From Hydrurus foetidus (taxonomy: Eukaryota), in assembly GCA_900617105.1 (NCBI GenBank), contig UYFQ01000001.1, forward strand, positions 4,278,001 to 4,342,000: 64,000 bases of DNA, written 5' to 3'. This document shows positions 1 to 64,000 of this stretch, in pieces. How positions within the stretch are numbered: the first letter of the stretch is position 1; each line of letters opens with the position of its first letter. The translations under genes and the position numbers were made by a program. The notes below the pieces were generated by a model that saw only the letters and a program-made list of their open reading frames with translations, searched no databases and had not been told where the DNA came from.

Positions 1-1424
1 GCCGTGCCCAGCTGCGGAAGGATAACGATGCGGCTGTAGGCTTTGGTGACATCGACGTCGGCCACCACCCAGCTCAAGGTCTGCCAGCCAGCCACCACAG
101 CCGTTGTAGCTTGCGTGTCGCCGGTGCCATTGCCCTGCGAATATTCGGTCTTTAGGACGAACGGAATGCCGGCCTTGGGCGAATAGACTCTTGCTGTGAT
201 GGTTTTGCGGTTCGATGCGAAAGGAATGGTGGGTACGGTAACGACCACGCCTGCATACACGACGGTACCCGAGCGCACGATGTGCAGTGCCTTGCCTGTA
301 CCGCCGCCAGTTGGCGGCGTATCGTCAATGTAGGAACCATCGGCGCCCTCAAAGCCCAGCACTACCAGCGGGGTGGACTCGTCAAAACTTGCGATTAGGG
401 TGCCTTCTACGGTTGGCGCTGTAGGCGTGGTCGGCGTGCTGCTTCCAGTAGTGCTCTGGGTCACTGCCGCAGTTAACGTGGCCGCCAGTGCACTAGTTGC
501 TGCACCGGGCGCTGCTGCCAGCGCCGCTGCATTTGTTTTGACGAAAATCACAATCAGCGTGTCCGACTGTACCAATTTGGTTGTGGCTATGAGGCTGGAT
601 TCTGTAGCGTTCAGAATTGCGTCAGCTTGCACTTTCAGACTACCGGCAATAACCTGCGCCATTGCCGTAGGATTCACAGAGTTGGCACCTGCCACGACGG
701 CGCTGGCCAGCGTGGTTGAGGCAGCCACCCGCTGTATTGCCGCAGTAACCATGGCGGTAATGGCGTCTGAAGAAGATGCCGTACCCCTGACTAGCGCGGT
801 GCTGGTTTTAAGGGTGGCCGCTACCGCTGCTGCCACTTCGCTGTAAACGGCCGCCTTGGCCGCATCGCCGCCGGAGGCAGCCAGGCCAGCTAGACTCTCA
901 GTGGTTTTTTGAAGGATTTGCTGCAAAACTAACGTTTTGCGCATCAGGTCTGCATTGACCAATTGTCCGGTTACCTTGCGAGCTGGGTCGACAGTTTTTA
1001 GATCGGTGCCAACTGGCAACCCCAGCGCGGCGATTACCTGGTCGTTGCTCATGCCTTCAGCCATCAAAGTCGTCAGTGGTGTGACGACTGTGGAGCCGGC
1101 TGGTGCCTTCAGAGTGCCGGTGAAGGGCAATTTGGTGTCGATATTGATGCCGCCCGTTACCGAGATGGTCGCCGCGCATGCAGGGCTGAACTTGAAGAAT
1201 CCGCTGGAGTCGGTGGTGACACTGACTTCGCCGGTGTCGACTTTGCCGTTGCCGTTGGTATCGCAGATGACGGTTGCGCCGCTCAGGTAGTCATCCACTG
1301 CAAAGCCGGTCGAACCTGCTATTGAGGGCGGGGGCGTGGCATCGCCACCTCCGCATGCAGCCACCAGCAATGTGGCTGCCAATGCGCAGGCGGACAAAGG
1401 ATAAAGAGTGGGAATCTGACGCAT
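1..1424 (-). CDS. Surface lipoprotein with C-terminal CBM-like domain, putative glycan-binding protein (3' end runs off the window)
   Basis: Hand-translated from ATG 1424 with RBS GGAGA at 1431-1435: MRQIPTLYPLSACALAATLLVAAC-GGG (lipobox), then AVDDYLSGATVICDTNGNGKVDTGE, an Ala-rich helical region, a TPTTPTAPT linker, and TITARVYSPKAGIPFVLKTE...GWQTLSW. No stop before position 1. Confidence 0.85.
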   Translation of the reverse strand, partial: MRQIPTLYPLSACALAATLLVAACGGGDATPPPSIAGSTGFAVDDYLSGATVICDTNGNGKVDTGEVSVTTDSSGFFKFSPACAATISVTGGINIDTKLPFTGTLKAPAGSTVVTPLTTLMAEGMSNDQVIAALGLPVGTDLKTVDPARKVTGQLVNADLMRKTLVLQQILQKTTESLAGLAASGGDAAKAAVYSEVAAAVAATLKTSTALVRGTASSSDAITAMVTAAIQRVAASTTLASAVVAGANSVNPTAMAQVIAGSLKVQADAILNATESSLIATTKLVQSDTLIVIFVKTNAAALAAAPGAATSALAATLTAAVTQSTTGSSTPTTPTAPTVEGTLIASFDESTPLVVLGFEGADGSYIDDTPPTGGGTGKALHIVRSGTVVYAGVVVTVPTIPFASNRKTITARVYSPKAGIPFVLKTEYSQGNGTGDTQATTAVVAGWQTLSWVVADVDVTKAYSRIVILPQLGT

Positions 1425-1502
1425 GTTTTGTCTCCAAAAAAATAATAATGTCAAAGGCTGAAACTCTCGGTACGGCTAAGTGCAATCGCTGCAAACTTGT
1501 CT

Positions 1503-1516
1503 TGAAAGCGCTTTCA
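1503..1516. promoter_or_regulatory. LacI-family operator
   Basis: Perfect palindrome TGAAAGCGCTTTCA upstream of the lipoprotein gene. Confidence 0.85.
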
Positions 1517-1614
1517 TAGAGGATAGTCTTGTTAGAAAATCGGGGCAATCCCTATTTGCTAAGGACTTTCCCTAGGCTTGTGGGCTGTAGTAGTCCTCGC
1601 TGCTAGCAGGCGGC

Positions 1615-2613
1615 TTAGCGTTGGTAAACGCGCACATAGTCCACCTCCATTCGATTCGGAAAACCTAAGTTGTCAACCGCGCCGCCCAGGCTGCCGCCAA
1701 CGGCGAGGTTTAGCAGCAGGTACTGTGGGTTGTCGAACGGCCAGCGGTCGCTTAAGGCTCCCGTTGGCTTGGTGTAAGTGAAGTGATTGACGCCGTCCAC
1801 GCCAACGGAAATGGCACTGGCATCCCAGGTGAGCTGGCATTGATGAAAGGCCCTACAGGAGGTGTCAACTGTTCTTGAGCCCCGTTGACCCGCGCCAATG
1901 CTGCCGTTGAAGTAGTTATATGCGCGTGTGTGGATCGTGCCAAGCACCTGTGCCTTGTTGGCGCCAGTTTGCTCCATGATGTCAATCTCGCCGTCCTCCG
2001 GCCAGCGACCGCCGGTCCCCAAGGTTCAAATTGCAGGCCAGGCACCACCGCCGCAAGGCAGCTTGGCGCGAACCTCGAAAAAGCCGTGCTTCCATGCGGC
2101 CTTGCCCCGCGTTACCAAGCGTGCCGAGGTGTAGTTCTGGCCCCCGTAGTCGCTGGCGCTTGTCAGGTTCTCGCGCCGCGCCGTGATGACGAGGGAGCCG
2201 CCTTCAACCTTCGCGTTCTCCAATCGGTCGCGGGCGTAGTACTGCAACTCACCGTTGAACCAGCCTGTTCGGTTGCGGTCGGTGTCATAGTCCCACCTGG
2301 TGGCGTCTGGCAAGCCGGCTGTGCTGAATTCGTCTGACCAAACCAGGGTCCAGCCAGCCAGTGTTGTGTCTGGTGGGTTGACAGTCGTTGCGTCAGGCGT
2401 GGCGATGAGCGTTGTGGTTGGGTCAGGTGTGGCGATTTCCACCGTTGCCGGCGAAGCGGCAAATAACGGGAATGGTGTTGGAACAGCGGCTGTGCCACCG
2501 CTACCTCCGCCTCCGCAGCCGGTGAAGCAGGTCAGTGCAGCCAAGGCGATCGCGCTGGTGCTGAACCGGCCGGTGTCGGAAAGTCGCCCCGGCACGATCC
2601 CCGACCAGATCAT
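1615..2613 (-). pseudogene. GH16 laminarinase-like lipoprotein with in-frame premature TGA at 2026-2028
   Basis: ORFs 2026..2613 and 1615..2022 are in the same frame: ...WPAI*TLGTGGRWPEDGEIDIMEQ. Lipobox FTGC-GGGG; GH16 motifs WSDEF, NGELQYY, YTSARL, EIDIME, DYVRVYQ. ATG overlaps the GH81 stop (ATGA). Confidence 0.85.
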
Positions 2614-4901
2614 TGAGCTCTTCCCTGGGCACCGGGCGCCACAGTTAATGTCTTGCCGTCGCTGAACCTCACATTCAGCGGCGACTTGCCGGCGTTATAG
2701 GCCAAGTAGGTTTTTTGACCATCAGCCCGTCTGAACACCGAATACAGCGGCGTATTGGCCGTAGTGGTGAAGTCGGGCAGACCCATCTCCTGCAGTGACA
2801 GTATCCAGTGCAATGTGTGGGTGCGAGTGTCGCCGCCTTCAACGCTGCCATAGCGGTCCCATTGCTTGAGTGCGGCTGCCGGATCGGACAGGGCCAGGTA
2901 CTTGGCGAATACATCCTGCCAGACGTCCTTGGGTGGCGGGTTCGGCGGGAACTTGCCGCGCTTGTTGTAGACGACGGTCTCGGCAGCCATCGCATCCATG
3001 TTGCGCTTAATGAAAGCTGTGTCACGGCCAAGATAAGTTGAGAAGGTGGCGATAGGCAGCAGGTTGATGCCGTGGATCTGCCGCGGTTCGTCAGTCCACC
3101 ACGTGTTGTGGGCGTACTTGCCGCCAAACACCATGCTGACTTCGACGTTCTTATATTCGGGCGGCAACACCTGGCGGTGGATATCAAACCAGTAGAAATT
3201 GATGGATTCAACTTCGCTGGTGTAAAGGTAAATGCCCAGGTCGCGCAGCGCCTTGTTACCCGTGACCTCCCCCAACAGGATCAGGCCAGTCCAGGCGTTG
3301 ACCGCTTCGGAAGATGACTCCTGGTTGTTGCCCCATTCGCCCAAACCCACGCCCGATGCCCAAGAGTGGCCCTCGTACGCGTCAAAGTTGCGTAGATACG
3401 GAAAGTCGCCGCGGCCGCGCTCGGCAGTGGCAATGTCCGCTACAAGCATATCAACCATTCCCCCCCATTTGCTCTTGTTGAGCCAGGTTGGGTCACGCAT
3501 TGCTACCTCGGCTGCGGCACGAATCCAATAGCCATAGTGAAAATGGTGGTCATTCATCTGTTCAACCGCAAAAAATTCGTCCGGGTAGGTAACTACTGTG
3601 CCCAGGCGCTTGTCAAACATGAAGTAACTTCTTCCCTGGCCGGAGAACCAATACTCGAGGCGCTCCTTGGTCATGTTGAGCAGGATGTCACTGTCGCTGA
3701 TCTGCCCTTGCTGTTCAGCAACAGCCATTAGCTGCGTGGTACGGGTCAGACCCTTGCCTTGCCAGTAGGCGCTGACACGCCATTCATCTGAGTTCTCGCT
3801 GGCCGGAATCAGCTCGCGACGTTTACGCATATCAACCTTGAACATGTCGTTGACTTCATTAGCCGCGCTGTCCTTGACTGCTGGCCAGTGCGGCACGATC
3901 CCCTGAAATGTACGCTCGGTTTTAAATTGCGAAGCAGCCAGCAGCCGGATCTTGCCACGTATGCTGTCATAAGTGGCGCCCAGTTTGTCGGCTAGCGACG
4001 GGTTGTTGAACCACTGGTGCGGGTACAGACCGATCAACGGACCGTTGTCGGTGCCTTCCATGACTTTTGTCTTGACCATGAAAGTGGTCTCCACCTTGGC
4101 TGTGGCCTCGTCATAGCGCCAACTGGCCTGGCTGTCTTCCACGAAGGCATAGGCATGGCGAGCCAGTAAGGTAACGGATTCGGCCTTGTCATCTGGTAGC
4201 GAGGCGGCTGCGAAATAACCCATTCCTTGAGGCAGACGTCCGATCCACTCAGTGGCCGAAACTTGTTCCCAGCGAACGCCTGTCGGTCCGAACACGGCGT
4301 AGGCTTTGTTGTTGATGCGCAGGGCCAACGCACGCGGATCGGTGTCTGGTGCAAAGCGCTCTCCTGATGCCGGCAATTTCAACCGAATATCCCCCCGGCT
4401 CAGCCGGAAGTAGGCATACGGGCTTGCATGCGCAATCGTCACCAGCATCTGGTCGGCGTCTTTGCCCATGACAATGTCGACAGCCCAGTCGCTGGCCTTG
4501 GCCAGTTTGGCTGGTCCTGCGGTAAACGCCACAGGTGAGAACACCAACGGTTCGCGATGCGTGTAGTGAATTTCCACATCACTGCGCTCGGTAGGTACGA
4601 CCTGCTTGGTAGCCAACGCCATTTCAAAACCAGCCGCCGTTGGCTTGTATGTGTTTGGGTGGGCAAAAAGAGCTTCGGGTTGGGCGTTAAAGGCAAGACT
4701 GGAATACCACTGATTGGTAGGCGCGGCCAACTTAAGCATGGAATCGGTACGGTATGGTGCAGCAGGCGGCGGTTTGTCCTTGCCGCGGGGTGCCAGGTAG
4801 TAGGTGCCGGAGCCAAGCTTGACGGCTTGGGCCATTGCCGCGGAACTCGCTGCACAAAATACAAGCACCAGCGCCAGCTGGAAAGTTTGAACGAATTTCA
4901 T
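2610..4901 (-). CDS. GH81 endo-beta-1,3-glucanase with signal peptide
   Basis: Motifs PTNQWYSSL, MNDHHFHYGY, NQESSSEA. Start re-assigned to ATG 4901 (MKFVQTFQLALVLVFCAASSAAMA|Q). Confidence 0.9.
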   Translation of the reverse strand: MKFVQTFQLALVLVFCAASSAAMAQAVKLGSGTYYLAPRGKDKPPPAAPYRTDSMLKLAAPTNQWYSSLAFNAQPEALFAHPNTYKPTAAGFEMALATKQVVPTERSDVEIHYTHREPLVFSPVAFTAGPAKLAKASDWAVDIVMGKDADQMLVTIAHASPYAYFRLSRGDIRLKLPASGERFAPDTDPRALALRINNKAYAVFGPTGVRWEQVSATEWIGRLPQGMGYFAAASLPDDKAESVTLLARHAYAFVEDSQASWRYDEATAKVETTFMVKTKVMEGTDNGPLIGLYPHQWFNNPSLADKLGATYDSIRGKIRLLAASQFKTERTFQGIVPHWPAVKDSAANEVNDMFKVDMRKRRELIPASENSDEWRVSAYWQGKGLTRTTQLMAVAEQQGQISDSDILLNMTKERLEYWFSGQGRSYFMFDKRLGTVVTYPDEFFAVEQMNDHHFHYGYWIRAAAEVAMRDPTWLNKSKWGGMVDMLVADIATAERGRGDFPYLRNFDAYEGHSWASGVGLGEWGNNQESSSEAVNAWTGLILLGEVTGNKALRDLGIYLYTSEVESINFYWFDIHRQVLPPEYKNVEVSMVFGGKYAHNTWWTDEPRQIHGINLLPIATFSTYLGRDTAFIKRNMDAMAAETVVYNKRGKFPPNPPPKDVWQDVFAKYLALSDPAAALKQWDRYGSVEGGDTRTHTLHWILSLQEMGLPDFTTTANTPLYSVFRRADGQKTYLAYNAGKSPLNVRFSDGKTLTVAPGAQGRAQ

Positions 4902-4949
4902 GTTTTTTCCTTGGAAATTAGGCCGTATTAGGCATCGTCTTGATAGTAA

Positions 4950-4963
4950 TGAAAGCGCTTTCA
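4950..4963. promoter_or_regulatory. LacI-family operator
   Basis: TGAAAGCGCTTTCA upstream of GH81. Confidence 0.85.
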
Positions 4964-5062
4964 AAATTGGTCTCAGGTTTTCCCGTAGTGGTATACCCGG
5001 CGCGTTGTTTTGCCTACTCGCAGGATTTTCAATCGCTAGGGAAAGTACGGAGGCCAACCTTG

Positions 5063-5108
5063 TTGACGTAAAGCCGTCCGGCTTTCTATACTCATGAAAG
5101 CGCTTTCA
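5063..5108 (+). promoter_or_regulatory. Sigma70-like promoter with LacI operator at the start site
   Basis: TTGACG (5063-5068), 18 nt, TATACT (5087-5092), then TGAAAGCGCTTTCA (5095-5108). Confidence 0.75.
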
Positions 5109-5160
5109 GGACTGCGACATTCGCGGTAGTGCCAAATCAACATAAAAGACAGGAGACACC

Positions 5161-6528
5161 GTGAAGGACACTTTTAGCTTGTACAGGCCCCGGTCAAGTC
5201 GAAGACAACTCTCGAAGCCGATCGGGCTGAAGTTACTGGCCTCGGGTCTGTTTGCGGTCTTTACAAGCTGGAGCAGTGCCAGTCACGCGGTCGAATTCGG
5301 TCCTGACAATATGTTCAAGGCCTACGGCTTTGGTGAGGTCACTGTGACTCGTGCCAATAACCAGTGCAGCGGTGGTGGGCATGGGTGTCAGTTCGATGCG
5401 GATACCGACCGTCAGCGCGTTTGGACGGACGATGTCGTTCCTGGCTTGCCGCTGGGCGCGAAGGACGAGGTGTTCAATCAGTTCCAGCTCTGGCTGGAGG
5501 TCCGTCGCAAGATCGGCAACGGCTTCACGGTCAATGGCGTCATCAGTCAAAATTTTCGTGACGGAAAAGCGGACACGCCGGGATTCTTGCGCGAAAAAAA
5601 TGTGAGTATCAGCCATGAAGAATACGGCTCACTGACCTATGGCGCCATAACATCTCGAACCTGGGGCTTCGCAGATTATCCGTATGGGACAAACTTGGGA
5701 CTGTCTTATGCTTGGGCTGCCTCCGGCGCTGGCTATCGCAACTTGGGGCACGCCCTTAGATACACGTCCCGGCCATTTGATGTGGCCAACGGCGACCTTG
5801 TGCTGGAAGCCACTTATGACCGGGGAAACCGCAAGTTCACCATCAATAAACCACGCTTTGCCGAACTATGGGCCCATTACGGACGCGGCGCACTTTCGAT
5901 TGACGCGATGTTTCAGGATACCCGCAACGGAGCGCCGGCCGCGTTTGGAGCGGCGGTGTTTGACGGCTTGTTTTACAACCCGGTAGCGGACAGCAAGGTC
6001 GGCAGCTCGGGGCAGGGGGTAGGAGTAGTGCAGGCTACCTACCAACTGAATTCCAAAGTAGAAATCTCCGGCGCTGCGCGACGCAATCGCTGGACCGGGG
6101 CTTATGCAGCGGTGGTTCTGCCTGGCCCGCCGGCGCAGTTCAACAATATGTTCAATGTTGACTGGGGTGGCAGTCTTAATGGCGTGCCCAACCCGGGTTA
6201 CGCGGCGACCTCGACGGACTTATCAGGAGGAGTACGCTATCGCATGGATAAGTGGACATACGCCACAGGATTTGCTTACCTCGGCAAGGCCAGTACCGCC
6301 AACCCCAGCGAACGCGGACAGAGCAACACGGCTTTGATCAACACCGTAAAGGCCACCTATGCTCATACCGACAACCTGGAGTTCTCCGTCTTCGCCGGAA
6401 TGATCCACTTCAAACTCAAAGGCTTGTCGCCCCTATCGATGCCCTCGAATTCAACCATCAACAACATTGACTCGCGTGCGACAAAGGCCGGCAACTGGTT
6501 CGGCGTTGGCGCGAAGTACTCGTTCTGA
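5161..6528 (+). CDS. Outer-membrane porin (beta-barrel)
   Basis: RBS AGGAGA, GTG start, signal peptide ending ASHA, alternating beta-strand pattern, YGSLTYG and LRYTS segments typical of Gram-negative porins, C-terminal VGAKYSF. Confidence 0.75.
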   Translation: MKDTFSLYRPRSSRRQLSKPIGLKLLASGLFAVFTSWSSASHAVEFGPDNMFKAYGFGEVTVTRANNQCSGGGHGCQFDADTDRQRVWTDDVVPGLPLGAKDEVFNQFQLWLEVRRKIGNGFTVNGVISQNFRDGKADTPGFLREKNVSISHEEYGSLTYGAITSRTWGFADYPYGTNLGLSYAWAASGAGYRNLGHALRYTSRPFDVANGDLVLEATYDRGNRKFTINKPRFAELWAHYGRGALSIDAMFQDTRNGAPAAFGAAVFDGLFYNPVADSKVGSSGQGVGVVQATYQLNSKVEISGAARRNRWTGAYAAVVLPGPPAQFNNMFNVDWGGSLNGVPNPGYAATSTDLSGGVRYRMDKWTYATGFAYLGKASTANPSERGQSNTALINTVKATYAHTDNLEFSVFAGMIHFKLKGLSPLSMPSNSTINNIDSRATKAGNWFGVGAKYSF

Positions 6529-6550
6529 CGAGCATAAGACGGAGACAAAC

Positions 6551-8350
6551 ATGACTTCCAATGCACCTTTGACACTTCTGACAGGTCATCTGAACTTCGG
6601 TCGGGCCTTGCTCGCTATAACTTTCGCGCTGCTGCTCACCGCCTGCGGTGGCGGTGGATCCGTCACTGTTGACGCGCCGGCCAGCGCGGTCTCGACGACT
6701 AATCTGCGGGCTCTGCCCGCCGAGTATCTCGCGCGCAATGCAGTGTCCTACTCGCCGTTTCGCACGGCAACCAGCGCCTCGGAGCGTGAAAATGAGGTCA
6801 TCACTGCCGCTATGGTCAAGCAAGACCTAGACTTGCTGATCGCTGGAAACTTCCGGCTTATCCGCTTGTTTGACAGTTCGGATAAGGTGTCCAAACTTGT
6901 CCTTGACGTAATTGCCGACAACAAGCTGGACATCAAGGTTCAGCTGGGTGCTTATGTCAACTCATATAAGTACGTTGACAACCCATATCTCTCCGCTGAA
7001 ATCAAGGCGGGCAACCAGCAGGAGCTGAATCGACTCGTCGCTCTGGCCACCAACCCAAAGCACAAAGACACTGTGCTGGCCGTTAGCGTGGGTAACGAAA
7101 CCATGGTGGTCTGGTCTATTGTGCCGATCAACCCTGTGGATATGGCAGGCTACATCCGTTATGTGCGTGACCGCGTGACGCAGCCTGTGACCACCGATGA
7201 CAACTTCCTGTTTTTTACCGAGCCACCCAAAATCATCACCGACTTGCTGGACTTTGCGTCCATCCACACCTATTCGGAGATTGACACTCAATACCCAGAA
7301 AGTCCCTACTACTACGACTGGAAACAGGAGGCTGTTGCCGCAGGCCCTGCCCGTGCTGTGGCCATGATGGACGCAGCGATGAAAGCGACCCGCCGACAGT
7401 ATCAACTGGTACGCGACACGTTAGACCGCAAGGGTCTTCAAACGATGCCTATCGTGATTGGCGAAACCGGCTGGAATGCAGTGGATGTGGGCAAGCTCCG
7501 ATTTAGGGCTCACCCAGTCAATCAGAAAATGTACGTGTCTAGACTGGAGACCTGGCGCGCCGAAGGCCGGGCTGGTCCTGGCCCTGCTAACGTGATCTAT
7601 TTCGAAGCTTTTGACGAACCATGGAAGGGTGGCGATGACAAGTGGGGTTTGTTTAACGTACAGCGGCAGGCTCGCTATGTCGTTCAAAATCTTTACCCTA
7701 AGTCTAGTTTCGCCTGGGAGCCAGGTACTTACACCGATGCAGACGCAACTTACTTTGTCGCGCCAACCGTGGCGCCAGAGTTCGCGCAAAACCGGTACAC
7801 CGTTTACTCTGACGCTGCTGGCGCAACGGCAGTAACTGGTTTGAGGGTTGACGCATTTGACGGCAACAGCGTGAGTGCGCCAACCGTCGTCGGCACGCCT
7901 CCGACAGGCGAGGGGACCAATGTGATCTCGCTCACGCCGCAGCCGAAGGACTATGGATGGGGTTTGCTATGGAGCTCCGCGACATCCTATGGCACAGAGA
8001 ATCTTCAGCAGTTTGCCGCTGCCGGCAAGATCAATGTCTGGATCAAGACCAGCTATGCGGCCACTACAAATGGAAAGATCGAAATAGGAGTGTCTACGCT
8101 GACTGCCGATGGCGATACCCAGGAGTCGTATCTGCAGATAGGCAACGGCGACTACGGCTACTGCAACACCAACGCCTGGTGCCAGGTGTCAATTCCATTG
8201 CAGGCTTTTGTTGCCAAGAACCCAAAAATTGATCTGCGTCTGGTGCTGAGCCGGTTCATAATCGCCGACCGTTACAGTTTCACCGGCAAGCCTAACAACT
8301 CCAACATCACCACCCCGCTTTTGGTGGACGGAATTTACTGGTCCAGGTGA
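6551..8350 (+). CDS. GH17-like beta-1,3-glucanase lipoprotein with C-terminal CBM-like beta-sandwich
   Basis: RBS GGAGA then ATG 6551; lipobox LLTAC-GGGG; motifs VSYSPFR, VSVGNE, IGETGW, FEAFDEPWK; C-terminal WCQVSIPL...VDGIYW. Confidence 0.8.
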   Translation: MTSNAPLTLLTGHLNFGRALLAITFALLLTACGGGGSVTVDAPASAVSTTNLRALPAEYLARNAVSYSPFRTATSASERENEVITAAMVKQDLDLLIAGNFRLIRLFDSSDKVSKLVLDVIADNKLDIKVQLGAYVNSYKYVDNPYLSAEIKAGNQQELNRLVALATNPKHKDTVLAVSVGNETMVVWSIVPINPVDMAGYIRYVRDRVTQPVTTDDNFLFFTEPPKIITDLLDFASIHTYSEIDTQYPESPYYYDWKQEAVAAGPARAVAMMDAAMKATRRQYQLVRDTLDRKGLQTMPIVIGETGWNAVDVGKLRFRAHPVNQKMYVSRLETWRAEGRAGPGPANVIYFEAFDEPWKGGDDKWGLFNVQRQARYVVQNLYPKSSFAWEPGTYTDADATYFVAPTVAPEFAQNRYTVYSDAAGATAVTGLRVDAFDGNSVSAPTVVGTPPTGEGTNVISLTPQPKDYGWGLLWSSATSYGTENLQQFAAAGKINVWIKTSYAATTNGKIEIGVSTLTADGDTQESYLQIGNGDYGYCNTNAWCQVSIPLQAFVAKNPKIDLRLVLSRFIIADRYSFTGKPNNSNITTPLLVDGIYWSR

Positions 8351-8421
8351 GGTGAGCGGCCCGCCGGCCAACGCCAGCGAACCCCTCCTTTGCCGTTTGC
8401 GGCTGTTTATCCACCAGAGGT

Positions 8422-9783
8422 ATGGCGAATCACTTAACACCAATTCGCTGGCTGCTGACGTCACTATACGAGAACGCGAGGCTTTCAGAGCAGGCACCGT
8501 TACTCCCGACCGACGAAACCCCAGATTTGCCGACCGTATATGTCAATACGAAGCGTAGATTTCAGGTAGTCGAGGGATTTGGCGGTGCGTTCACGGAAGC
8601 AGCTGCGCTCACCTGGCAGAGCCTGAGTAAAGCGCATCGCGCCCAGGTGTTGCAAGATTATTTCGATCCAGTCCACGGGCATGGGTACTCATTGTGCCGG
8701 GTCCACATGAACAGCTGCGACTTTGCGCTGGGTAACTACGCTCATGTCGAGACGGTTGGGGATGTAGACCTGGCCAGCTTCAATATTGACCGAGACAGGC
8801 AAGCCTTGCTGCCGTTTATCAAAGCTGCGCAGAAAGTGGCGGTGCAGCCGCTCAAACTCCTTGTCTCACCTTGGAGCCCTCCGGCATGGATGAAGAGCAA
8901 CGGCCACATGAATCACGGCGGCAAATTACTTCCCCAGTATCGGCAGGCCTGGGCGCGCTGCTTCGTACGCTTTATCGAGGCCTATGAAAAAGAAGGCGTA
9001 CCCGTGTGGGGCGTTTCGGTTCAAAACGAGCCAGCGGCCACTCAGACCTGGGACTCGTGTATCTACAGCGCCGAGGAAGAGCGGGACTTTGTCCGCGAGC
9101 ACCTTGGCCCCGAGCTCGCAGCGGCTGGTCTCGGTCATGTGCGCATCATTGTCTGGGATCACAACCGCGATCGCATGGTCGAGCGTGCCAGTGTGGTCTA
9201 CAGCGACACAGAAGCTGCCCGCTATGTTTGGGGAACCGGCTTTCATTGGTACGGTGAGAACCATTTCGAGCAGGTGCAGCTACTGCATGATGCCTGGCCA
9301 GACAAGCAACTGCTCTTTACTGAAGGCTGCCAGGAAGGCGGCCCGCACCATGGCTCTTGGGACATAGGTGAGCGTTATGGCCGATCAATGATTAATGACC
9401 TGAACCGGTGGACCGTTGGCTGGATTGACTGGAACCTTTTGCTAGACGCGTCAGGCGGGCCCAACCACGTCGGCAACTTGTGCAGTGCCCCCATGCTTGT
9501 CGATCCGGCAAGCGGAAACGTTTCGCGCCAAAGCTCGTACTACTACATTGGACACATCGCCAGGTTCGTCGGGCCGTTGGCCCGCAGGGTGCTGTGTGCA
9601 GCCTCGCGCGAGGCGCTGGAGGCTACGGCGTTCATAAATACAAACGGAAGCCTTGCTACGGTCGTGATGAATCGAAGCGACGCTCCAATTAGGTTCGCCC
9701 TGCAACTGGGCGACGTTCGAACTGTGGCCCAATTGCCGGCACGAGCAATTGCTACCTACATTCTTCAGGCCACCGAGGTCTGA
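8422..9783 (+). CDS. GH30 glycoside hydrolase (glucosylceramidase-like; likely beta-1,6-debranching)
   Basis: GFGGAFTE, SPWSPPAWMK, SVQNEP, FTEGC, GWIDWN, GGPNHVGN; no signal peptide. Confidence 0.9.
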   Translation: MANHLTPIRWLLTSLYENARLSEQAPLLPTDETPDLPTVYVNTKRRFQVVEGFGGAFTEAAALTWQSLSKAHRAQVLQDYFDPVHGHGYSLCRVHMNSCDFALGNYAHVETVGDVDLASFNIDRDRQALLPFIKAAQKVAVQPLKLLVSPWSPPAWMKSNGHMNHGGKLLPQYRQAWARCFVRFIEAYEKEGVPVWGVSVQNEPAATQTWDSCIYSAEEERDFVREHLGPELAAAGLGHVRIIVWDHNRDRMVERASVVYSDTEAARYVWGTGFHWYGENHFEQVQLLHDAWPDKQLLFTEGCQEGGPHHGSWDIGERYGRSMINDLNRWTVGWIDWNLLLDASGGPNHVGNLCSAPMLVDPASGNVSRQSSYYYIGHIARFVGPLARRVLCAASREALEATAFINTNGSLATVVMNRSDAPIRFALQLGDVRTVAQLPARAIATYILQATEV

Positions 9784-9869
9784 ACCAGCTTGACAAGCCA
9801 TAACGCGATTGACCAAGTCCCCAACTATGGCGAGCCAATGAAGGCTTGCCATGGCATTTAGCAAGCCTG

Positions 9870-10808
9870 TTAATTTGGCAGCAGACGCTGGTAAAGCTGC
9901 TGCATTACCAGCTTAGGCTGCCGGTCCAGCGTGAACAGGCCCCAGTGCTTTTCTGGCTCCAATGGATCGGGCGAGCCCTTCCATGGCTCATCAAAGGCCT
10001 CGAACACGAAAGTCAGAATACCTTCCTTTTGCGACCACTCAACGAGATCCCGGTAGTACACCGCTTGTAGTTCCTGAGATGCGTTCTCCGGCTGAATACC
10101 GCGTCCGTTCGAGTTGGTTGCCCAGCCCGCTTCCGTGATGACCACAGGTTTGTCGGGGTACAAACTGGCAACGCTGTCGTAGTTGTCGCGCGTATAGTTC
10201 AGCGCGTCGTGGATGTGCTTGTATTCCCATACCGGGTAGGTGTGCAGCGAGATAAAATCGACTTCGGGGACTAGGTCGCGCAGCTTGTACTGCCAGGGGA
10301 CGTAGTTCTCACAAAAGGTCACTGGCTGTGGTGCGCGGCTCTTGACCCAGCGAACATACTCGATCATGTTCGATACCGGAACGAAGTGGTCTGTCCAGTC
10401 GACGGTGGCCTCGTTTCCTACGGCCAACGAGAAGACGATTTCGGGGTATTTGTTCGCCAGCGCGACCAGGCGTACCAGCTCATCACGATTGGCCCGCACG
10501 CTGGCGTTTAGTGCGTCTTCGCTATAGGTGCCGCCCCACGGGCAGCCGAAATTGTTCATTTCGGGGCCCAGGTAGGCGCCCAGAATGACCTGGAAGTCCA
10601 GCCCGTCGCTGGCAATGATCTCCAGCACCCGTTCAGCATGCGTGCTGCAGTCGTAGAGGCGGAGCAGCCGCCAATTGGGTTGCAGGATCAACAGGTCCTC
10701 ACGAATTTGATCTAGGCTTGGGTAGGTTTTGGTATCAGGGCTTTGTCCGGCGCGGTAGCCCGAATAGCAAATCGCGTTGCCCGATGGCAGTTTCAGCTTG
10801 GTGTTCAT
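9870..10808 (-). CDS. GH17-family beta-1,3-glucanase
   Basis: AICYSGYR, LAVGNEA, ITEAGW, FEAFDEPWK; start taken at ATG 10808. Confidence 0.85.
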   Translation of the reverse strand: MNTKLKLPSGNAICYSGYRAGQSPDTKTYPSLDQIREDLLILQPNWRLLRLYDCSTHAERVLEIIASDGLDFQVILGAYLGPEMNNFGCPWGGTYSEDALNASVRANRDELVRLVALANKYPEIVFSLAVGNEATVDWTDHFVPVSNMIEYVRWVKSRAPQPVTFCENYVPWQYKLRDLVPEVDFISLHTYPVWEYKHIHDALNYTRDNYDSVASLYPDKPVVITEAGWATNSNGRGIQPENASQELQAVYYRDLVEWSQKEGILTFVFEAFDEPWKGSPDPLEPEKHWGLFTLDRQPKLVMQQLYQRLLPN

Positions 10809-10880
10809 TGATCTCTTGATAGAAGGTTTAGTGCCCTGCATCAGCATGGCCCTGATGCAGTAGGTTAAGGCGCGGTAAAT

Positions 10881-11852
10881 TTAGGCGAACTTTGGCTTGC
10901 CGTCTTTGTTCCACAGGCCCCAGTAGGCTCCGACATCACCCTCGGCGCCTACTTTCCAGGCTTCGTCGAAGGCGGAAAAGTAAAACATTTCGATGCCGTC
11001 ACTTTTTACCCAGCGTTGGGTATCGATGAAATAGCGCATGGCGCCTTCTACTGATGGCAACGCGCCATGGAAGGCGCTGCCTTTGTCGGGCCATCCCGTC
11101 TCGCTGATGATCACTCGTTTTCCACCGGCAACGGCCTGAGTACGGCGCATCATGCTCTGCATGTAGGTAACAGCGTCATCGCGCGGGCAGCCTTCCCAGA
11201 ACGGATAGCAGTTTGTGAGAATTACATCGCAGGCTGCAGTGACACGTGGATGCCTTTCAAACAGGTAATAGGCATCGACATAGCCTATCGCCAGCCCCGG
11301 CAAGGCTTGGCGCACGCGCTTGATAAATACGATGAGTTCGTCTTCAGATAGGTCTTCTCGCAGCAGGACTTCATTGCCAATGGCGATGATGTCTGCGTGT
11401 CCCGCACGGCCCAAGGCGATCGCCCCTTCGATCTCTCGTTCATTGATCTCACTGTCGGTGCCTAGCCATGCACCGACCAGGGTCTTCATTCCCAGCTCAT
11501 GCGCAATGCGCGGAGTTTGTTCGTGGCCGTCGGTACACGAGAAGGTGCGGATCCATCTGGTGGTGTGACGGATGATCTCAAGTCGTGCCCGGATCTGCGC
11601 TTCGCTGATCTGAGCGCCGGGCGCCTGGCCTTCCAGGTACGGGCTGAAACACAGGCCATGCACGCCAGCTTGCAGAACCTGCTGAAACTCGCTGGTGAGC
11701 TTGGCCTGTTCAGCCGTTGAAAGTAGCTGCGGTGCCTTGACCGGGTCGTCAGTGCCCATGCGAGCTGTATCGGCAGCCCAGGCTGAATGGATTGGTGCAG
11801 AAGAGGCTGCGCGGGTTGGTTGTTTGGTAACGTTTGCTTTGGTGTTAGTCAT
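10881..11852 (-). CDS. GH17-family beta-1,3-glucanase
   Basis: GLCFSPY, IAIGNEV, ISETGWP, FSAFDEAWK; RBS GAGGA before ATG 11852. Confidence 0.85.
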   Translation of the reverse strand: MTNTKANVTKQPTRAASSAPIHSAWAADTARMGTDDPVKAPQLLSTAEQAKLTSEFQQVLQAGVHGLCFSPYLEGQAPGAQISEAQIRARLEIIRHTTRWIRTFSCTDGHEQTPRIAHELGMKTLVGAWLGTDSEINEREIEGAIALGRAGHADIIAIGNEVLLREDLSEDELIVFIKRVRQALPGLAIGYVDAYYLFERHPRVTAACDVILTNCYPFWEGCPRDDAVTYMQSMMRRTQAVAGGKRVIISETGWPDKGSAFHGALPSVEGAMRYFIDTQRWVKSDGIEMFYFSAFDEAWKVGAEGDVGAYWGLWNKDGKPKFA

Positions 11853-11939
11853 GGACTGATCCTCAAAGTTGGGGGCAGGCGTCGTCTCACGAACCTGCGA
11901 TGGGGCGTTGGAAATTTCCGATTCGTTTGCAGCTGCGAC

Positions 11940-12113
11940 AACCGGATTGCGTTTGCGTCGCTCTGCAAGCTCGATGCCCACCACCCGGACCGTCTCGTCG
12001 AGCCGGTAGCCAATCTTTCAATCACGGTCGGTGGCCCGACATTGACCTCGCTGGCCGGATTGCTATCGGGCAAACTACCCGTGGCGGATGATGCAACACC
12101 CTGGCGCACGCAT
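11940..12113 (-). pseudogene. Possible internally deleted remnant of a GPH-family MFS sugar transporter
   Basis: RBS AGGA and ATG at 12113. Reads PTVIE/KIGY (GPH N-terminus-like, with a 1-nt shift) joined directly to YRLDETVRVVGIELAERRKR (GPH C-terminus-like). Confidence 0.35.
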
Positions 12114-12156
12114 TACGTCCTGTTTTATTCTAAATGTGCTGGCTATTCGCTTGGCG

Positions 12157-13125
12157 TTATCGCTTTTTCTGCCAGGGCATGCGCCCCTTGCCGCGTGGCT
12201 TGGCAACGCTGTAGCTGACTCTCTTCTTGTAGACGCGCACGTAGTCGATAACCAGTTCCGCAGGAAACTTCGTTTTCGGATTAGGTGCGCCAGGGAAATT
12301 TCCACCCACGGCAACGTTCATCACCAGATAAAACGGCTGGTCAAATGGCGCTGGCCAGGTGTTAACCTCGGCCTCTTTACGCGCAATCACGCCTTTACCA
12401 TCTTTTTCCAAACTGCAGCTCCACCAATGGGAGCAGGTGCTGGTGTGAACATCGTCTACATAAAATCGGATCTCTCCGGGCTCCCATTCCACAGCATAGA
12501 TGTGCCAGTCGGCCACTGTGCTGCCGCCGGGCAGCGTGTGCACATGTGTGATCAGCTGACGGCCATCGGTGCCGGGCGATCCGAAGTGAATGCTGTTGAG
12601 AACCTCATGCGGCTTTTCACCGGCGATTTCCATCAAGTCGATCTCGCCTGATGCAGGCCAGCCGCCATAGTGGTCTTCCTGCGGCAGCATCCACAATGCG
12701 GGCCACAAGCCCTTGCCCCAGGGAACCTTGGCTCGAATTTCAACGCGTCCGTAGCATGTAGTGAAAAGAGGCGTTCCGTCGGCTTGCCGCGACTTGAGGC
12801 GCGCTGAGGTGTAGCCGCACTCGTGTGAGACCTTCTTCACCGCGCGGATGGTGAGAAGGCCGTTCTTGACCGAAGCGTTGGACGGCTCTTGCGTGTAGTA
12901 CTGCAGCTCCTCGTTTCCCCAGCCGCCAACCCAGGTGTGGCTGTTGTAGTCGAAGAATCCGTTTCCGATATCAAAGTCCCACTTGGTGGTGTCGATCTCT
13001 TCGCCAACGAACTCGTCATTCCAGACTATGGTCCAGCCGGGGGGGCTCTGTACTTTGGGAGTACGAGTTATCTTTGTGCTTGTACTGACCCTCGAGACCT
13101 TGAGCGACGTTGCGATCTTTCCCAT
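12157..13125 (-). CDS. GH16 laminarinase-like (no signal peptide)
   Basis: WNDEF, GWGNEELQYY, YTSARL, WPALWML, GEIDLME, DYVRVY. Confidence 0.9.
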   Translation of the reverse strand: MGKIATSLKVSRVSTSTKITRTPKVQSPPGWTIVWNDEFVGEEIDTTKWDFDIGNGFFDYNSHTWVGGWGNEELQYYTQEPSNASVKNGLLTIRAVKKVSHECGYTSARLKSRQADGTPLFTTCYGRVEIRAKVPWGKGLWPALWMLPQEDHYGGWPASGEIDLMEIAGEKPHEVLNSIHFGSPGTDGRQLITHVHTLPGGSTVADWHIYAVEWEPGEIRFYVDDVHTSTCSHWWSCSLEKDGKGVIARKEAEVNTWPAPFDQPFYLVMNVAVGGNFPGAPNPKTKFPAELVIDYVRVYKKRVSYSVAKPRGKGRMPWQKKR

Positions 13126-14183
13126 CAGAGCACCAGAATCCCTTGGTTATCGAACATAAGCGCACGGGACGAATCGGCCTTCAGGCTTACCGTATCGCCG
13201 CTGTTGCAGACGATATTCTGATGGCCCACTTTGGCGCTAAGCAGGCCTGACAAGCCATTGACCCGCAGGTGCACTATGGACGAGTCGCCCAGGTGTTCGG
13301 CTAACTCGACTGCGGCCGTTACGCCCTGACCCACAGGCGCAACGCTGAGGTGTTCTGGTCGCAGACCCACCCGGTTTATTTGCGCGGCAGCGCTGCCAGC
13401 GAGCATATTCCACAGTTGTACGTGATCTCTTGCAGCGGCGCCCGCCGAGGGCCGATCCACCAGGTTGATGCGCGGCGCACCGATGAATCCAGCCACAAAT
13501 TCATTCGCTGGCTTGTTGTACATCGCCATGGGTTCGGCCAGTTGTTCTATATGGCCTTTGTTGAATACCGCAATACGGTCGCCCAGTGTCATGGCCTCAA
13601 CCTGGTCATGGGTGACGTAGATCATCGTAGTTCCCAGCTCTTTGTGTAGCCGCGACAGCTCAATGCGCATGTTGACCCGCAGCGCCGCGTCCAGATTGGA
13701 TAGCGGCTCGTCAAACAAAAACACCTTTGGTTTTCGCACGATTGAGCGTCCTATCGCTACCCGCTGACGCTGCCCTCCCGACAACTCTTTGGGAAAGCGG
13801 TCAAGCAAATCAGTAATGCGCAGGATTTCAGCGGCTCGGCCCACTTGCTCTGTGCGCTGTACCTTGCCAACACCGGCCATTTTCAGTGCAAAGCCCATGT
13901 TCTCGGCCACCGTCATATGCGGGTACAACGCATAGCTCTGAAACACCATTGCTGTGCCGCGATCAGCCGGCCGCAGGTCATTGGTGCGCTGGTTATCGAT
14001 GAGCAGGTCGCCTGCAGTGATGGACTCCAGCCCGGCGATCATGCGCAGTGTGGTGGATTTACCGCAGCCCGACGGGCCGACAAAGACCATGAATTCACCG
14101 TTGTGCACCTCCAGGTCGATACCCTTGATGATGTCGACCGAGCCGTAGCTTTTATGAATGCCTCTTAATAAAACCTGACCCAT
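13125..14183 (-). CDS. Carbohydrate ABC transporter ATP-binding protein (MalK/MsmK-like)
   Basis: GPSGCGKS, LSGGQRQR, FLFDEPLSNLD, C-terminal TOBE-like tail; start ATG 14183. Confidence 0.92.
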   Translation of the reverse strand: MGQVLLRGIHKSYGSVDIIKGIDLEVHNGEFMVFVGPSGCGKSTTLRMIAGLESITAGDLLIDNQRTNDLRPADRGTAMVFQSYALYPHMTVAENMGFALKMAGVGKVQRTEQVGRAAEILRITDLLDRFPKELSGGQRQRVAIGRSIVRKPKVFLFDEPLSNLDAALRVNMRIELSRLHKELGTTMIYVTHDQVEAMTLGDRIAVFNKGHIEQLAEPMAMYNKPANEFVAGFIGAPRINLVDRPSAGAAARDHVQLWNMLAGSAAAQINRVGLRPEHLSVAPVGQGVTAAVELAEHLGDSSIVHLRVNGLSGLLSAKVGHQNIVCNSGDTVSLKADSSRALMFDNQGILVL

Positions 14184-14184
14184 C

Positions 14185-15558
14185 TCACGCTCCTGTGCTG
14201 ACCGCAGCATCGTGCTCGCGGGCTGTTTTTTGGTGCACCAAAAATTGCTGGTACCACAGTGCGCTGTCTTTGAGCGTGCGCGTTTGGCTGGCGTAGTCCA
14301 CGTGAACAATGCCAAAGCGCTTGCCGTAGCCAGATGCCCATTCAAAGTTGTCCATCAGACTCCACACCATGTAGCCCTCCATCTTTACCCCCTGATCCAT
14401 GGCGTCAGCCACGGCCTGAATGTGCTGCACGATGTATTCAGTCCGATCCCGATCGCGCACTTTTCCCTGGTCAAGCCTGTCCTTGAAGGCGCCGCCGTTT
14501 TCTGTGACGTACATTGGCGGCACGTCATAGTCACGGTCCAGTCGCAAAAGCAACTCGGTCAGGCCTTCCGGGTAGATTTCCCATCCCATATCGGTGACTC
14601 CGCGTCCACCGCTGTGCACGTCCCAGGAGCCTGCCGCGCTGGCGACACTGCGCGAGTAGTAGTTCAGTCCCATGAAATCCATGGGTGTTCCGATGATGTC
14701 CATATCTCCTGGGCTGACTTGCGGTGCATCGGCACCGAGGTAGTCCAGGACATCCTTGGGGTAACCTTTTTTGAACAGTGGGTCCATGTACCAGCGCACG
14801 AGCTTGCCATCTTCCAGCCGAGCCTGGGCTTTGTCTGCTTCCGATGGAGTGGCGGCTTGCACTGGTGACAAGTTCAGCACAATGCCGAGCTCTGCCTTGC
14901 AGCCCACTGCCCGAAGTGCCCGCAAGGCAAGTCCGTGGCTGAGCAGCAGATGGTGGGCCACCTGCGCTGCAATTTTGCGGTCTTTGATGCCGGGCGCGAA
15001 GACACCGCTTTCATGCCCGAGGATCGCCATGACCCAAGGTTCATTGTGGGTAGTGATGGCCGATACCCGTTCACCGAGTAAGGCATGCATGCCCAGCGCA
15101 TATTCCACAAAGCGGTGAACCGTTGCACGGTTGGCCCAGCCGCCTTCGCTCTGAAGCGCATCCGGCAGGTCCCAGTGATTCAGCGTCAGGTAGGGCTTGA
15201 TGCCGCGCGCAAGCAACCCATCAACCAGCTTCTCGTAAAAATCCAGTCCTTTAGCATTCCAGTCGCCGGTGCCGGTCGGTCGCACTCGTGGCCACGATAC
15301 CGAGAAGCGGTAGGCGTCTACCCCAAGACTGGCAATGAGGTCTAGGTCTTCGTCAAGACGGTGGTAATGGTCGCAGGCTATGTCGCCATTGCTGTGGTCC
15401 GCGATTTTCTCGGGCAGCCTGCAGAAAGTGTCCCAGATCGACGGCCCTTTGCCATCCTCTGCGGAAGCGCCTTCAATCTGGAAAGAACTAGTGGCCACAC
15501 CCCAGACAAAATCGGGCGGGAATCGGGCGACCAGATGGTCAAGTTCACTGGGTTTCAT
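14185..15558 (-). CDS. GH1 beta-glucosidase
   Basis: FPPDFVWGVATSSFQIEG, THNEP, YVTENG, DNFEWA; start ATG 15558. Confidence 0.93.
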   Translation of the reverse strand: MKPSELDHLVARFPPDFVWGVATSSFQIEGASAEDGKGPSIWDTFCRLPEKIADHSNGDIACDHYHRLDEDLDLIASLGVDAYRFSVSWPRVRPTGTGDWNAKGLDFYEKLVDGLLARGIKPYLTLNHWDLPDALQSEGGWANRATVHRFVEYALGMHALLGERVSAITTHNEPWVMAILGHESGVFAPGIKDRKIAAQVAHHLLLSHGLALRALRAVGCKAELGIVLNLSPVQAATPSEADKAQARLEDGKLVRWYMDPLFKKGYPKDVLDYLGADAPQVSPGDMDIIGTPMDFMGLNYYSRSVASAAGSWDVHSGGRGVTDMGWEIYPEGLTELLLRLDRDYDVPPMYVTENGGAFKDRLDQGKVRDRDRTEYIVQHIQAVADAMDQGVKMEGYMVWSLMDNFEWASGYGKRFGIVHVDYASQTRTLKDSALWYQQFLVHQKTAREHDAAVSTGA

Positions 15559-15602
15559 GGGGTACGGGTGTTGTGTATGGTTGATTTGGTCGGTGCTAAT
15601 CG

Positions 15603-16433
15603 CTATTTCACGGCACCGGTGGTCAGTCCCGAAATCAGCTGGCGCGAAGACATCACGAATAGGATAACGAGTGGCAAAGTGGCGATTGCTGATCCGGTCA
15701 TCAGGGCGCCCCATTCGGTATTGACCGGGCTTTGCAGGCTGCGCAGCGCCAGCGGCAGGGTGTACATGTCGGGCGAGCGCATGACAATCAGGGGACCGAT
15801 GAAGTTGTTCCAGGAGGCAATGAATGTGATCAGGCCCAGCGTGCCGCAGGCAGGTCGCAACAGGGGTAGCACGATGCGCCAGTAGATGCCGAACTCGGAA
15901 CATCCGTCCATTCGTGCGGCTTCTACCAAGTCGCGCGGGATAGAGGCGGTGACAAACTGCCGCATCAAAAAGATGCCGAAGGCGCTTGCTGCGCCAGGGA
16001 TGTATAGCGCACGAGGCTGGTCGATCCAGCCCAGCAGGTCCATGATCATGAAAGTGGGAATCATGTTCATGAACGATGGGAGTAGCAGGGTGGCCATGAC
16101 GAGGCCGAATAAAGCGTTTTTGAACTTGAAGTCGAATAGCGCAAAGGCATAGCCACCCATAGAGCAAAAAAGCAATGTCAGGATGGTCGAGGCGACGGCG
16201 ACGTAAAGACTCCAGCCGAGGCTGCGCCAGAACGGCAGGCGATCCGTGAGTATCTTGAGGTTGTTCATGAAGTCGTCACCTGGAAACAGGGGCGGCGGCA
16301 GACTAAAGATCTCAGTGCGTGAATGAGTAGCAAACACGAACATGAAGTAAAACGGCGTCAGCATGATAAGCGCGCCAATTCCGACCACCAGGTAGGCTGC
16401 CCAGGGAGCCATGCGTTCTGAATTGAGTTTCAT
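15603..16433 (-). CDS. Carbohydrate ABC transporter permease (MalG-like)
   Basis: Multiple TM segments; EAARMDG loop. Confidence 0.92.
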   Translation of the reverse strand: MKLNSERMAPWAAYLVVGIGALIMLTPFYFMFVFATHSRTEIFSLPPPLFPGDDFMNNLKILTDRLPFWRSLGWSLYVAVASTILTLLFCSMGGYAFALFDFKFKNALFGLVMATLLLPSFMNMIPTFMIMDLLGWIDQPRALYIPGAASAFGIFLMRQFVTASIPRDLVEAARMDGCSEFGIYWRIVLPLLRPACGTLGLITFIASWNNFIGPLIVMRSPDMYTLPLALRSLQSPVNTEWGALMTGSAIATLPLVILFVMSSRQLISGLTTGAVK

Positions 16434-16449
16434 GGCGTCGGCCCTGTGG

Positions 16450-17385
16450 TTACGCAGAACGACCGCGTGGGCGGAAGGCCAGGTTGGTGAGCCAAGTAAG
16501 CAAGGCTACCAGTATGAACAGCAACCACGACATCGCACTGGCAGCGCCGAAATCGTTAAAGTCAAAGGCCATTCGGTACAGGTAGATCGCGGTGGTCATG
16601 CCCGCCTGGTCAGATCCGCCGCGCCCGCCAGTCAGAATGAACGGCTCTTCAAAAAGCTGTAGGCCGCCGATCACGCTGAGGGTGACGCCGAAAAAAATCA
16701 TCGGCTTGAGGCTGGGCAGCGTGATGAACCAGAACTGCTGCAGCCTGCCCGCGCCATCTATCGTGGCCGCCTCGTAAATATCCTTGGGGATGGTCTGCAG
16801 CGCTGCCAGGTAGAGCACGACGTTAAAGCCCACATAGCGCCAGAACACCAGCATCGCAATAGCGGGCTTGATGCGGTCCGGGTCGTTAAGCCAGTCTATG
16901 GCCTCATTGGGCACCAGCCGGCCAAGCAGCGGCACCTGATGGAGTGCTTGCAGGCCGACGTTGATCATGCCGAAGTCGGTCGAGAGCAACGAGCTAAACA
17001 AAATGGCGATGGCCACTGTAGACGTGATGTAGGGCATGAAATATGCCCCAACCACGCCATTGCGCAGGCGCTTGAACGACGAATGAATGAAGTAAGCAAG
17101 CGGAATCGCAACGAGGTGCTGAGGCACGCCGGATGCCAAGGCGAGCCAGGCGGTGTTCTTGAGGGACTTCCAGAACCACTCATCCTGCAGGGCGAAGATG
17201 AAGTTACCGAACCCTACAAATTTCATGGCCGAGAGGCCGCTGGTAGGCTCCCAGCTCTGAAACGCCAAGTACAGCGAGAAGGCCAACGGAAACGCACCGA
17301 ATAGCAGAAACAGCGCAACAAAAGGACTGATGAACACGTACGGTGTCCACTCAGGGGAGAGTCGAAGTCGGTTGGGCAATTTCAT
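16450..17385 (-). CDS. Carbohydrate ABC transporter permease (MalF-like)
   Basis: YEAATIDGA loop, TM segments; start ATG 17385. Confidence 0.92.
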   Translation of the reverse strand: MKLPNRLRLSPEWTPYVFISPFVALFLLFGAFPLAFSLYLAFQSWEPTSGLSAMKFVGFGNFIFALQDEWFWKSLKNTAWLALASGVPQHLVAIPLAYFIHSSFKRLRNGVVGAYFMPYITSTVAIAILFSSLLSTDFGMINVGLQALHQVPLLGRLVPNEAIDWLNDPDRIKPAIAMLVFWRYVGFNVVLYLAALQTIPKDIYEAATIDGAGRLQQFWFITLPSLKPMIFFGVTLSVIGGLQLFEEPFILTGGRGGSDQAGMTTAIYLYRMAFDFNDFGAASAMSWLLFILVALLTWLTNLAFRPRGRSA

Positions 17386-17428
17386 AAAGGGTAGCGATAG
17401 GGCGTTGTGTGCTGCGGAGTGTCGTGGG

Positions 17429-18703
17429 TCAGCGATGCACGCGACTCGCCAACAGGCGATGCGCATCGGCCAGCGCTGTGGCAATGTCCTTACCCCGATC
17501 CAGCACCTTATCCAGTTCGGTGTTAATTACCTCGTCGGCAAAACTGTCCTGTTTGTGCACGCTAACGGCCGTGATCTTGCTCACGGCATCACGCCAGCCC
17601 GTCCGTGCTGTCTCGCCCCCCAAAAATGCAATGGGCTGGTCGAAGAAAGGATCGTCGTAGGTGTCGACCAAGGCGGGGAAGGCATCCTGCGATTTGAAGG
17701 CGGCTAACTGAACGTTTTTGTTGAGCGTCATCAACTTGATGAACTCCCACGCCAGCAGCTTGTGTTGGTCTGGCGCGCCTCGGGCGATCGCATAGAAGGT
17801 ACCGCCATAAGCGGCGTGGGCACCTTCGGGCAACTGTGCTGCACGCCATAGGCCCTTGGTTGATGGTGCGAGCCAATTGTTAAGGTGGCCGGCGAGCCAG
17901 GCGCCCGACATTTGGGTTGCAATCGTGCCGCGCTTGAAGCCTTCTGACCATTCGTTGGACCAAGCGGACACCCTGGCGTCCAGTTTTTGCTGGCGTACCT
18001 TGCGGGCCAGCTCGAAGGCCCTTACAAATCGCGGCGACGCGACCAAAACGTTGGATTGGTCGTCGAAATACAGACCCTCACCGGGCTTGACGCCAGTACG
18101 GATCAGGATGTCTTTAATGTCTCGCGCATGGGGCATGAGGTATGCGCCGGTCGACGCCTTGATCTTGACACCGGCAGCGACATAGCCGTCCCAGCTGGCT
18201 GTCAGTTCGGCTTTACTGACCCCCGCCTTGTCCAGGATGTCCTTGCGATACAACAAAGTACCGGGGCCGACGTCTGTGGGGACTGCCACCACTGCGCCGC
18301 TGCGACTAGTAGCCTGGGCGTATGCGTAGGGCGCGTACCTGGCCTTGAACTGGCCTGCGTTATAGGGCGGACGCGACAGGTCTTCAAGGCCTCCGCCCTG
18401 GGCAAACCGCCCGACATAACCAACCTCGAGGGCCATCACATCCGGCAAGTAGAAAGATGTTGACAGGGCCGTGGTCATTGCCGTGTGATGGTCACTGAAC
18501 TGGCGGCTGACCACCTGGATGTCGATGTCAGGATGAAGCTTTTTCCATTCCGGGAGAGCAGAGCGCACAATCTCGTCGACGGCAGGGAAGGCTGCAATGG
18601 TGAGCTTGTCGCGTGCGTGGGCTCCCGGCAGCATCGCGGCGGCCAGCGCCAGCGCGACACAAACCCGTATTTCGGAGACACGCCGCAGTCTGAGCCTCAT
18701 CAC
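17429..18703 (-). CDS. Carbohydrate ABC transporter solute-binding protein
   Basis: Signal peptide ending AHA; PDV, LLYRKDILDKAG, GAWLAG; RBS GGAGAAGG. Confidence 0.9.
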   Translation of the reverse strand: MMRLRLRRVSEIRVCVALALAAAMLPGAHARDKLTIAAFPAVDEIVRSALPEWKKLHPDIDIQVVSRQFSDHHTAMTTALSTSFYLPDVMALEVGYVGRFAQGGGLEDLSRPPYNAGQFKARYAPYAYAQATSRSGAVVAVPTDVGPGTLLYRKDILDKAGVSKAELTASWDGYVAAGVKIKASTGAYLMPHARDIKDILIRTGVKPGEGLYFDDQSNVLVASPRFVRAFELARKVRQQKLDARVSAWSNEWSEGFKRGTIATQMSGAWLAGHLNNWLAPSTKGLWRAAQLPEGAHAAYGGTFYAIARGAPDQHKLLAWEFIKLMTLNKNVQLAAFKSQDAFPALVDTYDDPFFDQPIAFLGGETARTGWRDAVSKITAVSVHKQDSFADEVINTELDKVLDRGKDIATALADAHRLLASRVHR

Positions 18704-18749
18704 CTTCTCCTGGTTTTACCTCTGGTTTTGCGAGGGCAGTTTCATTTTA

Positions 18750-18763
18750 TGAAAGCGCTTTCA
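18750..18763. promoter_or_regulatory. LacI-family operator of the ABC operon
   Basis: TGAAAGCGCTTTCA, just downstream of a minus-strand TATAAT (18769-18774). Confidence 0.85.
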
Positions 18764-18864
18764 AAACAATTATAGAGTGGGTGCGAGGTCAATCACTTAG
18801 GGGATTCCCGGAGACGCGAAATGTGCTGGATCTACTTCCCGGATGGGACGACTGCGAGCAAGCG

Positions 18865-19920
18865 TTAGCCGCGCAGTCGGCGGCATGATTCGCGTGCGAT
18901 CAGGCGCGGCGCGGGTACCTCGATGGCTGGCTTTTCGCCAGCGAGAAGGCTGAGCATGGCAGAAGCGGCCAATTGACCCAACTCAAAGGCGGGCTGGTCG
19001 ATAGTGGTCAGGGGCGGCGTCGCGTACATCGAGTTTGGCAGGTTGTCAAATCCGACCAGCGAGATATCGTCAGGCACTCTCAGCGAGTGCCCGTGAAGGC
19101 CTAGCAATGCGCCCAACGCCATCTGATCGTTGGCTGCAAAGATTGCGGAAAAGCGCTGTCGCGTTGACAGCAGATGGTTTACCGCCTGTAGTCCATCAAC
19201 CTCTCGGTAACCGCCCGGGACCACCAGGTTGACATCACCTGCGATGCCTGAAGCCTTCAAGGCGGCCCGGTAGCCGCGTAACCGCTCGTTGGCATCGGGG
19301 TGCTCGGTGTCGCCGCTTATGAAAGCGATTCGGCGATGGCCCAGATCAGCCAAATGCTGTGTTGCCAGACGACCGCCTTCAAAATTGTCAAAATTCAGAC
19401 TGGATAGCCCCGGTCCGGAGATGTTTCGGCCTGTGACCACTACGGGCAGGCTCTTGGCATAACTTTTGAGCGCCTGGTCACTGAGTCGGCCGGTCAACAC
19501 GATGATGCCGTCTACGCGTCGTGAGCGCAGGACATCTACGCACCGTGCCTCGATTTCGGCATTCCAATGCCCACTAACAAAAAGCGGGCTGTAGCCCGCC
19601 GGATCCAGCATGTCCTCGATGCCGCGCAGGGCCGCGCCGTAAAAAGGACTGTCAATGGCCTGGGTCACCACCCCAATGCTGAGGGTTCTCCCGCCCGCCA
19701 GACCCCGAGCGACCGGGTTGGGTACAAAGCCAAGTGCCGCAATGGCTTCGTCAACAACCCGCTTTTTGCCCGGACTGACGATCGCCGTTCCATTGAGAAT
19801 ACGCGAAACTGTACTCGGCGACACGCCGGCGCGCGTAGCCACCATATCCAAAGTCACCACTGCGCTAGGTTTCACAGGGCTCGTCTTGGCTAGAGAGCCC
19901 TGTGTGAGCGTCGAATTCAT
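18865..19920 (-). CDS. LacI-family transcriptional regulator
   Basis: HTH VTLDMVATRAGVSPSTVSRILNG, PNPVARGL, AANDQMA, SLVGFDN, PPLTTI. Confidence 0.95.
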   Translation of the reverse strand: MNSTLTQGSLAKTSPVKPSAVVTLDMVATRAGVSPSTVSRILNGTAIVSPGKKRVVDEAIAALGFVPNPVARGLAGGRTLSIGVVTQAIDSPFYGAALRGIEDMLDPAGYSPLFVSGHWNAEIEARCVDVLRSRRVDGIIVLTGRLSDQALKSYAKSLPVVVTGRNISGPGLSSLNFDNFEGGRLATQHLADLGHRRIAFISGDTEHPDANERLRGYRAALKASGIAGDVNLVVPGGYREVDGLQAVNHLLSTRQRFSAIFAANDQMALGALLGLHGHSLRVPDDISLVGFDNLPNSMYATPPLTTIDQPAFELGQLAASAMLSLLAGEKPAIEVPAPRLIARESCRRLRG

Positions 19921-19980
19921 GCCCTGTCACTCCAGTTTTTTCGCAAGTGTAGCGGCGTAAAGTAGCGTCGCATTTTTTTA

Positions 19981-19994
19981 TGAGAGCGCTGTCA
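19981..19994. promoter_or_regulatory. Degenerate LacI operator (autoregulation)
   Basis: TGAGAGCGCTGTCA, 2 mismatches to the consensus, 60 bp upstream of the LacI gene. Confidence 0.7.
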
Positions 19995-20234
19995 AAAATA
20001 TTTTTCCGATGTGTCCCTGGCTCCGGTCAAGTATTTCAATCACATCCACAAACGCTTGCAGCGCTAAGTCTTCAAGCTTTATCCTACCGCGGAAATCCCG
20101 CCTGAAGAAACTAGGCAAGCGGTCAGCATGTTTCATTTCTATAAAAATCTGAGAAGGCTGACACCGTTTTGACTTACTCCAGAATTAATCTGCGGGGGGT
20201 CAATTCTGGGTTGAATTCAACACAGAAGTACCTA

Positions 20235-21747
20235 GTCATCCCTGATAAACCCCACAAACCCAGAATCCATTGGGGTTAGCGGCATGTTTACTGGTACGAA
20301 TATTGCAGGCTTTGAGGTCATATTGACTCCAATGCTTGCAAATTTATGGCACTGCGCGAGACTCTCCACGACCCCGATATTGACCTGTTTCGCCAAGAGC
20401 TGGTCAACCTGATTGATCTGCGCCACGAGCTATGCGTGCTCTATGGCAAAAATAACTGGAAAGCACTAGAGCACCAGTTTGGCGGATTGTAGGCAGCTGG
20501 CGTTGGCCGCCACGGTCATCCCATCCGCTTGATGGTTGACCTGCAATTGCTCAAGTACTTGCGAAACACCAGCGATGAAGAAGTCGTCGCGACCTGGGTT
20601 GAGAACCCCTACTGGCAATACTTCTGCGGTGAGCAGTATTTCTGCCACGACCTGCCCATCGATCCCAGCTTGATGACGCTCTTTCGCAACCGGATTGGGC
20701 AAGAAGGCTGTGAATTCATCTTGGGCCTGACGGTGCAAACCGGCTTGACCACCAAGACTATTCAGACCAGCTCACTGGCAGTGGTCAATGTCGACACTAC
20801 CGTGCAAGACAAGGCAGTAGCTTCCCTCACCGATGCACGCTTGCTCAATAAAGCCCGCATCGCTGTGGTGAAGTTAACCCAGCAGGTGGGAATCAAACTG
20901 CGCCAGCCCTACACCTTCATCGGCCAGAAGGCCTTTGTGCAGTCAGCTTGCTACGCCCATGCGCGCCAGTTCAACCGGGCAAAGGCACAGACCAAGAAGC
21001 TGCGAGTCATGCTGGGCAGAGTCATCCGGGACACCCAGCGCAAGAGTGAGCAACTGCAGTTGCCAGCCAAAGCGCAGGCGCGGCTAAACAAGCTGCTGGG
21101 GATTACCAAGCGGTTTCACAGCCAGCAGCGGGTGCGTGCCGAGGGCGATTCGCCCAAGATTTACAGTGTGCCTGCCCCCGAGGTGAAGTGCATCGCCAAA
21201 GGCAAGGCGCACAAGCAGTACGAGTTCGACGTCAAGGTCGGTTTGGTGACGACCAGCAATGCGTCGTTTGTACTGGCTGCGGCGTCTTTGCCTAGCAATC
21301 CGTATGACGGGCATACGCTTAAAGCTTTCCTGGATCAAGCCATGCGCACTCGTGGCGTGGCCGCTGAACAGGTGTTTGTGGACAAAGGTTACAAGGGGCA
21401 CGGTTGCACCACCGATGAGTGCAAGGTGTTTATCTCGGGTGTCAAGCGGGGGATCACACCAGCGCTGCACAAGCGATTGAAGCGGCGCAGTGCAATTGAG
21501 CCGGTGATTGGGCACATGAAGTCGGACAGTAAGCTGGCTAGAAACTTGCCTACAAAGGCGCGAACGGGGATGCCGTCAGTGCTTTGCTGTGCGCCTCTGC
21601 GCACAATCTGCGCAAGATCCTGAACAAGCTGCGGCTTTTTTGCGCTCAGATGGGAATCAGGCTACCCGACCTGCTCGCGATGCTGCGTTTGGAACAACGC
21701 TGGCGCTTTAGGTAAAACTTGAAAATAGTGAGTTTCTCAGGGACGAC
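20235..21747 (+). mobile_element. IS5-family insertion sequence (degraded)
   Basis: Terminal inverted repeats GTCATCCCTGATAAAC (20235-20250) and GTTTCTCAGGGACGAC (21732-21747), 14/16 match, each flanked by TA. Confidence 0.85.
20346..21715 (+). pseudogene. IS5-family DDE transposase pseudogene
   Basis: MALRETLHDPDIDLFRQELVNLIDLRHEL...; in-frame TAG at 20490-20492; ENPYWQYFCG, VDTTVQ, VDKGYKG, RSAIEPVIGHMK; frameshift near 21550 before KGANGDAVSALLCASAHNLRKIL. Confidence 0.85.
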
Positions 21748-21782
21748 TAAATACGGGCGTGACAAGCTCCTTATTTAATAAC
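21748..21782 (+). repeat. 43-bp bipartite motif, truncated copy abutting the IS right end
   Basis: TAAATAC GGGCGT GACA AGCT CCTTATTTAA TAAC. Confidence 0.7.
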
Positions 21783-21793
21783 GATTGGGCGCC

Positions 21794-22063
21794 TTAAAAA
21801 TGCGGCGGCAAGTCGTCATGCAGGCTGCGCGCTGCGCCCAAGCCGCCGTCGGTCGAGGGCTGGCGCAGGTCCGCCAGGCCCCTCATCAGCAGGTCAATTT
21901 GCTGCTGCTGGCGCACAACTATCAGCTCCAGCTGCTCGACCAGGTCTTCAGCGTAAGTGGCTTTGATCTCAAGAGCAGTCAGGCGCTGCTCGGCCTCGCT
22001 GTTGCTAGCGCTTTCGGCTTTTACAGCGGTTGAGGTAATAGAGCCCGAAGTTGTCATAGACAT
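21794..22063 (-). CDS. slyX: SlyX family protein
   Basis: RLTALEIKATYAEDLVEQL...QQQQID...PPHF; start ATG 22063. Confidence 0.85.
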   Translation of the reverse strand: MSMTTSGSITSTAVKAESASNSEAEQRLTALEIKATYAEDLVEQLELIVVRQQQQIDLLMRGLADLRQPSTDGGLGAARSLHDDLPPHF

Positions 22064-22079
22064 ATTTGATATCAAAGTA

Positions 22080-22730
22080 TCAGTCTCCCAGGTCAATGGT
22101 TTGAACCAAAAGCAGATCAACTGGCGCAGAGTAATCAGCTATTACCCATATTCGGGGGGCGGGTGCTGAATATTTAAGCCAACACAGCAGGTAGGCAATT
22201 GATGCTGCATCGAGCGCGGCGAAGGGTTCGTCTAGCAGCGTAACTGCCGCACTTGCAGCAATTGCTGCCGCTAAAAACACCTTGCGTTTTGAACCCGTAG
22301 ACAGCATGAAAAGCTGCTTGTGCAAATGCGCATCAAGGCCCAGGCCTACGGTCATTTGTGCAAGTATCGCGTCATCAAACCTTAAATAAACGCTGCGCTG
22401 CAATTGAAAATAATCCAGCGCCGTAAGAGCGTCAAATGTGTCCGAGCGCGGCTCCGCGAAAAACAGGTTCGCCTTGTACTTGGCGGGCTGGGTTTGCAAG
22501 TCAATCCCATTGATTTGCAGCTGCCCGCTTTGGGCTGGCAAAGTGCCTGCCAGCAGTCGCAGCAAAGCGCTTTTGCCGCGCCCGTCGCCCCCTCGCAGCA
22601 GGGTTGTGCCGGGCGGGAACCGAGCCGTGAAATTACTGAACAGGTTTGTGCGCGGGTAATTGAAAGTTAGGTCGCTCGCTTCAAGGGTCGCAGTGAAATC
22701 AATGGAAGTCATCGCTCTATTGGACATCAA
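22080..22730 (-). CDS. Stand-alone ABC-type ATP-binding protein
   Basis: GGDGRGKS, LSTGSKRK, LLDEPF. Confidence 0.75.
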   Translation of the reverse strand: MMSNRAMTSIDFTATLEASDLTFNYPRTNLFSNFTARFPPGTTLLRGGDGRGKSALLRLLAGTLPAQSGQLQINGIDLQTQPAKYKANLFFAEPRSDTFDALTALDYFQLQRSVYLRFDDAILAQMTVGLGLDAHLHKQLFMLSTGSKRKVFLAAAIAASAAVTLLDEPFAALDAASIAYLLCWLKYSAPAPRIWVIADYSAPVDLLLVQTIDLGD

Positions 22731-22783
22731 GAACGATCAGATCGCATTCAGATCGCTACACCCAGGCACCAGCCGCATTCATC

Positions 22784-23305
22784 TCAGTTACTTTGTGGGC
22801 CGCACTTTTCCTGGGGACTGGGTATGGCATTGCATCTGTCAAACGCTTCTGCCTTCACGCCGCCGCGTGTGGTTCTGAACGGGGCGAAGCAGGCACCGCT
22901 TTCATCGAAAAGGCGCCACCAGGTTTTGCAGTCGGTGCTCTCGGTTACTGCTTCGGCGGGACGTTTGGCCGCGGGTAGCGGCGATGCAACTGGTGGCGCG
23001 GCAGCGTTTGATGCGGCTGGCTGCGGTGCGCTGGCTTTGCTATCGCGATTTTTGGCTCCTTCAATCACTGCGCGCCCCTTGCCATTCACATCTGGGGTGA
23101 GTGAGTGGGTGCAAGTGACGATGCCCTTGTACCTGTCCGGGACGACGTCTGCAAACTGTACCTGCCCGTTTTCGTCGATCCAGCGACAAACTGAAGTGGC
23201 TTCAGCGGGCACTGAAATGACAAAACACGCCACAATTGCCAACCCACTTAAACAGAAGGAGTGTTGTCGATCACAGGCAGCGTTACCAATATTCAGAGTG
23301 TTCAC
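22784..23305 (-). CDS. DUF4124-like exported protein
   Basis: Signal-like segment followed by VCRWIDENGQVQFADVVP. Confidence 0.65.
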   Translation of the reverse strand: MNTLNIGNAACDRQHSFCLSGLAIVACFVISVPAEATSVCRWIDENGQVQFADVVPDRYKGIVTCTHSLTPDVNGKGRAVIEGAKNRDSKASAPQPAASNAAAPPVASPLPAAKRPAEAVTESTDCKTWWRLFDESGACFAPFRTTRGGVKAEAFDRCNAIPSPQEKCGPQSN

Positions 23306-26300
23306 GATGTTTCCTTTGTCGATTCAGCCACCACCAGCACAAAGGCTTGTGCGGGCAGCTCTGCGAGCCGCAGCACCTCTCCCACCTTTACTGTCCGATC
23401 AGGCTTAAGCTCTGTTTCTTGCCCGCGCTGCCAGCGCACGGTCACCACTCGCCCGTCAAGACGCAGCGCGACCTCAAACGAGGGCCAGTCGGCGGGAACG
23501 CACGGCGTTAGCGACAACTCGCCGCGCCGCATGCTGAGCCCCAGTATGCTTTCTAACGCCGCGCGATACAGCCAGGCTGCAGAGCCGGTGTACCAGCTCC
23601 AGCCACCGCGCCCGGTGTAGGGGGCAGCGCCGTAAATATCGCCTGCCGTCACGTAAGGCTCCAGCTCGTAAAGCGGGCCGCGTGTGGGGTGCTGGCTGCG
23701 GTGCAAAGGGCTGATAGCTTTAAAGCTTTCCCATGCGCCTTGCGCATCGCCGGTTTGCGCCTGCGCCATTAACGCCCAAACGGTGGCATGGTTGTATTGG
23801 CCGCCGTTTTCACGCACTCCGGGCGGGTAGGCCTGAATGTAGCCAGGGTTATTGGCGGACTTTTGAAACGGCGGGGTTAGCAGATGAATAAGCCCGGCAT
23901 CGTCATCAATCAATTGCTGCGTCAGAGATTGCATGGCGCTTTGCACAAAAGTGTCCGTTGACGCCCCGGACAGTACCGACCACGCCTGCGCAATTAAATC
24001 GATTTTGCATTCGTCGTTGCTTGAAGAACCCAACGGCGCGCCGTTGTCAAAAAAGGCACGCCTGAACCATTTGCCGTCCCAGCCGTGGGTATGCAACGCC
24101 TCTACCCAGCCTTGCCGCGCGTTTAACCATTTGTCGGCGCGCTCCAGGTCGCCGCGGGCTTTGGCCAATGGCGCAAAGTTTTGCGACACGCTGCACAAAA
24201 ACCACGCCAGCCACACCGATTCGCCCTTGCCTTCATGGCCGACACGGCTCATGCCGTCGTTCCAGTCGCCGGTTCCCATGAGCGGCAGGCCGTGTGTGCC
24301 GGTGGCCAGGCTGCGGTCAATGGCGCGAGCGCAATGCTCGTAGACCGATGCCTGCGTGCCCGAGATGTCCGGTGCGTAGTAGGCGTCTTCCGCACCCGGC
24401 GGTATGGCTGCGCCCTCTATAAACGCAACTTGTTCATCAAGAAGTGCGGTGTCGCCCGTTACATCAACATAGTGAGCGCAGGCAAACGGCAGCCACAACA
24501 AATCATCGCTGAAATGGGTACGCACGCCTTCACCACCTGGGGCGTGCCACCAGTGCTGCACATCGCCTTCAGCAAACTGGCGGGATGCGTTCAGCACAAT
24601 TTGATCGCGCAAGCGTGCCGGTGCCACGACAGCAAAGGCCATGCTGTCTTGCAATTGGTCTCTGAACCCAAACGCGCCGCCCGCTTGGTAAAACCCAGCT
24701 TTTGACCAAAGCCGCGAGGTGAGTGTTTGGTACAGCAGCCAGCGGTTAACCAGTGCGTCAAACAGCGGATCAGGCGTAGTGACTTGAATGTGCCCAAGCA
24801 AATCGCCCCAAAACGACCTTACTTTTTTGTACGCTTGCGCCACGTCTTGCTTTAGCCAGGCGGTGGCCAGAAGTTCTGCTTGCGTTGCGTCATCAGCGTG
24901 GCCAATCATGAACGTGAAACCGAACACCTCGCCAGGTGCCAACGTAAAGCTGCTGGCCAGCGCGCCGCATGGGTCAAACCCGCCGCCACTGCGCTGGCTC
25001 AGCGTAGTCGGCCACATAAGCTGGCCAGACACGTCAAAAAACTCGCTTCGATCGCATGTCCACTGCACCACGCCGGGCAAGCCGGCCAGCGCTAAAAACG
25101 CGGTACTGCCGCCAAAGCCGGCGCGAGTTTGCCGTTGTTGGGCCATGACGGCGCTAAGGTGGGGCGGGCTCCAGGTCAACACCGTGCGGCGCTCTGTGGA
25201 GTTGGCGCCCATTTGCCATTCAGCCATTGCGAGCGCGCGTAATGCGCGCGGCTTATTGCTGTTGTTGCGCAGCTGCACGTGCACCAGTTTGACCGGTGCA
25301 TCGCTGGCCACAAAAAAAGTGGTCGCTGTCTCTAGCTGATCGTGCGCAGATTCAAAAACACTGTAGCCCTGGCCGTGGCGCACGCGGTAAGTGGCTGCTG
25401 TTTGGTTTGCGCCCGCCGCCTGCTCAGTTGGACTGCGGTGGTTACCGGGCGTTAATCGTAAAAACTGCGACGTTTCAATATCTTGCAACAGGTAGTGTTC
25501 ATGGCCCGGGTCTTCAACGGGGTCATTGCTCCACGACGTGACTTGGTGCAGTCTGCTGTTGGTTGCCCACGTGTAGCCGCTGCCAGTTTCAGACACCTGA
25601 AAACCGAACGTTGCGTTAGCGATCATATTGACCCACGGGCGGGGTGGCCGCTGGGTGGGGCTGATGTTGAACTGAAATTCGCCATTGGTGCTGTCAACGC
25701 TACCCACAGGCGTTTTAATGAAATGAGGCGTCGGTAGTGCTGGGCGTGCGGGCTGCTCAACTGCGGCTGGCTTGGCCGATGGTGACCACACCGTTTTTAG
25801 CGCGGCGATTTGCGATTCAATGGGTCTGCCGTCGGCAATAAAAACCACTCGCGCCATGCTGGTCAGCGCCGCTTTTTCTTGCGGCGACACCTCATGCTCG
25901 CGCAGCAAGTAAAAACCCGCTGCATTAGAGGCCGGAAAGCTGTGCTGCACTTTTTGCATCAAGCGGTCACGCTGCGCCACAATTTCATGCTGCAGCGGCG
26001 ACAAATACGAGTTGTCTTCACTGTTGAGCACCACCACATCAGTGGCCAGTGCGCCAAAGCTCCACCACGGCTGTGCCCGCAGCAGTGACTGGATCAACCC
26101 CATGCCTTCTGCGGAATGAATGCGCACCAACAAAATCGGTTTGTCGCCCGAAATGCTTAGCCGCCACAGCTGCCGCTGGTCAATCAGCGCGGTGCCGCTG
26201 CTTGGTCTGGGGCTGCTGCACATCAGTGCGGTGGCTAAATCTTGCAAGGCGGCGTTTTCATCAGCGTCTATGCCAAGGTCGCGCAGCCGCACTTGCGCCA

Positions 26301-29300
26301 GCGTGGCGGCCATGCGAGCGGCGCGCTCCAGGTGCATGGGCTGCAGGTATTTATCAATTCGTCCCGCCAGCTCTGTTGCATCAGCCGCAGCGGTAGTGGC
26401 AAAGCTGAGCCGGGCCACGCCACCAGCAGGTATGCGCACCTTGACGCGCAAACATGCCACGGGGTCAAGTCCATTGACCGGCGTTTGATCGGCGTGTTGT
26501 GCGTGGCCTTTCGCCAAAGCGGGTTGCGCGCGGCTGCGGTTACGCCCTAAAAATTCGCGGCGGTCTGTGATGCAGTCTAGCGAGACGATGTCGGCATCGG
26601 CTTCGGCCAAAAAATGCGCGGCAGACAGCGCGGCGTCGCCCTGCAGCCGCGGGCGGCGGCTCAACAGCAAGGCCCGCCACGGCGCATGCCAGGTGGTGTT
26701 GATGAACAGGTTTGAAAACGCGGGGTGGGCCTCGTCGGCTTTGGCATCGGCCAAGACCACTTCAAAGCTTGATATCACGTCGTATGTGACTGCGACGTCT
26801 TGCCGGTTGGTAATCACCACGGTGCGCAGCTCGGTGTCGTCTTCGGGGCTGACAAGTACGGTCGTGACCGCGTGCATCTGCTTTGACGTCGCATCAAACT
26901 GCACGCGGTCGGCCATAAAGCAGCAGCTGTAGCGCCACTGGGGGTGCGGAGCCGGGTGCGCCGTAACTGAATAGCCGGGTGAGTCATTGCCCGCGCTGAG
27001 ATAGATAAAACTGCCGTACTCGTCGCGCAGCAAATCGTCCCGCCAGCGGCTGATGTTGTGCCAAGCGTGCTGGTACCGCCAGCGGCTAACGCCCGCGCCG
27101 TTGGGCCGCAGCGCCACGCTGTAGTGCCCGTTAGACAGCAAGTGAGTAGGCTGCCACTTGTATGTTTGCGGGTTGATAGTGCGCGACTGAAAAGCGCTGT
27201 TGGGCGTGCCTTCGTCCAAGGCTGGTGCACTGCGCGGATTGGCACTGCTGATAATTTGCCGGGGGCAGCGCTCTTGCAGCAAGGTGTCGTAGGCCGCTAC
27301 CAGCGGCGTTTGCGAAAACCAGCGCTGCGGCGCTTGGCCGCACAACACATTGCACAGCGCCACCAGCGCCATGCCCTGATGGTGGGCCATGTAGTTTTTA
27401 ACGACGCTGAAGTTTTCGGTGTGCGGCTGGTGTGCGGCGGTAAAGTCAACCGCGTCCATGAAACCGAATTCACCCCGCGTGTTCAGCAGCTCCAAGCGCC
27501 GCAGGTTGGCAATAGCTGGTTTGGGCAGCAGCATGGTTGCCATCAGGCTGGCGTACGGTGCCACCACTTTGTCGCTGGCCGGTGTGCGCCGAAGCGCCAG
27601 GCGCGGCACGCCAAAAGGTGAATACTGGTAGGCCAGTGAATGGTCCTGTGCGAAGTAGGCTGATTCAGACACACCCCAAGGCAGGGCTTGTGCAGTACCA
27701 AACAATTGCTGCTCCATTACACCGGCCAGGCTGGACGAATGCAGCAGCCCCTGCTCGGGTTCTTGCATCACCAGGGACGGCATCAAGTATTCAAACATGG
27801 AGCCTGACCATGACTTGAGCCCGGGCGTGACCCCGCTTGATAAAAATGCGCGGCCAAGCGCCATCCAGTGGCGGCGGGGCACGTCGCCTTTGGCAATGGC
27901 AACAAAGCTGGCCAGCCGCGACTCAGACGCCAGCAGATCGTAGTAGCTGGCATCCAGCACATGGTCTTGCACGCGCAAGCCGATATGAAACAAGTGCCGC
28001 TTGGAGTTGTAAAGACTGCTGAAGTTCATGGCCATGCACAGCTGCATACACTGCGCGGCAGTGCTGCCCAACTGCTGCTTTTCAATGGCCGTAGTGTCTG
28101 CTTTGGCCGCCAGACTGATGCACGCACCGCTGGTTGCCAGCAAATGCCCAGCGAGGTTGCCACTGTCCACCGTGGACACATAAGCGGGCTGCAACACGTC
28201 GAGCGTTTCGGTTTGGTACCAGTTGAACAAATGCCCATCGTGCTTGGGCAGCTTGTCTATCGTGGCCAAGGTGGCCTGCAGGCGGCTGATTGTCTGTTCC
28301 GTGTTGATCCAACCAAATTCGCGTGCGCAGGTGACAGTGAGCAAGTACAGCCCGATGTTGGTGGGCGAGGTACGGTGCGCTAACGTCGGCTCGGTATCAA
28401 TTTGCAGATTGTCGGGCGGCAAATGGTTATCAAGCGGGGTAATGCAATGTTCAAAAAAGCGCCAGGTGTCACGCGCAATGCCCATCAGGTAAGCGCGCTC
28501 GCCATCGTCAAGCCGCTGGGCTTGGGGTTGGCGTGCGGGGAGGCTGGCCCACCAAGCAAAAGCTGGGCTTAGCGCCCACAGCGCTAACAGCGCAGCGCCG
28601 GCTGCTGGGTGCGGACTGTACAGCAGCGCCAGTGCGCCCAATGCAATGGATGCCGTTGCCGTCAGAGCATGTTTGCGCACAAAAGCACCCAGCGTGTATT
28701 TGGCGGCGGCTTGGGCTTGGGCGGCAGTGGTCCACTGCAGCAAATGCTTGCGGCTGATGCCCATGCGCCACAGGGCCCTTGCAATGGCGTCAAGCTGCAA
28801 CCCCGCTTTATGAAATAGCTGCGTAAATTGCCACGCCGCCGCACCAAACGAGCGCCACAGCGCAGCCATGCCGACATGAAAGAAATGCCGCAGCACAATG
28901 CCGCGCCGGGTGGGCACCAAAGACGCCAACGCGCCTAGCAGTGGCCCCGCCAAAAAGGCGGCCAGCACCATGGCAACCGCTCGACCCAAAGGCATGGCGC
29001 CAGTGAAAATCACCCACACCAGCAGAGCCGACGAGGCCGGTACCACCAGCGAGCGGCGCAGGTTGTCCAGCATCTTCCACAAGCCCAAGCTGTCTATGCC
29101 GTAGTGTGTGCTGCGCACCATCAGCGGCAGTAATTGCCAGTCGCCTCGCGCCCAACGGTGGTGGCGCGAATCGTCAACGCCTGCATGGTGCGGATGGTCT
29201 TCGACCAGCACCACGTCGCTGACATACGCGCAGCGGCTGATGCTGCCTTCTAGCAAGTCATGACTGAGAACTGATTCGTCGGCCAAGCGACCATCCAGCA

Positions 29301-31578
29301 CGGCGTGCAGCGCCTTGACATTCAGCAGGCCCTTACCCGTAAACGAGCCCACGCCAAACAAGTCTTGGTACAAGTCCGATGTGCCGTTGCTGTAGGGGTC
29401 AATGCCGCACTGGCCCGCAAACAGCGCGTGAAAAGGCGAGCGCTCCTCAAGCTGGGGAAGCGGCGTGACTACCCGCGGCTGCAAGATGCCGTAGCCACCT
29501 GTCACGCGCCGGGTGCCAGCGTCTATATGCGGTGTGTTCAGCGGATGCGCGGCAATTGACACCAACTCGCGCAGGGCAGTAGGCGGCAGGCCGGTGTCGC
29601 TGTCGAGGGTCACGATGTATTGAATGCCGCTGGCAAGGCGCATGCCGTCGGCAAAGTAAAACGGAATCTGCTTGTCTTGCTCGTTTTGCTCATGCTTGAC
29701 CGGCGCTTCGCCTGTAGGCAATGCATTTTTTTCGCTCTTGGCAATTAGCCGCACCAGCGCCTCAAGCTTGCCGCGTTTGCGTTCCCAGCCTATCCACTTG
29801 CCTTCAGTGCCGCACCATTGGCGACCCCTGTGAATAACCAAAAAGCGCGGCTCGTCGGCCTTGCCCGAGGGGTAGGCGGCGTTGAGCAACCCCACCTGTG
29901 CAATTGCTTCATCAAGCAGTGCGCTGTCAGTCGGCATGCTGACTTGGTCGGCATCGGCCCAGTCAGTCAACAGGGCGAACTGCGCGTTTTGCTCCAAGCT
30001 GGCCAGCCAATGCAAACGCAGTCGCGCGGCCAGTTCGCGTATGGACGCGTTTGAGTTCAGCATGCACGGCATGACGACCAGCACGCGGTGCTGCGCCGGT
30101 ATGCCATTTGCAAAGTCCATTCGGGGCATGGGCGTGACGCGGGTTGACTCTGCAATCAAACGGTGAATCACCGCCGCCACAGCTTCAGACGCGGGCAAAG
30201 CCATCAAGGCGAGGGCTACCCACTGCGCCCAGTGCCAATCAGCCAGGTTGTGTAGCGGCCTGCTGGTTAGCGCAAGCAGTGCGATAGTGCCCAGCAGAAG
30301 CGTCAGCAAATAAAGACGCAACCGCCACGCAAGGCTCAGGCCTAGGTTGGTACTTTTGCTTTTTGCGAGGTTGTTGGGCGTTAAGCCCTGCAGCAGTGCA
30401 CCAAGCCCCGGCCCAATGAGGTGGTACGCCGCTGTGTTTTCGCCGTTTTCAACTGCCCGAGTTGTGCTGCGCTGTGCGCTGCTGACTACTGCCTTGGCCA
30501 CAGCGAGTTCGGTTTGCCTGGTGTCGCGGGCAACTTTTTCCATTGCCTGCGTAATTTGCTGGCGCGTGCCTTCGCTGTCGAGGGCAAAGCTTGGCAATTG
30601 CCGCAGCACCTGCAGGGCGCTGCTAACCGGCTCAATCAACTCGCTCCAGTCGACCTGGCCTATCAAGCGCAAGCTGTTAATGATGTTGCTGATGGTGAGG
30701 TTGGTCGACACTTGCGCCGACTGGCTGCCAGCAATCAGCGCCAGGCCATTGACGCAATGCAGATTGATCCAGTACACCAGCATCGCGTTGGCATCGCTGG
30801 GCTGGTCGGGTATGCGCTGCCACAGCTGGGTTAGAAACCCGCGCTCCAGGCCTCTGGCGCGCATGCCTGCCAGCAGCTCGTTTAAATCGTTTTCAGACAG
30901 CGATCCTTGCGCGTCCCACGCAGCATGAGCTGTTTCGCGCGCTGCCTTGCCTTCTGCAATGTGGTCGGCTACTCGGCGCAAATTTTCAAGCAGTACCACC
31001 CGCAGCGTGGTCGGCAGCGCCCACAGCTCGCCCAAGCTAAGCTGGTTAACCTCTTGGTAGGCGTGTAAGAAGGCGGTAAAAAGGGCGGGGTCCAGCACAC
31101 TGTCGGTGTGTGCCACATAGCCCCAGGCGATGCCGTAAACGCGCGGTAAACCTTCTAGTGGTTTATCGGTAAGCTTGGGCAGGTCAGCGTAATAACGGCG
31201 CGGCACACCTTCGTGAATTTGCTGAAGCTGCGCTTCGACCAGATGAAAATTATCGAGCAACCATTCAGCCGCTGGCGTAACGTACTGGCCGCTTTGCGAA
31301 ATGGTGGCAATGTAGTCGTAGGCCTGCCGCAGCGCTGCAATGTTGTCTTTTACCCGAGGGAAAAACGAAAGGCTTTCGCCCCAGCTCTTGCTGGTACGCA
31401 CGGCTTGAGCCTGCGCCAGGCTGCGGCCGTGCTCTTCAAAGCGTTGCGTGCCGAACAGCTCGGCACGAATCAGCGGCTCTGGCCCGCTTGAATTGCTTGT
31501 AAGTATTTCTCTGGCGTAGGCGCTTAAGGTTTCCAGCCGGTCAAGAACAGCGGTTTTCACATTTTCAAACGATGCCAA
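23302..31578 (-). CDS. Cyclic beta-1,2-glucan synthase (Cgs/NdvB/ChvB-like; GT84 plus C-terminal GH94)
   Basis: 2758 aa; GWERKRGKL, TLDSDT, SHDLLEG, RWARGDWQL, SWSGSMFEYLMP, GFYQAGGAFGFRDQLQD, GDWNDG, GVRENGGQY. Confidence 0.92.
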   Translation of the reverse strand: MASFENVKTAVLDRLETLSAYAREILTSNSSGPEPLIRAELFGTQRFEEHGRSLAQAQAVRTSKSWGESLSFFPRVKDNIAALRQAYDYIATISQSGQYVTPAAEWLLDNFHLVEAQLQQIHEGVPRRYYADLPKLTDKPLEGLPRVYGIAWGYVAHTDSVLDPALFTAFLHAYQEVNQLSLGELWALPTTLRVVLLENLRRVADHIAEGKAARETAHAAWDAQGSLSENDLNELLAGMRARGLERGFLTQLWQRIPDQPSDANAMLVYWINLHCVNGLALIAGSQSAQVSTNLTISNIINSLRLIGQVDWSELIEPVSSALQVLRQLPSFALDSEGTRQQITQAMEKVARDTRQTELAVAKAVVSSAQRSTTRAVENGENTAAYHLIGPGLGALLQGLTPNNLAKSKSTNLGLSLAWRLRLYLLTLLLGTIALLALTSRPLHNLADWHWAQWVALALMALPASEAVAAVIHRLIAESTRVTPMPRMDFANGIPAQHRVLVVMPCMLNSNASIRELAARLRLHWLASLEQNAQFALLTDWADADQVSMPTDSALLDEAIAQVGLLNAAYPSGKADEPRFLVIHRGRQWCGTEGKWIGWERKRGKLEALVRLIAKSEKNALPTGEAPVKHEQNEQDKQIPFYFADGMRLASGIQYIVTLDSDTGLPPTALRELVSIAAHPLNTPHIDAGTRRVTGGYGILQPRVVTPLPQLEERSPFHALFAGQCGIDPYSNGTSDLYQDLFGVGSFTGKGLLNVKALHAVLDGRLADESVLSHDLLEGSISRCAYVSDVVLVEDHPHHAGVDDSRHHRWARGDWQLLPLMVRSTHYGIDSLGLWKMLDNLRRSLVVPASSALLVWVIFTGAMPLGRAVAMVLAAFLAGPLLGALASLVPTRRGIVLRHFFHVGMAALWRSFGAAAWQFTQLFHKAGLQLDAIARALWRMGISRKHLLQWTTAAQAQAAAKYTLGAFVRKHALTATASIALGALALLYSPHPAAGAALLALWALSPAFAWWASLPARQPQAQRLDDGERAYLMGIARDTWRFFEHCITPLDNHLPPDNLQIDTEPTLAHRTSPTNIGLYLLTVTCAREFGWINTEQTISRLQATLATIDKLPKHDGHLFNWYQTETLDVLQPAYVSTVDSGNLAGHLLATSGACISLAAKADTTAIEKQQLGSTAAQCMQLCMAMNFSSLYNSKRHLFHIGLRVQDHVLDASYYDLLASESRLASFVAIAKGDVPRRHWMALGRAFLSSGVTPGLKSWSGSMFEYLMPSLVMQEPEQGLLHSSSLAGVMEQQLFGTAQALPWGVSESAYFAQDHSLAYQYSPFGVPRLALRRTPASDKVVAPYASLMATMLLPKPAIANLRRLELLNTRGEFGFMDAVDFTAAHQPHTENFSVVKNYMAHHQGMALVALCNVLCGQAPQRWFSQTPLVAAYDTLLQERCPRQIISSANPRSAPALDEGTPNSAFQSRTINPQTYKWQPTHLLSNGHYSVALRPNGAGVSRWRYQHAWHNISRWRDDLLRDEYGSFIYLSAGNDSPGYSVTAHPAPHPQWRYSCCFMADRVQFDATSKQMHAVTTVLVSPEDDTELRTVVITNRQDVAVTYDVISSFEVVLADAKADEAHPAFSNLFINTTWHAPWRALLLSRRPRLQGDAALSAAHFLAEADADIVSLDCITDRREFLGRNRSRAQPALAKGHAQHADQTPVNGLDPVACLRVKVRIPAGGVARLSFATTAAADATELAGRIDKYLQPMHLERAARMAATLAQVRLRDLGIDADENAALQDLATALMCSSPRPSSGTALIDQRQLWRLSISGDKPILLVRIHSAEGMGLIQSLLRAQPWWSFGALATDVVVLNSEDNSYLSPLQHEIVAQRDRLMQKVQHSFPASNAAGFYLLREHEVSPQEKAALTSMARVVFIADGRPIESQIAALKTVWSPSAKPAAVEQPARPALPTPHFIKTPVGSVDSTNGEFQFNISPTQRPPRPWVNMIANATFGFQVSETGSGYTWATNSRLHQVTSWSNDPVEDPGHEHYLLQDIETSQFLRLTPGNHRSPTEQAAGANQTAATYRVRHGQGYSVFESAHDQLETATTFFVASDAPVKLVHVQLRNNSNKPRALRALAMAEWQMGANSTERRTVLTWSPPHLSAVMAQQRQTRAGFGGSTAFLALAGLPGVVQWTCDRSEFFDVSGQLMWPTTLSQRSGGGFDPCGALASSFTLAPGEVFGFTFMIGHADDATQAELLATAWLKQDVAQAYKKVRSFWGDLLGHIQVTTPDPLFDALVNRWLLYQTLTSRLWSKAGFYQAGGAFGFRDQLQDSMAFAVVAPARLRDQIVLNASRQFAEGDVQHWWHAPGGEGVRTHFSDDLLWLPFACAHYVDVTGDTALLDEQVAFIEGAAIPPGAEDAYYAPDISGTQASVYEHCARAIDRSLATGTHGLPLMGTGDWNDGMSRVGHEGKGESVWLAWFLCSVSQNFAPLAKARGDLERADKWLNARQGWVEALHTHGWDGKWFRRAFFDNGAPLGSSSNDECKIDLIAQAWSVLSGASTDTFVQSAMQSLTQQLIDDDAGLIHLLTPPFQKSANNPGYIQAYPPGVRENGGQYNHATVWALMAQAQTGDAQGAWESFKAISPLHRSQHPTRGPLYELEPYVTAGDIYGAAPYTGRGGWSWYTGSAAWLYRAALESILGLSMRRGELSLTPCVPADWPSFEVALRLDGRVVTVRWQRGQETELKPDRTVKVGEVLRLAELPAQAFVLVVAESTKETS

Positions 31579-31798
31579 TTAATGCCAGCGCCACCACTGC
31601 CACCACAGCCGCCGTCACCATGCGGGTAAAGACGACCGAATGCGCCAGTTCAAGCGCAGCATGCAGACCAAAAAACCGGCTCTTCTTGCTGGCACAGTGG
31701 CTCATGTGCGATGCCAGCGCAGCGGTGTCGGTAGACACAAAATCGGCAGTTGGTTTTGCAAATCTCGTCGGGGTGGTCAGTGTCGTCAGCGTGGTCAT
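31565..31798 (-). CDS. Small protein with C-terminal TM helix, overlapping the cgs start
   Basis: RBS GGAG then ATG 31798; 77 aa ending MVTAAVVAVVALALIGIV. Confidence 0.6.
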   Translation of the reverse strand: MTTLTTLTTPTRFAKPTADFVSTDTAALASHMSHCASKKSRFFGLHAALELAHSVVFTRMVTAAVVAVVALALIGIV

Positions 31799-31984
31799 GG
31801 TTTGCTCCAAATGCATCAAGGGCGGCAATTTCACGGCGGGCTGTTTTGTGTACAGATGCCGCACGTTTCGGCCTTGAAATGATCGTAAGCAAATACCCTT
31901 GGCTTGCCCATCAGACGCTGCTGCATTTGGTGTAGGACTGGGGCTTGGGGTGCCCAAAACAGGTGTCTGCGCGTAGCCTAAATC

Positions 31985-32027
31985 GCTATATTTTCAGTAG
32001 CTAGTCGCGCGCGAATTGATTGCTTTC
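31985..32027 (-). repeat. 43-bp bipartite motif (degenerate first arm)
   Basis: GAAAGC AATCAATTC GCGCGC GACT AGCT ACTGAAAATA TAGC. Confidence 0.65.
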
Positions 32028-32151
32028 ACATCACTTTTGGTGCCCAAAACACAGGCTGGATGCAGCTTTGAAACATATCTTCACACCGGTGTCGCGCCAA
32101 TTTGGGCTGGAAGGCCGTTTTCAGGTGTTTTTTAGCGGCGTTTATTGGCTA

Positions 32152-32194
32152 TAGACCAATAAATACGGGCGCGAGCAGCTATTTATTAAATAGC
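32152..32194 (+). repeat. 43-bp bipartite motif (intergenic)
   Basis: TAGACC AATAAATAC GGGCGC GAGC AGCT ATTTATTAAA TAGC. Confidence 0.9.
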
Positions 32195-32241
32195 AAATTA
32201 AGTACTGGCTATTCTGAGTACAGCCCAACAGCTTTCAAACA

Positions 32242-32550
32242 TTACTTTCGCGACTTCGACTTCAACTTCGCCTTGGAAGCGTCGTACTTTTGCCAGTATC
32301 CGAACTCTTCTTGGTGGACTTCAATGTCTACCTCTTGAAGAGGCAGCTTCAGCTCGTTGACTCGTGGTAGCAAGCTTTTCTGGACATCAGCGACAGCCTG
32401 GTTATAAATACTGGGGTCAATTTCCTCGATGAAAAATGACAGCAGCCCGCCAGCGGTGATGTTGCCAATTCGCTGCTCAAGGTTGTCTGCGAAGTCGCGC
32501 TCGATTGACGCGATGGCGTCGGCTTTTGCCTGCTTGGGTAACTCGATCAT
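32242..32550 (-). CDS. DUF2164-like protein
   Basis: IELPKQAKADAIASIER...IGNITAGGLLSFFIEEI..SIYNQAVADVQ; RBS AAGGAG. Confidence 0.7.
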   Translation of the reverse strand: MIELPKQAKADAIASIERDFADNLEQRIGNITAGGLLSFFIEEIDPSIYNQAVADVQKSLLPRVNELKLPLQEVDIEVHQEEFGYWQKYDASKAKLKSKSRK

Positions 32551-32760
32551 GACTGACTCCTTGAGTAAGTGTGTTCCATCGAAGACTAAATAAGCGCTTG
32601 ATGATGCGCCAGCGCTTTTCTCCAGTGCAGCACCTCAATACTTTGGCGAAGGCCGTGCAGATAAAAAGGATCGGTGGACATGATGGGCCCCTGGTAGGTT
32701 GGAGTCTGAAATCGTGCTTGGGGCTTGTAAAACCGCTAATTTGAATGTTTTTAAAGGCTT

Positions 32761-32803
32761 TAGCCCAATAAATACGGGCGCTAGAAGCTATTATTTGAAT
32801 AGC
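32761..32803 (+). repeat. 43-bp bipartite motif (just past the ppc stop)
   Basis: TAGCCC AATAAATAC GGGCGC TAGA AGCT ATTATTTGAA TAGC. Confidence 0.9.
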
Positions 32804-32810
32804 AATTACT

Positions 32811-35732
32811 TCACCCCGTATTGCGCAAACCAGCCGCAATCCCGTTGATCGAAATATGAATGCCGCGCTGTACGCGCTCGTCTGCCTGTCCAGCCCGGTA
32901 GCGGCGCACCAGCTCTACTTGCAAGTGGTGCAGCGGGTCGATGTACGGAAAGCGGTGGCGGATGGAGCGTTGCAGCGACGCGTTGTCTGCCAGCAAGTGC
33001 TTTGCACCCGTGATCAATGCCAAGGCGCCCACTGTGCGGTGCCATTCGGCCTCAATGGCGCTGAAAATCTTTTTGCGCAATTTGACATCCACCACCAGTT
33101 CTGAATAGCGTGACGCCAGCGCCAGGTCGCTCTTTGCCAGCACCATGTCCATGTTGCTGAGCAGCGTTCTGAAAAACGGCCATTCTTTGACCATTTTTTG
33201 CAGCAGTTGTGTTGCTTCTTTTCTTTTGGCAGGTGTGCCGGCCTCTAGCAGCATGCTCTCAACTGCCGAGCCAAAGCCGTACCAGCCGGGCAACGTTAAG
33301 CGGCATTGGCCCCAGCTAAAGCCCCAGGGAATAGCGCGCAGGTCTTCAATTTTTTGGCTTGGCTTGCGCGATGCGGGGCGTGAACCAATGTTAAGTTCAG
33401 CAATTTCGCGGATTGGCGTGGCGCTGAAAAAGTACTCGGTAAAGCCAGGCGTTTCGTATACCAGCGAGCGGTAAGCGGCCATGCTGCTCGTTGAAAGCGT
33501 GTCAGCTGCTTTTAGAAACGCGGCCGTGGCTGATTTGGTTGGCTGCAGCAGCGTGGCTTCGAGCGTGGCGGCCACCAAAGTTTCAAGGTTGCGGCGGCCG
33601 ATTTCGGGGTTGGCGTATTTCGAGCCGATGACTTCGCCTTGTTCGGTCAGGCGGATTTGACCGCGCACGGTGCCGGGCGGCTGCGCCAAAATGGCCTGGT
33701 AACTGGGGCCACCGCCACGGCCGACTGTGCCGCCGCGGCCATGGAACATGCGCAAGGTAATGCCATGCAATGCTGCCAATTCGTCAAACAATTCCACCAG
33801 CGCAATCTCAGCGCGATAAAGCTCCCAGTTGCTGGTAAAAATACCGCCGTCTTTGTTGCTGTCTGAGTAACCCAGCATGATGTCTTGCTCAGCCCCGCTG
33901 CGTTTGACCAGCTGCGCAATGCCGCTCAAGGCATAGAACTCGCGCATGATGGGGGCGGCGTTACGCAGGTCTTCAATGGTTTCAAACAGCGGCACAACGA
34001 TAAGGTCGCACGTCGCGAGGGCCGCCGCGCCGGGCCGCCCCAAGCCAGGCCGCCCCCCCTCGGGGGGCAGCGAGGACACGTCAGTGCCGAGCGTGGGGGT
34101 CAACCAGCCTTTCATCAGGCCAACTTCTTTTTGCAACAGCAGCACTTCAAGTAAGTCGCTCACCGTTTCAGTGTGGCTGATGATGTAGTGGCGAATCGCC
34201 TCTTTGCCAAAGCGCGTGCGCGCTGTGCGTGCCGCTTCAAAAATAGCCAGCTCGCCTTGCGTGTGGGCGGAGTACTTGGCGCCCATGACACGCAGCGGCC
34301 TGGCGTCGTTTAATAAACGCAGCAGAATCTCGCGCTTGGCGGCTTCACTCAAGCCTGCGTAGCTGGGCTCAATGCGTGCGGTGGCCAGCAGCTCGGCCAC
34401 CACGTCTTCGTGTTTGTCAGAACTCTGGCGCAAGTCGACGGTGGCTAAGTGAAAGCCAAATACATCAACCGCGCGAATCAGCGGGTGCAGGCGCTGGGCG
34501 ATTAAGGCTTCGCCGTGATTTGCCTTTAACGATGCAGCGATGGTGCGCAAGTCGGCCAAAAAATCTTCAGACTTGGCGTAGGCGTTTTGCGGGGCTACAG
34601 CGTGGCGTGCCGCGTCGCCGCCGGTCAAGTTTTTTAGCGTAGCGGCCAGGCGCGCATACACGCCAGTCAAGGCGCGTCGATAGGGCTCGTCCTGGCGGTG
34701 TTCATTGGTGTCGGGCGAGCTGGTGGCCAGTAGTTGCATCGCTGGGGTAACGCTGGTCAGCATGGCCGACATCGACAGCTCGCCGCCCAGCAAGTGCGCC
34801 TCTAGCAAGTAGTAGCGCAGGGCAACTTCTGCCTGGCGGCTTAGCGCGTAGTTGAGCGTGTCGGCTGACACATTGGGGTTGCCGTCGCGGTCGCCGCCTA
34901 TCCATTGGCCCATGCGCAGAAAGCTGTGAATTTTTTGGTCGCCGAGTTCGCGTTCAAGGTTGGCATATAGCTTGGGAATTTCGCGCAAAAAAGTCGCTTC
35001 GTAGTAGCTGAGCGCGTTTTCAATCTCGTCAGCTACCGTCAGCTTTGTAAAACGCAGCAAACGGGTTTGCCACAGCTGCATGACGCGTGCGCGAAGCTGC
35101 GCCTCGTTGGCGGCCAGCTCGCGTGGGGTAAGGGCGTCTTTGGCGGCTGCGGCTGGGCTTTCGGCATGCACTGCAAGGGCCAGCGCTTTGATGGCATCAC
35201 GCGCAGTCAGCAGTTGCGCAATATCGCGCTCGGCGTCCAGTATGCTTTTGCGTTGTACTTCTGTCGGGTGTGCGGTGAGTACCGGCGACACAAAGCTATT
35301 AGCCAGCATGGCAGCTACAGTTTTAGGAGCTATTCCCGCCCAGCGCAGGCGGGCCAGGGCTACATCAATGCTGCCTTCCTGGGTGTCGCCAGCCCGCTCA
35401 TGAATAGCGCGGCGGCGAATGTGGTGGCGGTCTTCAGCCAGATTGGCCAGGTGGCTGAAGTAGGTGAAGGCTCTAGTCACGCTCACGGTTTGGTCGCCCG
35501 ATAGGCCTTTGAGCAGTTTTTTCAGCGCCCTGTCTGATGCCACGTCGGCATCGCGCCGGAAAGCTACCGACAGCAAGCGGGTTTGCTCAATCAATTCGTA
35601 GGCGGCGACGCCTTCTTGTTCGCGAATCACATCGCCCAGCAGGCGGCCCAGCAGGCGAATGTCTTCGACCAGCGGGCGCTCATTGGCTTTGGCATTTTTG
35701 GAAACTGAGGCGGTTGCAGGGGGAGTGGTCAT
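32811..35732 (-). CDS. ppc: Phosphoenolpyruvate carboxylase
   Basis: [56 protein letters not shown]. Confidence 0.97.
34027..34099. repeat. GC-rich REP-like palindromic element in-frame within ppc
   Basis: GCGCCGGGCCGCCCCAAGCCAGGCCGCCCCCCCTCGGGGGGCAGCGAGGACACGTCAGTGCCGAGCGTGGGGG, with a CCCCCC-TC-GGGGGG hairpin. Confidence 0.7.
35314..35356 (-). repeat. 43-bp bipartite motif overprinted on the ppc CDS
   Basis: TGGCCC GCCTGCGCT GGGCGG GAAT AGCT CCTAAAACTG TAGC. Confidence 0.65.
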
Positions 35733-35814
35733 GGCGTTTGCCCTCAGTTTTTGTTGTCGCCCATGCTAGCATTGCCGCTCTACAAAGATTACCAATAGGT
35801 TACAAAAGTCTGAC

Positions 35815-36861
35815 ATGAATTCATCTGTGGATAGCGCCGCAAACCCGTCGCCAAAGAAGGTCGTAAAAAAGGTTGTGATAGCCACGCGTGAAAGCCGCTT
35901 GGCACTGTGGCAGGCCGAGCATGTCAAGGCGCTGCTTGAAACCCAACTCGGCTGGCAAGTTGAGTTGCTAGGCATGACGACTTTGGGCGATCAGATTTTG
36001 GACCGGTCGCTCAGCAAAGTGGGCGGTAAGGGCCTGTTTGTGAAAGAGCTTGAAGTTGCCTTGCAAGAAGGCCGGGCCGACATTGCCGTGCATTCGCTTA
36101 AAGACGTTCCCATGGACTTGCCCGAAGGCTTTGCGTTGGCCTGCGTGATGACGCGCGAAGACCCGCACGATGCGTTTGTGTCAAACAAGTACGCATCGTT
36201 AGCCGAGCTACCGCAGGGTGCTGTGGTCGGCACGTCTAGCCTGCGCCGATTGGTGCTGCTGAAAAGCCTGCGGCCAGACTTGAAAATTGAACCCCTGCGC
36301 GGCAACCTCGACACTCGCTTGCGCAAGCTCGATGAAGGCCAGTACGACGCGATTGTGCTGGCGGCCGCAGGCTTGAAGCGGCTTGAAATGCCCGAGCGCA
36401 TTCGGGCCAGCTTTGCCACCACTGACATGCTGCCCGCAGCGGGGCAGGGCGCGCTGGGCATTGAAGTGTGCGCAGACAGGACTGACTTGCTGGAAGGCTT
36501 GGCTACGCTGGCTGACATGCCCACCTGGCTGGCCGTAACAGCCGAGCGCACGGTGTCGCGCGCCATGGGCGGCAGTTGCTCGATGCCGCTGGCTGCTTTT
36601 ACTCGCGGGCCCAACTCTGGCGGTGAGGGCAGTGATGGGGGCATGTTGTTGCAAGCCGCGTGGGGCGACCCATCTAGCATTGAAGCAAACCGTATTACGC
36701 CGCTGGTGCATGCGCAAAAAACCGCCAAAGTAACCACCTTTGCCGAGGCCGAGGCGCTGGGCGAGGCAGTGGCTGCGCAACTGCGCGCGGGCGGAGCAGT
36801 GTGGGCCGCCAACGCGGCAGTTGACTCTGCAGTTAATTCGGCCGTTGATCAGACCGTTTGA
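35815..36861 (+). CDS. hemC: Hydroxymethylbilane synthase
   Basis: [46 protein letters not shown]. Confidence 0.97.
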
Positions 36862-37760
36862 TGGCCACTACCGGCCGCGACCCCACCGGCCGGGTGATTG
36901 TCACGCGCCCTGCGCATGACGCGGCAATCTGGGTCGGCCAGCTGCAGAGCCACGGCGTCAATGCGCTGGCGCTGCCGCTGATTGAAATTGCAGCTGCATC
37001 AGGTGCTGCCGATGTGCTGGCCTTACAAACCGCCCAGCAAAACTTGGCAAGTTACGCAGCTTGCATGTTCGTTAGCGGCAATGCTGTAGAGTATTTTTTC
37101 AATCATTTAGTGCCTTCGGCCCAATTAAATCAGGCGCAAAAAGCTCCTAAAAATATAGCAACAAATTTGGCCGCGCTACCTGCCAACACGCGCTTTTTAG
37201 CTCCTGGCCCCGGTACAGCGCTGGCGCTGCGCGATGCAGGCGTGCCTGCCGACAGCATTGACTGCCCGCCGCCAGATGCTGGGCAATTCGATTCCGCTGC
37301 GTTGTGGGCCGTGATTGGCCCGCGCAACTGGCGCAGCGCACGGGTGCTGCTGGTGCGCGGCCACACCGACGAATTGCCCAGCACAACACATGCGCTGACT
37401 GAAGCTGTCCCTCCGCGCGATTGGTTGACCCAAAAGTGGCAAGCAGCTGGCGCGCAAGTCGATGTCGTGAATGTTTACGAGCGCCGGGCACCTGAGTTGA
37501 CCGCCGCGCAGCTAAATTTGGCTAAAGTTGCCAGCGGCGATGGTTCAGTGTGGTTGTTCAGCAGCTCTGAAGCGGTGGCCAACCTGGTGCGCAACGGCGC
37601 GCTGGCCAGCACAGATTGGTCGGGCGCCCGCGCCATTGCCACTCACCCGCGAATTGTGCAAACGGTGCAAGCGGCGGGTTGGGGCGCGGTTGCAGCGGCG
37701 CGACCGGCTTTGGCAGACATAGTGCAGGTGTGGCGCTCGATAGAATCAAGCTTGTCATGA
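36858..37760 (+). CDS. hemD: Uroporphyrinogen-III synthase
   Basis: VIVTRP, FVSGNAV, PGPGTA, VYER, LFSSSEA; position after hemC. Confidence 0.9.
37117..37159 (+). repeat. 43-bp bipartite motif within hemD
   Basis: CGGCCC AATTAAATC AGGCGC AAAA AGCT CCTAAAAATA TAGC. Confidence 0.8.
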
Positions 37761-38896
37761 GCGCCCACCCCCCTGCCAATCAACCAGACTCGCCAGCCGA
37801 TCAGGCATCTCAGCTGCCCTACCTTGCGCCTGCGGTAATTTCGTTGCCGCCAACGGCAGTGCTGGTTTCTAAAAAATGGGCAATAGCGGTTGTCTTGCTT
37901 GCTGCTGCGGCATTGGTGGTCAGTGGCTTGCTGTGGCAAAAGCTGAGCAATATTCAAGAAGAGTTGGCTAGGCGCAGCCTTGATGCTGGTGCCCGGTCAA
38001 TTGAAGCGCGCACGCTGGCCAAGGCCGCGCAAGACAGCGCCGCGGAGCTCACTGCCCGGCTGGCGCTGCAAGAAAGCCGTATTAGTGAAGTCAGCCTGCA
38101 GCGCACGCAACTTGAAGAGCTGATGCAAAGCTTATCGCGTTCGCGCGATGAAAATCTGGTGGTAGACATTGAGTCCGCCATTCGCCTGGCCCAGCAGCAG
38201 GCTCAATTGACCGGCAGCGCTGAACCGTTAATTGCCGCTTTGCGTTCAGCCGACCAGCGCTTGCTACGAGCAGCGCAGCCGCGCTTGAATCCACTGCAGC
38301 GTGCAATTGCCAAGGACACTGAGCGAATTAAAGCCGCCAGCCTGACCGACGTGCCCGTGCTGATGCTGAAAATTGATGAGCTGTCGCAAATGGCTGACGA
38401 TTTGCCGGTAGCCAATGGTTTGCCCAGCGCTGTTGGGCGGCCTGCGCCAGTTGCGGCACCAAAGGCAGCCGCCGCATCAGCCGGGTCGGCGCTGCCCGGC
38501 GCGCTCGGCTGGTTTGACAAGCAGCGCCTGTCGGACGCGGCTCGCCAATGGGTCGCCAGCGTGCAAGACGAGGCGCGCCGACTGTTGCGCGTGAGCCGTA
38601 TTGACCAGCCCGAGGCAGCGCTGCTGTCGCCTGAACAAGCCTTCTTTTTGCGCGAAAACTTCAAGCTGCGGTTGCTGAACGCGCGGCTGGGTTTGTTGTC
38701 GCGCCAGACCGACACCGCGCGCGCTGACCTGGCCAACGCGGCCATGTGGCTGGGCAAATACTTTGATGTCAGCTCGCGTAAAACTCAAGCCGCCAGCCAG
38801 TTGCTGCAGCAAGTGCAAAGCCAGCTCAAAACCAGCGAGTTGCCGCGCCTTGACGAGACCATGACCGCGCTCAGCACGGCTGCGGCTGGCCGCTAA
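37757..38896 (+). CDS. hemX: HemX family membrane-anchored coiled-coil protein
   Basis: N-terminal TM, LLSPEQAFFLRENFKLRLLNARL; ATGA overlap with hemD. Confidence 0.88.
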   Translation: MSAHPPANQPDSPADQASQLPYLAPAVISLPPTAVLVSKKWAIAVVLLAAAALVVSGLLWQKLSNIQEELARRSLDAGARSIEARTLAKAAQDSAAELTARLALQESRISEVSLQRTQLEELMQSLSRSRDENLVVDIESAIRLAQQQAQLTGSAEPLIAALRSADQRLLRAAQPRLNPLQRAIAKDTERIKAASLTDVPVLMLKIDELSQMADDLPVANGLPSAVGRPAPVAAPKAAAASAGSALPGALGWFDKQRLSDAARQWVASVQDEARRLLRVSRIDQPEAALLSPEQAFFLRENFKLRLLNARLGLLSRQTDTARADLANAAMWLGKYFDVSSRKTQAASQLLQQVQSQLKTSELPRLDETMTALSTAAAGR

Positions 38897-38915
38897 AGAG
38901 CACGGCAACATCACT

Positions 38916-40217
38916 ATGCGCGCCGCACTTTGGCTTTTGGCTTTGTTTGCAGTAGCGGTTGCCAGCGCCCTTATTGCAGGCAACAACCAGGCGGTGGTCA
39001 CTTTGTTTTGGCCGCCGCATCGGGTGGACGTTTCGTTTAACTTAATGATGGTCTTATTGCTAGGTGCGTTTTTGGTGCTGTATGTGGCGCTGAGGGCGTT
39101 GGCTGCGGTTGTCGGCTTGCCGGTTGACGCCAAGCGCTGGCGCGCACAACAAAAAGAACGGGCGATGTACGGCGCGCTGATGGACGCGCTGGCCCACCAG
39201 CTGGCGGGGCGCTACATTCGCGCCACCAAGTCGGCGCAAAACGCGCTGGTGCAAGAAAAAAGCCTGGCTCGCCTGGCCAGCGAATCGGGCCAAGCACCAG
39301 ACCACTTTAGCGGAGTAACGTCAGCCCGAGCCAGCCAACTGCAGTCGCTGGCGCACTTGCTGGTGGCTGAAAGCGCGCAGTCGCTGCAAAACATTTCACT
39401 GCGCGATGAGCACCTGGCGCTGGCGCTGCAAAGCTCAGCGCCACGCTTTGCGCAAGAGATTCGCGAAGGCGTGCAGTTCAGGGCGGCACGCTGGGCCCTT
39501 GACGACCGCGATGCAGCGGCGGCACTGGGCGCCTTGAGTCAGCTGCCGCAGGGCGCGGCACGCCGTACGCTCGCACTGCGATTAAAGCTTCGTGCAACCC
39601 GGCAGTTGCGGCAAACTGCCGTGGCACTGGATACCGCTCGCCTGCTGGGCAAACACCGTGCGTTTTCGCCACAGGCGGCCCAAAGCATTGTGCGCGGGCT
39701 GGGGCAAGAGCTGCTCAGTGATGCACATGATGCGGCGCAACTGACTAAAGCCTGGATGGCGCTGGACGACACTGAGCGCGCCATGCCCGAGCTGGCAGTG
39801 CACGCCGCAACCCGAATGATGGCCTTGCAGGGCGACGCCAAAGTGGCGAGGCAGTGGCTGTTGCCTGCCTGGAGCGCCGCCATGCTGCCCGGCGCAAGCA
39901 TGAGCGACAGCTTCAGGATCAAACTCATTGGCGCACTTGAACCCGGCCTCGACTCTCTCGATGCACAGTGGCTGGCCCGCATTGAAGCGGCGCAACTGGC
40001 GCGGCCCAGTGACGCCACTGTGCAGTACCTGGCAGGCATGGCGTGCGCGAGCCGCCAACTGTGGGGCAAGGCGCGGCAGTGGCTGGCGCTGAGTGTGTTG
40101 GGCTTGCAAGACAGCGGGCTGCGTCGCAATGCCTTCAGGACGCTGGCTGGCTTAGCCGAGCAACGCGGGGACGTACAAGGTGCGGCAGAGGCCTATCGGC
40201 AAGCGGCCGAGCTGTAG
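38916..40217 (+). CDS. hemY: HemY family membrane TPR protein
   Basis: Two N-terminal TMs, RQLWGKAR; hemCDXY synteny. Confidence 0.88.
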   Translation: MRAALWLLALFAVAVASALIAGNNQAVVTLFWPPHRVDVSFNLMMVLLLGAFLVLYVALRALAAVVGLPVDAKRWRAQQKERAMYGALMDALAHQLAGRYIRATKSAQNALVQEKSLARLASESGQAPDHFSGVTSARASQLQSLAHLLVAESAQSLQNISLRDEHLALALQSSAPRFAQEIREGVQFRAARWALDDRDAAAALGALSQLPQGAARRTLALRLKLRATRQLRQTAVALDTARLLGKHRAFSPQAAQSIVRGLGQELLSDAHDAAQLTKAWMALDDTERAMPELAVHAATRMMALQGDAKVARQWLLPAWSAAMLPGASMSDSFRIKLIGALEPGLDSLDAQWLARIEAAQLARPSDATVQYLAGMACASRQLWGKARQWLALSVLGLQDSGLRRNAFRTLAGLAEQRGDVQGAAEAYRQAAEL

Positions 40218-40261
40218 TTAAACGCTGAATTTAACCGCCCTGAACTGAAAGAAGTCACCAT

Positions 40262-40290
40262 AAAAAAGCCCGCGTGATGCGGGCTTTTTT
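40262..40290. terminator. Bidirectional intrinsic terminator between hemY and rne
   Basis: AAAAAAGCCCGC-GTGAT-GCGGGCTTTTTT. Confidence 0.9.
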
Positions 40291-40334
40291 GTTTAATTAC
40301 AACCTTAACCGCCCGTTTGGCGGACAGATCGGTT

Positions 40335-43300
40335 TCAGGTCTTTTCAAACGGCAGTTGCATGTCTTTCAAGTCACGTTTGGTCTCTACCAGCACCAGTGG
40401 TGCTTGCGTTTGCGCGACTTGCGGCGGACGCTCACGCGGCACATGCGCGGGTTTGGCTTCAAGTGCCATGGCCGCTTTTACTTCGGCGATTTTGCTAGCG
40501 TCGGAGTTCACCCATTGCAAACCCGAGGTCTGCGCCACCACAGCCAGGTCTTGCAGCGGCAAATCGTAGGCTTGCACCTTAGGCAAACCTGCGGGCGCTG
40601 CGGGCGCGGCTACGCTGACTGGCGCAACTGGAGCTGTAGCAGAAGCAGTGGGCTGAACGGCTTTTTCCGCTATTAATTCAGGAGCTGCTTGCGCCCGAAT
40701 TACTTGGTCTACCGGTTCATTTTGCAACAAACTTTGCTGTGCAGGCAATGAATTGCTGCCCGTTAGCGGGGCGCTATCGCCTGCTTCAGCGTTGCTGTTT
40801 TCACCGGTAGGTGCTGCATCGCCGCGCTCGCGACGTTCACGGCCATAACGGTCGCGGCTGCGGCGTTCACGTGGCTCACGCGGCTGGCGTTGATCGCCGG
40901 CATCTGCTTGATCGCCTTGCGTCTGGTTGTCGGCAGAAGCGTTTGCGTCCGGCCCAGTAGTCAGCTCAGCAGTTGCGGCATCACCGAAGTCCTGACGCTC
41001 ACCTCGCGCCTCACCTTGACGGTCATTGCGGCGACCGCGATCACCTCGCTCGCGGCGCGGGGAGTCCTGACCAGCTTCTGGCGCGGTGCCGCCCATTGCC
41101 GCTGCCATGGCGGCTTTGTTGGCCATCGCGATGTCTTGCTCAGTGGCGTCTACGGGGGGGCGCTGCTCGCCGCTACGCTCGCCGCGTTCACGGCGGGGGC
41201 GCTCTTGACGTCCGCCTACTTTTGGCTCTCTGGGCTCACGCGGTGGACGCGGCTCGCGCTGCTCTTGGCCTTCGCCTCGTAATTCACTTCGCTGTTCACC
41301 GCGCTGTTCGCCAGTGCGTGGGTCAGTACCGCGTTCGCGGCGCTCGCCGCTGCGGCCATCTGCAGGCCGGCCATCATTTCGTGGCTCACTGCGTTGTTCA
41401 TTGCGAGCCTCTGGTCGGCTTTCGCCACGGCCTTCCGGGCGACCTTCTGGACGACCTTCTTGTCGGTCTCCGCGTTCGTTGCGTCCTCGGCCACCTCGGC
41501 GGCCATCACGGCCACCGCGCTCGCCGCTGCGTTCAGTGCGCTCACCGCGGCCGTCACGGCGCGCTTCGCCTCCTCGTTCAGTTGGGGCAGTTACGCTGGC
41601 TGCCGGTGCTGTGGCTGGCGCTTCCGAGCCGCCGAACAGACCTTTGATCCAGCCAAAAAAGCCTTTTTCCGCCGGGGCAGCGGCTGCTGCCACTGGTCGC
41701 TGTGCAGGCCGAGCAGCCGCCTGAGCTTCAGGCTTCAATTCCGCTTTAACGGGCGCAATCGGCGCAGGCGCATCAGGCAACACGCCCTTGATGACAGGCT
41801 CTTGCTTGTTGTGCTTTTCCTGGCTGCGACGCGTCACCGTGGTGGGGTCTTCAATGTCGTCGGCCATCTTGTAGCTGGCTTCGATGTTGTCCAGCCTTGG
41901 GTCGTCGTGCTTGAGGCGCTCAAGCCGGTAATTCGGTGTTTCCAGCGTTTTGTTCGGCACGATCAGCACATTGATGCGCTGCTTCATTTCAATTTTGCTG
42001 ATTTCTGAGCGTTTTTCGTTCAGCAAGAAAGCCGCAACATCAACAGGTACCTGGCAAAGAACAGATGCCGTGCTGTCTTTGAGCGACTCTTCCTGAATGA
42101 TCCGCAAAATTTGCAATGCTGAGCTTTCGGTATCGCGAATGTGGCCCGAGCCACCGCAACGCGGGCAAGGGATGGACGCGCCTTCGCTCAGCGTTGGGCG
42201 CAGGCGCTGGCGGCTCATTTCCATCAGGCCAAACTTGCTGATGGTGCCGAACTGAACCCGTGCACGGTCTTGGCGCAGCGCGTCGCGCAAGCGGTTTTCT
42301 ACATCGCGGCGGTTGCGAGATTCCTCCATGTCGATAAAGTCAATCACCACCAGGCCGCCCAGGTCACGCAGGCGCATTTGGCGGGCTACTTCATCGGCGG
42401 CTTCTAAATTGGTGCGAGTGGCGGTTTCTTCAATGTCGCCGCCTTTGATGGCGCGTGCCGAGTTGACGTCAACCGACACCAAGGCCTCGGTCTGGTCAAT
42501 CACAATCGCGCCGCCCGATGGCAGCTGCACGGTGCGGGCGTAGGCCGATTCGATTTGATGCTCAATCTGAAAGCGGCTGAACAGCGGCGCGTCGTCGCGG
42601 TAACGTTTCACGCGGTGCGCATGCTCGGGCATCACGTGGTCCATGAACTGCTTGGCTTGCTCGTACACGTCGTCGGTGTCAAACAAAATGTCGCCGATGT
42701 CGCTGTTGAAGTAATCGCGAATCGCGCGGATGACGAGGCTGGATTCCTGATAAATCAGGAACGCGCCCTTGCCGCCTTTGCCAGCGCCTTCAATGGCGGT
42801 CCAGAGCTTGATCAGGTAGTTCAAGTCCCACTGCAATTCAGGCGCGCTGCGGCCTATGCCGGCAGTGCGGGCAATGATGCTGGCACCGGCTGGGTATTCC
42901 AGCTGGTCCATGTTTTCTTTGAGTTCTGCCCGGTCTTCGCCTTCAATACGGCGGCTCACACCGCCACCACGTGGGTTGTTGGGCATCAGCACCACATAGC
43001 GGCCTGCCAGAGACACGAATGTCGTTAAAGCCGCGCCCTTGTTGCCGCGCTCTTCTTTTTCGACCTGAACCATCAGTTCTTGGCCCTCGCGAATCACATC
43101 TTGTATGCGTGCCTGGCTGACCGACACGCCGCTGGCAAAGTAGTTGCGTGATATTTCTTTAAACGGCAAAAAGCCGTGGCGGTCTTCACCGTAGTCAACA
43201 AAGCAGGCTTCCAGCGACGGCTCGACGCGCGTGACGACGGCCTTGTAAATGTTGCCCTTGCGCTGCTCGCGCCCTTCAATTTCAATTTCATAGTCGAGCA

Positions 43301-43370
43301 GTTTTTGCCCGTCAACAATCGCCAAACGGCGCTCTTCAGATTGCGTTGCATTGACCAACATGCGTTTCAT
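40335..43370 (-). CDS. rne: Ribonuclease E
   Basis: [42 protein letters not shown]; long R/E/G-rich C-terminal region. Confidence 0.97.
40669..40711 (-). repeat. 43-bp bipartite motif within the rne C-terminal region
   Basis: TAGACC AAGTAATTC GGGCGC AAGC AGCT CCTGAATTAA TAGC. Confidence 0.9.
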
Positions 43371-43570
43371 GATGATTTCTTCCTGTCGTTCGTTCAAATA
43401 AATGAACTTCTACAGCCCAAAACGGGCCAACGATGCCTAAAAAGACGCCGTGCGAACGGAGGAATTGCCGGAGAGCTTTCGACGCGGCTGAGCCGACTGA
43501 ATCAATCAGTCAGGACAGTGGTCTGGGCGTAGGCGCGTGGATAGGGCGAGGTAGAGTCTTGACAATATTT

Positions 43571-43613
43571 GCTACTGTTTTAGTAGCTGCTCGCGCCCAT
43601 AAAACAAGGGCTA
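43571..43613 (-). repeat. 43-bp bipartite motif in the rne-rluC intergenic region
   Basis: TAGCCC TTGTTTTAT GGGCGC GAGC AGCT ACTAAAACAG TAGC. Confidence 0.9.
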
Positions 43614-43978
43614 CAGGCTGAAAAGCTTCGTAAAAGCCCAAAACCAGCGCTAAAAAGCGCTGTAGGCAAAAAGCAATCAGGTTGTGCAGCGTTGTCATCA
43701 AAAGGCTATCGTTCAAAGACTTTTTCTCAAACCAGATCCGCCGGGAGCTCAGCCTAAGTTCCAGCCAAGCTACCGGTTTGGGTATTCCGTAGTTGTATTC
43801 GCAAAACGCCGATTTTTATGTCGAATCAAACCCGCCGGGTGCCTGGCACGCTGGGCTTGGGGTATGACCGAAATAGGCATCGACCTTCCAGCGCAGTTTG
43901 AGTTGGCCTTTCTAAAGGGCTTTTGAGTCGCGTGGACTAAACTCCATGCAAATCAACAACTTAACAAACATTACGCTA

Positions 43979-45046
43979 GTGAAATCTATTATAGGGGTAG
44001 CTTTGGCAGACAGTGCGCCGGTAGCCGCAGCGGCGACATTTGTAACAGTCAGCGAAGACTACGCTGGCCAGCGTCTGGACAATTTTTTGATCCGCCAGCT
44101 TAAAGGCGTGCCGAAAACCCACGTTTACCGCATCATTCGCAGCGGTGAAGTACGCGTAAATAAGGGCAGGGCGCAAGCTGATTCGCGGGTCGAAACAGGC
44201 GATGTCGTGCGACTACCGCCCGTGCGCACGTCTGAACGCGCCGACCAAAAAGCGGTGGCGATTGCCGCCGCGCAAGAAGTGGTTCGCCACGGCGCCAGCT
44301 CAACTGTTGGCGGGTTTGCCCCCGCCGCTGAGTTTCCGGTTTTGTTTGAAGACGACTTTTTGCTGGCCATTGACAAGCCCGCTGGCGTGGCTGTGCACGG
44401 CGGCAGCGGGGTGAGCTTTGGGGTCATTGAGCAACTGCGCATGGCCCGGCCTGATGCCGACTTTTTGGAGTTGATTCACCGCCTTGACCGCGAAACCAGC
44501 GGCGTGCTGCTAATTGCCAAGCGGCGCATGGCGTTAAAACTGCTGCAGGAGCAATTTCGAGAGCGCGAAACCGACAAGGTGTACCTGGCATTGGTCAAAG
44601 GCGCATGGCCCGCCAATCTGCGGGTTATAGACAAAGCGCTGCATAAGTACGAGTCGCCCAATGGCGAAAGGCGCGTCAAAGTGGTGGCTAACGACCACCC
44701 AGACGGCATGCGTTCTGTCACGCTGGTGAAGGTTAAAAGCACGGTTGCCGACGGGCGATTTACCCTGCTCGAGGTCACCATCAAAACCGGCCGCACCCAC
44801 CAAATTCGCGTTCACCTAGCCGACGCTGGCCACCCGATTGCTGGCGACGACAAATACGGCGACTTTGAGCTGAACAAGGCGCTGCAGAAATCAACCGGGC
44901 CCACACCGAGCTTAAAACGTATGTTTTTGCACGCCTGGAGCTTGAAATTTAATCACCCCAAATTACGCAAGGTGGTTCATTTGCAGGCCGAACTGCCGCC
45001 TGAATTGCAGCAGTTTTTGCCTGCCACTTCCACAACTTCAACATGA
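43979..45046 (+). CDS. rluC: 23S rRNA pseudouridine synthase RluC
   Basis: S4 domain GQRLDNFL, HRLDRETSG, GRTHQIR; GTG start assumed at 43979. Confidence 0.93.
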   Translation: MKSIIGVALADSAPVAAAATFVTVSEDYAGQRLDNFLIRQLKGVPKTHVYRIIRSGEVRVNKGRAQADSRVETGDVVRLPPVRTSERADQKAVAIAAAQEVVRHGASSTVGGFAPAAEFPVLFEDDFLLAIDKPAGVAVHGGSGVSFGVIEQLRMARPDADFLELIHRLDRETSGVLLIAKRRMALKLLQEQFRERETDKVYLALVKGAWPANLRVIDKALHKYESPNGERRVKVVANDHPDGMRSVTLVKVKSTVADGRFTLLEVTIKTGRTHQIRVHLADAGHPIAGDDKYGDFELNKALQKSTGPTPSLKRMFLHAWSLKFNHPKLRKVVHLQAELPPELQQFLPATSTTST

Positions 45047-45702
45047 CCACTCGCAACTTTGACCTGATCGCCTTCGACTGGGACGGCACGCTGTTCGATT
45101 CAACCGCCATCATCGCGCGCTGTATTCAGGAGGCGGTTCGCGATGTGGGCGGCACGGTGCCGACACAAGAAGCGGCTTCGTATGTGATTGGCCTCGGGCT
45201 CAAGCAGGCACTGGCGCACGCCGCGCCAGACGTGCCGCTTGAAAAATATCCGTTGCTGGGTGAGCGCTATCAGCACCATTACGCGCTGCACGCCAGTGAT
45301 TTGAGTTTTTTTGACGGCGCGCTTGACATGCTGCGCGAGCTAAAAAGCCGTGGTCATCAGTTGGCAGTGGCCACCGGAAAATCTCGGCGGGGGCTGGATG
45401 AATCGCTTAAAAGCGTGGCCCTGAAGGGGTTGTTCGACGCCTCTCGCACGGCGGATGAAACCGCTGGCAAGCCGCACCCCCGAATGCTTGATGAACTGAT
45501 CGAACAATTCGCCTTTCCCGCCAGCCGGGTGCTGATGATTGGCGACACCACGCACGATTTGCAAATGGCCGTTAATGCTAACTGCCCGAGTGTGGGCGTG
45601 AGCTACGGCGCACACGATGTGGCCAGCTTCGCAGCCCTGAGCCCGCTCCACATCGCCCATTCAGTGCGCGACTTGCACGACTGGCTGCTGGGCAACGGGT
45701 GA
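45043..45702 (+). CDS. HAD-family hydrolase (phosphoglycolate phosphatase-like)
   Basis: FDWDGTL, KPHP, IGDTTHD. Confidence 0.9.
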   Translation: MTTRNFDLIAFDWDGTLFDSTAIIARCIQEAVRDVGGTVPTQEAASYVIGLGLKQALAHAAPDVPLEKYPLLGERYQHHYALHASDLSFFDGALDMLRELKSRGHQLAVATGKSRRGLDESLKSVALKGLFDASRTADETAGKPHPRMLDELIEQFAFPASRVLMIGDTTHDLQMAVNANCPSVGVSYGAHDVASFAALSPLHIAHSVRDLHDWLLGNG

Positions 45703-46082
45703 CAAGCATGACGCCTGATGACGGCTGGCAAGCCCTCTGCAGCAGCGGCGCGCTGGTTAATGGCGCGCAAGCGGTGCCGTTTGATGTGGAATATGGCGGG
45801 CAAAGCACCAGAGCCTTCGCAGTGCGGTTTGAAGGTCAGCCGCACGCCTATTTGAATCGCTGCACCCACGTGGCGATGGAACTCGACTGGCAGCCCAACC
45901 AGGTGTTTGATGCCAGCGGCCAATGGCTGCTTTGCGCCACGCACGGCGCGGCTTACGCCCCCGCTACGGGCGAATGCGCTGGCGGGCCGTGCCGGGGCGG
46001 GCTGGTCAAAATTGCGCTTGTAGAAGAAGGCGGGATCGTTTTATGGCAAACCGCTTACAACTTAAAACCCCGGGTCTTTTAA
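45699..46082 (+). CDS. Rieske [2Fe-2S] ferredoxin
   Basis: CTH...CATHGA. Confidence 0.9.
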   Translation: MTSMTPDDGWQALCSSGALVNGAQAVPFDVEYGGQSTRAFAVRFEGQPHAYLNRCTHVAMELDWQPNQVFDASGQWLLCATHGAAYAPATGECAGGPCRGGLVKIALVEEGGIVLWQTAYNLKPRVF

Positions 46083-46118
46083 CAATCAGCACTGTCGACT
46101 TTTCTTATCTTTAAACTA

Positions 46119-47222
46119 GTGAGCATGACTGACCCCAAACGCCCCGACCCCATTGAGCCATCTCATGACCCGTACGACGACCCGGCAGGGTTGTCTGAAT
46201 CTATAACCAATGACCCTGTAGACCAGACAATACGGGCGCAAGCAGCTCCTGAAAACATAGCAAAAAACATGAACAAAAACGACCCCACCAGCCAACCCGG
46301 TTGGGAGCGCGCCACGCTTGAAAAGCTCGCTTTCGCTTCCTTGAACGAACAAAAATCCGCCCGCCGATGGAGAACCTTTGTGCGCCTGGCCTGGCTGGTG
46401 TTTTTTGTCGCCGTGATCTGGTTGGCGTTGCACCGCGGCGGCACTGGCGCCGCAAGCGTCAGTTCGCCGCACACAGCGGTAATCGAAATCAAGGGCGAAA
46501 TAGCCGACGGTGCAGACGCCAGCGCTGAATTTATCAACGCCGCGCTGAAAGCTGCTTTTGAAGACGAGGGCGCCAAAGCCGTGGTGTTACTGATCAATTC
46601 GCCCGGCGGCAGCCCGGTGCAGGCCGGCATGATGAACGATGAAATCCGCCGCTTGAAGGTTCTGCACAAAAAACCCGTCTACGCTGTGGTGGGCGAAACC
46701 TGCGCGTCGGCTGCCTACTACATTGCGGTGTCTGCTGACCAGATTTTTGTCGACAAAGCCAGCATTGTTGGCAGCATTGGCGTGCTGATGGACGGCTTTG
46801 GCTTTACCGGGCTGATGGACAAGCTCGGCGTTGAGCGCCGCTTGTTGACTGCCGGTGAAAACAAAGGCTTTTTAGACCCGTTCAGCCAGCAAACTGACAA
46901 GCAGCGCGCCTTTGCACAAGCCATGCTTAACCAGATTCACCAGCAGTTCATCAGCGTGGTCAAAGCCGGCCGCGGCGAGCGCCTTAAAGAAACGCCTGAA
47001 ATGTTCAGCGGCCTGTTCTGGACAGGTCAGCAAGCGATCGAACTGGGTTTAGCCGACAAGCTGGGTACGCTCGAATACGTTGCCCGCGAAGTCGTCAAGC
47101 AAGACGACATCGTTGACTACACCCGCCGTGACAATGTGGCCGAGCGCTTGGCTAAAAAGTTTGGCGCGGCAATGGGCGAGGGCGCGATGAAGGCGGTCAA
47201 GGCTATGCCTGCGATCCGGTGA
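46119..47222 (+). CDS. sppA: S49 family signal peptide peptidase (SppA-like)
   Basis: INSPGGSP, CASAAYY, VGSIGV. Confidence 0.88.
   Translation: MSMTDPKRPDPIEPSHDPYDDPAGLSESITNDPVDQTIRAQAAPENIAKNMNKNDPTSQPGWERATLEKLAFASLNEQKSARRWRTFVRLAWLVFFVAVIWLALHRGGTGAASVSSPHTAVIEIKGEIADGADASAEFINAALKAAFEDEGAKAVVLLINSPGGSPVQAGMMNDEIRRLKVLHKKPVYAVVGETCASAAYYIAVSADQIFVDKASIVGSIGVLMDGFGFTGLMDKLGVERRLLTAGENKGFLDPFSQQTDKQRAFAQAMLNQIHQQFISVVKAGRGERLKETPEMFSGLFWTGQQAIELGLADKLGTLEYVAREVVKQDDIVDYTRRDNVAERLAKKFGAAMGEGAMKAVKAMPAIR
46219..46261 (+). repeat. 43-bp bipartite motif within the sppA N-terminal extension
   Basis: TAGACC AGACAATAC GGGCGC AAGC AGCT CCTGAAAACA TAGC. Confidence 0.9.
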
Positions 47223-47278
47223 CCTAAGCATCAAGCCCCGAAGGCTCAACCTTGAACGCTGATCGATAAGCCCGGCAC

Positions 47279-48043
47279 TTAGCGCCCGATACAAAAAACT
47301 GTAGGCAAAGCCAACGGCGGCGCTGGCTTGCTTTGCTTCCACTTGTCTACTGTCGCGCTTTTGTTCCAAGCGGCGTCTAGCGTCAAGCCGCAGCTAATGG
47401 CCAGCCGGGAATTGCTTTGCAGGGTTTGCAGCAGCGCTTGCAGCAAAGCTGCATTGCGGTATGGCGTTTCAATAAAAATTTGTGTCTGACCGGTTTTTAA
47501 CGCCAAGCTTTCTAGCGTTTTGATGCGCTGGCTGCGCTCGCCTGCATCTTGCGGCAAGTAGCCGACGAAGGCAAAGTTCTGCCCGTTCAAGCCGCTGCTG
47601 GCCAGCGCCAGCATGAGCGACATTGGGCCTGTCAACGCGATCACTTCAATGCCCAAGTCATGCGCCGCCCGCACAACTGACGAGCCTGGGTCGGCGATGG
47701 CGGGCATGCCGGCTTCACTGACCAAGCCCACGTCGTGGCCTTCCAGTGCGGCTTTTAGCATCGGCTTGGCGTCAAAGTTGCCGCTGTGGTCACCCTTTTT
47801 GTGAACCTCACGCGGCAGCTCTTCAATATGTAGCGCTTGCACCGTTTGGGCTAACGGCTGCAGTTCGCCCACGCGCTTGAGGTAAGCGCGCGTGCTTTTT
47901 GCGTTCTCGCAAATCCAGTAGCCCAAACGAGAAGCAACTTCAATCGTTTGCGGCGGCATGACGTCAGTCAATGGCGAAGTTGAGTCGCAACCGAAATCCA
48001 GCGGTGCGGGCACTAAGTAAAGCTTGCCTTTAGTCATGCTCAT
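47279..48043 (-). CDS. SAM-dependent methyltransferase (RsmI/tetrapyrrole methylase-like)
   Basis: LYLVPAPL, SEAGMPAIADPG, FIETPYRN. Confidence 0.85.
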   Translation of the reverse strand: MSMTKGKLYLVPAPLDFGCDSTSPLTDVMPPQTIEVASRLGYWICENAKSTRAYLKRVGELQPLAQTVQALHIEELPREVHKKGDHSGNFDAKPMLKAALEGHDVGLVSEAGMPAIADPGSSVVRAAHDLGIEVIALTGPMSLMLALASSGLNGQNFAFVGYLPQDAGERSQRIKTLESLALKTGQTQIFIETPYRNAALLQALLQTLQSNSRLAISCGLTLDAAWNKSATVDKWKQSKPAPPLALPTVFCIGR

Positions 48044-48672
48044 ACAACCTTCCGATAGCTGAGCACATCCAGCCCCGCGGCGCGCAGCAAGTTGCAAGTG
48101 CGTATCAAGGGCAGGCCGATCAGTGCGGTCGGGTCGTCGCTGTCGATGGCGGCCAGCAGGGCAATGCCCAAACCTTCACTTTTGGCGCTGCCGGCGCAGT
48201 CATACGGTTGCTCGGTGCGCAGGTAATGCTCAATTTCACGGTCACTCAAGTCCCTGAACTGCACCCGCACCGCCGCTAGCTCGCCTTGAGCGAAGCCGGT
48301 GTCAAGGCAAACCACTGCGACTGCGGTTTGAAAAATCACGGTTTGCCCCCGCATCAGGCGCAGCTGCGCTACAGCCCGCTCGTGGTTGCCGGGTTTGCCG
48401 AGTGCAAGCCCGTTCAAATCGGCAACCTGGTCAGAACCAATGACGATGGCTGCCGGGTACCGGTTTGCTACTGTGTGTGCTTTGGCCAGTGCTAGCCGAA
48501 CGGCAATCGCCGCAGGTGCTTCCCCTTGAAGCGGCGCTTCATCGACATCGGGGCCCGTCACTTCAAACGGAATATGCAGGCGTTCTAACAGCTCACGGCG
48601 GTAGCGCGACGTAGAGCCCAAAACCAACTGGCGCGGGTGGGTTGTCTGAGCAAGGGTATCTGGTGATGTCAT
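48040..48672 (-). CDS. maf: Maf family nucleotide pyrophosphatase (YceF-like)
   Basis: LGSTSRYRRELL, IGSDQV, PYDCAGS. Confidence 0.9.
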   Translation of the reverse strand: MTSPDTLAQTTHPRQLVLGSTSRYRRELLERLHIPFEVTGPDVDEAPLQGEAPAAIAVRLALAKAHTVANRYPAAIVIGSDQVADLNGLALGKPGNHERAVAQLRLMRGQTVIFQTAVAVVCLDTGFAQGELAAVRVQFRDLSDREIEHYLRTEQPYDCAGSAKSEGLGIALLAAIDSDDPTALIGLPLIRTCNLLRAAGLDVLSYRKVV

Positions 48673-48697
48673 GCTTTGATTCTCTTACACTCAAGGC

Positions 48698-49240
48698 ATG
48701 AGCAAACACCCAGAAGCAACGCGCCTGAATGTACAAGCCTTGGCAGAAGCAGGTAGCGAGCTGAATGAATCTATTTTGCTGCATAAATTAGAGCGGCTCG
48801 CGCCCGAATCTATTGATAAAAATACTGAAAACACGGTTGATTGGAGAGCAAAATTCGAGTTGCGCACGGGTGCTGGCGGCCAGCCTGATGTGTGGCTGCA
48901 CCTTCATGCATCCACTTGCATGCCCCTGACTTGCCAGCGCTGCATGACGCCCGTTTCCATGCCGTTGGAAGTTGAGCAGTGGTACCGATTTGTGGCTACT
49001 GAAGCGCTTGCCATGGCTGAAGACGATGCGTCTGAAGAAGATTTGCTGGTCATGGCCCCGCAATTTGATTTGTTGGCGGTGCTGGAAGATGAGTTGCTGA
49101 TGGCACTGCCGCTGGTGCCGATGCATGACGTTTGCCCGGTTTTACCTGCATTTAGTGCGGGCGAGGTTGAATTGATCGAGCCAGCGCTGGCTAAGCCGAA
49201 TCCATTTGCAGCCCTGGCCCAGCTAAAAAAGCCAAAGTAA
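48698..49240 (+). CDS. yceD: YceD/DUF177 protein
   Basis: CQRC, EDELLMALP, PNPFAAL. Confidence 0.9.
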   Translation: MSKHPEATRLNVQALAEAGSELNESILLHKLERLAPESIDKNTENTVDWRAKFELRTGAGGQPDVWLHLHASTCMPLTCQRCMTPVSMPLEVEQWYRFVATEALAMAEDDASEEDLLVMAPQFDLLAVLEDELLMALPLVPMHDVCPVLPAFSAGEVELIEPALAKPNPFAALAQLKKPK

Positions 49241-49443
49241 GGCATGAATCAAGGCGGTAAACGGGTCTGAACCGGCTCTGAAACCGGTCAAAAACGGGTG
49301 TTTCAGCAGATTGGCAGCGCTGGGGTAGGCAAACTTGGGTTGGCAAGCTATAATCAGAGGCTCAGCAAATTGCACAAATTTGCTTTTTTACTAACCCCAT
49401 CGCTGACCTGAAGTTTTGTCAGCGTGATTACCAGGAGCGGATC

Positions 49444-49626
49444 ATGGCCGTCCAGCAGAATAAAAAATCACCGTCCAAGCGCGGTATGCATCGCTCACAC
49501 AACGCCTTGACAGTGCCGGGCATCGCCGTGGAGTCCACCACGGGTGAGACCCATTTGCGTCACCACATCAGCCCAAACGGGTTTTACCGTGGCAAAAAAG
49601 TGCTGAAAACAAAATCTGAAGACTAA
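49444..49626 (+). CDS. rpmF: 50S ribosomal protein L32
   Basis: [19 protein letters not shown]. Confidence 0.97.
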
Positions 49627-49645
49627 ACTTATCGGTTATAAAACT

Positions 49646-49671
49646 GCCCGCACTAACCTGCGGGCTTTTTT
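49646..49671 (+). terminator. Intrinsic terminator after rpmF
   Basis: GCCCGCA-CTAACC-TGCGGGC-TTTTTT. Confidence 0.8.
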
Positions 49672-49770
49672 CTTTGTGAGCTCGCTTTTGGTCACAATAG
49701 TGGTTATGCCCTTGGTCAACTTTATAGTCATCGATCCCCCATCCGTCTTGCGTGACAGGCTGAGCGCGGC

Positions 49771-50874
49771 GTGACGTCTATTGCCGTTGACGCCATGGGC
49801 GGAGACTTCGGGCCTGCGGTCACGCTGCCGGCTTGCTTGAGTTTTTTAAATCACAACACGGATGCGTCGCTCGTGGTGGTGGGCCTGCCTCAAGAGCTGC
49901 TCAAACAGAAGTCGCACGGCGCGCTGCTCGCGCATCCGCGTTGCCAATTTGTAGCGGCCACCGAAGTGGTCAACATGGACGATCCGATTGAAATTGCGCT
50001 CAGGCGAAAAAAAGATTCGTCGATGCGCGTGGCTTTGAACCAGGTCAAAAATGGCGCAGCGCAGGCTGCGGTTTCTGCAGGCAATACCGGCGCGCTAATG
50101 GCGATATCGCGCTACGTTTTAAAAACGCTTGATGGTATTGACCGCCCGGCGATAGCCGGCCAAATTCCCAATGCCAAAGGCCAAGCCACCACCGTGCTTG
50201 ACATGGGTGCCAATGTCGATTGCACAGCCGAACACCTGCTGCAATTTGCGGTCATGGGGTCGGCTCTGGTGGCGGTACTGGGCGGCACTAACCAGCCGAC
50301 GGTTGGCTTGCTTAATATTGGTGAAGAGGCCATCAAGGGCAACGAGATAATTAAAAAAGCGGGCATGCTGCTGCGTGCGGCCGGCGCGGCAGGTGACTTG
50401 AATTTTGTGGGCAACGTCGAAGGCAACGATATCTTCAAAGGCACGGCCGACATCGTGGTTTGTGACGGCTTTGTGGGTAACGTAGCCCTGAAAGCCAGCG
50501 AAGGCTTGGCGTCGATGATTGTCGACATGCTTAAAAAAGAGTTCACTCGCAACCCGCTCACCAAAGTGGCGGCGGTGGTGGCCTACCCGGTCATTTCGGC
50601 ACTCAAAAAACGGGTCGATTCGCGGCGCTACAACGGCGGTGCGCTGCTGGGCTTGCGCGGGCTGGTGTTTAAAAGTCACGGCTCTGCAGATGCGTTTGCT
50701 TTTGAATGTGCACTGAACCGGGCTTATGACGCGGCCCGCAACAATCTGCTGGCTCAAGTGCAGGCGCGCATTGCGCACGCTGCGCCGCTGCTGGCGGGTA
50801 TTCAAGTGGCGTGTATTGAGCCAGAGCAGGCGCATGCAACGCTTGCTCCCGCAGCCGCGCTGTCGCTACACTAA
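49771..50874 (+). CDS. plsX: Phosphate acyltransferase
   Basis: [27 protein letters not shown]. Confidence 0.95.
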
Positions 50875-50877
50875 TTC

Positions 50878-51855
50878 ATGGCTTTATATTCAAGTATTAC
50901 CGGTACGGGCAGTTATTTGCCCCCACGCAGGCTTAGCAATGACGATTTGGCGGCCGAATTGGCTACCCAGGGTGTTGAAACTACCAGCCAATGGATAGTT
51001 GAGCGCACCGGCATTTTGGCCAGGCACTTTGCAGCCCCTGATGTCACTTGCAGCGACCTGGCGCTTGAGGCCTCAAAAAACGCGCTGGCTGCAGCAGGAG
51101 TGCAGGCATCTGAAATCGACTTAATCATCGTCGCCACGTCTACGCCCGACATGGTGTTTCCGTCCAGTGCGTGCATTTTGCAAAACAAACTCGGCATTGC
51201 CGGCTGCCCGGCCTTTGATATGCAAGCGGTGTGCAGCGGTTTTGTGTACGCGCTGACAGTTGCCGACGCCATGATTAAAACCGGCACGGCCACCAAGGCG
51301 CTGGTGGTGGGCGCTGAAGTGTTTTCACGCATTCTTGATTTTTCTGACCGCACCACTTGCGTACTGTTTGGCGACGGCGCGGGGGCCGTAGTGCTTGAAG
51401 CGTCGAGCACGGCTGGTATCTTGGCCAGCGACTTGCACGCCGATGGCAAGCATATTGGTATTTTGTGCGTGCCAGGCAATGTATCTGGCGGCAAAGTGGT
51501 GGGCGACGCCTTGCTGAAAATGGATGGCCAGGCGGTTTTTAAATTAGCCGTGGGCGTGCTGGAAAGCGCGGCTCGTGCCACGCTGGCAAAAGCCAACCTG
51601 ACGGACGCTGATATCGACTGGCTGATTCCCCACCAAGCCAACATTCGCATCATGCAAAGCACCGCCAAAAAGCTCAAATTGCCGCCGGAAAAACTCATCG
51701 TCACGGTTGACCAGCATGGCAATACGTCGGCAGCGTCAATTCCGTTGGCTCTAGATGTGTCTGTGCGCAGCGGCAAAATCAAAAAAGGTGACACACTCAT
51801 GCTCGAAGGCGTAGGTGGCGGGTTTACCTGGGGCGCCGTGCTCCTCAATTACTGA
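50878..51855 (+). CDS. fabH: Beta-ketoacyl-ACP synthase III
   Basis: AVCSGF, PHQAN, GNTSAAS. Confidence 0.96.
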
Positions 51856-51929
51856 CGGTTACCTGGCCTTCATGCACGTATGAACGCAACCACGTGCAGA
51901 AGCCCACATTACGATTTTTGGAGTCACTG

Positions 51930-52898
51930 TTGAAACCCTTTGCATTCGTATTTCCCGGCCAAGGCGCGCAATCTGTCGGTATGCTCGACGCTTGGGGTGA
52001 CCATCCTGTGGTGAAGCAAACGCTAAAAGAAGCGTCCAATGCACTCGGTCAAGACATAGGGTTGCTGATTAAAGAAGGCCCAAAAGAAGAGCTGGCCCTG
52101 ACCACCAACACCCAGCCCGTAATGCTGGTGGCGGGAGTCGCTGCTTTCAGAGTGTGGATGAACGAGACCGGCGCTGCGCCAGCCGTGGTCGCCGGACACT
52201 CCCTAGGTGAATACGCGGCGTTGGTCGCCAGCGGAGCACTGACCTTGACGCAAGCTGCGCCACTGGTGCGGCTGCGTGCCCAAGCCATGCAAGATGCCGT
52301 GCCGGTGGGTGCGGGTGCCATGGCTGCCATTTTGGGCTTGGATGCTACTAAAATTATAGCTGTTTGCGCCCGTATTACGGCGGCTTCAGGCCAAAATGAT
52401 GCTGATTTAGGGGTAAATTCAGGCGTAGTGGAGGCAGTCAATTTCAACGACCCGATGCAAACCGTTATTGCAGGTAGCAAGGCGGCGGTTGATGCGGCTT
52501 GTGAAGAGCTCAAAGCCGCCGGAGCCAAGCGGGCACTGTTGCTTCAGGTGTCTGCGCCGTTTCATTGCAGCCTGATGAAACCAGCAGGCGAAAAACTCAA
52601 GGTTGCACTTAAAGCCGTCAGCTTCGCACCGATGCAATTCCCGCTTATTAACAACATTGACGTCGCTGTGCAGACTCAGCCTGACGCAGTTCGTGATGCG
52701 CTGTACCGCCAGTCTTTTGGGCCCGTTCGCTGGGTAGAAGTAATCAACGCCATCAAGGCCCGTGGTGTGAGCCACATTGTTGAATGCGGTCCCGGCAAGG
52801 TGCTGGCGGGGTTGGTCAAACGCATTGATGCAGAGCTGACCGGCACGCCGCTTTTCGATCTCGCTTCAATGGCCCAGGCAAAAGAGGTGCTGGCATGA
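51930..52898 (+). CDS. fabD: Malonyl-CoA:ACP transacylase
   Basis: FPGQG, GHSLGE, SAPFH; TTG start after GGAG. Confidence 0.95.
   Translation: MKPFAFVFPGQGAQSVGMLDAWGDHPVVKQTLKEASNALGQDIGLLIKEGPKEELALTTNTQPVMLVAGVAAFRVWMNETGAAPAVVAGHSLGEYAALVASGALTLTQAAPLVRLRAQAMQDAVPVGAGAMAAILGLDATKIIAVCARITAASGQNDADLGVNSGVVEAVNFNDPMQTVIAGSKAAVDAACEELKAAGAKRALLLQVSAPFHCSLMKPAGEKLKVALKAVSFAPMQFPLINNIDVAVQTQPDAVRDALYRQSFGPVRWVEVINAIKARGVSHIVECGPGKVLAGLVKRIDAELTGTPLFDLASMAQAKEVLA
52344..52386 (-). repeat. 43-bp bipartite motif within fabD (antisense)
   Basis: AAGCCG CCGTAATAC GGGCGC AAAC AGCT ATAATTTTAG TAGC. Confidence 0.85.
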
Positions 52899-53641
52899 CT
52901 GAGAATAAATTTGAAGGTCAGGTCGCGCTGGTGACGGGCGCATCGCGCGGCATTGGCGCGGCCATCGCACTTGAGCTTGCGCGCAGGGGTGTGAAAGTCA
53001 TCGGCACCGCCACCTCCGAAGATGGCGCGTCCAAAATCACACAAGCGCTCTCAGGATTTCCTGGATGCGAGGGCGCCAATCTGAATGTCAATGACGCTCA
53101 AGCGGCCGAGGCGCTGATCGACGCCCTGGTCAAAGCCAGCGGCGGGCTGCATATTTTGGTGAACAATGCCGGCATCACCAGAGACATGTTGGCCATGCGC
53201 CTGAAAGACGACGACTGGGACGCCGTGCTGGACACCAATTTAAAAGCGGTTTTTCGCATGAGCCGGGCAGTCATGCGCACCATGATGAAGCAGCGCTATG
53301 GCCGCATTGTCAACATCACGTCAGTGGTGGGCGCATCGGGCAACGCCGGGCAGGCCAATTACGCCGCCGCCAAAGCTGGTGTTGCGGGCATGACGCGGGC
53401 GCTGGCGCGCGAGCTGGGTTCCCGCAACATTACTGTGAACTGCATTGCGCCCGGTTTTATTGAAACCGACATGACTGCGGGGCTGGCTGAAGAGCAGCAA
53501 AAATCGCTGCTGGCGCAAATTCCGCTGGGGCACTTGGGCAAACCGCAAGACATCGCGCATGCGGTGGCTTTCGTTGCCAGCCCGCAAGCTGGCTACATTA
53601 CCGGGCAAGAAATTCATGTCAATGGCGGCATGTATATGTAG
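52895..53641 (+). CDS. fabG: 3-oxoacyl-ACP reductase
   Basis: TGASRGIG, NNAGIT, YAAAK. Confidence 0.96.
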   Translation: MTENKFEGQVALVTGASRGIGAAIALELARRGVKVIGTATSEDGASKITQALSGFPGCEGANLNVNDAQAAEALIDALVKASGGLHILVNNAGITRDMLAMRLKDDDWDAVLDTNLKAVFRMSRAVMRTMMKQRYGRIVNITSVVGASGNAGQANYAAAKAGVAGMTRALARELGSRNITVNCIAPGFIETDMTAGLAEEQQKSLLAQIPLGHLGKPQDIAHAVAFVASPQAGYITGQEIHVNGGMYM

Positions 53642-53709
53642 CCTGGTAGTGGTAAAACACTGCAAATCAAAGCCGGTTTGTATCCGTCCGGCGGCGCACT
53701 TAGAGTTGA

Positions 53710-54000
<291 letters not shown>

Positions 54001-54027
54001 GCGCTGCGTCTTTTCAGTTTTCCCTTT

Positions 54028-54052
54028 TAAAAAAGCCCCTCGGGGCTTTTTT
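54028..54052 (+). terminator. Intrinsic terminator after acpP
   Basis: AAAAAAGCCCC-TC-GGGGCTTTTTT. Confidence 0.8.
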
Positions 54053-54076
54053 GCAGTTTCACTTCAGGAATAGCGC

Positions 54077-55327
54077 ATGAGCCGTCGCCGGGTTGTTGTC
54101 ACGGGTTTGGGCTGCATCAGCCCGGTCGGAAATACAGTTGCCGACAGTTGGGCCAGTTTGCTGGCTGGGCAGTCTGGCATTGGCCTGATCACCAAGTTTG
54201 ATGCGTCGGCGTCGTCCTGCAAAATTGCAGGTGAAGTCAAGGGGTTTTCTATCGGCGACTACATCGCCGAAAAAGAAGGCCGGCACATGGACACTTTCAT
54301 TCATTACGGCCTGGCCGCAGCCTGCCAGGCCGTGGCCGACAGCGGCTTGAAAACCGGCGACGCGCTGACCGAAGACGAGGCCGTGAAAATTGGCTGCGTC
54401 ATTGGTTCAGGCATTGGCGGCTTGCCGTTGATTGAAACCACCCATGAAGAACTGCAAAAACGCGGCCCACGCCGCATCACGCCGTTCTTCGTGCCGGGCT
54501 CCATCATCAACATGATTGCTGGCCACGTCTCAATGAAGTTTGGCTTCAAAGGGCCCAACATTGCGATCGTTACAGCATGCACCACGGGTTTGCACTGCAT
54601 CGGAGATGCAGGCCGAATGATTGAGTACGGTGACGCTGACGTGATGATTGCCGGCGGATCTGAAGCGACAGTTTCACCACTCGGAATAGGCGGGTTCGCC
54701 GCCATGCGTGCGCTTTCCACTCGTAACGACGACCCAGCAACAGCCAGCCGCCCATGGGACAAAGACCGCGACGGTTTTGTACTGGGCGAGGGCGCAGGCA
54801 TGATGGTGCTTGAAGAATACGAACACGCCAAAGCGCGCGGCGCCAAAATTTACGCTGAACTGGCCGGTTTTGGCATGAGCGCAGACGCGGGCCACATCAC
54901 GGCTCCCAACATGGATGGCCCCAAGCGCGCCATGCAAGGCGCGCTGCGCAATGCAGGCATCAATGCCGACGCAGTTGATTATTTGAATGCGCATGGCACG
55001 TCTACCCCGCTCGGCGACATCAACGAAACCAACGCCATCAAGGCTGCGTTTGGCGACCATGCAAAGCGCATGGTGGTCAGCTCAACCAAGTCAATGACCG
55101 GCCACCTGCTGGGAGGCGCTGGGGGAATTGAGTCTGTTTTTACGGTGCTGGCGCTGCACCACCAGAAAATTCCACCCACCATCAACATATTCAATCAAGA
55201 TCCAGAATGCGACCTGGACTTTTGCGCCAACACTGCGCGAGACGCCAAAATCGACGTTGCCGTCAAAAACAACTTTGGTTTCGGTGGCACCAATGGCACA
55301 TTGGTTTTCAAGCGGCTTAGCGCTTGA
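54077..55327 (+). CDS. fabF: Beta-ketoacyl-ACP synthase II
   Basis: TACTTG, HGTSTP, GHLLG, FGFGGTN. Confidence 0.96.
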
Positions 55328-55379
55328 GCGCAGCTTAAGCATCGCTGCTGCCGACTCTATTTAGCGAGTAAAACCGACC

Positions 55380-55862
55380 TTGACCACCCACAGCGCACCG
55401 CAGCTTGCCTATCCGCTAGCGCGTTCCGCGCTGCTGGGCGTGTTACTGCTCTTGGTCTGGGTTGCCGGTGCAGTTTCAGTCAGCTATTGGTTTTATGGCC
55501 TTTCGGGTGTTAGTTGGCGCGCTTATCTGGCGGTTGCAATTGTGGTGCTCGCAGGTCTGTCTGCAGCGCATGGCTGGTTGCGCTCACCGGCGGGGCAACT
55601 GAGTTGGGACGGGCAGCTTTGGCGCTGGCAAAGCGTGAATTACACCAGCGGCGGCGCTGCGCTTGCATTGACCGTGGCGCTCGATTTGCGCAGCGTTTTG
55701 TGGTTGCGCCTTGAAAATTCAGACGGTGCTGCCTTGTGGCTGTGGGCCGAAAGGTCAGCCTCGCCGTATCGTTGGCTTGATTTTCGGCGCGCAGTCTATT
55801 CAAATGCTGGCTCCGGTGCGGGCATCGAAGCATTGCGGCCTCCCGTCGGCGAAGCCTTGTGA
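55380..55862 (+). CDS. Membrane protein (two TMs; YgfX/CptA-like)
   Basis: Two hydrophobic helices; WLDFRRAV; overlaps the rpoE start. Confidence 0.6.
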   Translation: MTTHSAPQLAYPLARSALLGVLLLLVWVAGAVSVSYWFYGLSGVSWRAYLAVAIVVLAGLSAAHGWLRSPAGQLSWDGQLWRWQSVNYTSGGAALALTVALDLRSVLWLRLENSDGAALWLWAERSASPYRWLDFRRAVYSNAGSGAGIEALRPPVGEAL

Positions 55863-56494
55863 TGACCGAGCCTGCCTTACCCCCCAGAGAACGCGCGCCA
55901 GACCCCGACACGCTGCTGGTCGCGCAGGCGGTAGCGGGTGACCAAAAAGCGTTTGAACTGCTGGTCATCAAGTATCAGCGGCGTGTGCAGCGCCTGATTG
56001 GACGCATGGTGCGAGATGTTGATCTGGTTGAAGACATCGCCCAAGAGACCTTTATTCGTGCTTACCGCGCCTTGGCGCAATTTCGGGGGGAAGCGCAGTT
56101 TTACACCTGGTTGTACCGGATTGCAGTGAACACCGCCAAAAAAGCCTTGATGGATTTAAAGCGTAATCCGACGGTATCTGAAAATTTCTTCAAAACAGGC
56201 GACGATGATGAAACTTCGCCCCTTGAAAACGAACTAACCAGCCCAGACACCCCAGACGCGGTACTGGCCAGTAAAGAAATTGTGCAGATCATTAACGCAG
56301 CGCTTGAGGCTTTGCCCGAGGAGCTTCGTCAGGCGGTCACGCTGCGCGAAATAGAGGGGTTGAGCTATGAAGAAATTGCTCAAGCCATGAACTGCCCGAT
56401 TGGCACGGTGCGCTCTCGGATTTTCAGGGCGCGCGAGGCAATTTCGCAAAAAGTCAAACCCATGCTGGAAAGCCAGTCTGGTAAGCGTTGGTAG
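55859..56494 (+). CDS. rpoE: ECF sigma factor sigma-E
   Basis: GDQKAFELLVIKYQ, FYTWLYRIAVN, GTVRSRIFRARE. Confidence 0.96.
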   Translation: MMTEPALPPRERAPDPDTLLVAQAVAGDQKAFELLVIKYQRRVQRLIGRMVRDVDLVEDIAQETFIRAYRALAQFRGEAQFYTWLYRIAVNTAKKALMDLKRNPTVSENFFKTGDDDETSPLENELTSPDTPDAVLASKEIVQIINAALEALPEELRQAVTLREIEGLSYEEIAQAMNCPIGTVRSRIFRAREAISQKVKPMLESQSGKRW

Positions 56495-56521
56495 CACTTC
56501 GGTGCAAAGTTAAAGAGATCA

Positions 56522-57205
56522 ATGATGCAAACACAACCGTTCAGTACCCCAGTTGAAGAAAAACTGTCCGCCTTGGCCGACGGTGAGCTCGGCGATGCGG
56601 AATGTGAAGCGCTATTCAGTGCGCTACGTAGCAACCCCGCAGCGGCCGGGCATTTGAACGCCTATCAACTGATCGGAGATGCCCTGCGTTTGGGGCAAAC
56701 CAGCACCGCTATTGATCAAGGTGGTGCTGACTTTGCGTTTGTAGAGCGCCTGAGCCAGCGCTTGGCAAACGAAACAATCGCAAAGCGCGACCTTGATTTC
56801 GCACCGACCCCAACAGCTGGCTTGGTTTCATCCGGTACGTCGCCTGGCGCGGCGGCTGGGGCAGTTGGCACGGTCAACCCGCTGCTCGTCAAAGCTGCAG
56901 CCAACGACGGAACGTTTCGCTGGAAGATGCTGGCAGGTTTTGCCTGCATGGGCACCGTAGCGACGTTGGCTTGGAGTCTGGTCAGCCCCAACTCAGCTGA
57001 CAGTGCGGCGCAGCTGGCGCGGGCCACTGCTACCGCGGCGCAGCAGCAAGTGGTGGTCGCATCGCCGCAAGGCCTGGTACTCAGAGACGCGAGGCTGGAA
57101 GAGCTGCTGGCGGCGCACAAGCAAATGAGCGGTTCGTCGCTGCCCGTGCCGTCTGGTTTTGTACGCAACGCCAATTTCGAAAACCAGCCGAAAAACGCGC
57201 GTTGA
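56522..57205 (+). CDS. rseA: Anti-sigma-E factor RseA/MucA
   Basis: EKLSALADGEL, YQLIGDALR, single TM, ELLAAH. Confidence 0.9.
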   Translation: MMQTQPFSTPVEEKLSALADGELGDAECEALFSALRSNPAAAGHLNAYQLIGDALRLGQTSTAIDQGGADFAFVERLSQRLANETIAKRDLDFAPTPTAGLVSSGTSPGAAAGAVGTVNPLLVKAAANDGTFRWKMLAGFACMGTVATLAWSLVSPNSADSAAQLARATATAAQQQVVVASPQGLVLRDARLEELLAAHKQMSGSSLPVPSGFVRNANFENQPKNAR

Positions 57206-57209
57206 GCCT

Positions 57210-58259
57210 ATGATTTCGATACGTTTTAGTCTTCTAGCCCTTATTTTAGCGGCGCAAGCAGCTATTAATACAGTAGCAGCACAAACGCCCTTAACTCCCT
57301 CAACGCCGCCAACCGTTGCAGCCCCAGCCCAAGCTGACGTTAAAGGCATCAACGATTGGTTGCTGCGCATGCACGAATCGTCTAAAAAACGAGCCTACAT
57401 TGGCACTTACGTCGTGTCGTCGGGCGGCGCGATGTCGGCTGCCAAAGTTTGGCATTTGTGTGAGGGTGATCAGCAAATTGAGCGCGTCGAAACCCTCACT
57501 GGCGCACCGCGTTCCATCTTCAGGCACAACGACAAAGTCGTGACCTTCATGCCTGAGCAAAAAATAGTTCGCACTGAAAAGCGCGAGTTGTCTGGCACGT
57601 TTCCTGAACTGGTTCAATCGCCGAACAACAAGATCGCCGATTTTTACCTTTTCAAAACTGAAGGCGTCGAGCGGGTTGCCGGGCTAGATGCAGACGTTGT
57701 GGTGCTGCAGCCCAAAGACAACTTGCGCTTTGGCTACCGGGTGTTGACAGAGCAAAAAAAGGGCCTGGTTGTCAAACTGCAAACGCTTGACATAGATGGC
57801 AAGCTGCTTGAGCAAGCCGCGTTTTCAGAGCTGCAGCTTGATGCGCCCGTCAAAATGGACAAGCTGATGCAAATGATGGGCAGGGTCGGCGGTTACCGTG
57901 AAGAGCGCCCCGTGCTGGTCAAAACCACGGCAAAAGCCGAAGGCTGGATATTAAAAAGCGCGGTCGCCGGATTTGCGCCCATCAGTTGCTATAAAAGACC
58001 CAACGCTGGCGCAGGTAGCAACGGCATCTCCACCAGTACGGATGAACCCATGCAGTGGATTTTTTCAGATGGTTTGGCCTCGGTGTCGCTTTTCGTAGAG
58101 CCGTTTGACCGCCAGCGACACGATAAAGAAACCAGCGCAGTCATGGGTGCCACGCAAAGCATCAGCAAACAGCTGGGTAGCTACTGGCTCACGGTGATGG
58201 GTGAAGTGCCGATGCAGACCCTGCGCTTGTTTGCCAGCGGGCTTGAGAGAAAAAAATGA
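57210..58259 (+). CDS. rseB: Periplasmic regulator RseB/MucB
   Basis: PKDNLRFGY, FSDGLASVSLFVE, MGEVP; start ATG 57210. Confidence 0.9.
   Translation: MISIRFSLLALILAAQAAINTVAAQTPLTPSTPPTVAAPAQADVKGINDWLLRMHESSKKRAYIGTYVVSSGGAMSAAKVWHLCEGDQQIERVETLTGAPRSIFRHNDKVVTFMPEQKIVRTEKRELSGTFPELVQSPNNKIADFYLFKTEGVERVAGLDADVVVLQPKDNLRFGYRVLTEQKKGLVVKLQTLDIDGKLLEQAAFSELQLDAPVKMDKLMQMMGRVGGYREERPVLVKTTAKAEGWILKSAVAGFAPISCYKRPNAGAGSNGISTSTDEPMQWIFSDGLASVSLFVEPFDRQRHDKETSAVMGATQSISKQLGSYWLTVMGEVPMQTLRLFASGLERKK
57235..57277 (+). repeat. 43-bp bipartite motif within the rseB signal-peptide codons
   Basis: TAGCCC TTATTTTAG CGGCGC AAGC AGCT ATTAATACAG TAGC. Confidence 0.88.
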
Positions 58260-58328
58260 ACGTTTCCAGTTGCCGCCTAATCAACCAGCCGGCAAGTCAA
58301 TTCAAATTGTGTTTTTTATTCAAGGCTA

Positions 58329-59831
58329 ATGATGTTTTTTAAAATCAAGTCGTTATTAGGCGCATCCAAGCGTTGCGTTCAGCTGTTTAGCAGCCGTTTT
58401 TCCGTTATCGCCGCCGCTGCTGTGGTGTCAGCGGCAACGCTGGGTCCGATGCATATTGCCCTGGCGCAAAACCGAACGCTGCCCGACTTTACCGATTTGG
58501 TAGAGCAGGTCGGCCCGTCGGTCGTTAACATTCGCACCTCAGAAAAAGCCAAAGCATCAGCTGCGGGTGGCGGCATTGATGAGCAAATGCTGGAATTTTT
58601 TAAGCGCTTTGGCATACCCGTGCCGCCTAACGTGCCGCGCTCACCCCGCCCTGATCGCGGCGGCGTGCAGCCCGAAGAGAGCCAGCCGCGCGGTGTGGGC
58701 TCGGGGTTTGTGCTGACGGCCGATGGCTTCATCATGACCAACGCCCACGTAGTTGAGGGTGCTGATGAGGTCATCGTGACGCTGACCGACAACCGTGAAT
58801 ACAAAGCTAAAATTATTGGCGCAGACAAGCGCACCGACGTGGCGGTGGTAAAAATTGAGGCAACCGGTTTGCAGGCTGTGAAAATCGGTGACACCAACCG
58901 CCTGAAAGTTGGCGAATGGGTAATGGCCATCGGCTCGCCGTTTGGCCTTGAAAACACTGTCACTGCGGGCATCGTGAGCGCCAAGCAGAGGGACACCGGG
59001 GACTATTTGCCGTTTATCCAGACCGATGTGGCCATTAACCCTGGCAACTCTGGCGGCCCATTGATCAACATGCGCGGTGAAGTGGTCGGCATCAACAGCC
59101 AAATTTATTCGCGCTCTGGCGGGTTTCAAGGCATCTCTTTTGCCATTCCGATTGACGAAGCGGCTCGCGTGTCAGACCAACTTCGCGCTACCGGCAAGGT
59201 CACACGCGGCCGTATTGGCGTGCAAATCGACTCGGTCAGCAAAGAAGTTGCTGAAGCTATCGGCCTGGGAAAACCGCAAGGTGCATTGGTCAGAGGTGTT
59301 GAAGCAGGCGCGCCAGCCGAAAAAGCGGGCGTAGAGCCAGGCGACATCATCACCAAGTTTGACGGCAAGACCATTGAAAAATCTAGCGACCTACCGCGCC
59401 TTGTCGGAAACGTGAAGCCCGGCACCAAAGCCGTGGTAACCGTTTTTCGGCGCGGTGCCAGTAAAGATCTGTCAGTCGTGATTGCCGAAGTAGAGGCAGA
59501 AAAGCCCGTTCGCAAAACTGCCGCACCAGAAGTTAAACCGCCGATTGCTGGGCCCGCGCAAGCCATGGGCTTGATGGTGAGTGAGCTGCCTGAAGCGCTG
59601 AAAAAAGAACTCAAACTCAAAGGCGGCGTGAAGGTGGATGCCGCTGAAGGCAGCGCCGCACGAGCGGGCCTGCGCGAGGGTGATGTGGTGGTGGCGGTGG
59701 GCAACATTGAAGTCTTGAGTTTGAAAGACTTCGAGGCTGCGCTGGCAAAATCCGACAAAAGCAAAGTCATCAATATGCAGTTTCGCCGTGGAGAGCTGGC
59801 GCAGTTTGCGCTGATCAGACCGGCTCGCTAA
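58329..59831 (+). CDS. mucD: DegP/MucD serine endoprotease (2 PDZ)
   Basis: TNAHVV, TDVAVVK, GNSGGPL. Confidence 0.93.
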   Translation: MMFFKIKSLLGASKRCVQLFSSRFSVIAAAAVVSAATLGPMHIALAQNRTLPDFTDLVEQVGPSVVNIRTSEKAKASAAGGGIDEQMLEFFKRFGIPVPPNVPRSPRPDRGGVQPEESQPRGVGSGFVLTADGFIMTNAHVVEGADEVIVTLTDNREYKAKIIGADKRTDVAVVKIEATGLQAVKIGDTNRLKVGEWVMAIGSPFGLENTVTAGIVSAKQRDTGDYLPFIQTDVAINPGNSGGPLINMRGEVVGINSQIYSRSGGFQGISFAIPIDEAARVSDQLRATGKVTRGRIGVQIDSVSKEVAEAIGLGKPQGALVRGVEAGAPAEKAGVEPGDIITKFDGKTIEKSSDLPRLVGNVKPGTKAVVTVFRRGASKDLSVVIAEVEAEKPVRKTAAPEVKPPIAGPAQAMGLMVSELPEALKKELKLKGGVKVDAAEGSAARAGLREGDVVVAVGNIEVLSLKDFEAALAKSDKSKVINMQFRRGELAQFALIRPAR

Positions 59832-60158
59832 GGTGCAGGGCTCGCGCCCTGCGCAGTGGGAGCGGGTCATTTTTGCCCGCCTCTGTATTGTGTTGAGCGT
59901 GGCTTGAATGCCAGAGGCGCACAAACTTTACGGGGCGCTTGGGCACTCATGACCCATTCAAACGTGGGGACTTTGAGGACAAAAGCGAGTGTCTTTGGGT
60001 AACCGAAAATATTTTTTATTTATTTTCTGGCCTGATCTTGTTAGTGCGGACTAACAGAACTTCCTCTAGTTCCAAGTTTTGGTTAGAATGATGGTCCATT
60101 TGCAACCCTTTTGGGTATATCGTTTTGTTTAAAGCTGGGTTATGCCGTCGTATTTCGT

Positions 60159-60236
60159 CCATTCACAGCTGATCCACAGCCAGCGCACAAGTTGTCCATA
60201 AGTAATTTCATAGAATTGTGAATAACCTGTGTATAA
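60159..60236. promoter_or_regulatory. Cluster of DnaA boxes
   Basis: Two consensus TTWTNCACA boxes on the - strand (60217-60225, 60228-60236) and four degenerate + strand boxes at an 11-bp period (60159, 60170, 60181, 60192). Confidence 0.7.
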
Positions 60237-60352
60237 ATTTACCGTTGCTGCACTGCAACGGCGGCAAATCCGAGATTTTGGGGCTATCGGCGGGCTTCTT
60301 TTTGCCTACAATGAAGCTCCAACATAGCAGTTGCCATAGATTGTTGGTTTCA

Positions 60353-60383
60353 GGGCGCGTCGCAAACCGACGCGCCCTTTTTT
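60353..60383 (+). terminator. Intrinsic-terminator-like hairpin upstream of lepA
   Basis: GGGCGCGTCG-CAAAC-CGACGCGCCC-TTTTTT. Confidence 0.75.
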
Positions 60384-60447
60384 ATGTTCAATGCGAATGA
60401 CTATGCCGTTGTTCGCAGTACTTTCAAGCACTTAGGCGTCTTCGTTG

Positions 60448-62259
60448 ATGAATCACATCAGAAATTTTTCGATCATTGCGCACATTGATCATGGCAAGTC
60501 CACCCTCGCAGACAGATTGATCCACCGTTGCGGCGGTTTGCAAGACCGTGAGATGAGCGCGCAAGTTCTTGATTCGATGGATATCGAAAAAGAGCGTGGG
60601 ATAACCATCAAGGCGCAGACCGCTGCGCTTAAATACAAAGCACTTGATGGGCAAATCTACAACCTCAATTTGATCGATACGCCAGGTCATGTCGACTTCT
60701 CGTATGAAGTCAGTCGCTCGCTGTCGGCATGCGAAGGTGCGCTGCTGGTAGTTGATGCATCGCAAGGCGTCGAAGCGCAGACCGTCGCTAACTGCTACAC
60801 CGCACTCGACTTGAAAGTTGAAGTGGTGCCGGTACTCAACAAAATGGATTTGCCGCAGGCCGATCCTGAAAATGCCAAGCAGGAAATTGAAGAAGTCATT
60901 GGCATTGATGCAACCGATGCAATTCCTTGCAGCGCCAAAACTGGCATGGGCATCGACGAAATTCTGGAAGCGGTGGTGGCGCGCATTCCGCCGCCTAAAG
61001 GCAACCCCGACGGCGCGCTGCGCGCCATGATCATCGATAGCTGGTACGACGCTTACGTGGGTGTGGTCATGCTGGTGCGCGTGGTCGATGGCCGTTTGGC
61101 TAAAGGCGACCGCATCAAACTCATGGCGAGTGGCGCCACGTACAACGCTGAGCAACTGGGTGTGTTTACCCCGCACAACGAGCCGCGTCCGTCACTTGAA
61201 GCGGGCGAAGTGGGTTTTGTGATTGCGGGCATCAAAGAACTGCAAGCCGCGCGAGTTGGCGACACCATCACCCGCATTAAGGCGGGAAGTGGCGGTTTGG
61301 CTTTCACAGCGACCCAGGCACTGCCTGGCTTCAAAGAAATTCAACCGGCGGTGTTTGCGGGTTTGTACCCTTCAGAAGCCAGCGAATACGAATCCTTGCG
61401 CGATGCGCTTGAAAAGCTCAAACTCAACGACGCCTCGCTGCACTACGAGCCTGAAGTCAGCGAAGCGCTGGGCTTTGGCTTCAGGTGCGGCTTTTTGGGG
61501 CTGCTGCACATGGAAATTGTGCAAGAGCGCCTGGAGCGTGAATTTGACCAAGACCTGATTACCACCGCGCCAAGCGTGGTGTATGAAGTACTCAAAGCCG
61601 ATGGCGAGCTGATCAAAGTCGAAAACCCGTCAAAGATACCTGACGCTGGCCGCGTCCAGGAAATTCGTGAACCCATCGTCACGGTTCATTTGTACATGCC
61701 GCAAGACTACGTTGGTGCCGTTATGACGCTGGCCAACCAAAAGCGCGGCGTACAGCTCAATATGGCGTACCACGGCAAGCAGGTCATGCTGACCTACGAA
61801 ATGCCGCTGGGCGAGATCGTGCTCGACTTTTTTGACAAGCTCAAATCGGTTTCACGCGGCTACGCTTCAATGGACTACACCTTCAAAGAATTCCGCGCCT
61901 CCGACGTGGTGAAGGTTGATATTTTGTTGAACGGCGAGAAAGTGGATGCGTTGTCAATCATTGTTCACCGCAGTCAGTCGGCTTACCGTGGCCGCGCCGT
62001 CGTGGCCAAAATGCGCGAGATCATTTCGCGCCAGCAGTTTGACGTCGCGATTCAGGCCGCGATTGGTGCCAACATCATTGCGCGTGAGACAATTAAAGCC
62101 CTGCGCAAAAACGTGATCGCCAAGTGCTACGGCGGCGATATTTCACGCAAACGCAAGCTCCTTGAAAAACAAAAAGCCGGTAAAAAACGCATGAAACAAA
62201 TCGGATCCGTTGAAGTGCCGCAAGAGGCATTTCTAGCCATTTTGCAGGTAGAAGACTGA
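60448..62259 (+). CDS. lepA: Elongation factor 4
   Basis: [31 protein letters not shown]. Confidence 0.98.
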
Positions 62260-63254
62260 TGTCAGCAGCAGTCAACAACACCATGGGCAGCATCACCGCC
62301 GTTGTGCTGGCCGCATTTGTCGGCTATGGCGCGGCTTGGTATTTCGGCATGGTCGATGGCAATTTTTCATTGCTGCTGTTTCTGGCGGCGGTCGTCACTG
62401 GCGTTTATTGGTTAGCCGAGCGGTTTTACTTTCTGCCGCAGCGCTACAAGCAGGTTGAGGCGCTGGACGAAGCAACTGCCAAGCGCCACGCCGAGCTGGC
62501 CACCATGGGCATCACCAAAGTCGACACCGACACCAACGAGGCCAAAACCCGCCTTATCATGCAGCCCTGGTGGCTGGACTGGACGGCCGGGCTGTTCCCC
62601 GTCATCATCGTGGTGTTTTTGCTGCGCTCCTTTTTGTTTGAGCCGTTCAAAATCCCGTCAGGCTCGATGATTCCGACCTTGATGATCAATGACTTGATCT
62701 TGGTGAATAAATTCCACTACGGTGTGCGGCTGCCCGTCATTAACTTGAAGGTGCTCGACAACAACAGCCCGAAGCGTGGCGACGTCATGGTGTTTCGTTA
62801 CCCGCCCAAGCCCAGCCTTGACTACATCAAGCGGGTGGTGGGGGTACCGGGTGACGAAGTAGCCTACCTGAACAAGAAGTTGACGATCAACGGCAAGCCC
62901 TTGAGCAAAGCAGCGCTGCCCGATTTTTTCGACGAAGACACCATGCGTTATTCAAAGCAGTTTGAAGAAACAACCGATGCCAAGAAATACCGCCTACTCA
63001 ACGATGATGACCGGCGCAGCGGCATTGATGAGCGCGAGGTGATGGACTTCCCGAACAAACAAAATTGCCGCTACAGTAGCGAGGGCGTCATTTGCAAGGT
63101 GCCCGAGGGCCATTACTTCATGATGGGCGACAACCGCGACAATTCGCTTGATTCTCGATTTTGGGGCTTTGTGCCTGAGAAAAACATTGTGGGAAAAGCA
63201 TTTTTTGTGTGGATGAATTTTGGTAATCTCAAGCGTATCGGAACTTTCGACTAA
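62259..63254 (+). CDS. lepB: Signal peptidase I
   Basis: PSGSMIPTL, DYIKR, GDNRDNSLDSR. Confidence 0.97.
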   Translation: MSAAVNNTMGSITAVVLAAFVGYGAAWYFGMVDGNFSLLLFLAAVVTGVYWLAERFYFLPQRYKQVEALDEATAKRHAELATMGITKVDTDTNEAKTRLIMQPWWLDWTAGLFPVIIVVFLLRSFLFEPFKIPSGSMIPTLMINDLILVNKFHYGVRLPVINLKVLDNNSPKRGDVMVFRYPPKPSLDYIKRVVGVPGDEVAYLNKKLTINGKPLSKAALPDFFDEDTMRYSKQFEETTDAKKYRLLNDDDRRSGIDEREVMDFPNKQNCRYSSEGVICKVPEGHYFMMGDNRDNSLDSRFWGFVPEKNIVGKAFFVWMNFGNLKRIGTFD

Positions 63255-63295
63255 GTTGCGGCGAGTCAGTGGTCCGTTTCACAAGGAAAAAAAGT

Positions 63296-63637
63296 ATGAA
63301 AAATAAGCAACTCGGGGTTTCTCTTCTTGGCATATTGTTTGTTGGTGGCGTGCTGGCGTTCGGCGCCATCGTCACTGCACAGGTGTTTCCAACCGCGATC
63401 GAGTACCAAGCCATTTCTAAAGCAGTAGGCAAGGCCGCCAGCGGAAACACGGTCCCCGAGGTGCGCAGTATTTTCGATAAGGCTGCTCAAATCGACGACA
63501 TCAAAGCAATTGCGGGTAAAGACCTTGAAGTCACCAAAGAAGGCGACAAAATTGTGGTCAGCTTCGCGTACAACAAAGAAATTCATTTGGGCGGCCCCGC
63601 GTATTTGCTGCTCAAGTACGCTGGCAAATCCAAGTAG
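63296..63637 (+). CDS. DUF4845-like pilin-type protein
   Basis: KQLG-VSLLGILF N-terminus; typical position between lepB and rnc. Confidence 0.8.
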   Translation: MKNKQLGVSLLGILFVGGVLAFGAIVTAQVFPTAIEYQAISKAVGKAASGNTVPEVRSIFDKAAQIDDIKAIAGKDLEVTKEGDKIVVSFAYNKEIHLGGPAYLLLKYAGKSK

Positions 63638-63658
63638 CCTCGCAAAGCAGTTCATTCA

Positions 63659-64000
63659 GTGGGTGTCAGTGCCGCGCTTACTCCAAAACTGTTGGCGCTT
63701 CAGCAGCGTCTTGAGCACGACTTTAAAAACCCGGCGCTGTTGGTGCAGGCGCTTACGCATCGCAGCTTTTCTGCCGACCACAACGAGCGCATTGAGTTTT
63801 TAGGCGATTCTGTCTTAAACTTGGCCGTGGCCGGGCTGCTGTACGAGCGCTTGGGCGAGTTGCCCGAAGGCGATCTCTCGCGAGCGCGGGCCAACCTGGT
63901 TAAACAAGAAACCTTGCACCATATTGCCGAACAGTTAGGGCTGCCAAGCTTGCTCAGGCTTGGCGAGGGTGAAGTTAAATCGGGTGGGCAAAAGCGTCCG
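63659..64000 (+). CDS. rnc: Ribonuclease III (3' truncated by the window)
   Basis: Hand-translated QALTHRS...[14 protein letters not shown] start at 63659 is tentative. Confidence 0.92.

Follow-up and report, generated by a model that had tools for sequence, protein, structure and literature searches.

The uptake sequences of Pasteurellaceae (USS) and Neisseriaceae (DUS) have a core of 9–12 bp, and KOPS, Chi, matS, SlmA sites and HIP1 are selected motifs of 8–13 bp that accumulate by substitution, also within genes, with KOPS and Chi being replichore-polarised. In Rickettsia, RPE are inserted coding repeats that add codons. In the available parts of the cited papers, sequence-specific DNA uptake is established for the two host-associated families named above (PMC2817400, PMC7811141), and USS and DUS are described as subject to molecular drive by biased uptake, biased in reading frame, placed at poorly conserved residues and absent from acquired genes (PMC2817400, PMC2397512), with dialects (PMC3630211) and, for neisserial DUS, a spacing that matches conversion tracts (PMC2397512). 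The available part of PMC3110155 describes BRE of Betaproteobacteria as tandem repeats of ~90 bp and 69% G+C, with at most 29 copies, which add codons.

The stretch of DNA analysed here, hereafter the window, is 64 kb in length and derives from a bacterium resembling Polaromonas; the best named relatives of its phosphoenolpyruvate carboxylase gene (ppc) are from Polaromonas MAGs, and the closest genome compared (G001) has a ppc 99% identical to that of the window. One repeat family, with no Rfam match in the window, recurs at several places within it and is a ~55-bp two-part motif of Polaromonas and other Comamonadaceae, with the consensus TTGCTAT-N7-ATAGCT…CGCCC-N9-GGGC-TAGAGGC. A weight matrix based on 76 copies found across 400 kb of the congener G030 has the consensus nTTGCTAT-nAAWTTn-ATAGCT-GCTTG-CGCCC-N9-GGGC-TAGAGGC-n2-ATTT and holds ~54 bits over ~57 bp, with no short contiguous core of 9–12 bp. 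Unlike DUS and USS, the motif is ~55 bp with two gapped dyads, and ~five times longer than DUS. Copies can be read through as protein, as in BRE and RPE, but unlike these the motif adds no codons, there being no in-frame insertion at ppc. A literature search whose scope was main texts outside subscription journals gave no account of the motif, and it is not described in the available parts of PMC3733652, PMC12306157, PMC6006769 or bioRxiv 10.1101/2025.10.24.684340.

Matches to the strict two-part pattern were found in 21 of 37 congeners, with a maximum of 301 per genome; the 24 genomes from other families gave none, with controls also at 0. A looser pattern for the first palindrome matched in 35 of the 37, mostly hundreds of times, and was absent or nearly so from G014, G028, G011, G033, G002, G003 and G021. 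Across the family 122 of 301 genomes had a match, many with 50–450 compared with 0–3 in controls. G179 had 606 strand matches (2 in its control). The motif occurs at ~1 site per 5 kb in many Comamonadaceae genomes, with hundreds of copies per chromosome. Some complete genomes are nearly devoid of it, with 0 matches in G028 and 7 sites in the 787 kb of G302. Four Polaromonas plasmids totalling 1.24 Mb, counted apart from their host chromosomes, held 2 sites, and 2.9 million viral contigs yielded 2 stretches with the motif. Within the window, positions 1–21700 contain a sugar-use cluster and an IS5 transposase (20529–21623) and zero sites, while 11 of the 12 window sites fall among core genes at 31.9–57.3 kb. 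By these counts the motif is scarce in plasmids, viral contigs and recently acquired DNA, and it resembles DUS and USS in being rare in foreign DNA, in lacking strand preference and in having lineage dialects, the second part varying by lineage as judged by eye. We also considered a phage attachment site, as for neisserial dRS3, and set this aside with only two viral stretches carrying the motif; a likeness to the MOB_Q nick site, TGCG/CCC, was dropped as these bases vary between dialects and plasmids are nearly without the motif. The window also has a 2758-residue open reading frame at 23302–31578 on the minus strand with no NCBIfam match at E 1e-10.

The features at ppc are as follows.

32811..35732, minus strand: ppc, phosphoenolpyruvate carboxylase, the host gene (973 aa, NCBIfam NF000584)
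35311..35367, plus strand: degenerate ~55-bp motif copy, lying antisense to ppc codons ~123–141 (by matrix score; gap-free in 108 orthologues)
35314..35331, plus strand: first palindrome, GCTAC-N7-GGAGCT (15.2 bits), which carries the significance in this genome
35336..35354, plus strand: second part, CCGCCC-N9-GGGC, at background when taken alone here and raised in related carriers

Positions 35314–35356 on the plus strand read GCTAC-N7-GGAGCT-N5-CGCCC-N9-GGGC-CA, antisense to ppc codons 126–140, and VLTAHPTE begins at ppc residue 151, 11 residues beyond the site; coordinates, peptide, codons and distance were all correct in the initial annotation of this DNA. With the G030 matrix the 51-bp core at ppc scored 12.4 bits, a value attained or exceeded at 13 window positions and at none in 60 dinucleotide shuffles. 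A first palindrome as good as that at ppc is expected 0.18 times per window, whereas the second part scored alone is expected 329 times, which is background. When conditioned on the gene's own amino acids and codon usage, the first palindrome gave z=3.6 (p=0.002) and the second part p=0.10. By these calculations the full core and the first palindrome stand above background and the second part by itself does not. The ppc copy is also the weakest full-core match in the window and weaker than the copies of sister lineages. It is a weak but real copy of the two-part motif, and it does not make the strongest case for selection that had been claimed for it, being surpassed by the fabD copy at 52344 and by those in the ppc of relatives.

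Alignment of 108 ppc orthologues, comprising 28 of the 30 loci of one set (L028 and L030, without the N-terminal part, were omitted) and all 80 of a second, showed a gap over residues 124–142 in none of them, and an insertion origin for the ppc site is thereby refuted. A related peptide is found down to Polynucleobacter in lineages without a motif match in the flanks, and the reading frame is therefore native. Fourteen sequences scored at least 11 bits at the first palindrome and are referred to as carriers. These use motif-matching synonymous codons, often very rare ones, and several have a GC3 of 0.84–0.87 yet 6–8 A/T-ending codons at the site. In L005, for example, GC3 is 0.86 and the site has A/T-ending codons at 8 of 8 positions, with gene-wide use of 2/60 for GGA, 5/51 for ATA, 2/121 for GCT and 1/32 for CCT. 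Codon choices track the matrix and not A/T as such: codon 132 is the G/C-ending GCG in 12 of 14 carriers and 4 of 22 Polaromonas non-carriers, while codon 139 is ATA or GTA in all 14 carriers and in none of the 22. Although carriers were chosen on the first palindrome, their second part is also raised (mean z 2.6, compared with -0.4 in 91 non-carriers). Thus the alignment has what the initial annotation had anticipated for an origin in place, namely no indel and synonymous changes that converge on the motif.

Two further arguments of that annotation were less secure in the window itself. The run of A/T-ending codons exists, covers eight codons (133–140) and is the longest in the gene (GC3 0.68), but a run of at least 8 arose in 7.3% of 5000 shuffles (P=0.073) and one of 7 occurs at codons 836–842, so this argument is weak taken alone. 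Likewise, the N9 spacer is G+C-rich (7/9, compared with 1–4/9 in eight strong window copies), although such spacers are common in congeners and the argument is again a weak one. This P value, and the background level of the second part in the window genome, are what a chance match or local A/T mutation bias would lead one to see, but in G+C-rich orthologues z at the site reaches 7.3, codons ending in G or C are used at the positions for which the motif calls for them, and the site score follows motif load and not GC3, which makes this explanation scarcely credible.

Between carriers, synonymous codon identity was 0.52–0.73 gene-wide and mostly 0.67–1.0 at the site. In a fast IQ-TREE protein phylogeny with 48 rows and the site columns removed, carrier state required 6 changes, gains and losses counted together, of which 5 are forced by branches with support of at least 95. 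Carriers include the Rhodoferax sequences L071 and L026, which reach the motif via other amino acids, and graded intermediates at the site are found in L002, L003, L031, L077 and L107. As judged from these alignments, the same 18 ppc codons carry the motif without insertion in several separate lineages, a pattern that would reflect either repeated convergence or retention. The score of the site rose with the density of strict motif matches (rho 0.72, n=27; related genomes are not independent); its correlation with the looser motif count was weak (rho 0.37, p=0.06), and there was none with GC3 (rho -0.21). For this comparison L001 (a duplicate) and L016 (a divergent protein) were dropped, the G001 count was used for the window, and G032 enters as one non-carrier row (L009) and one count, no conclusion depending on it by itself. 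There are counter-examples, as G024, G018 and G006 are motif-rich without the ppc site. The ppc of G006 (L016) is a long-branch, divergent copy, possibly acquired.

The initial annotation had attributed the site to point substitution or conversion and not insertion. Its exclusion of insertion holds, the site being in place and gap-free throughout, but within the pair of processes that it offered, stepwise substitution fits better. Gene conversion or templated repair, which would copy repeat DNA over look-alike coding DNA, accounts for the unchanged length at the site, for dialects that shift together across a genome and for nearest copies being slightly closer than in column shuffles (10.6 compared with 11.7 of 50 positions). 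However, all 61 copies compared differ from one another over 50 bp and have 53 different N7 spacers, the ppc changes lie at synonymous positions around a protein-fixed native spacer, graded intermediates exist, and non-carrier sequence probably shares too little with the consensus for homologous pairing, so we regard conversion as improbable. We consider it very probable that the ppc site was formed in situ, under a force exerted at the level of DNA. The initial annotation had called the motif selected at the DNA level, and while a DNA-level force is well supported, "selected" is here indistinguishable from "driven" by biased DNA exchange.

Other copies in the window were located by matrix scan and by comparison with congeners.

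52341..52397, plus strand: strong, near-consensus copy inside a conserved stretch of fabD, with several amino-acid changes; graded in 7 congeners
37106..37162, minus strand: copy within the hemD linker, which is variable; 21 of 29 congeners, and other genera, have one at the corresponding position
46208..46264, minus strand: copy within the N-terminus of sppA, also variable; 14 of 29 congeners have one at the corresponding position
47817..47837, minus strand: within an rsmI-like gene, first palindrome only, gap-free and shared with 3 of 29 congeners
48775–48830, plus strand: weak copy where the yceD ORF encodes its N-terminal part; 8 of 29 congeners matched at one column of the gene
40666..40722, plus strand: copy in the C-terminal part of rne (matrix scan)
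57224..57280, minus strand: copy at the 5' end of an rseB/mucB-like ORF (matrix scan)
32750..32806, minus strand: strong intergenic copy just beyond the ppc stop codon (matrix scan)
32141..32197, minus strand: strong intergenic copy (matrix scan)
43568..43624, plus strand: strong intergenic copy between rne and rluC (matrix scan)
31982..32038, plus strand: partial intergenic copy (matrix scan)

The fabD copy entails no length change across the motif in the window genome; some congeners have 3 extra residues in fabD just downstream of it. The hemD linker is shorter in most genomes without the copy, and the hemD site is also present in Acidovorax, Rhodoferax, Ramlibacter and others, with the second part in each lineage's dialect. 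Using rough ad hoc gene calls, we placed 159 sites in 800 kb of G030, of which 101 (64%) were intergenic and 58 within called genes. Of the latter, 18 were at an edge and 40 lay deep inside, compared with 2–3 deep coding sites in synonymous shuffles. Of the 40 deep sites, 32 share one codon phase. Motif density in G030 tracks local GC3 (rho 0.57, 40 windows). When G030 coding sites were aligned to the motif-poor G302, 21 of 28 were gap-free over 51 bp and 23 of 28 in the first palindrome, with amino-acid identity of 0.53 at sites and 0.80 gene-wide. On these alignments a minority of coding sites sit in what appear to be lengthened linkers. Motif-poor genomes can also hold peptide relics, as in hemD and sppA of G035 (L233, L198) and a nadD-like gene on contig 7 of G302, which suggests secondary loss of the motif.

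Like REP/BIME, the motif is short, palindromic, chromosome-bound, mostly intergenic and richer in convergent gaps, and a REP- or MITE-like element spreading by insertion, with coding copies being old insertions or polished chance pre-matches, would suit the intergenic majority, the hemD and sppA copies, whose linkers most motif-free genomes have in shorter form, and the gapped coding sites, which are among the strongest. A Y1 (RAYT-like) gene is moreover present in 37 of 38 congeners. However, unlike REP/BIME with RAYT, the motif overwrites codons without insertion at ppc in every orthologue and at the 21 gap-free coding sites, its copies are non-clonal without stem covariation, and the Y1 gene does not track it, adjoining gltB in motif-free genomes too and not being seen with the motif on both sides among the loci listed. 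A true inserted repeat in ppc, described below, adds ~25 residues as the motif does not. We therefore rejected RAYT as the driver and hold spread by insertion to be very improbable; in the available main texts of the REP/BIME–RAYT papers PMC3733652, PMC6006769 and PMC12306157 no Comamonadaceae genus is named. The Polaromonas Y1/RAYT-like gene is single-copy, encodes ~235 residues and directly precedes gltB in almost all Polaromonas genomes (L132–L159, e.g. L136 1378–2175); it looks domesticated and is separate from the motif.

The second repeat in ppc is G+C-rich, ~85 bp, and inserted in frame at 34013–34097 on the minus strand (residues ~546–573). Among aligned congeners it is shared only with G001 and G005, and five genomes, among them the motif-free G028, each contain at least 5–52 look-alikes. 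In size, G+C content, tandem copies and in-frame lengthening it is like BRE, the likeness being drawn from the description in the available part of PMC3110155.

For three non-carrier proteins, of which one is from Acidovorax, we ranked the positions of ppc by the score that synonymous changes could reach, and the site came first of ~5,500–5,750 positions, with 48.7 bits reachable in L023 compared with 27.8 at the next position. The native peptide is thus the most motif-compatible spot in ppc. The same ranking was applied genome-wide to proteins of G302 in 204 orthologue pairs with G030, and a G030 site was present at 4 of 5 positions with a reachable score of at least 35 bits, 3 of 12 at 30–35, 4 of 54 at 25–30, 2 of 137 at 20–25 and 0 of 347 at 15–20, while G302 had 1 site in all over the same positions. 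The first palindrome alone predicted poorly (3 of 23), and the full-length reachable score did better. This test is partly circular, because relic peptides may persist in G302 after a loss of the motif.

No stem covariation was seen among the copies (pair 4/12 being TA 36, CA 16, TG 7 and CG 1), and a stem-loop function was rejected on this ground. There was no orientation bias with respect to transcription (28 same, 26 opposite) and, unlike KOPS and Chi, no replichore polarity, with 74 plus and 70 minus sites in G030 on a contig of uniform GC skew, and 33 plus and 40 minus in G179 with strands mixed throughout. Unlike neisserial DUS, spacing was Poisson-like at ~1 per 5 kb (CV 1.04, Poisson range 0.86–1.15) with short gaps near expectation, so even spacing was rejected. 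No signal of molecule ends emerged from the contigs of four metagenomes. Taken together, the traits of the motif point to a protein that would read double-stranded DNA.

Such a protein could be an abundant chromosome protein, such as a nucleoid organiser, topoisomerase loader or tetrameric regulator-like protein reading two dyads 23–24 bp apart, with ordinary selection keeping each site. T-N11-A is the geometry of LysR-type boxes, and the first dyad has it. The two dyads stand at fixed spacing with A/T tracts, the sites are orientation-free, chromosome-bound and kept at the same places across genera, and the better prediction of occupancy from the full-length score fits as well. However, it would have to maintain hundreds of sites, many of which cost amino-acid changes in core enzymes, divergent promoters are not enriched (sites in 7 of 39 divergent gaps and 17 of 37 convergent gaps), and the motif is nearly lost from complete genomes such as G028 and G302. 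We consider this account rather unlikely.

Core length and spacing aside, the motif behaves like an uptake sequence and may be a candidate for one, since it shares with DUS and USS hundreds of copies and coding sites with frame bias at poorly conserved residues; the likeness is one of sequence, with uptake function and receptor putative. As a mechanism, molecular drive by biased DNA uptake has, in our estimate, close to an even chance. Stepwise point substitution over native ppc codons would build the copy in place, and a putative protein would give DNA with the motif an advantage when it is taken up and recombined, in the manner of uptake sequences, reading ~55 bp of double-stranded DNA, needing both parts and favouring better matches base by base. 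Counted against uptake drive are the share of G030 sites deep in genes (25%, compared with 82% coding DNA), the gaps at 7 of 28 alignable coding sites compared with 5% of background windows, and G114, which has 16 motif matches and no comEC match. The length and gapped form of the motif, its Poisson-like spacing, the motif-rich genomes without the ppc site and the weak correlation with the looser count also weigh against it. Competence-related genes are widespread, with comEC in 295 of 301 genomes, HHH_3 (ComEA-like) in 38 of 38 and dprA in 5 of 5, and PF16732 pilins, considered as candidate ComP-type receptors and hypervariable in sequence, in 289 of 301, motif-rich and motif-poor alike. The presence of these genes does not separate motif-rich from motif-poor genomes, nor, by eye, does any feature of the pilin sequences, and no reader protein was found among the gene candidates compared. 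Among the papers listed by a literature search, none was a study of competence in these genera.

The ppc site contributes a case of convergence or retention replicated over a single native peptide, a link to genome load, and predictability from protein sequence. Somewhat more tentatively than the mechanism itself, we propose that Comamonadaceae may be the third family of bacteria to carry a signal for the uptake of self DNA, in which drive would repeatedly rewrite the same codons of core enzymes at places predictable from the protein, through a receptor with a ~55-bp two-dyad footprint. If the motif is an uptake signal, it would extend sequence-specific uptake to free-living, abundant freshwater and soil Betaproteobacteria and point to a new receptor; if a chromosome protein keeps it, it would mark a new chromosome-binding protein with hundreds of sites. 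The ppc site would be a replicated natural experiment, with separate lineages arriving at the same rare codons and the strength of the force being measurable, and codon usage and some of the protein divergence in these genomes would reflect a DNA signal.
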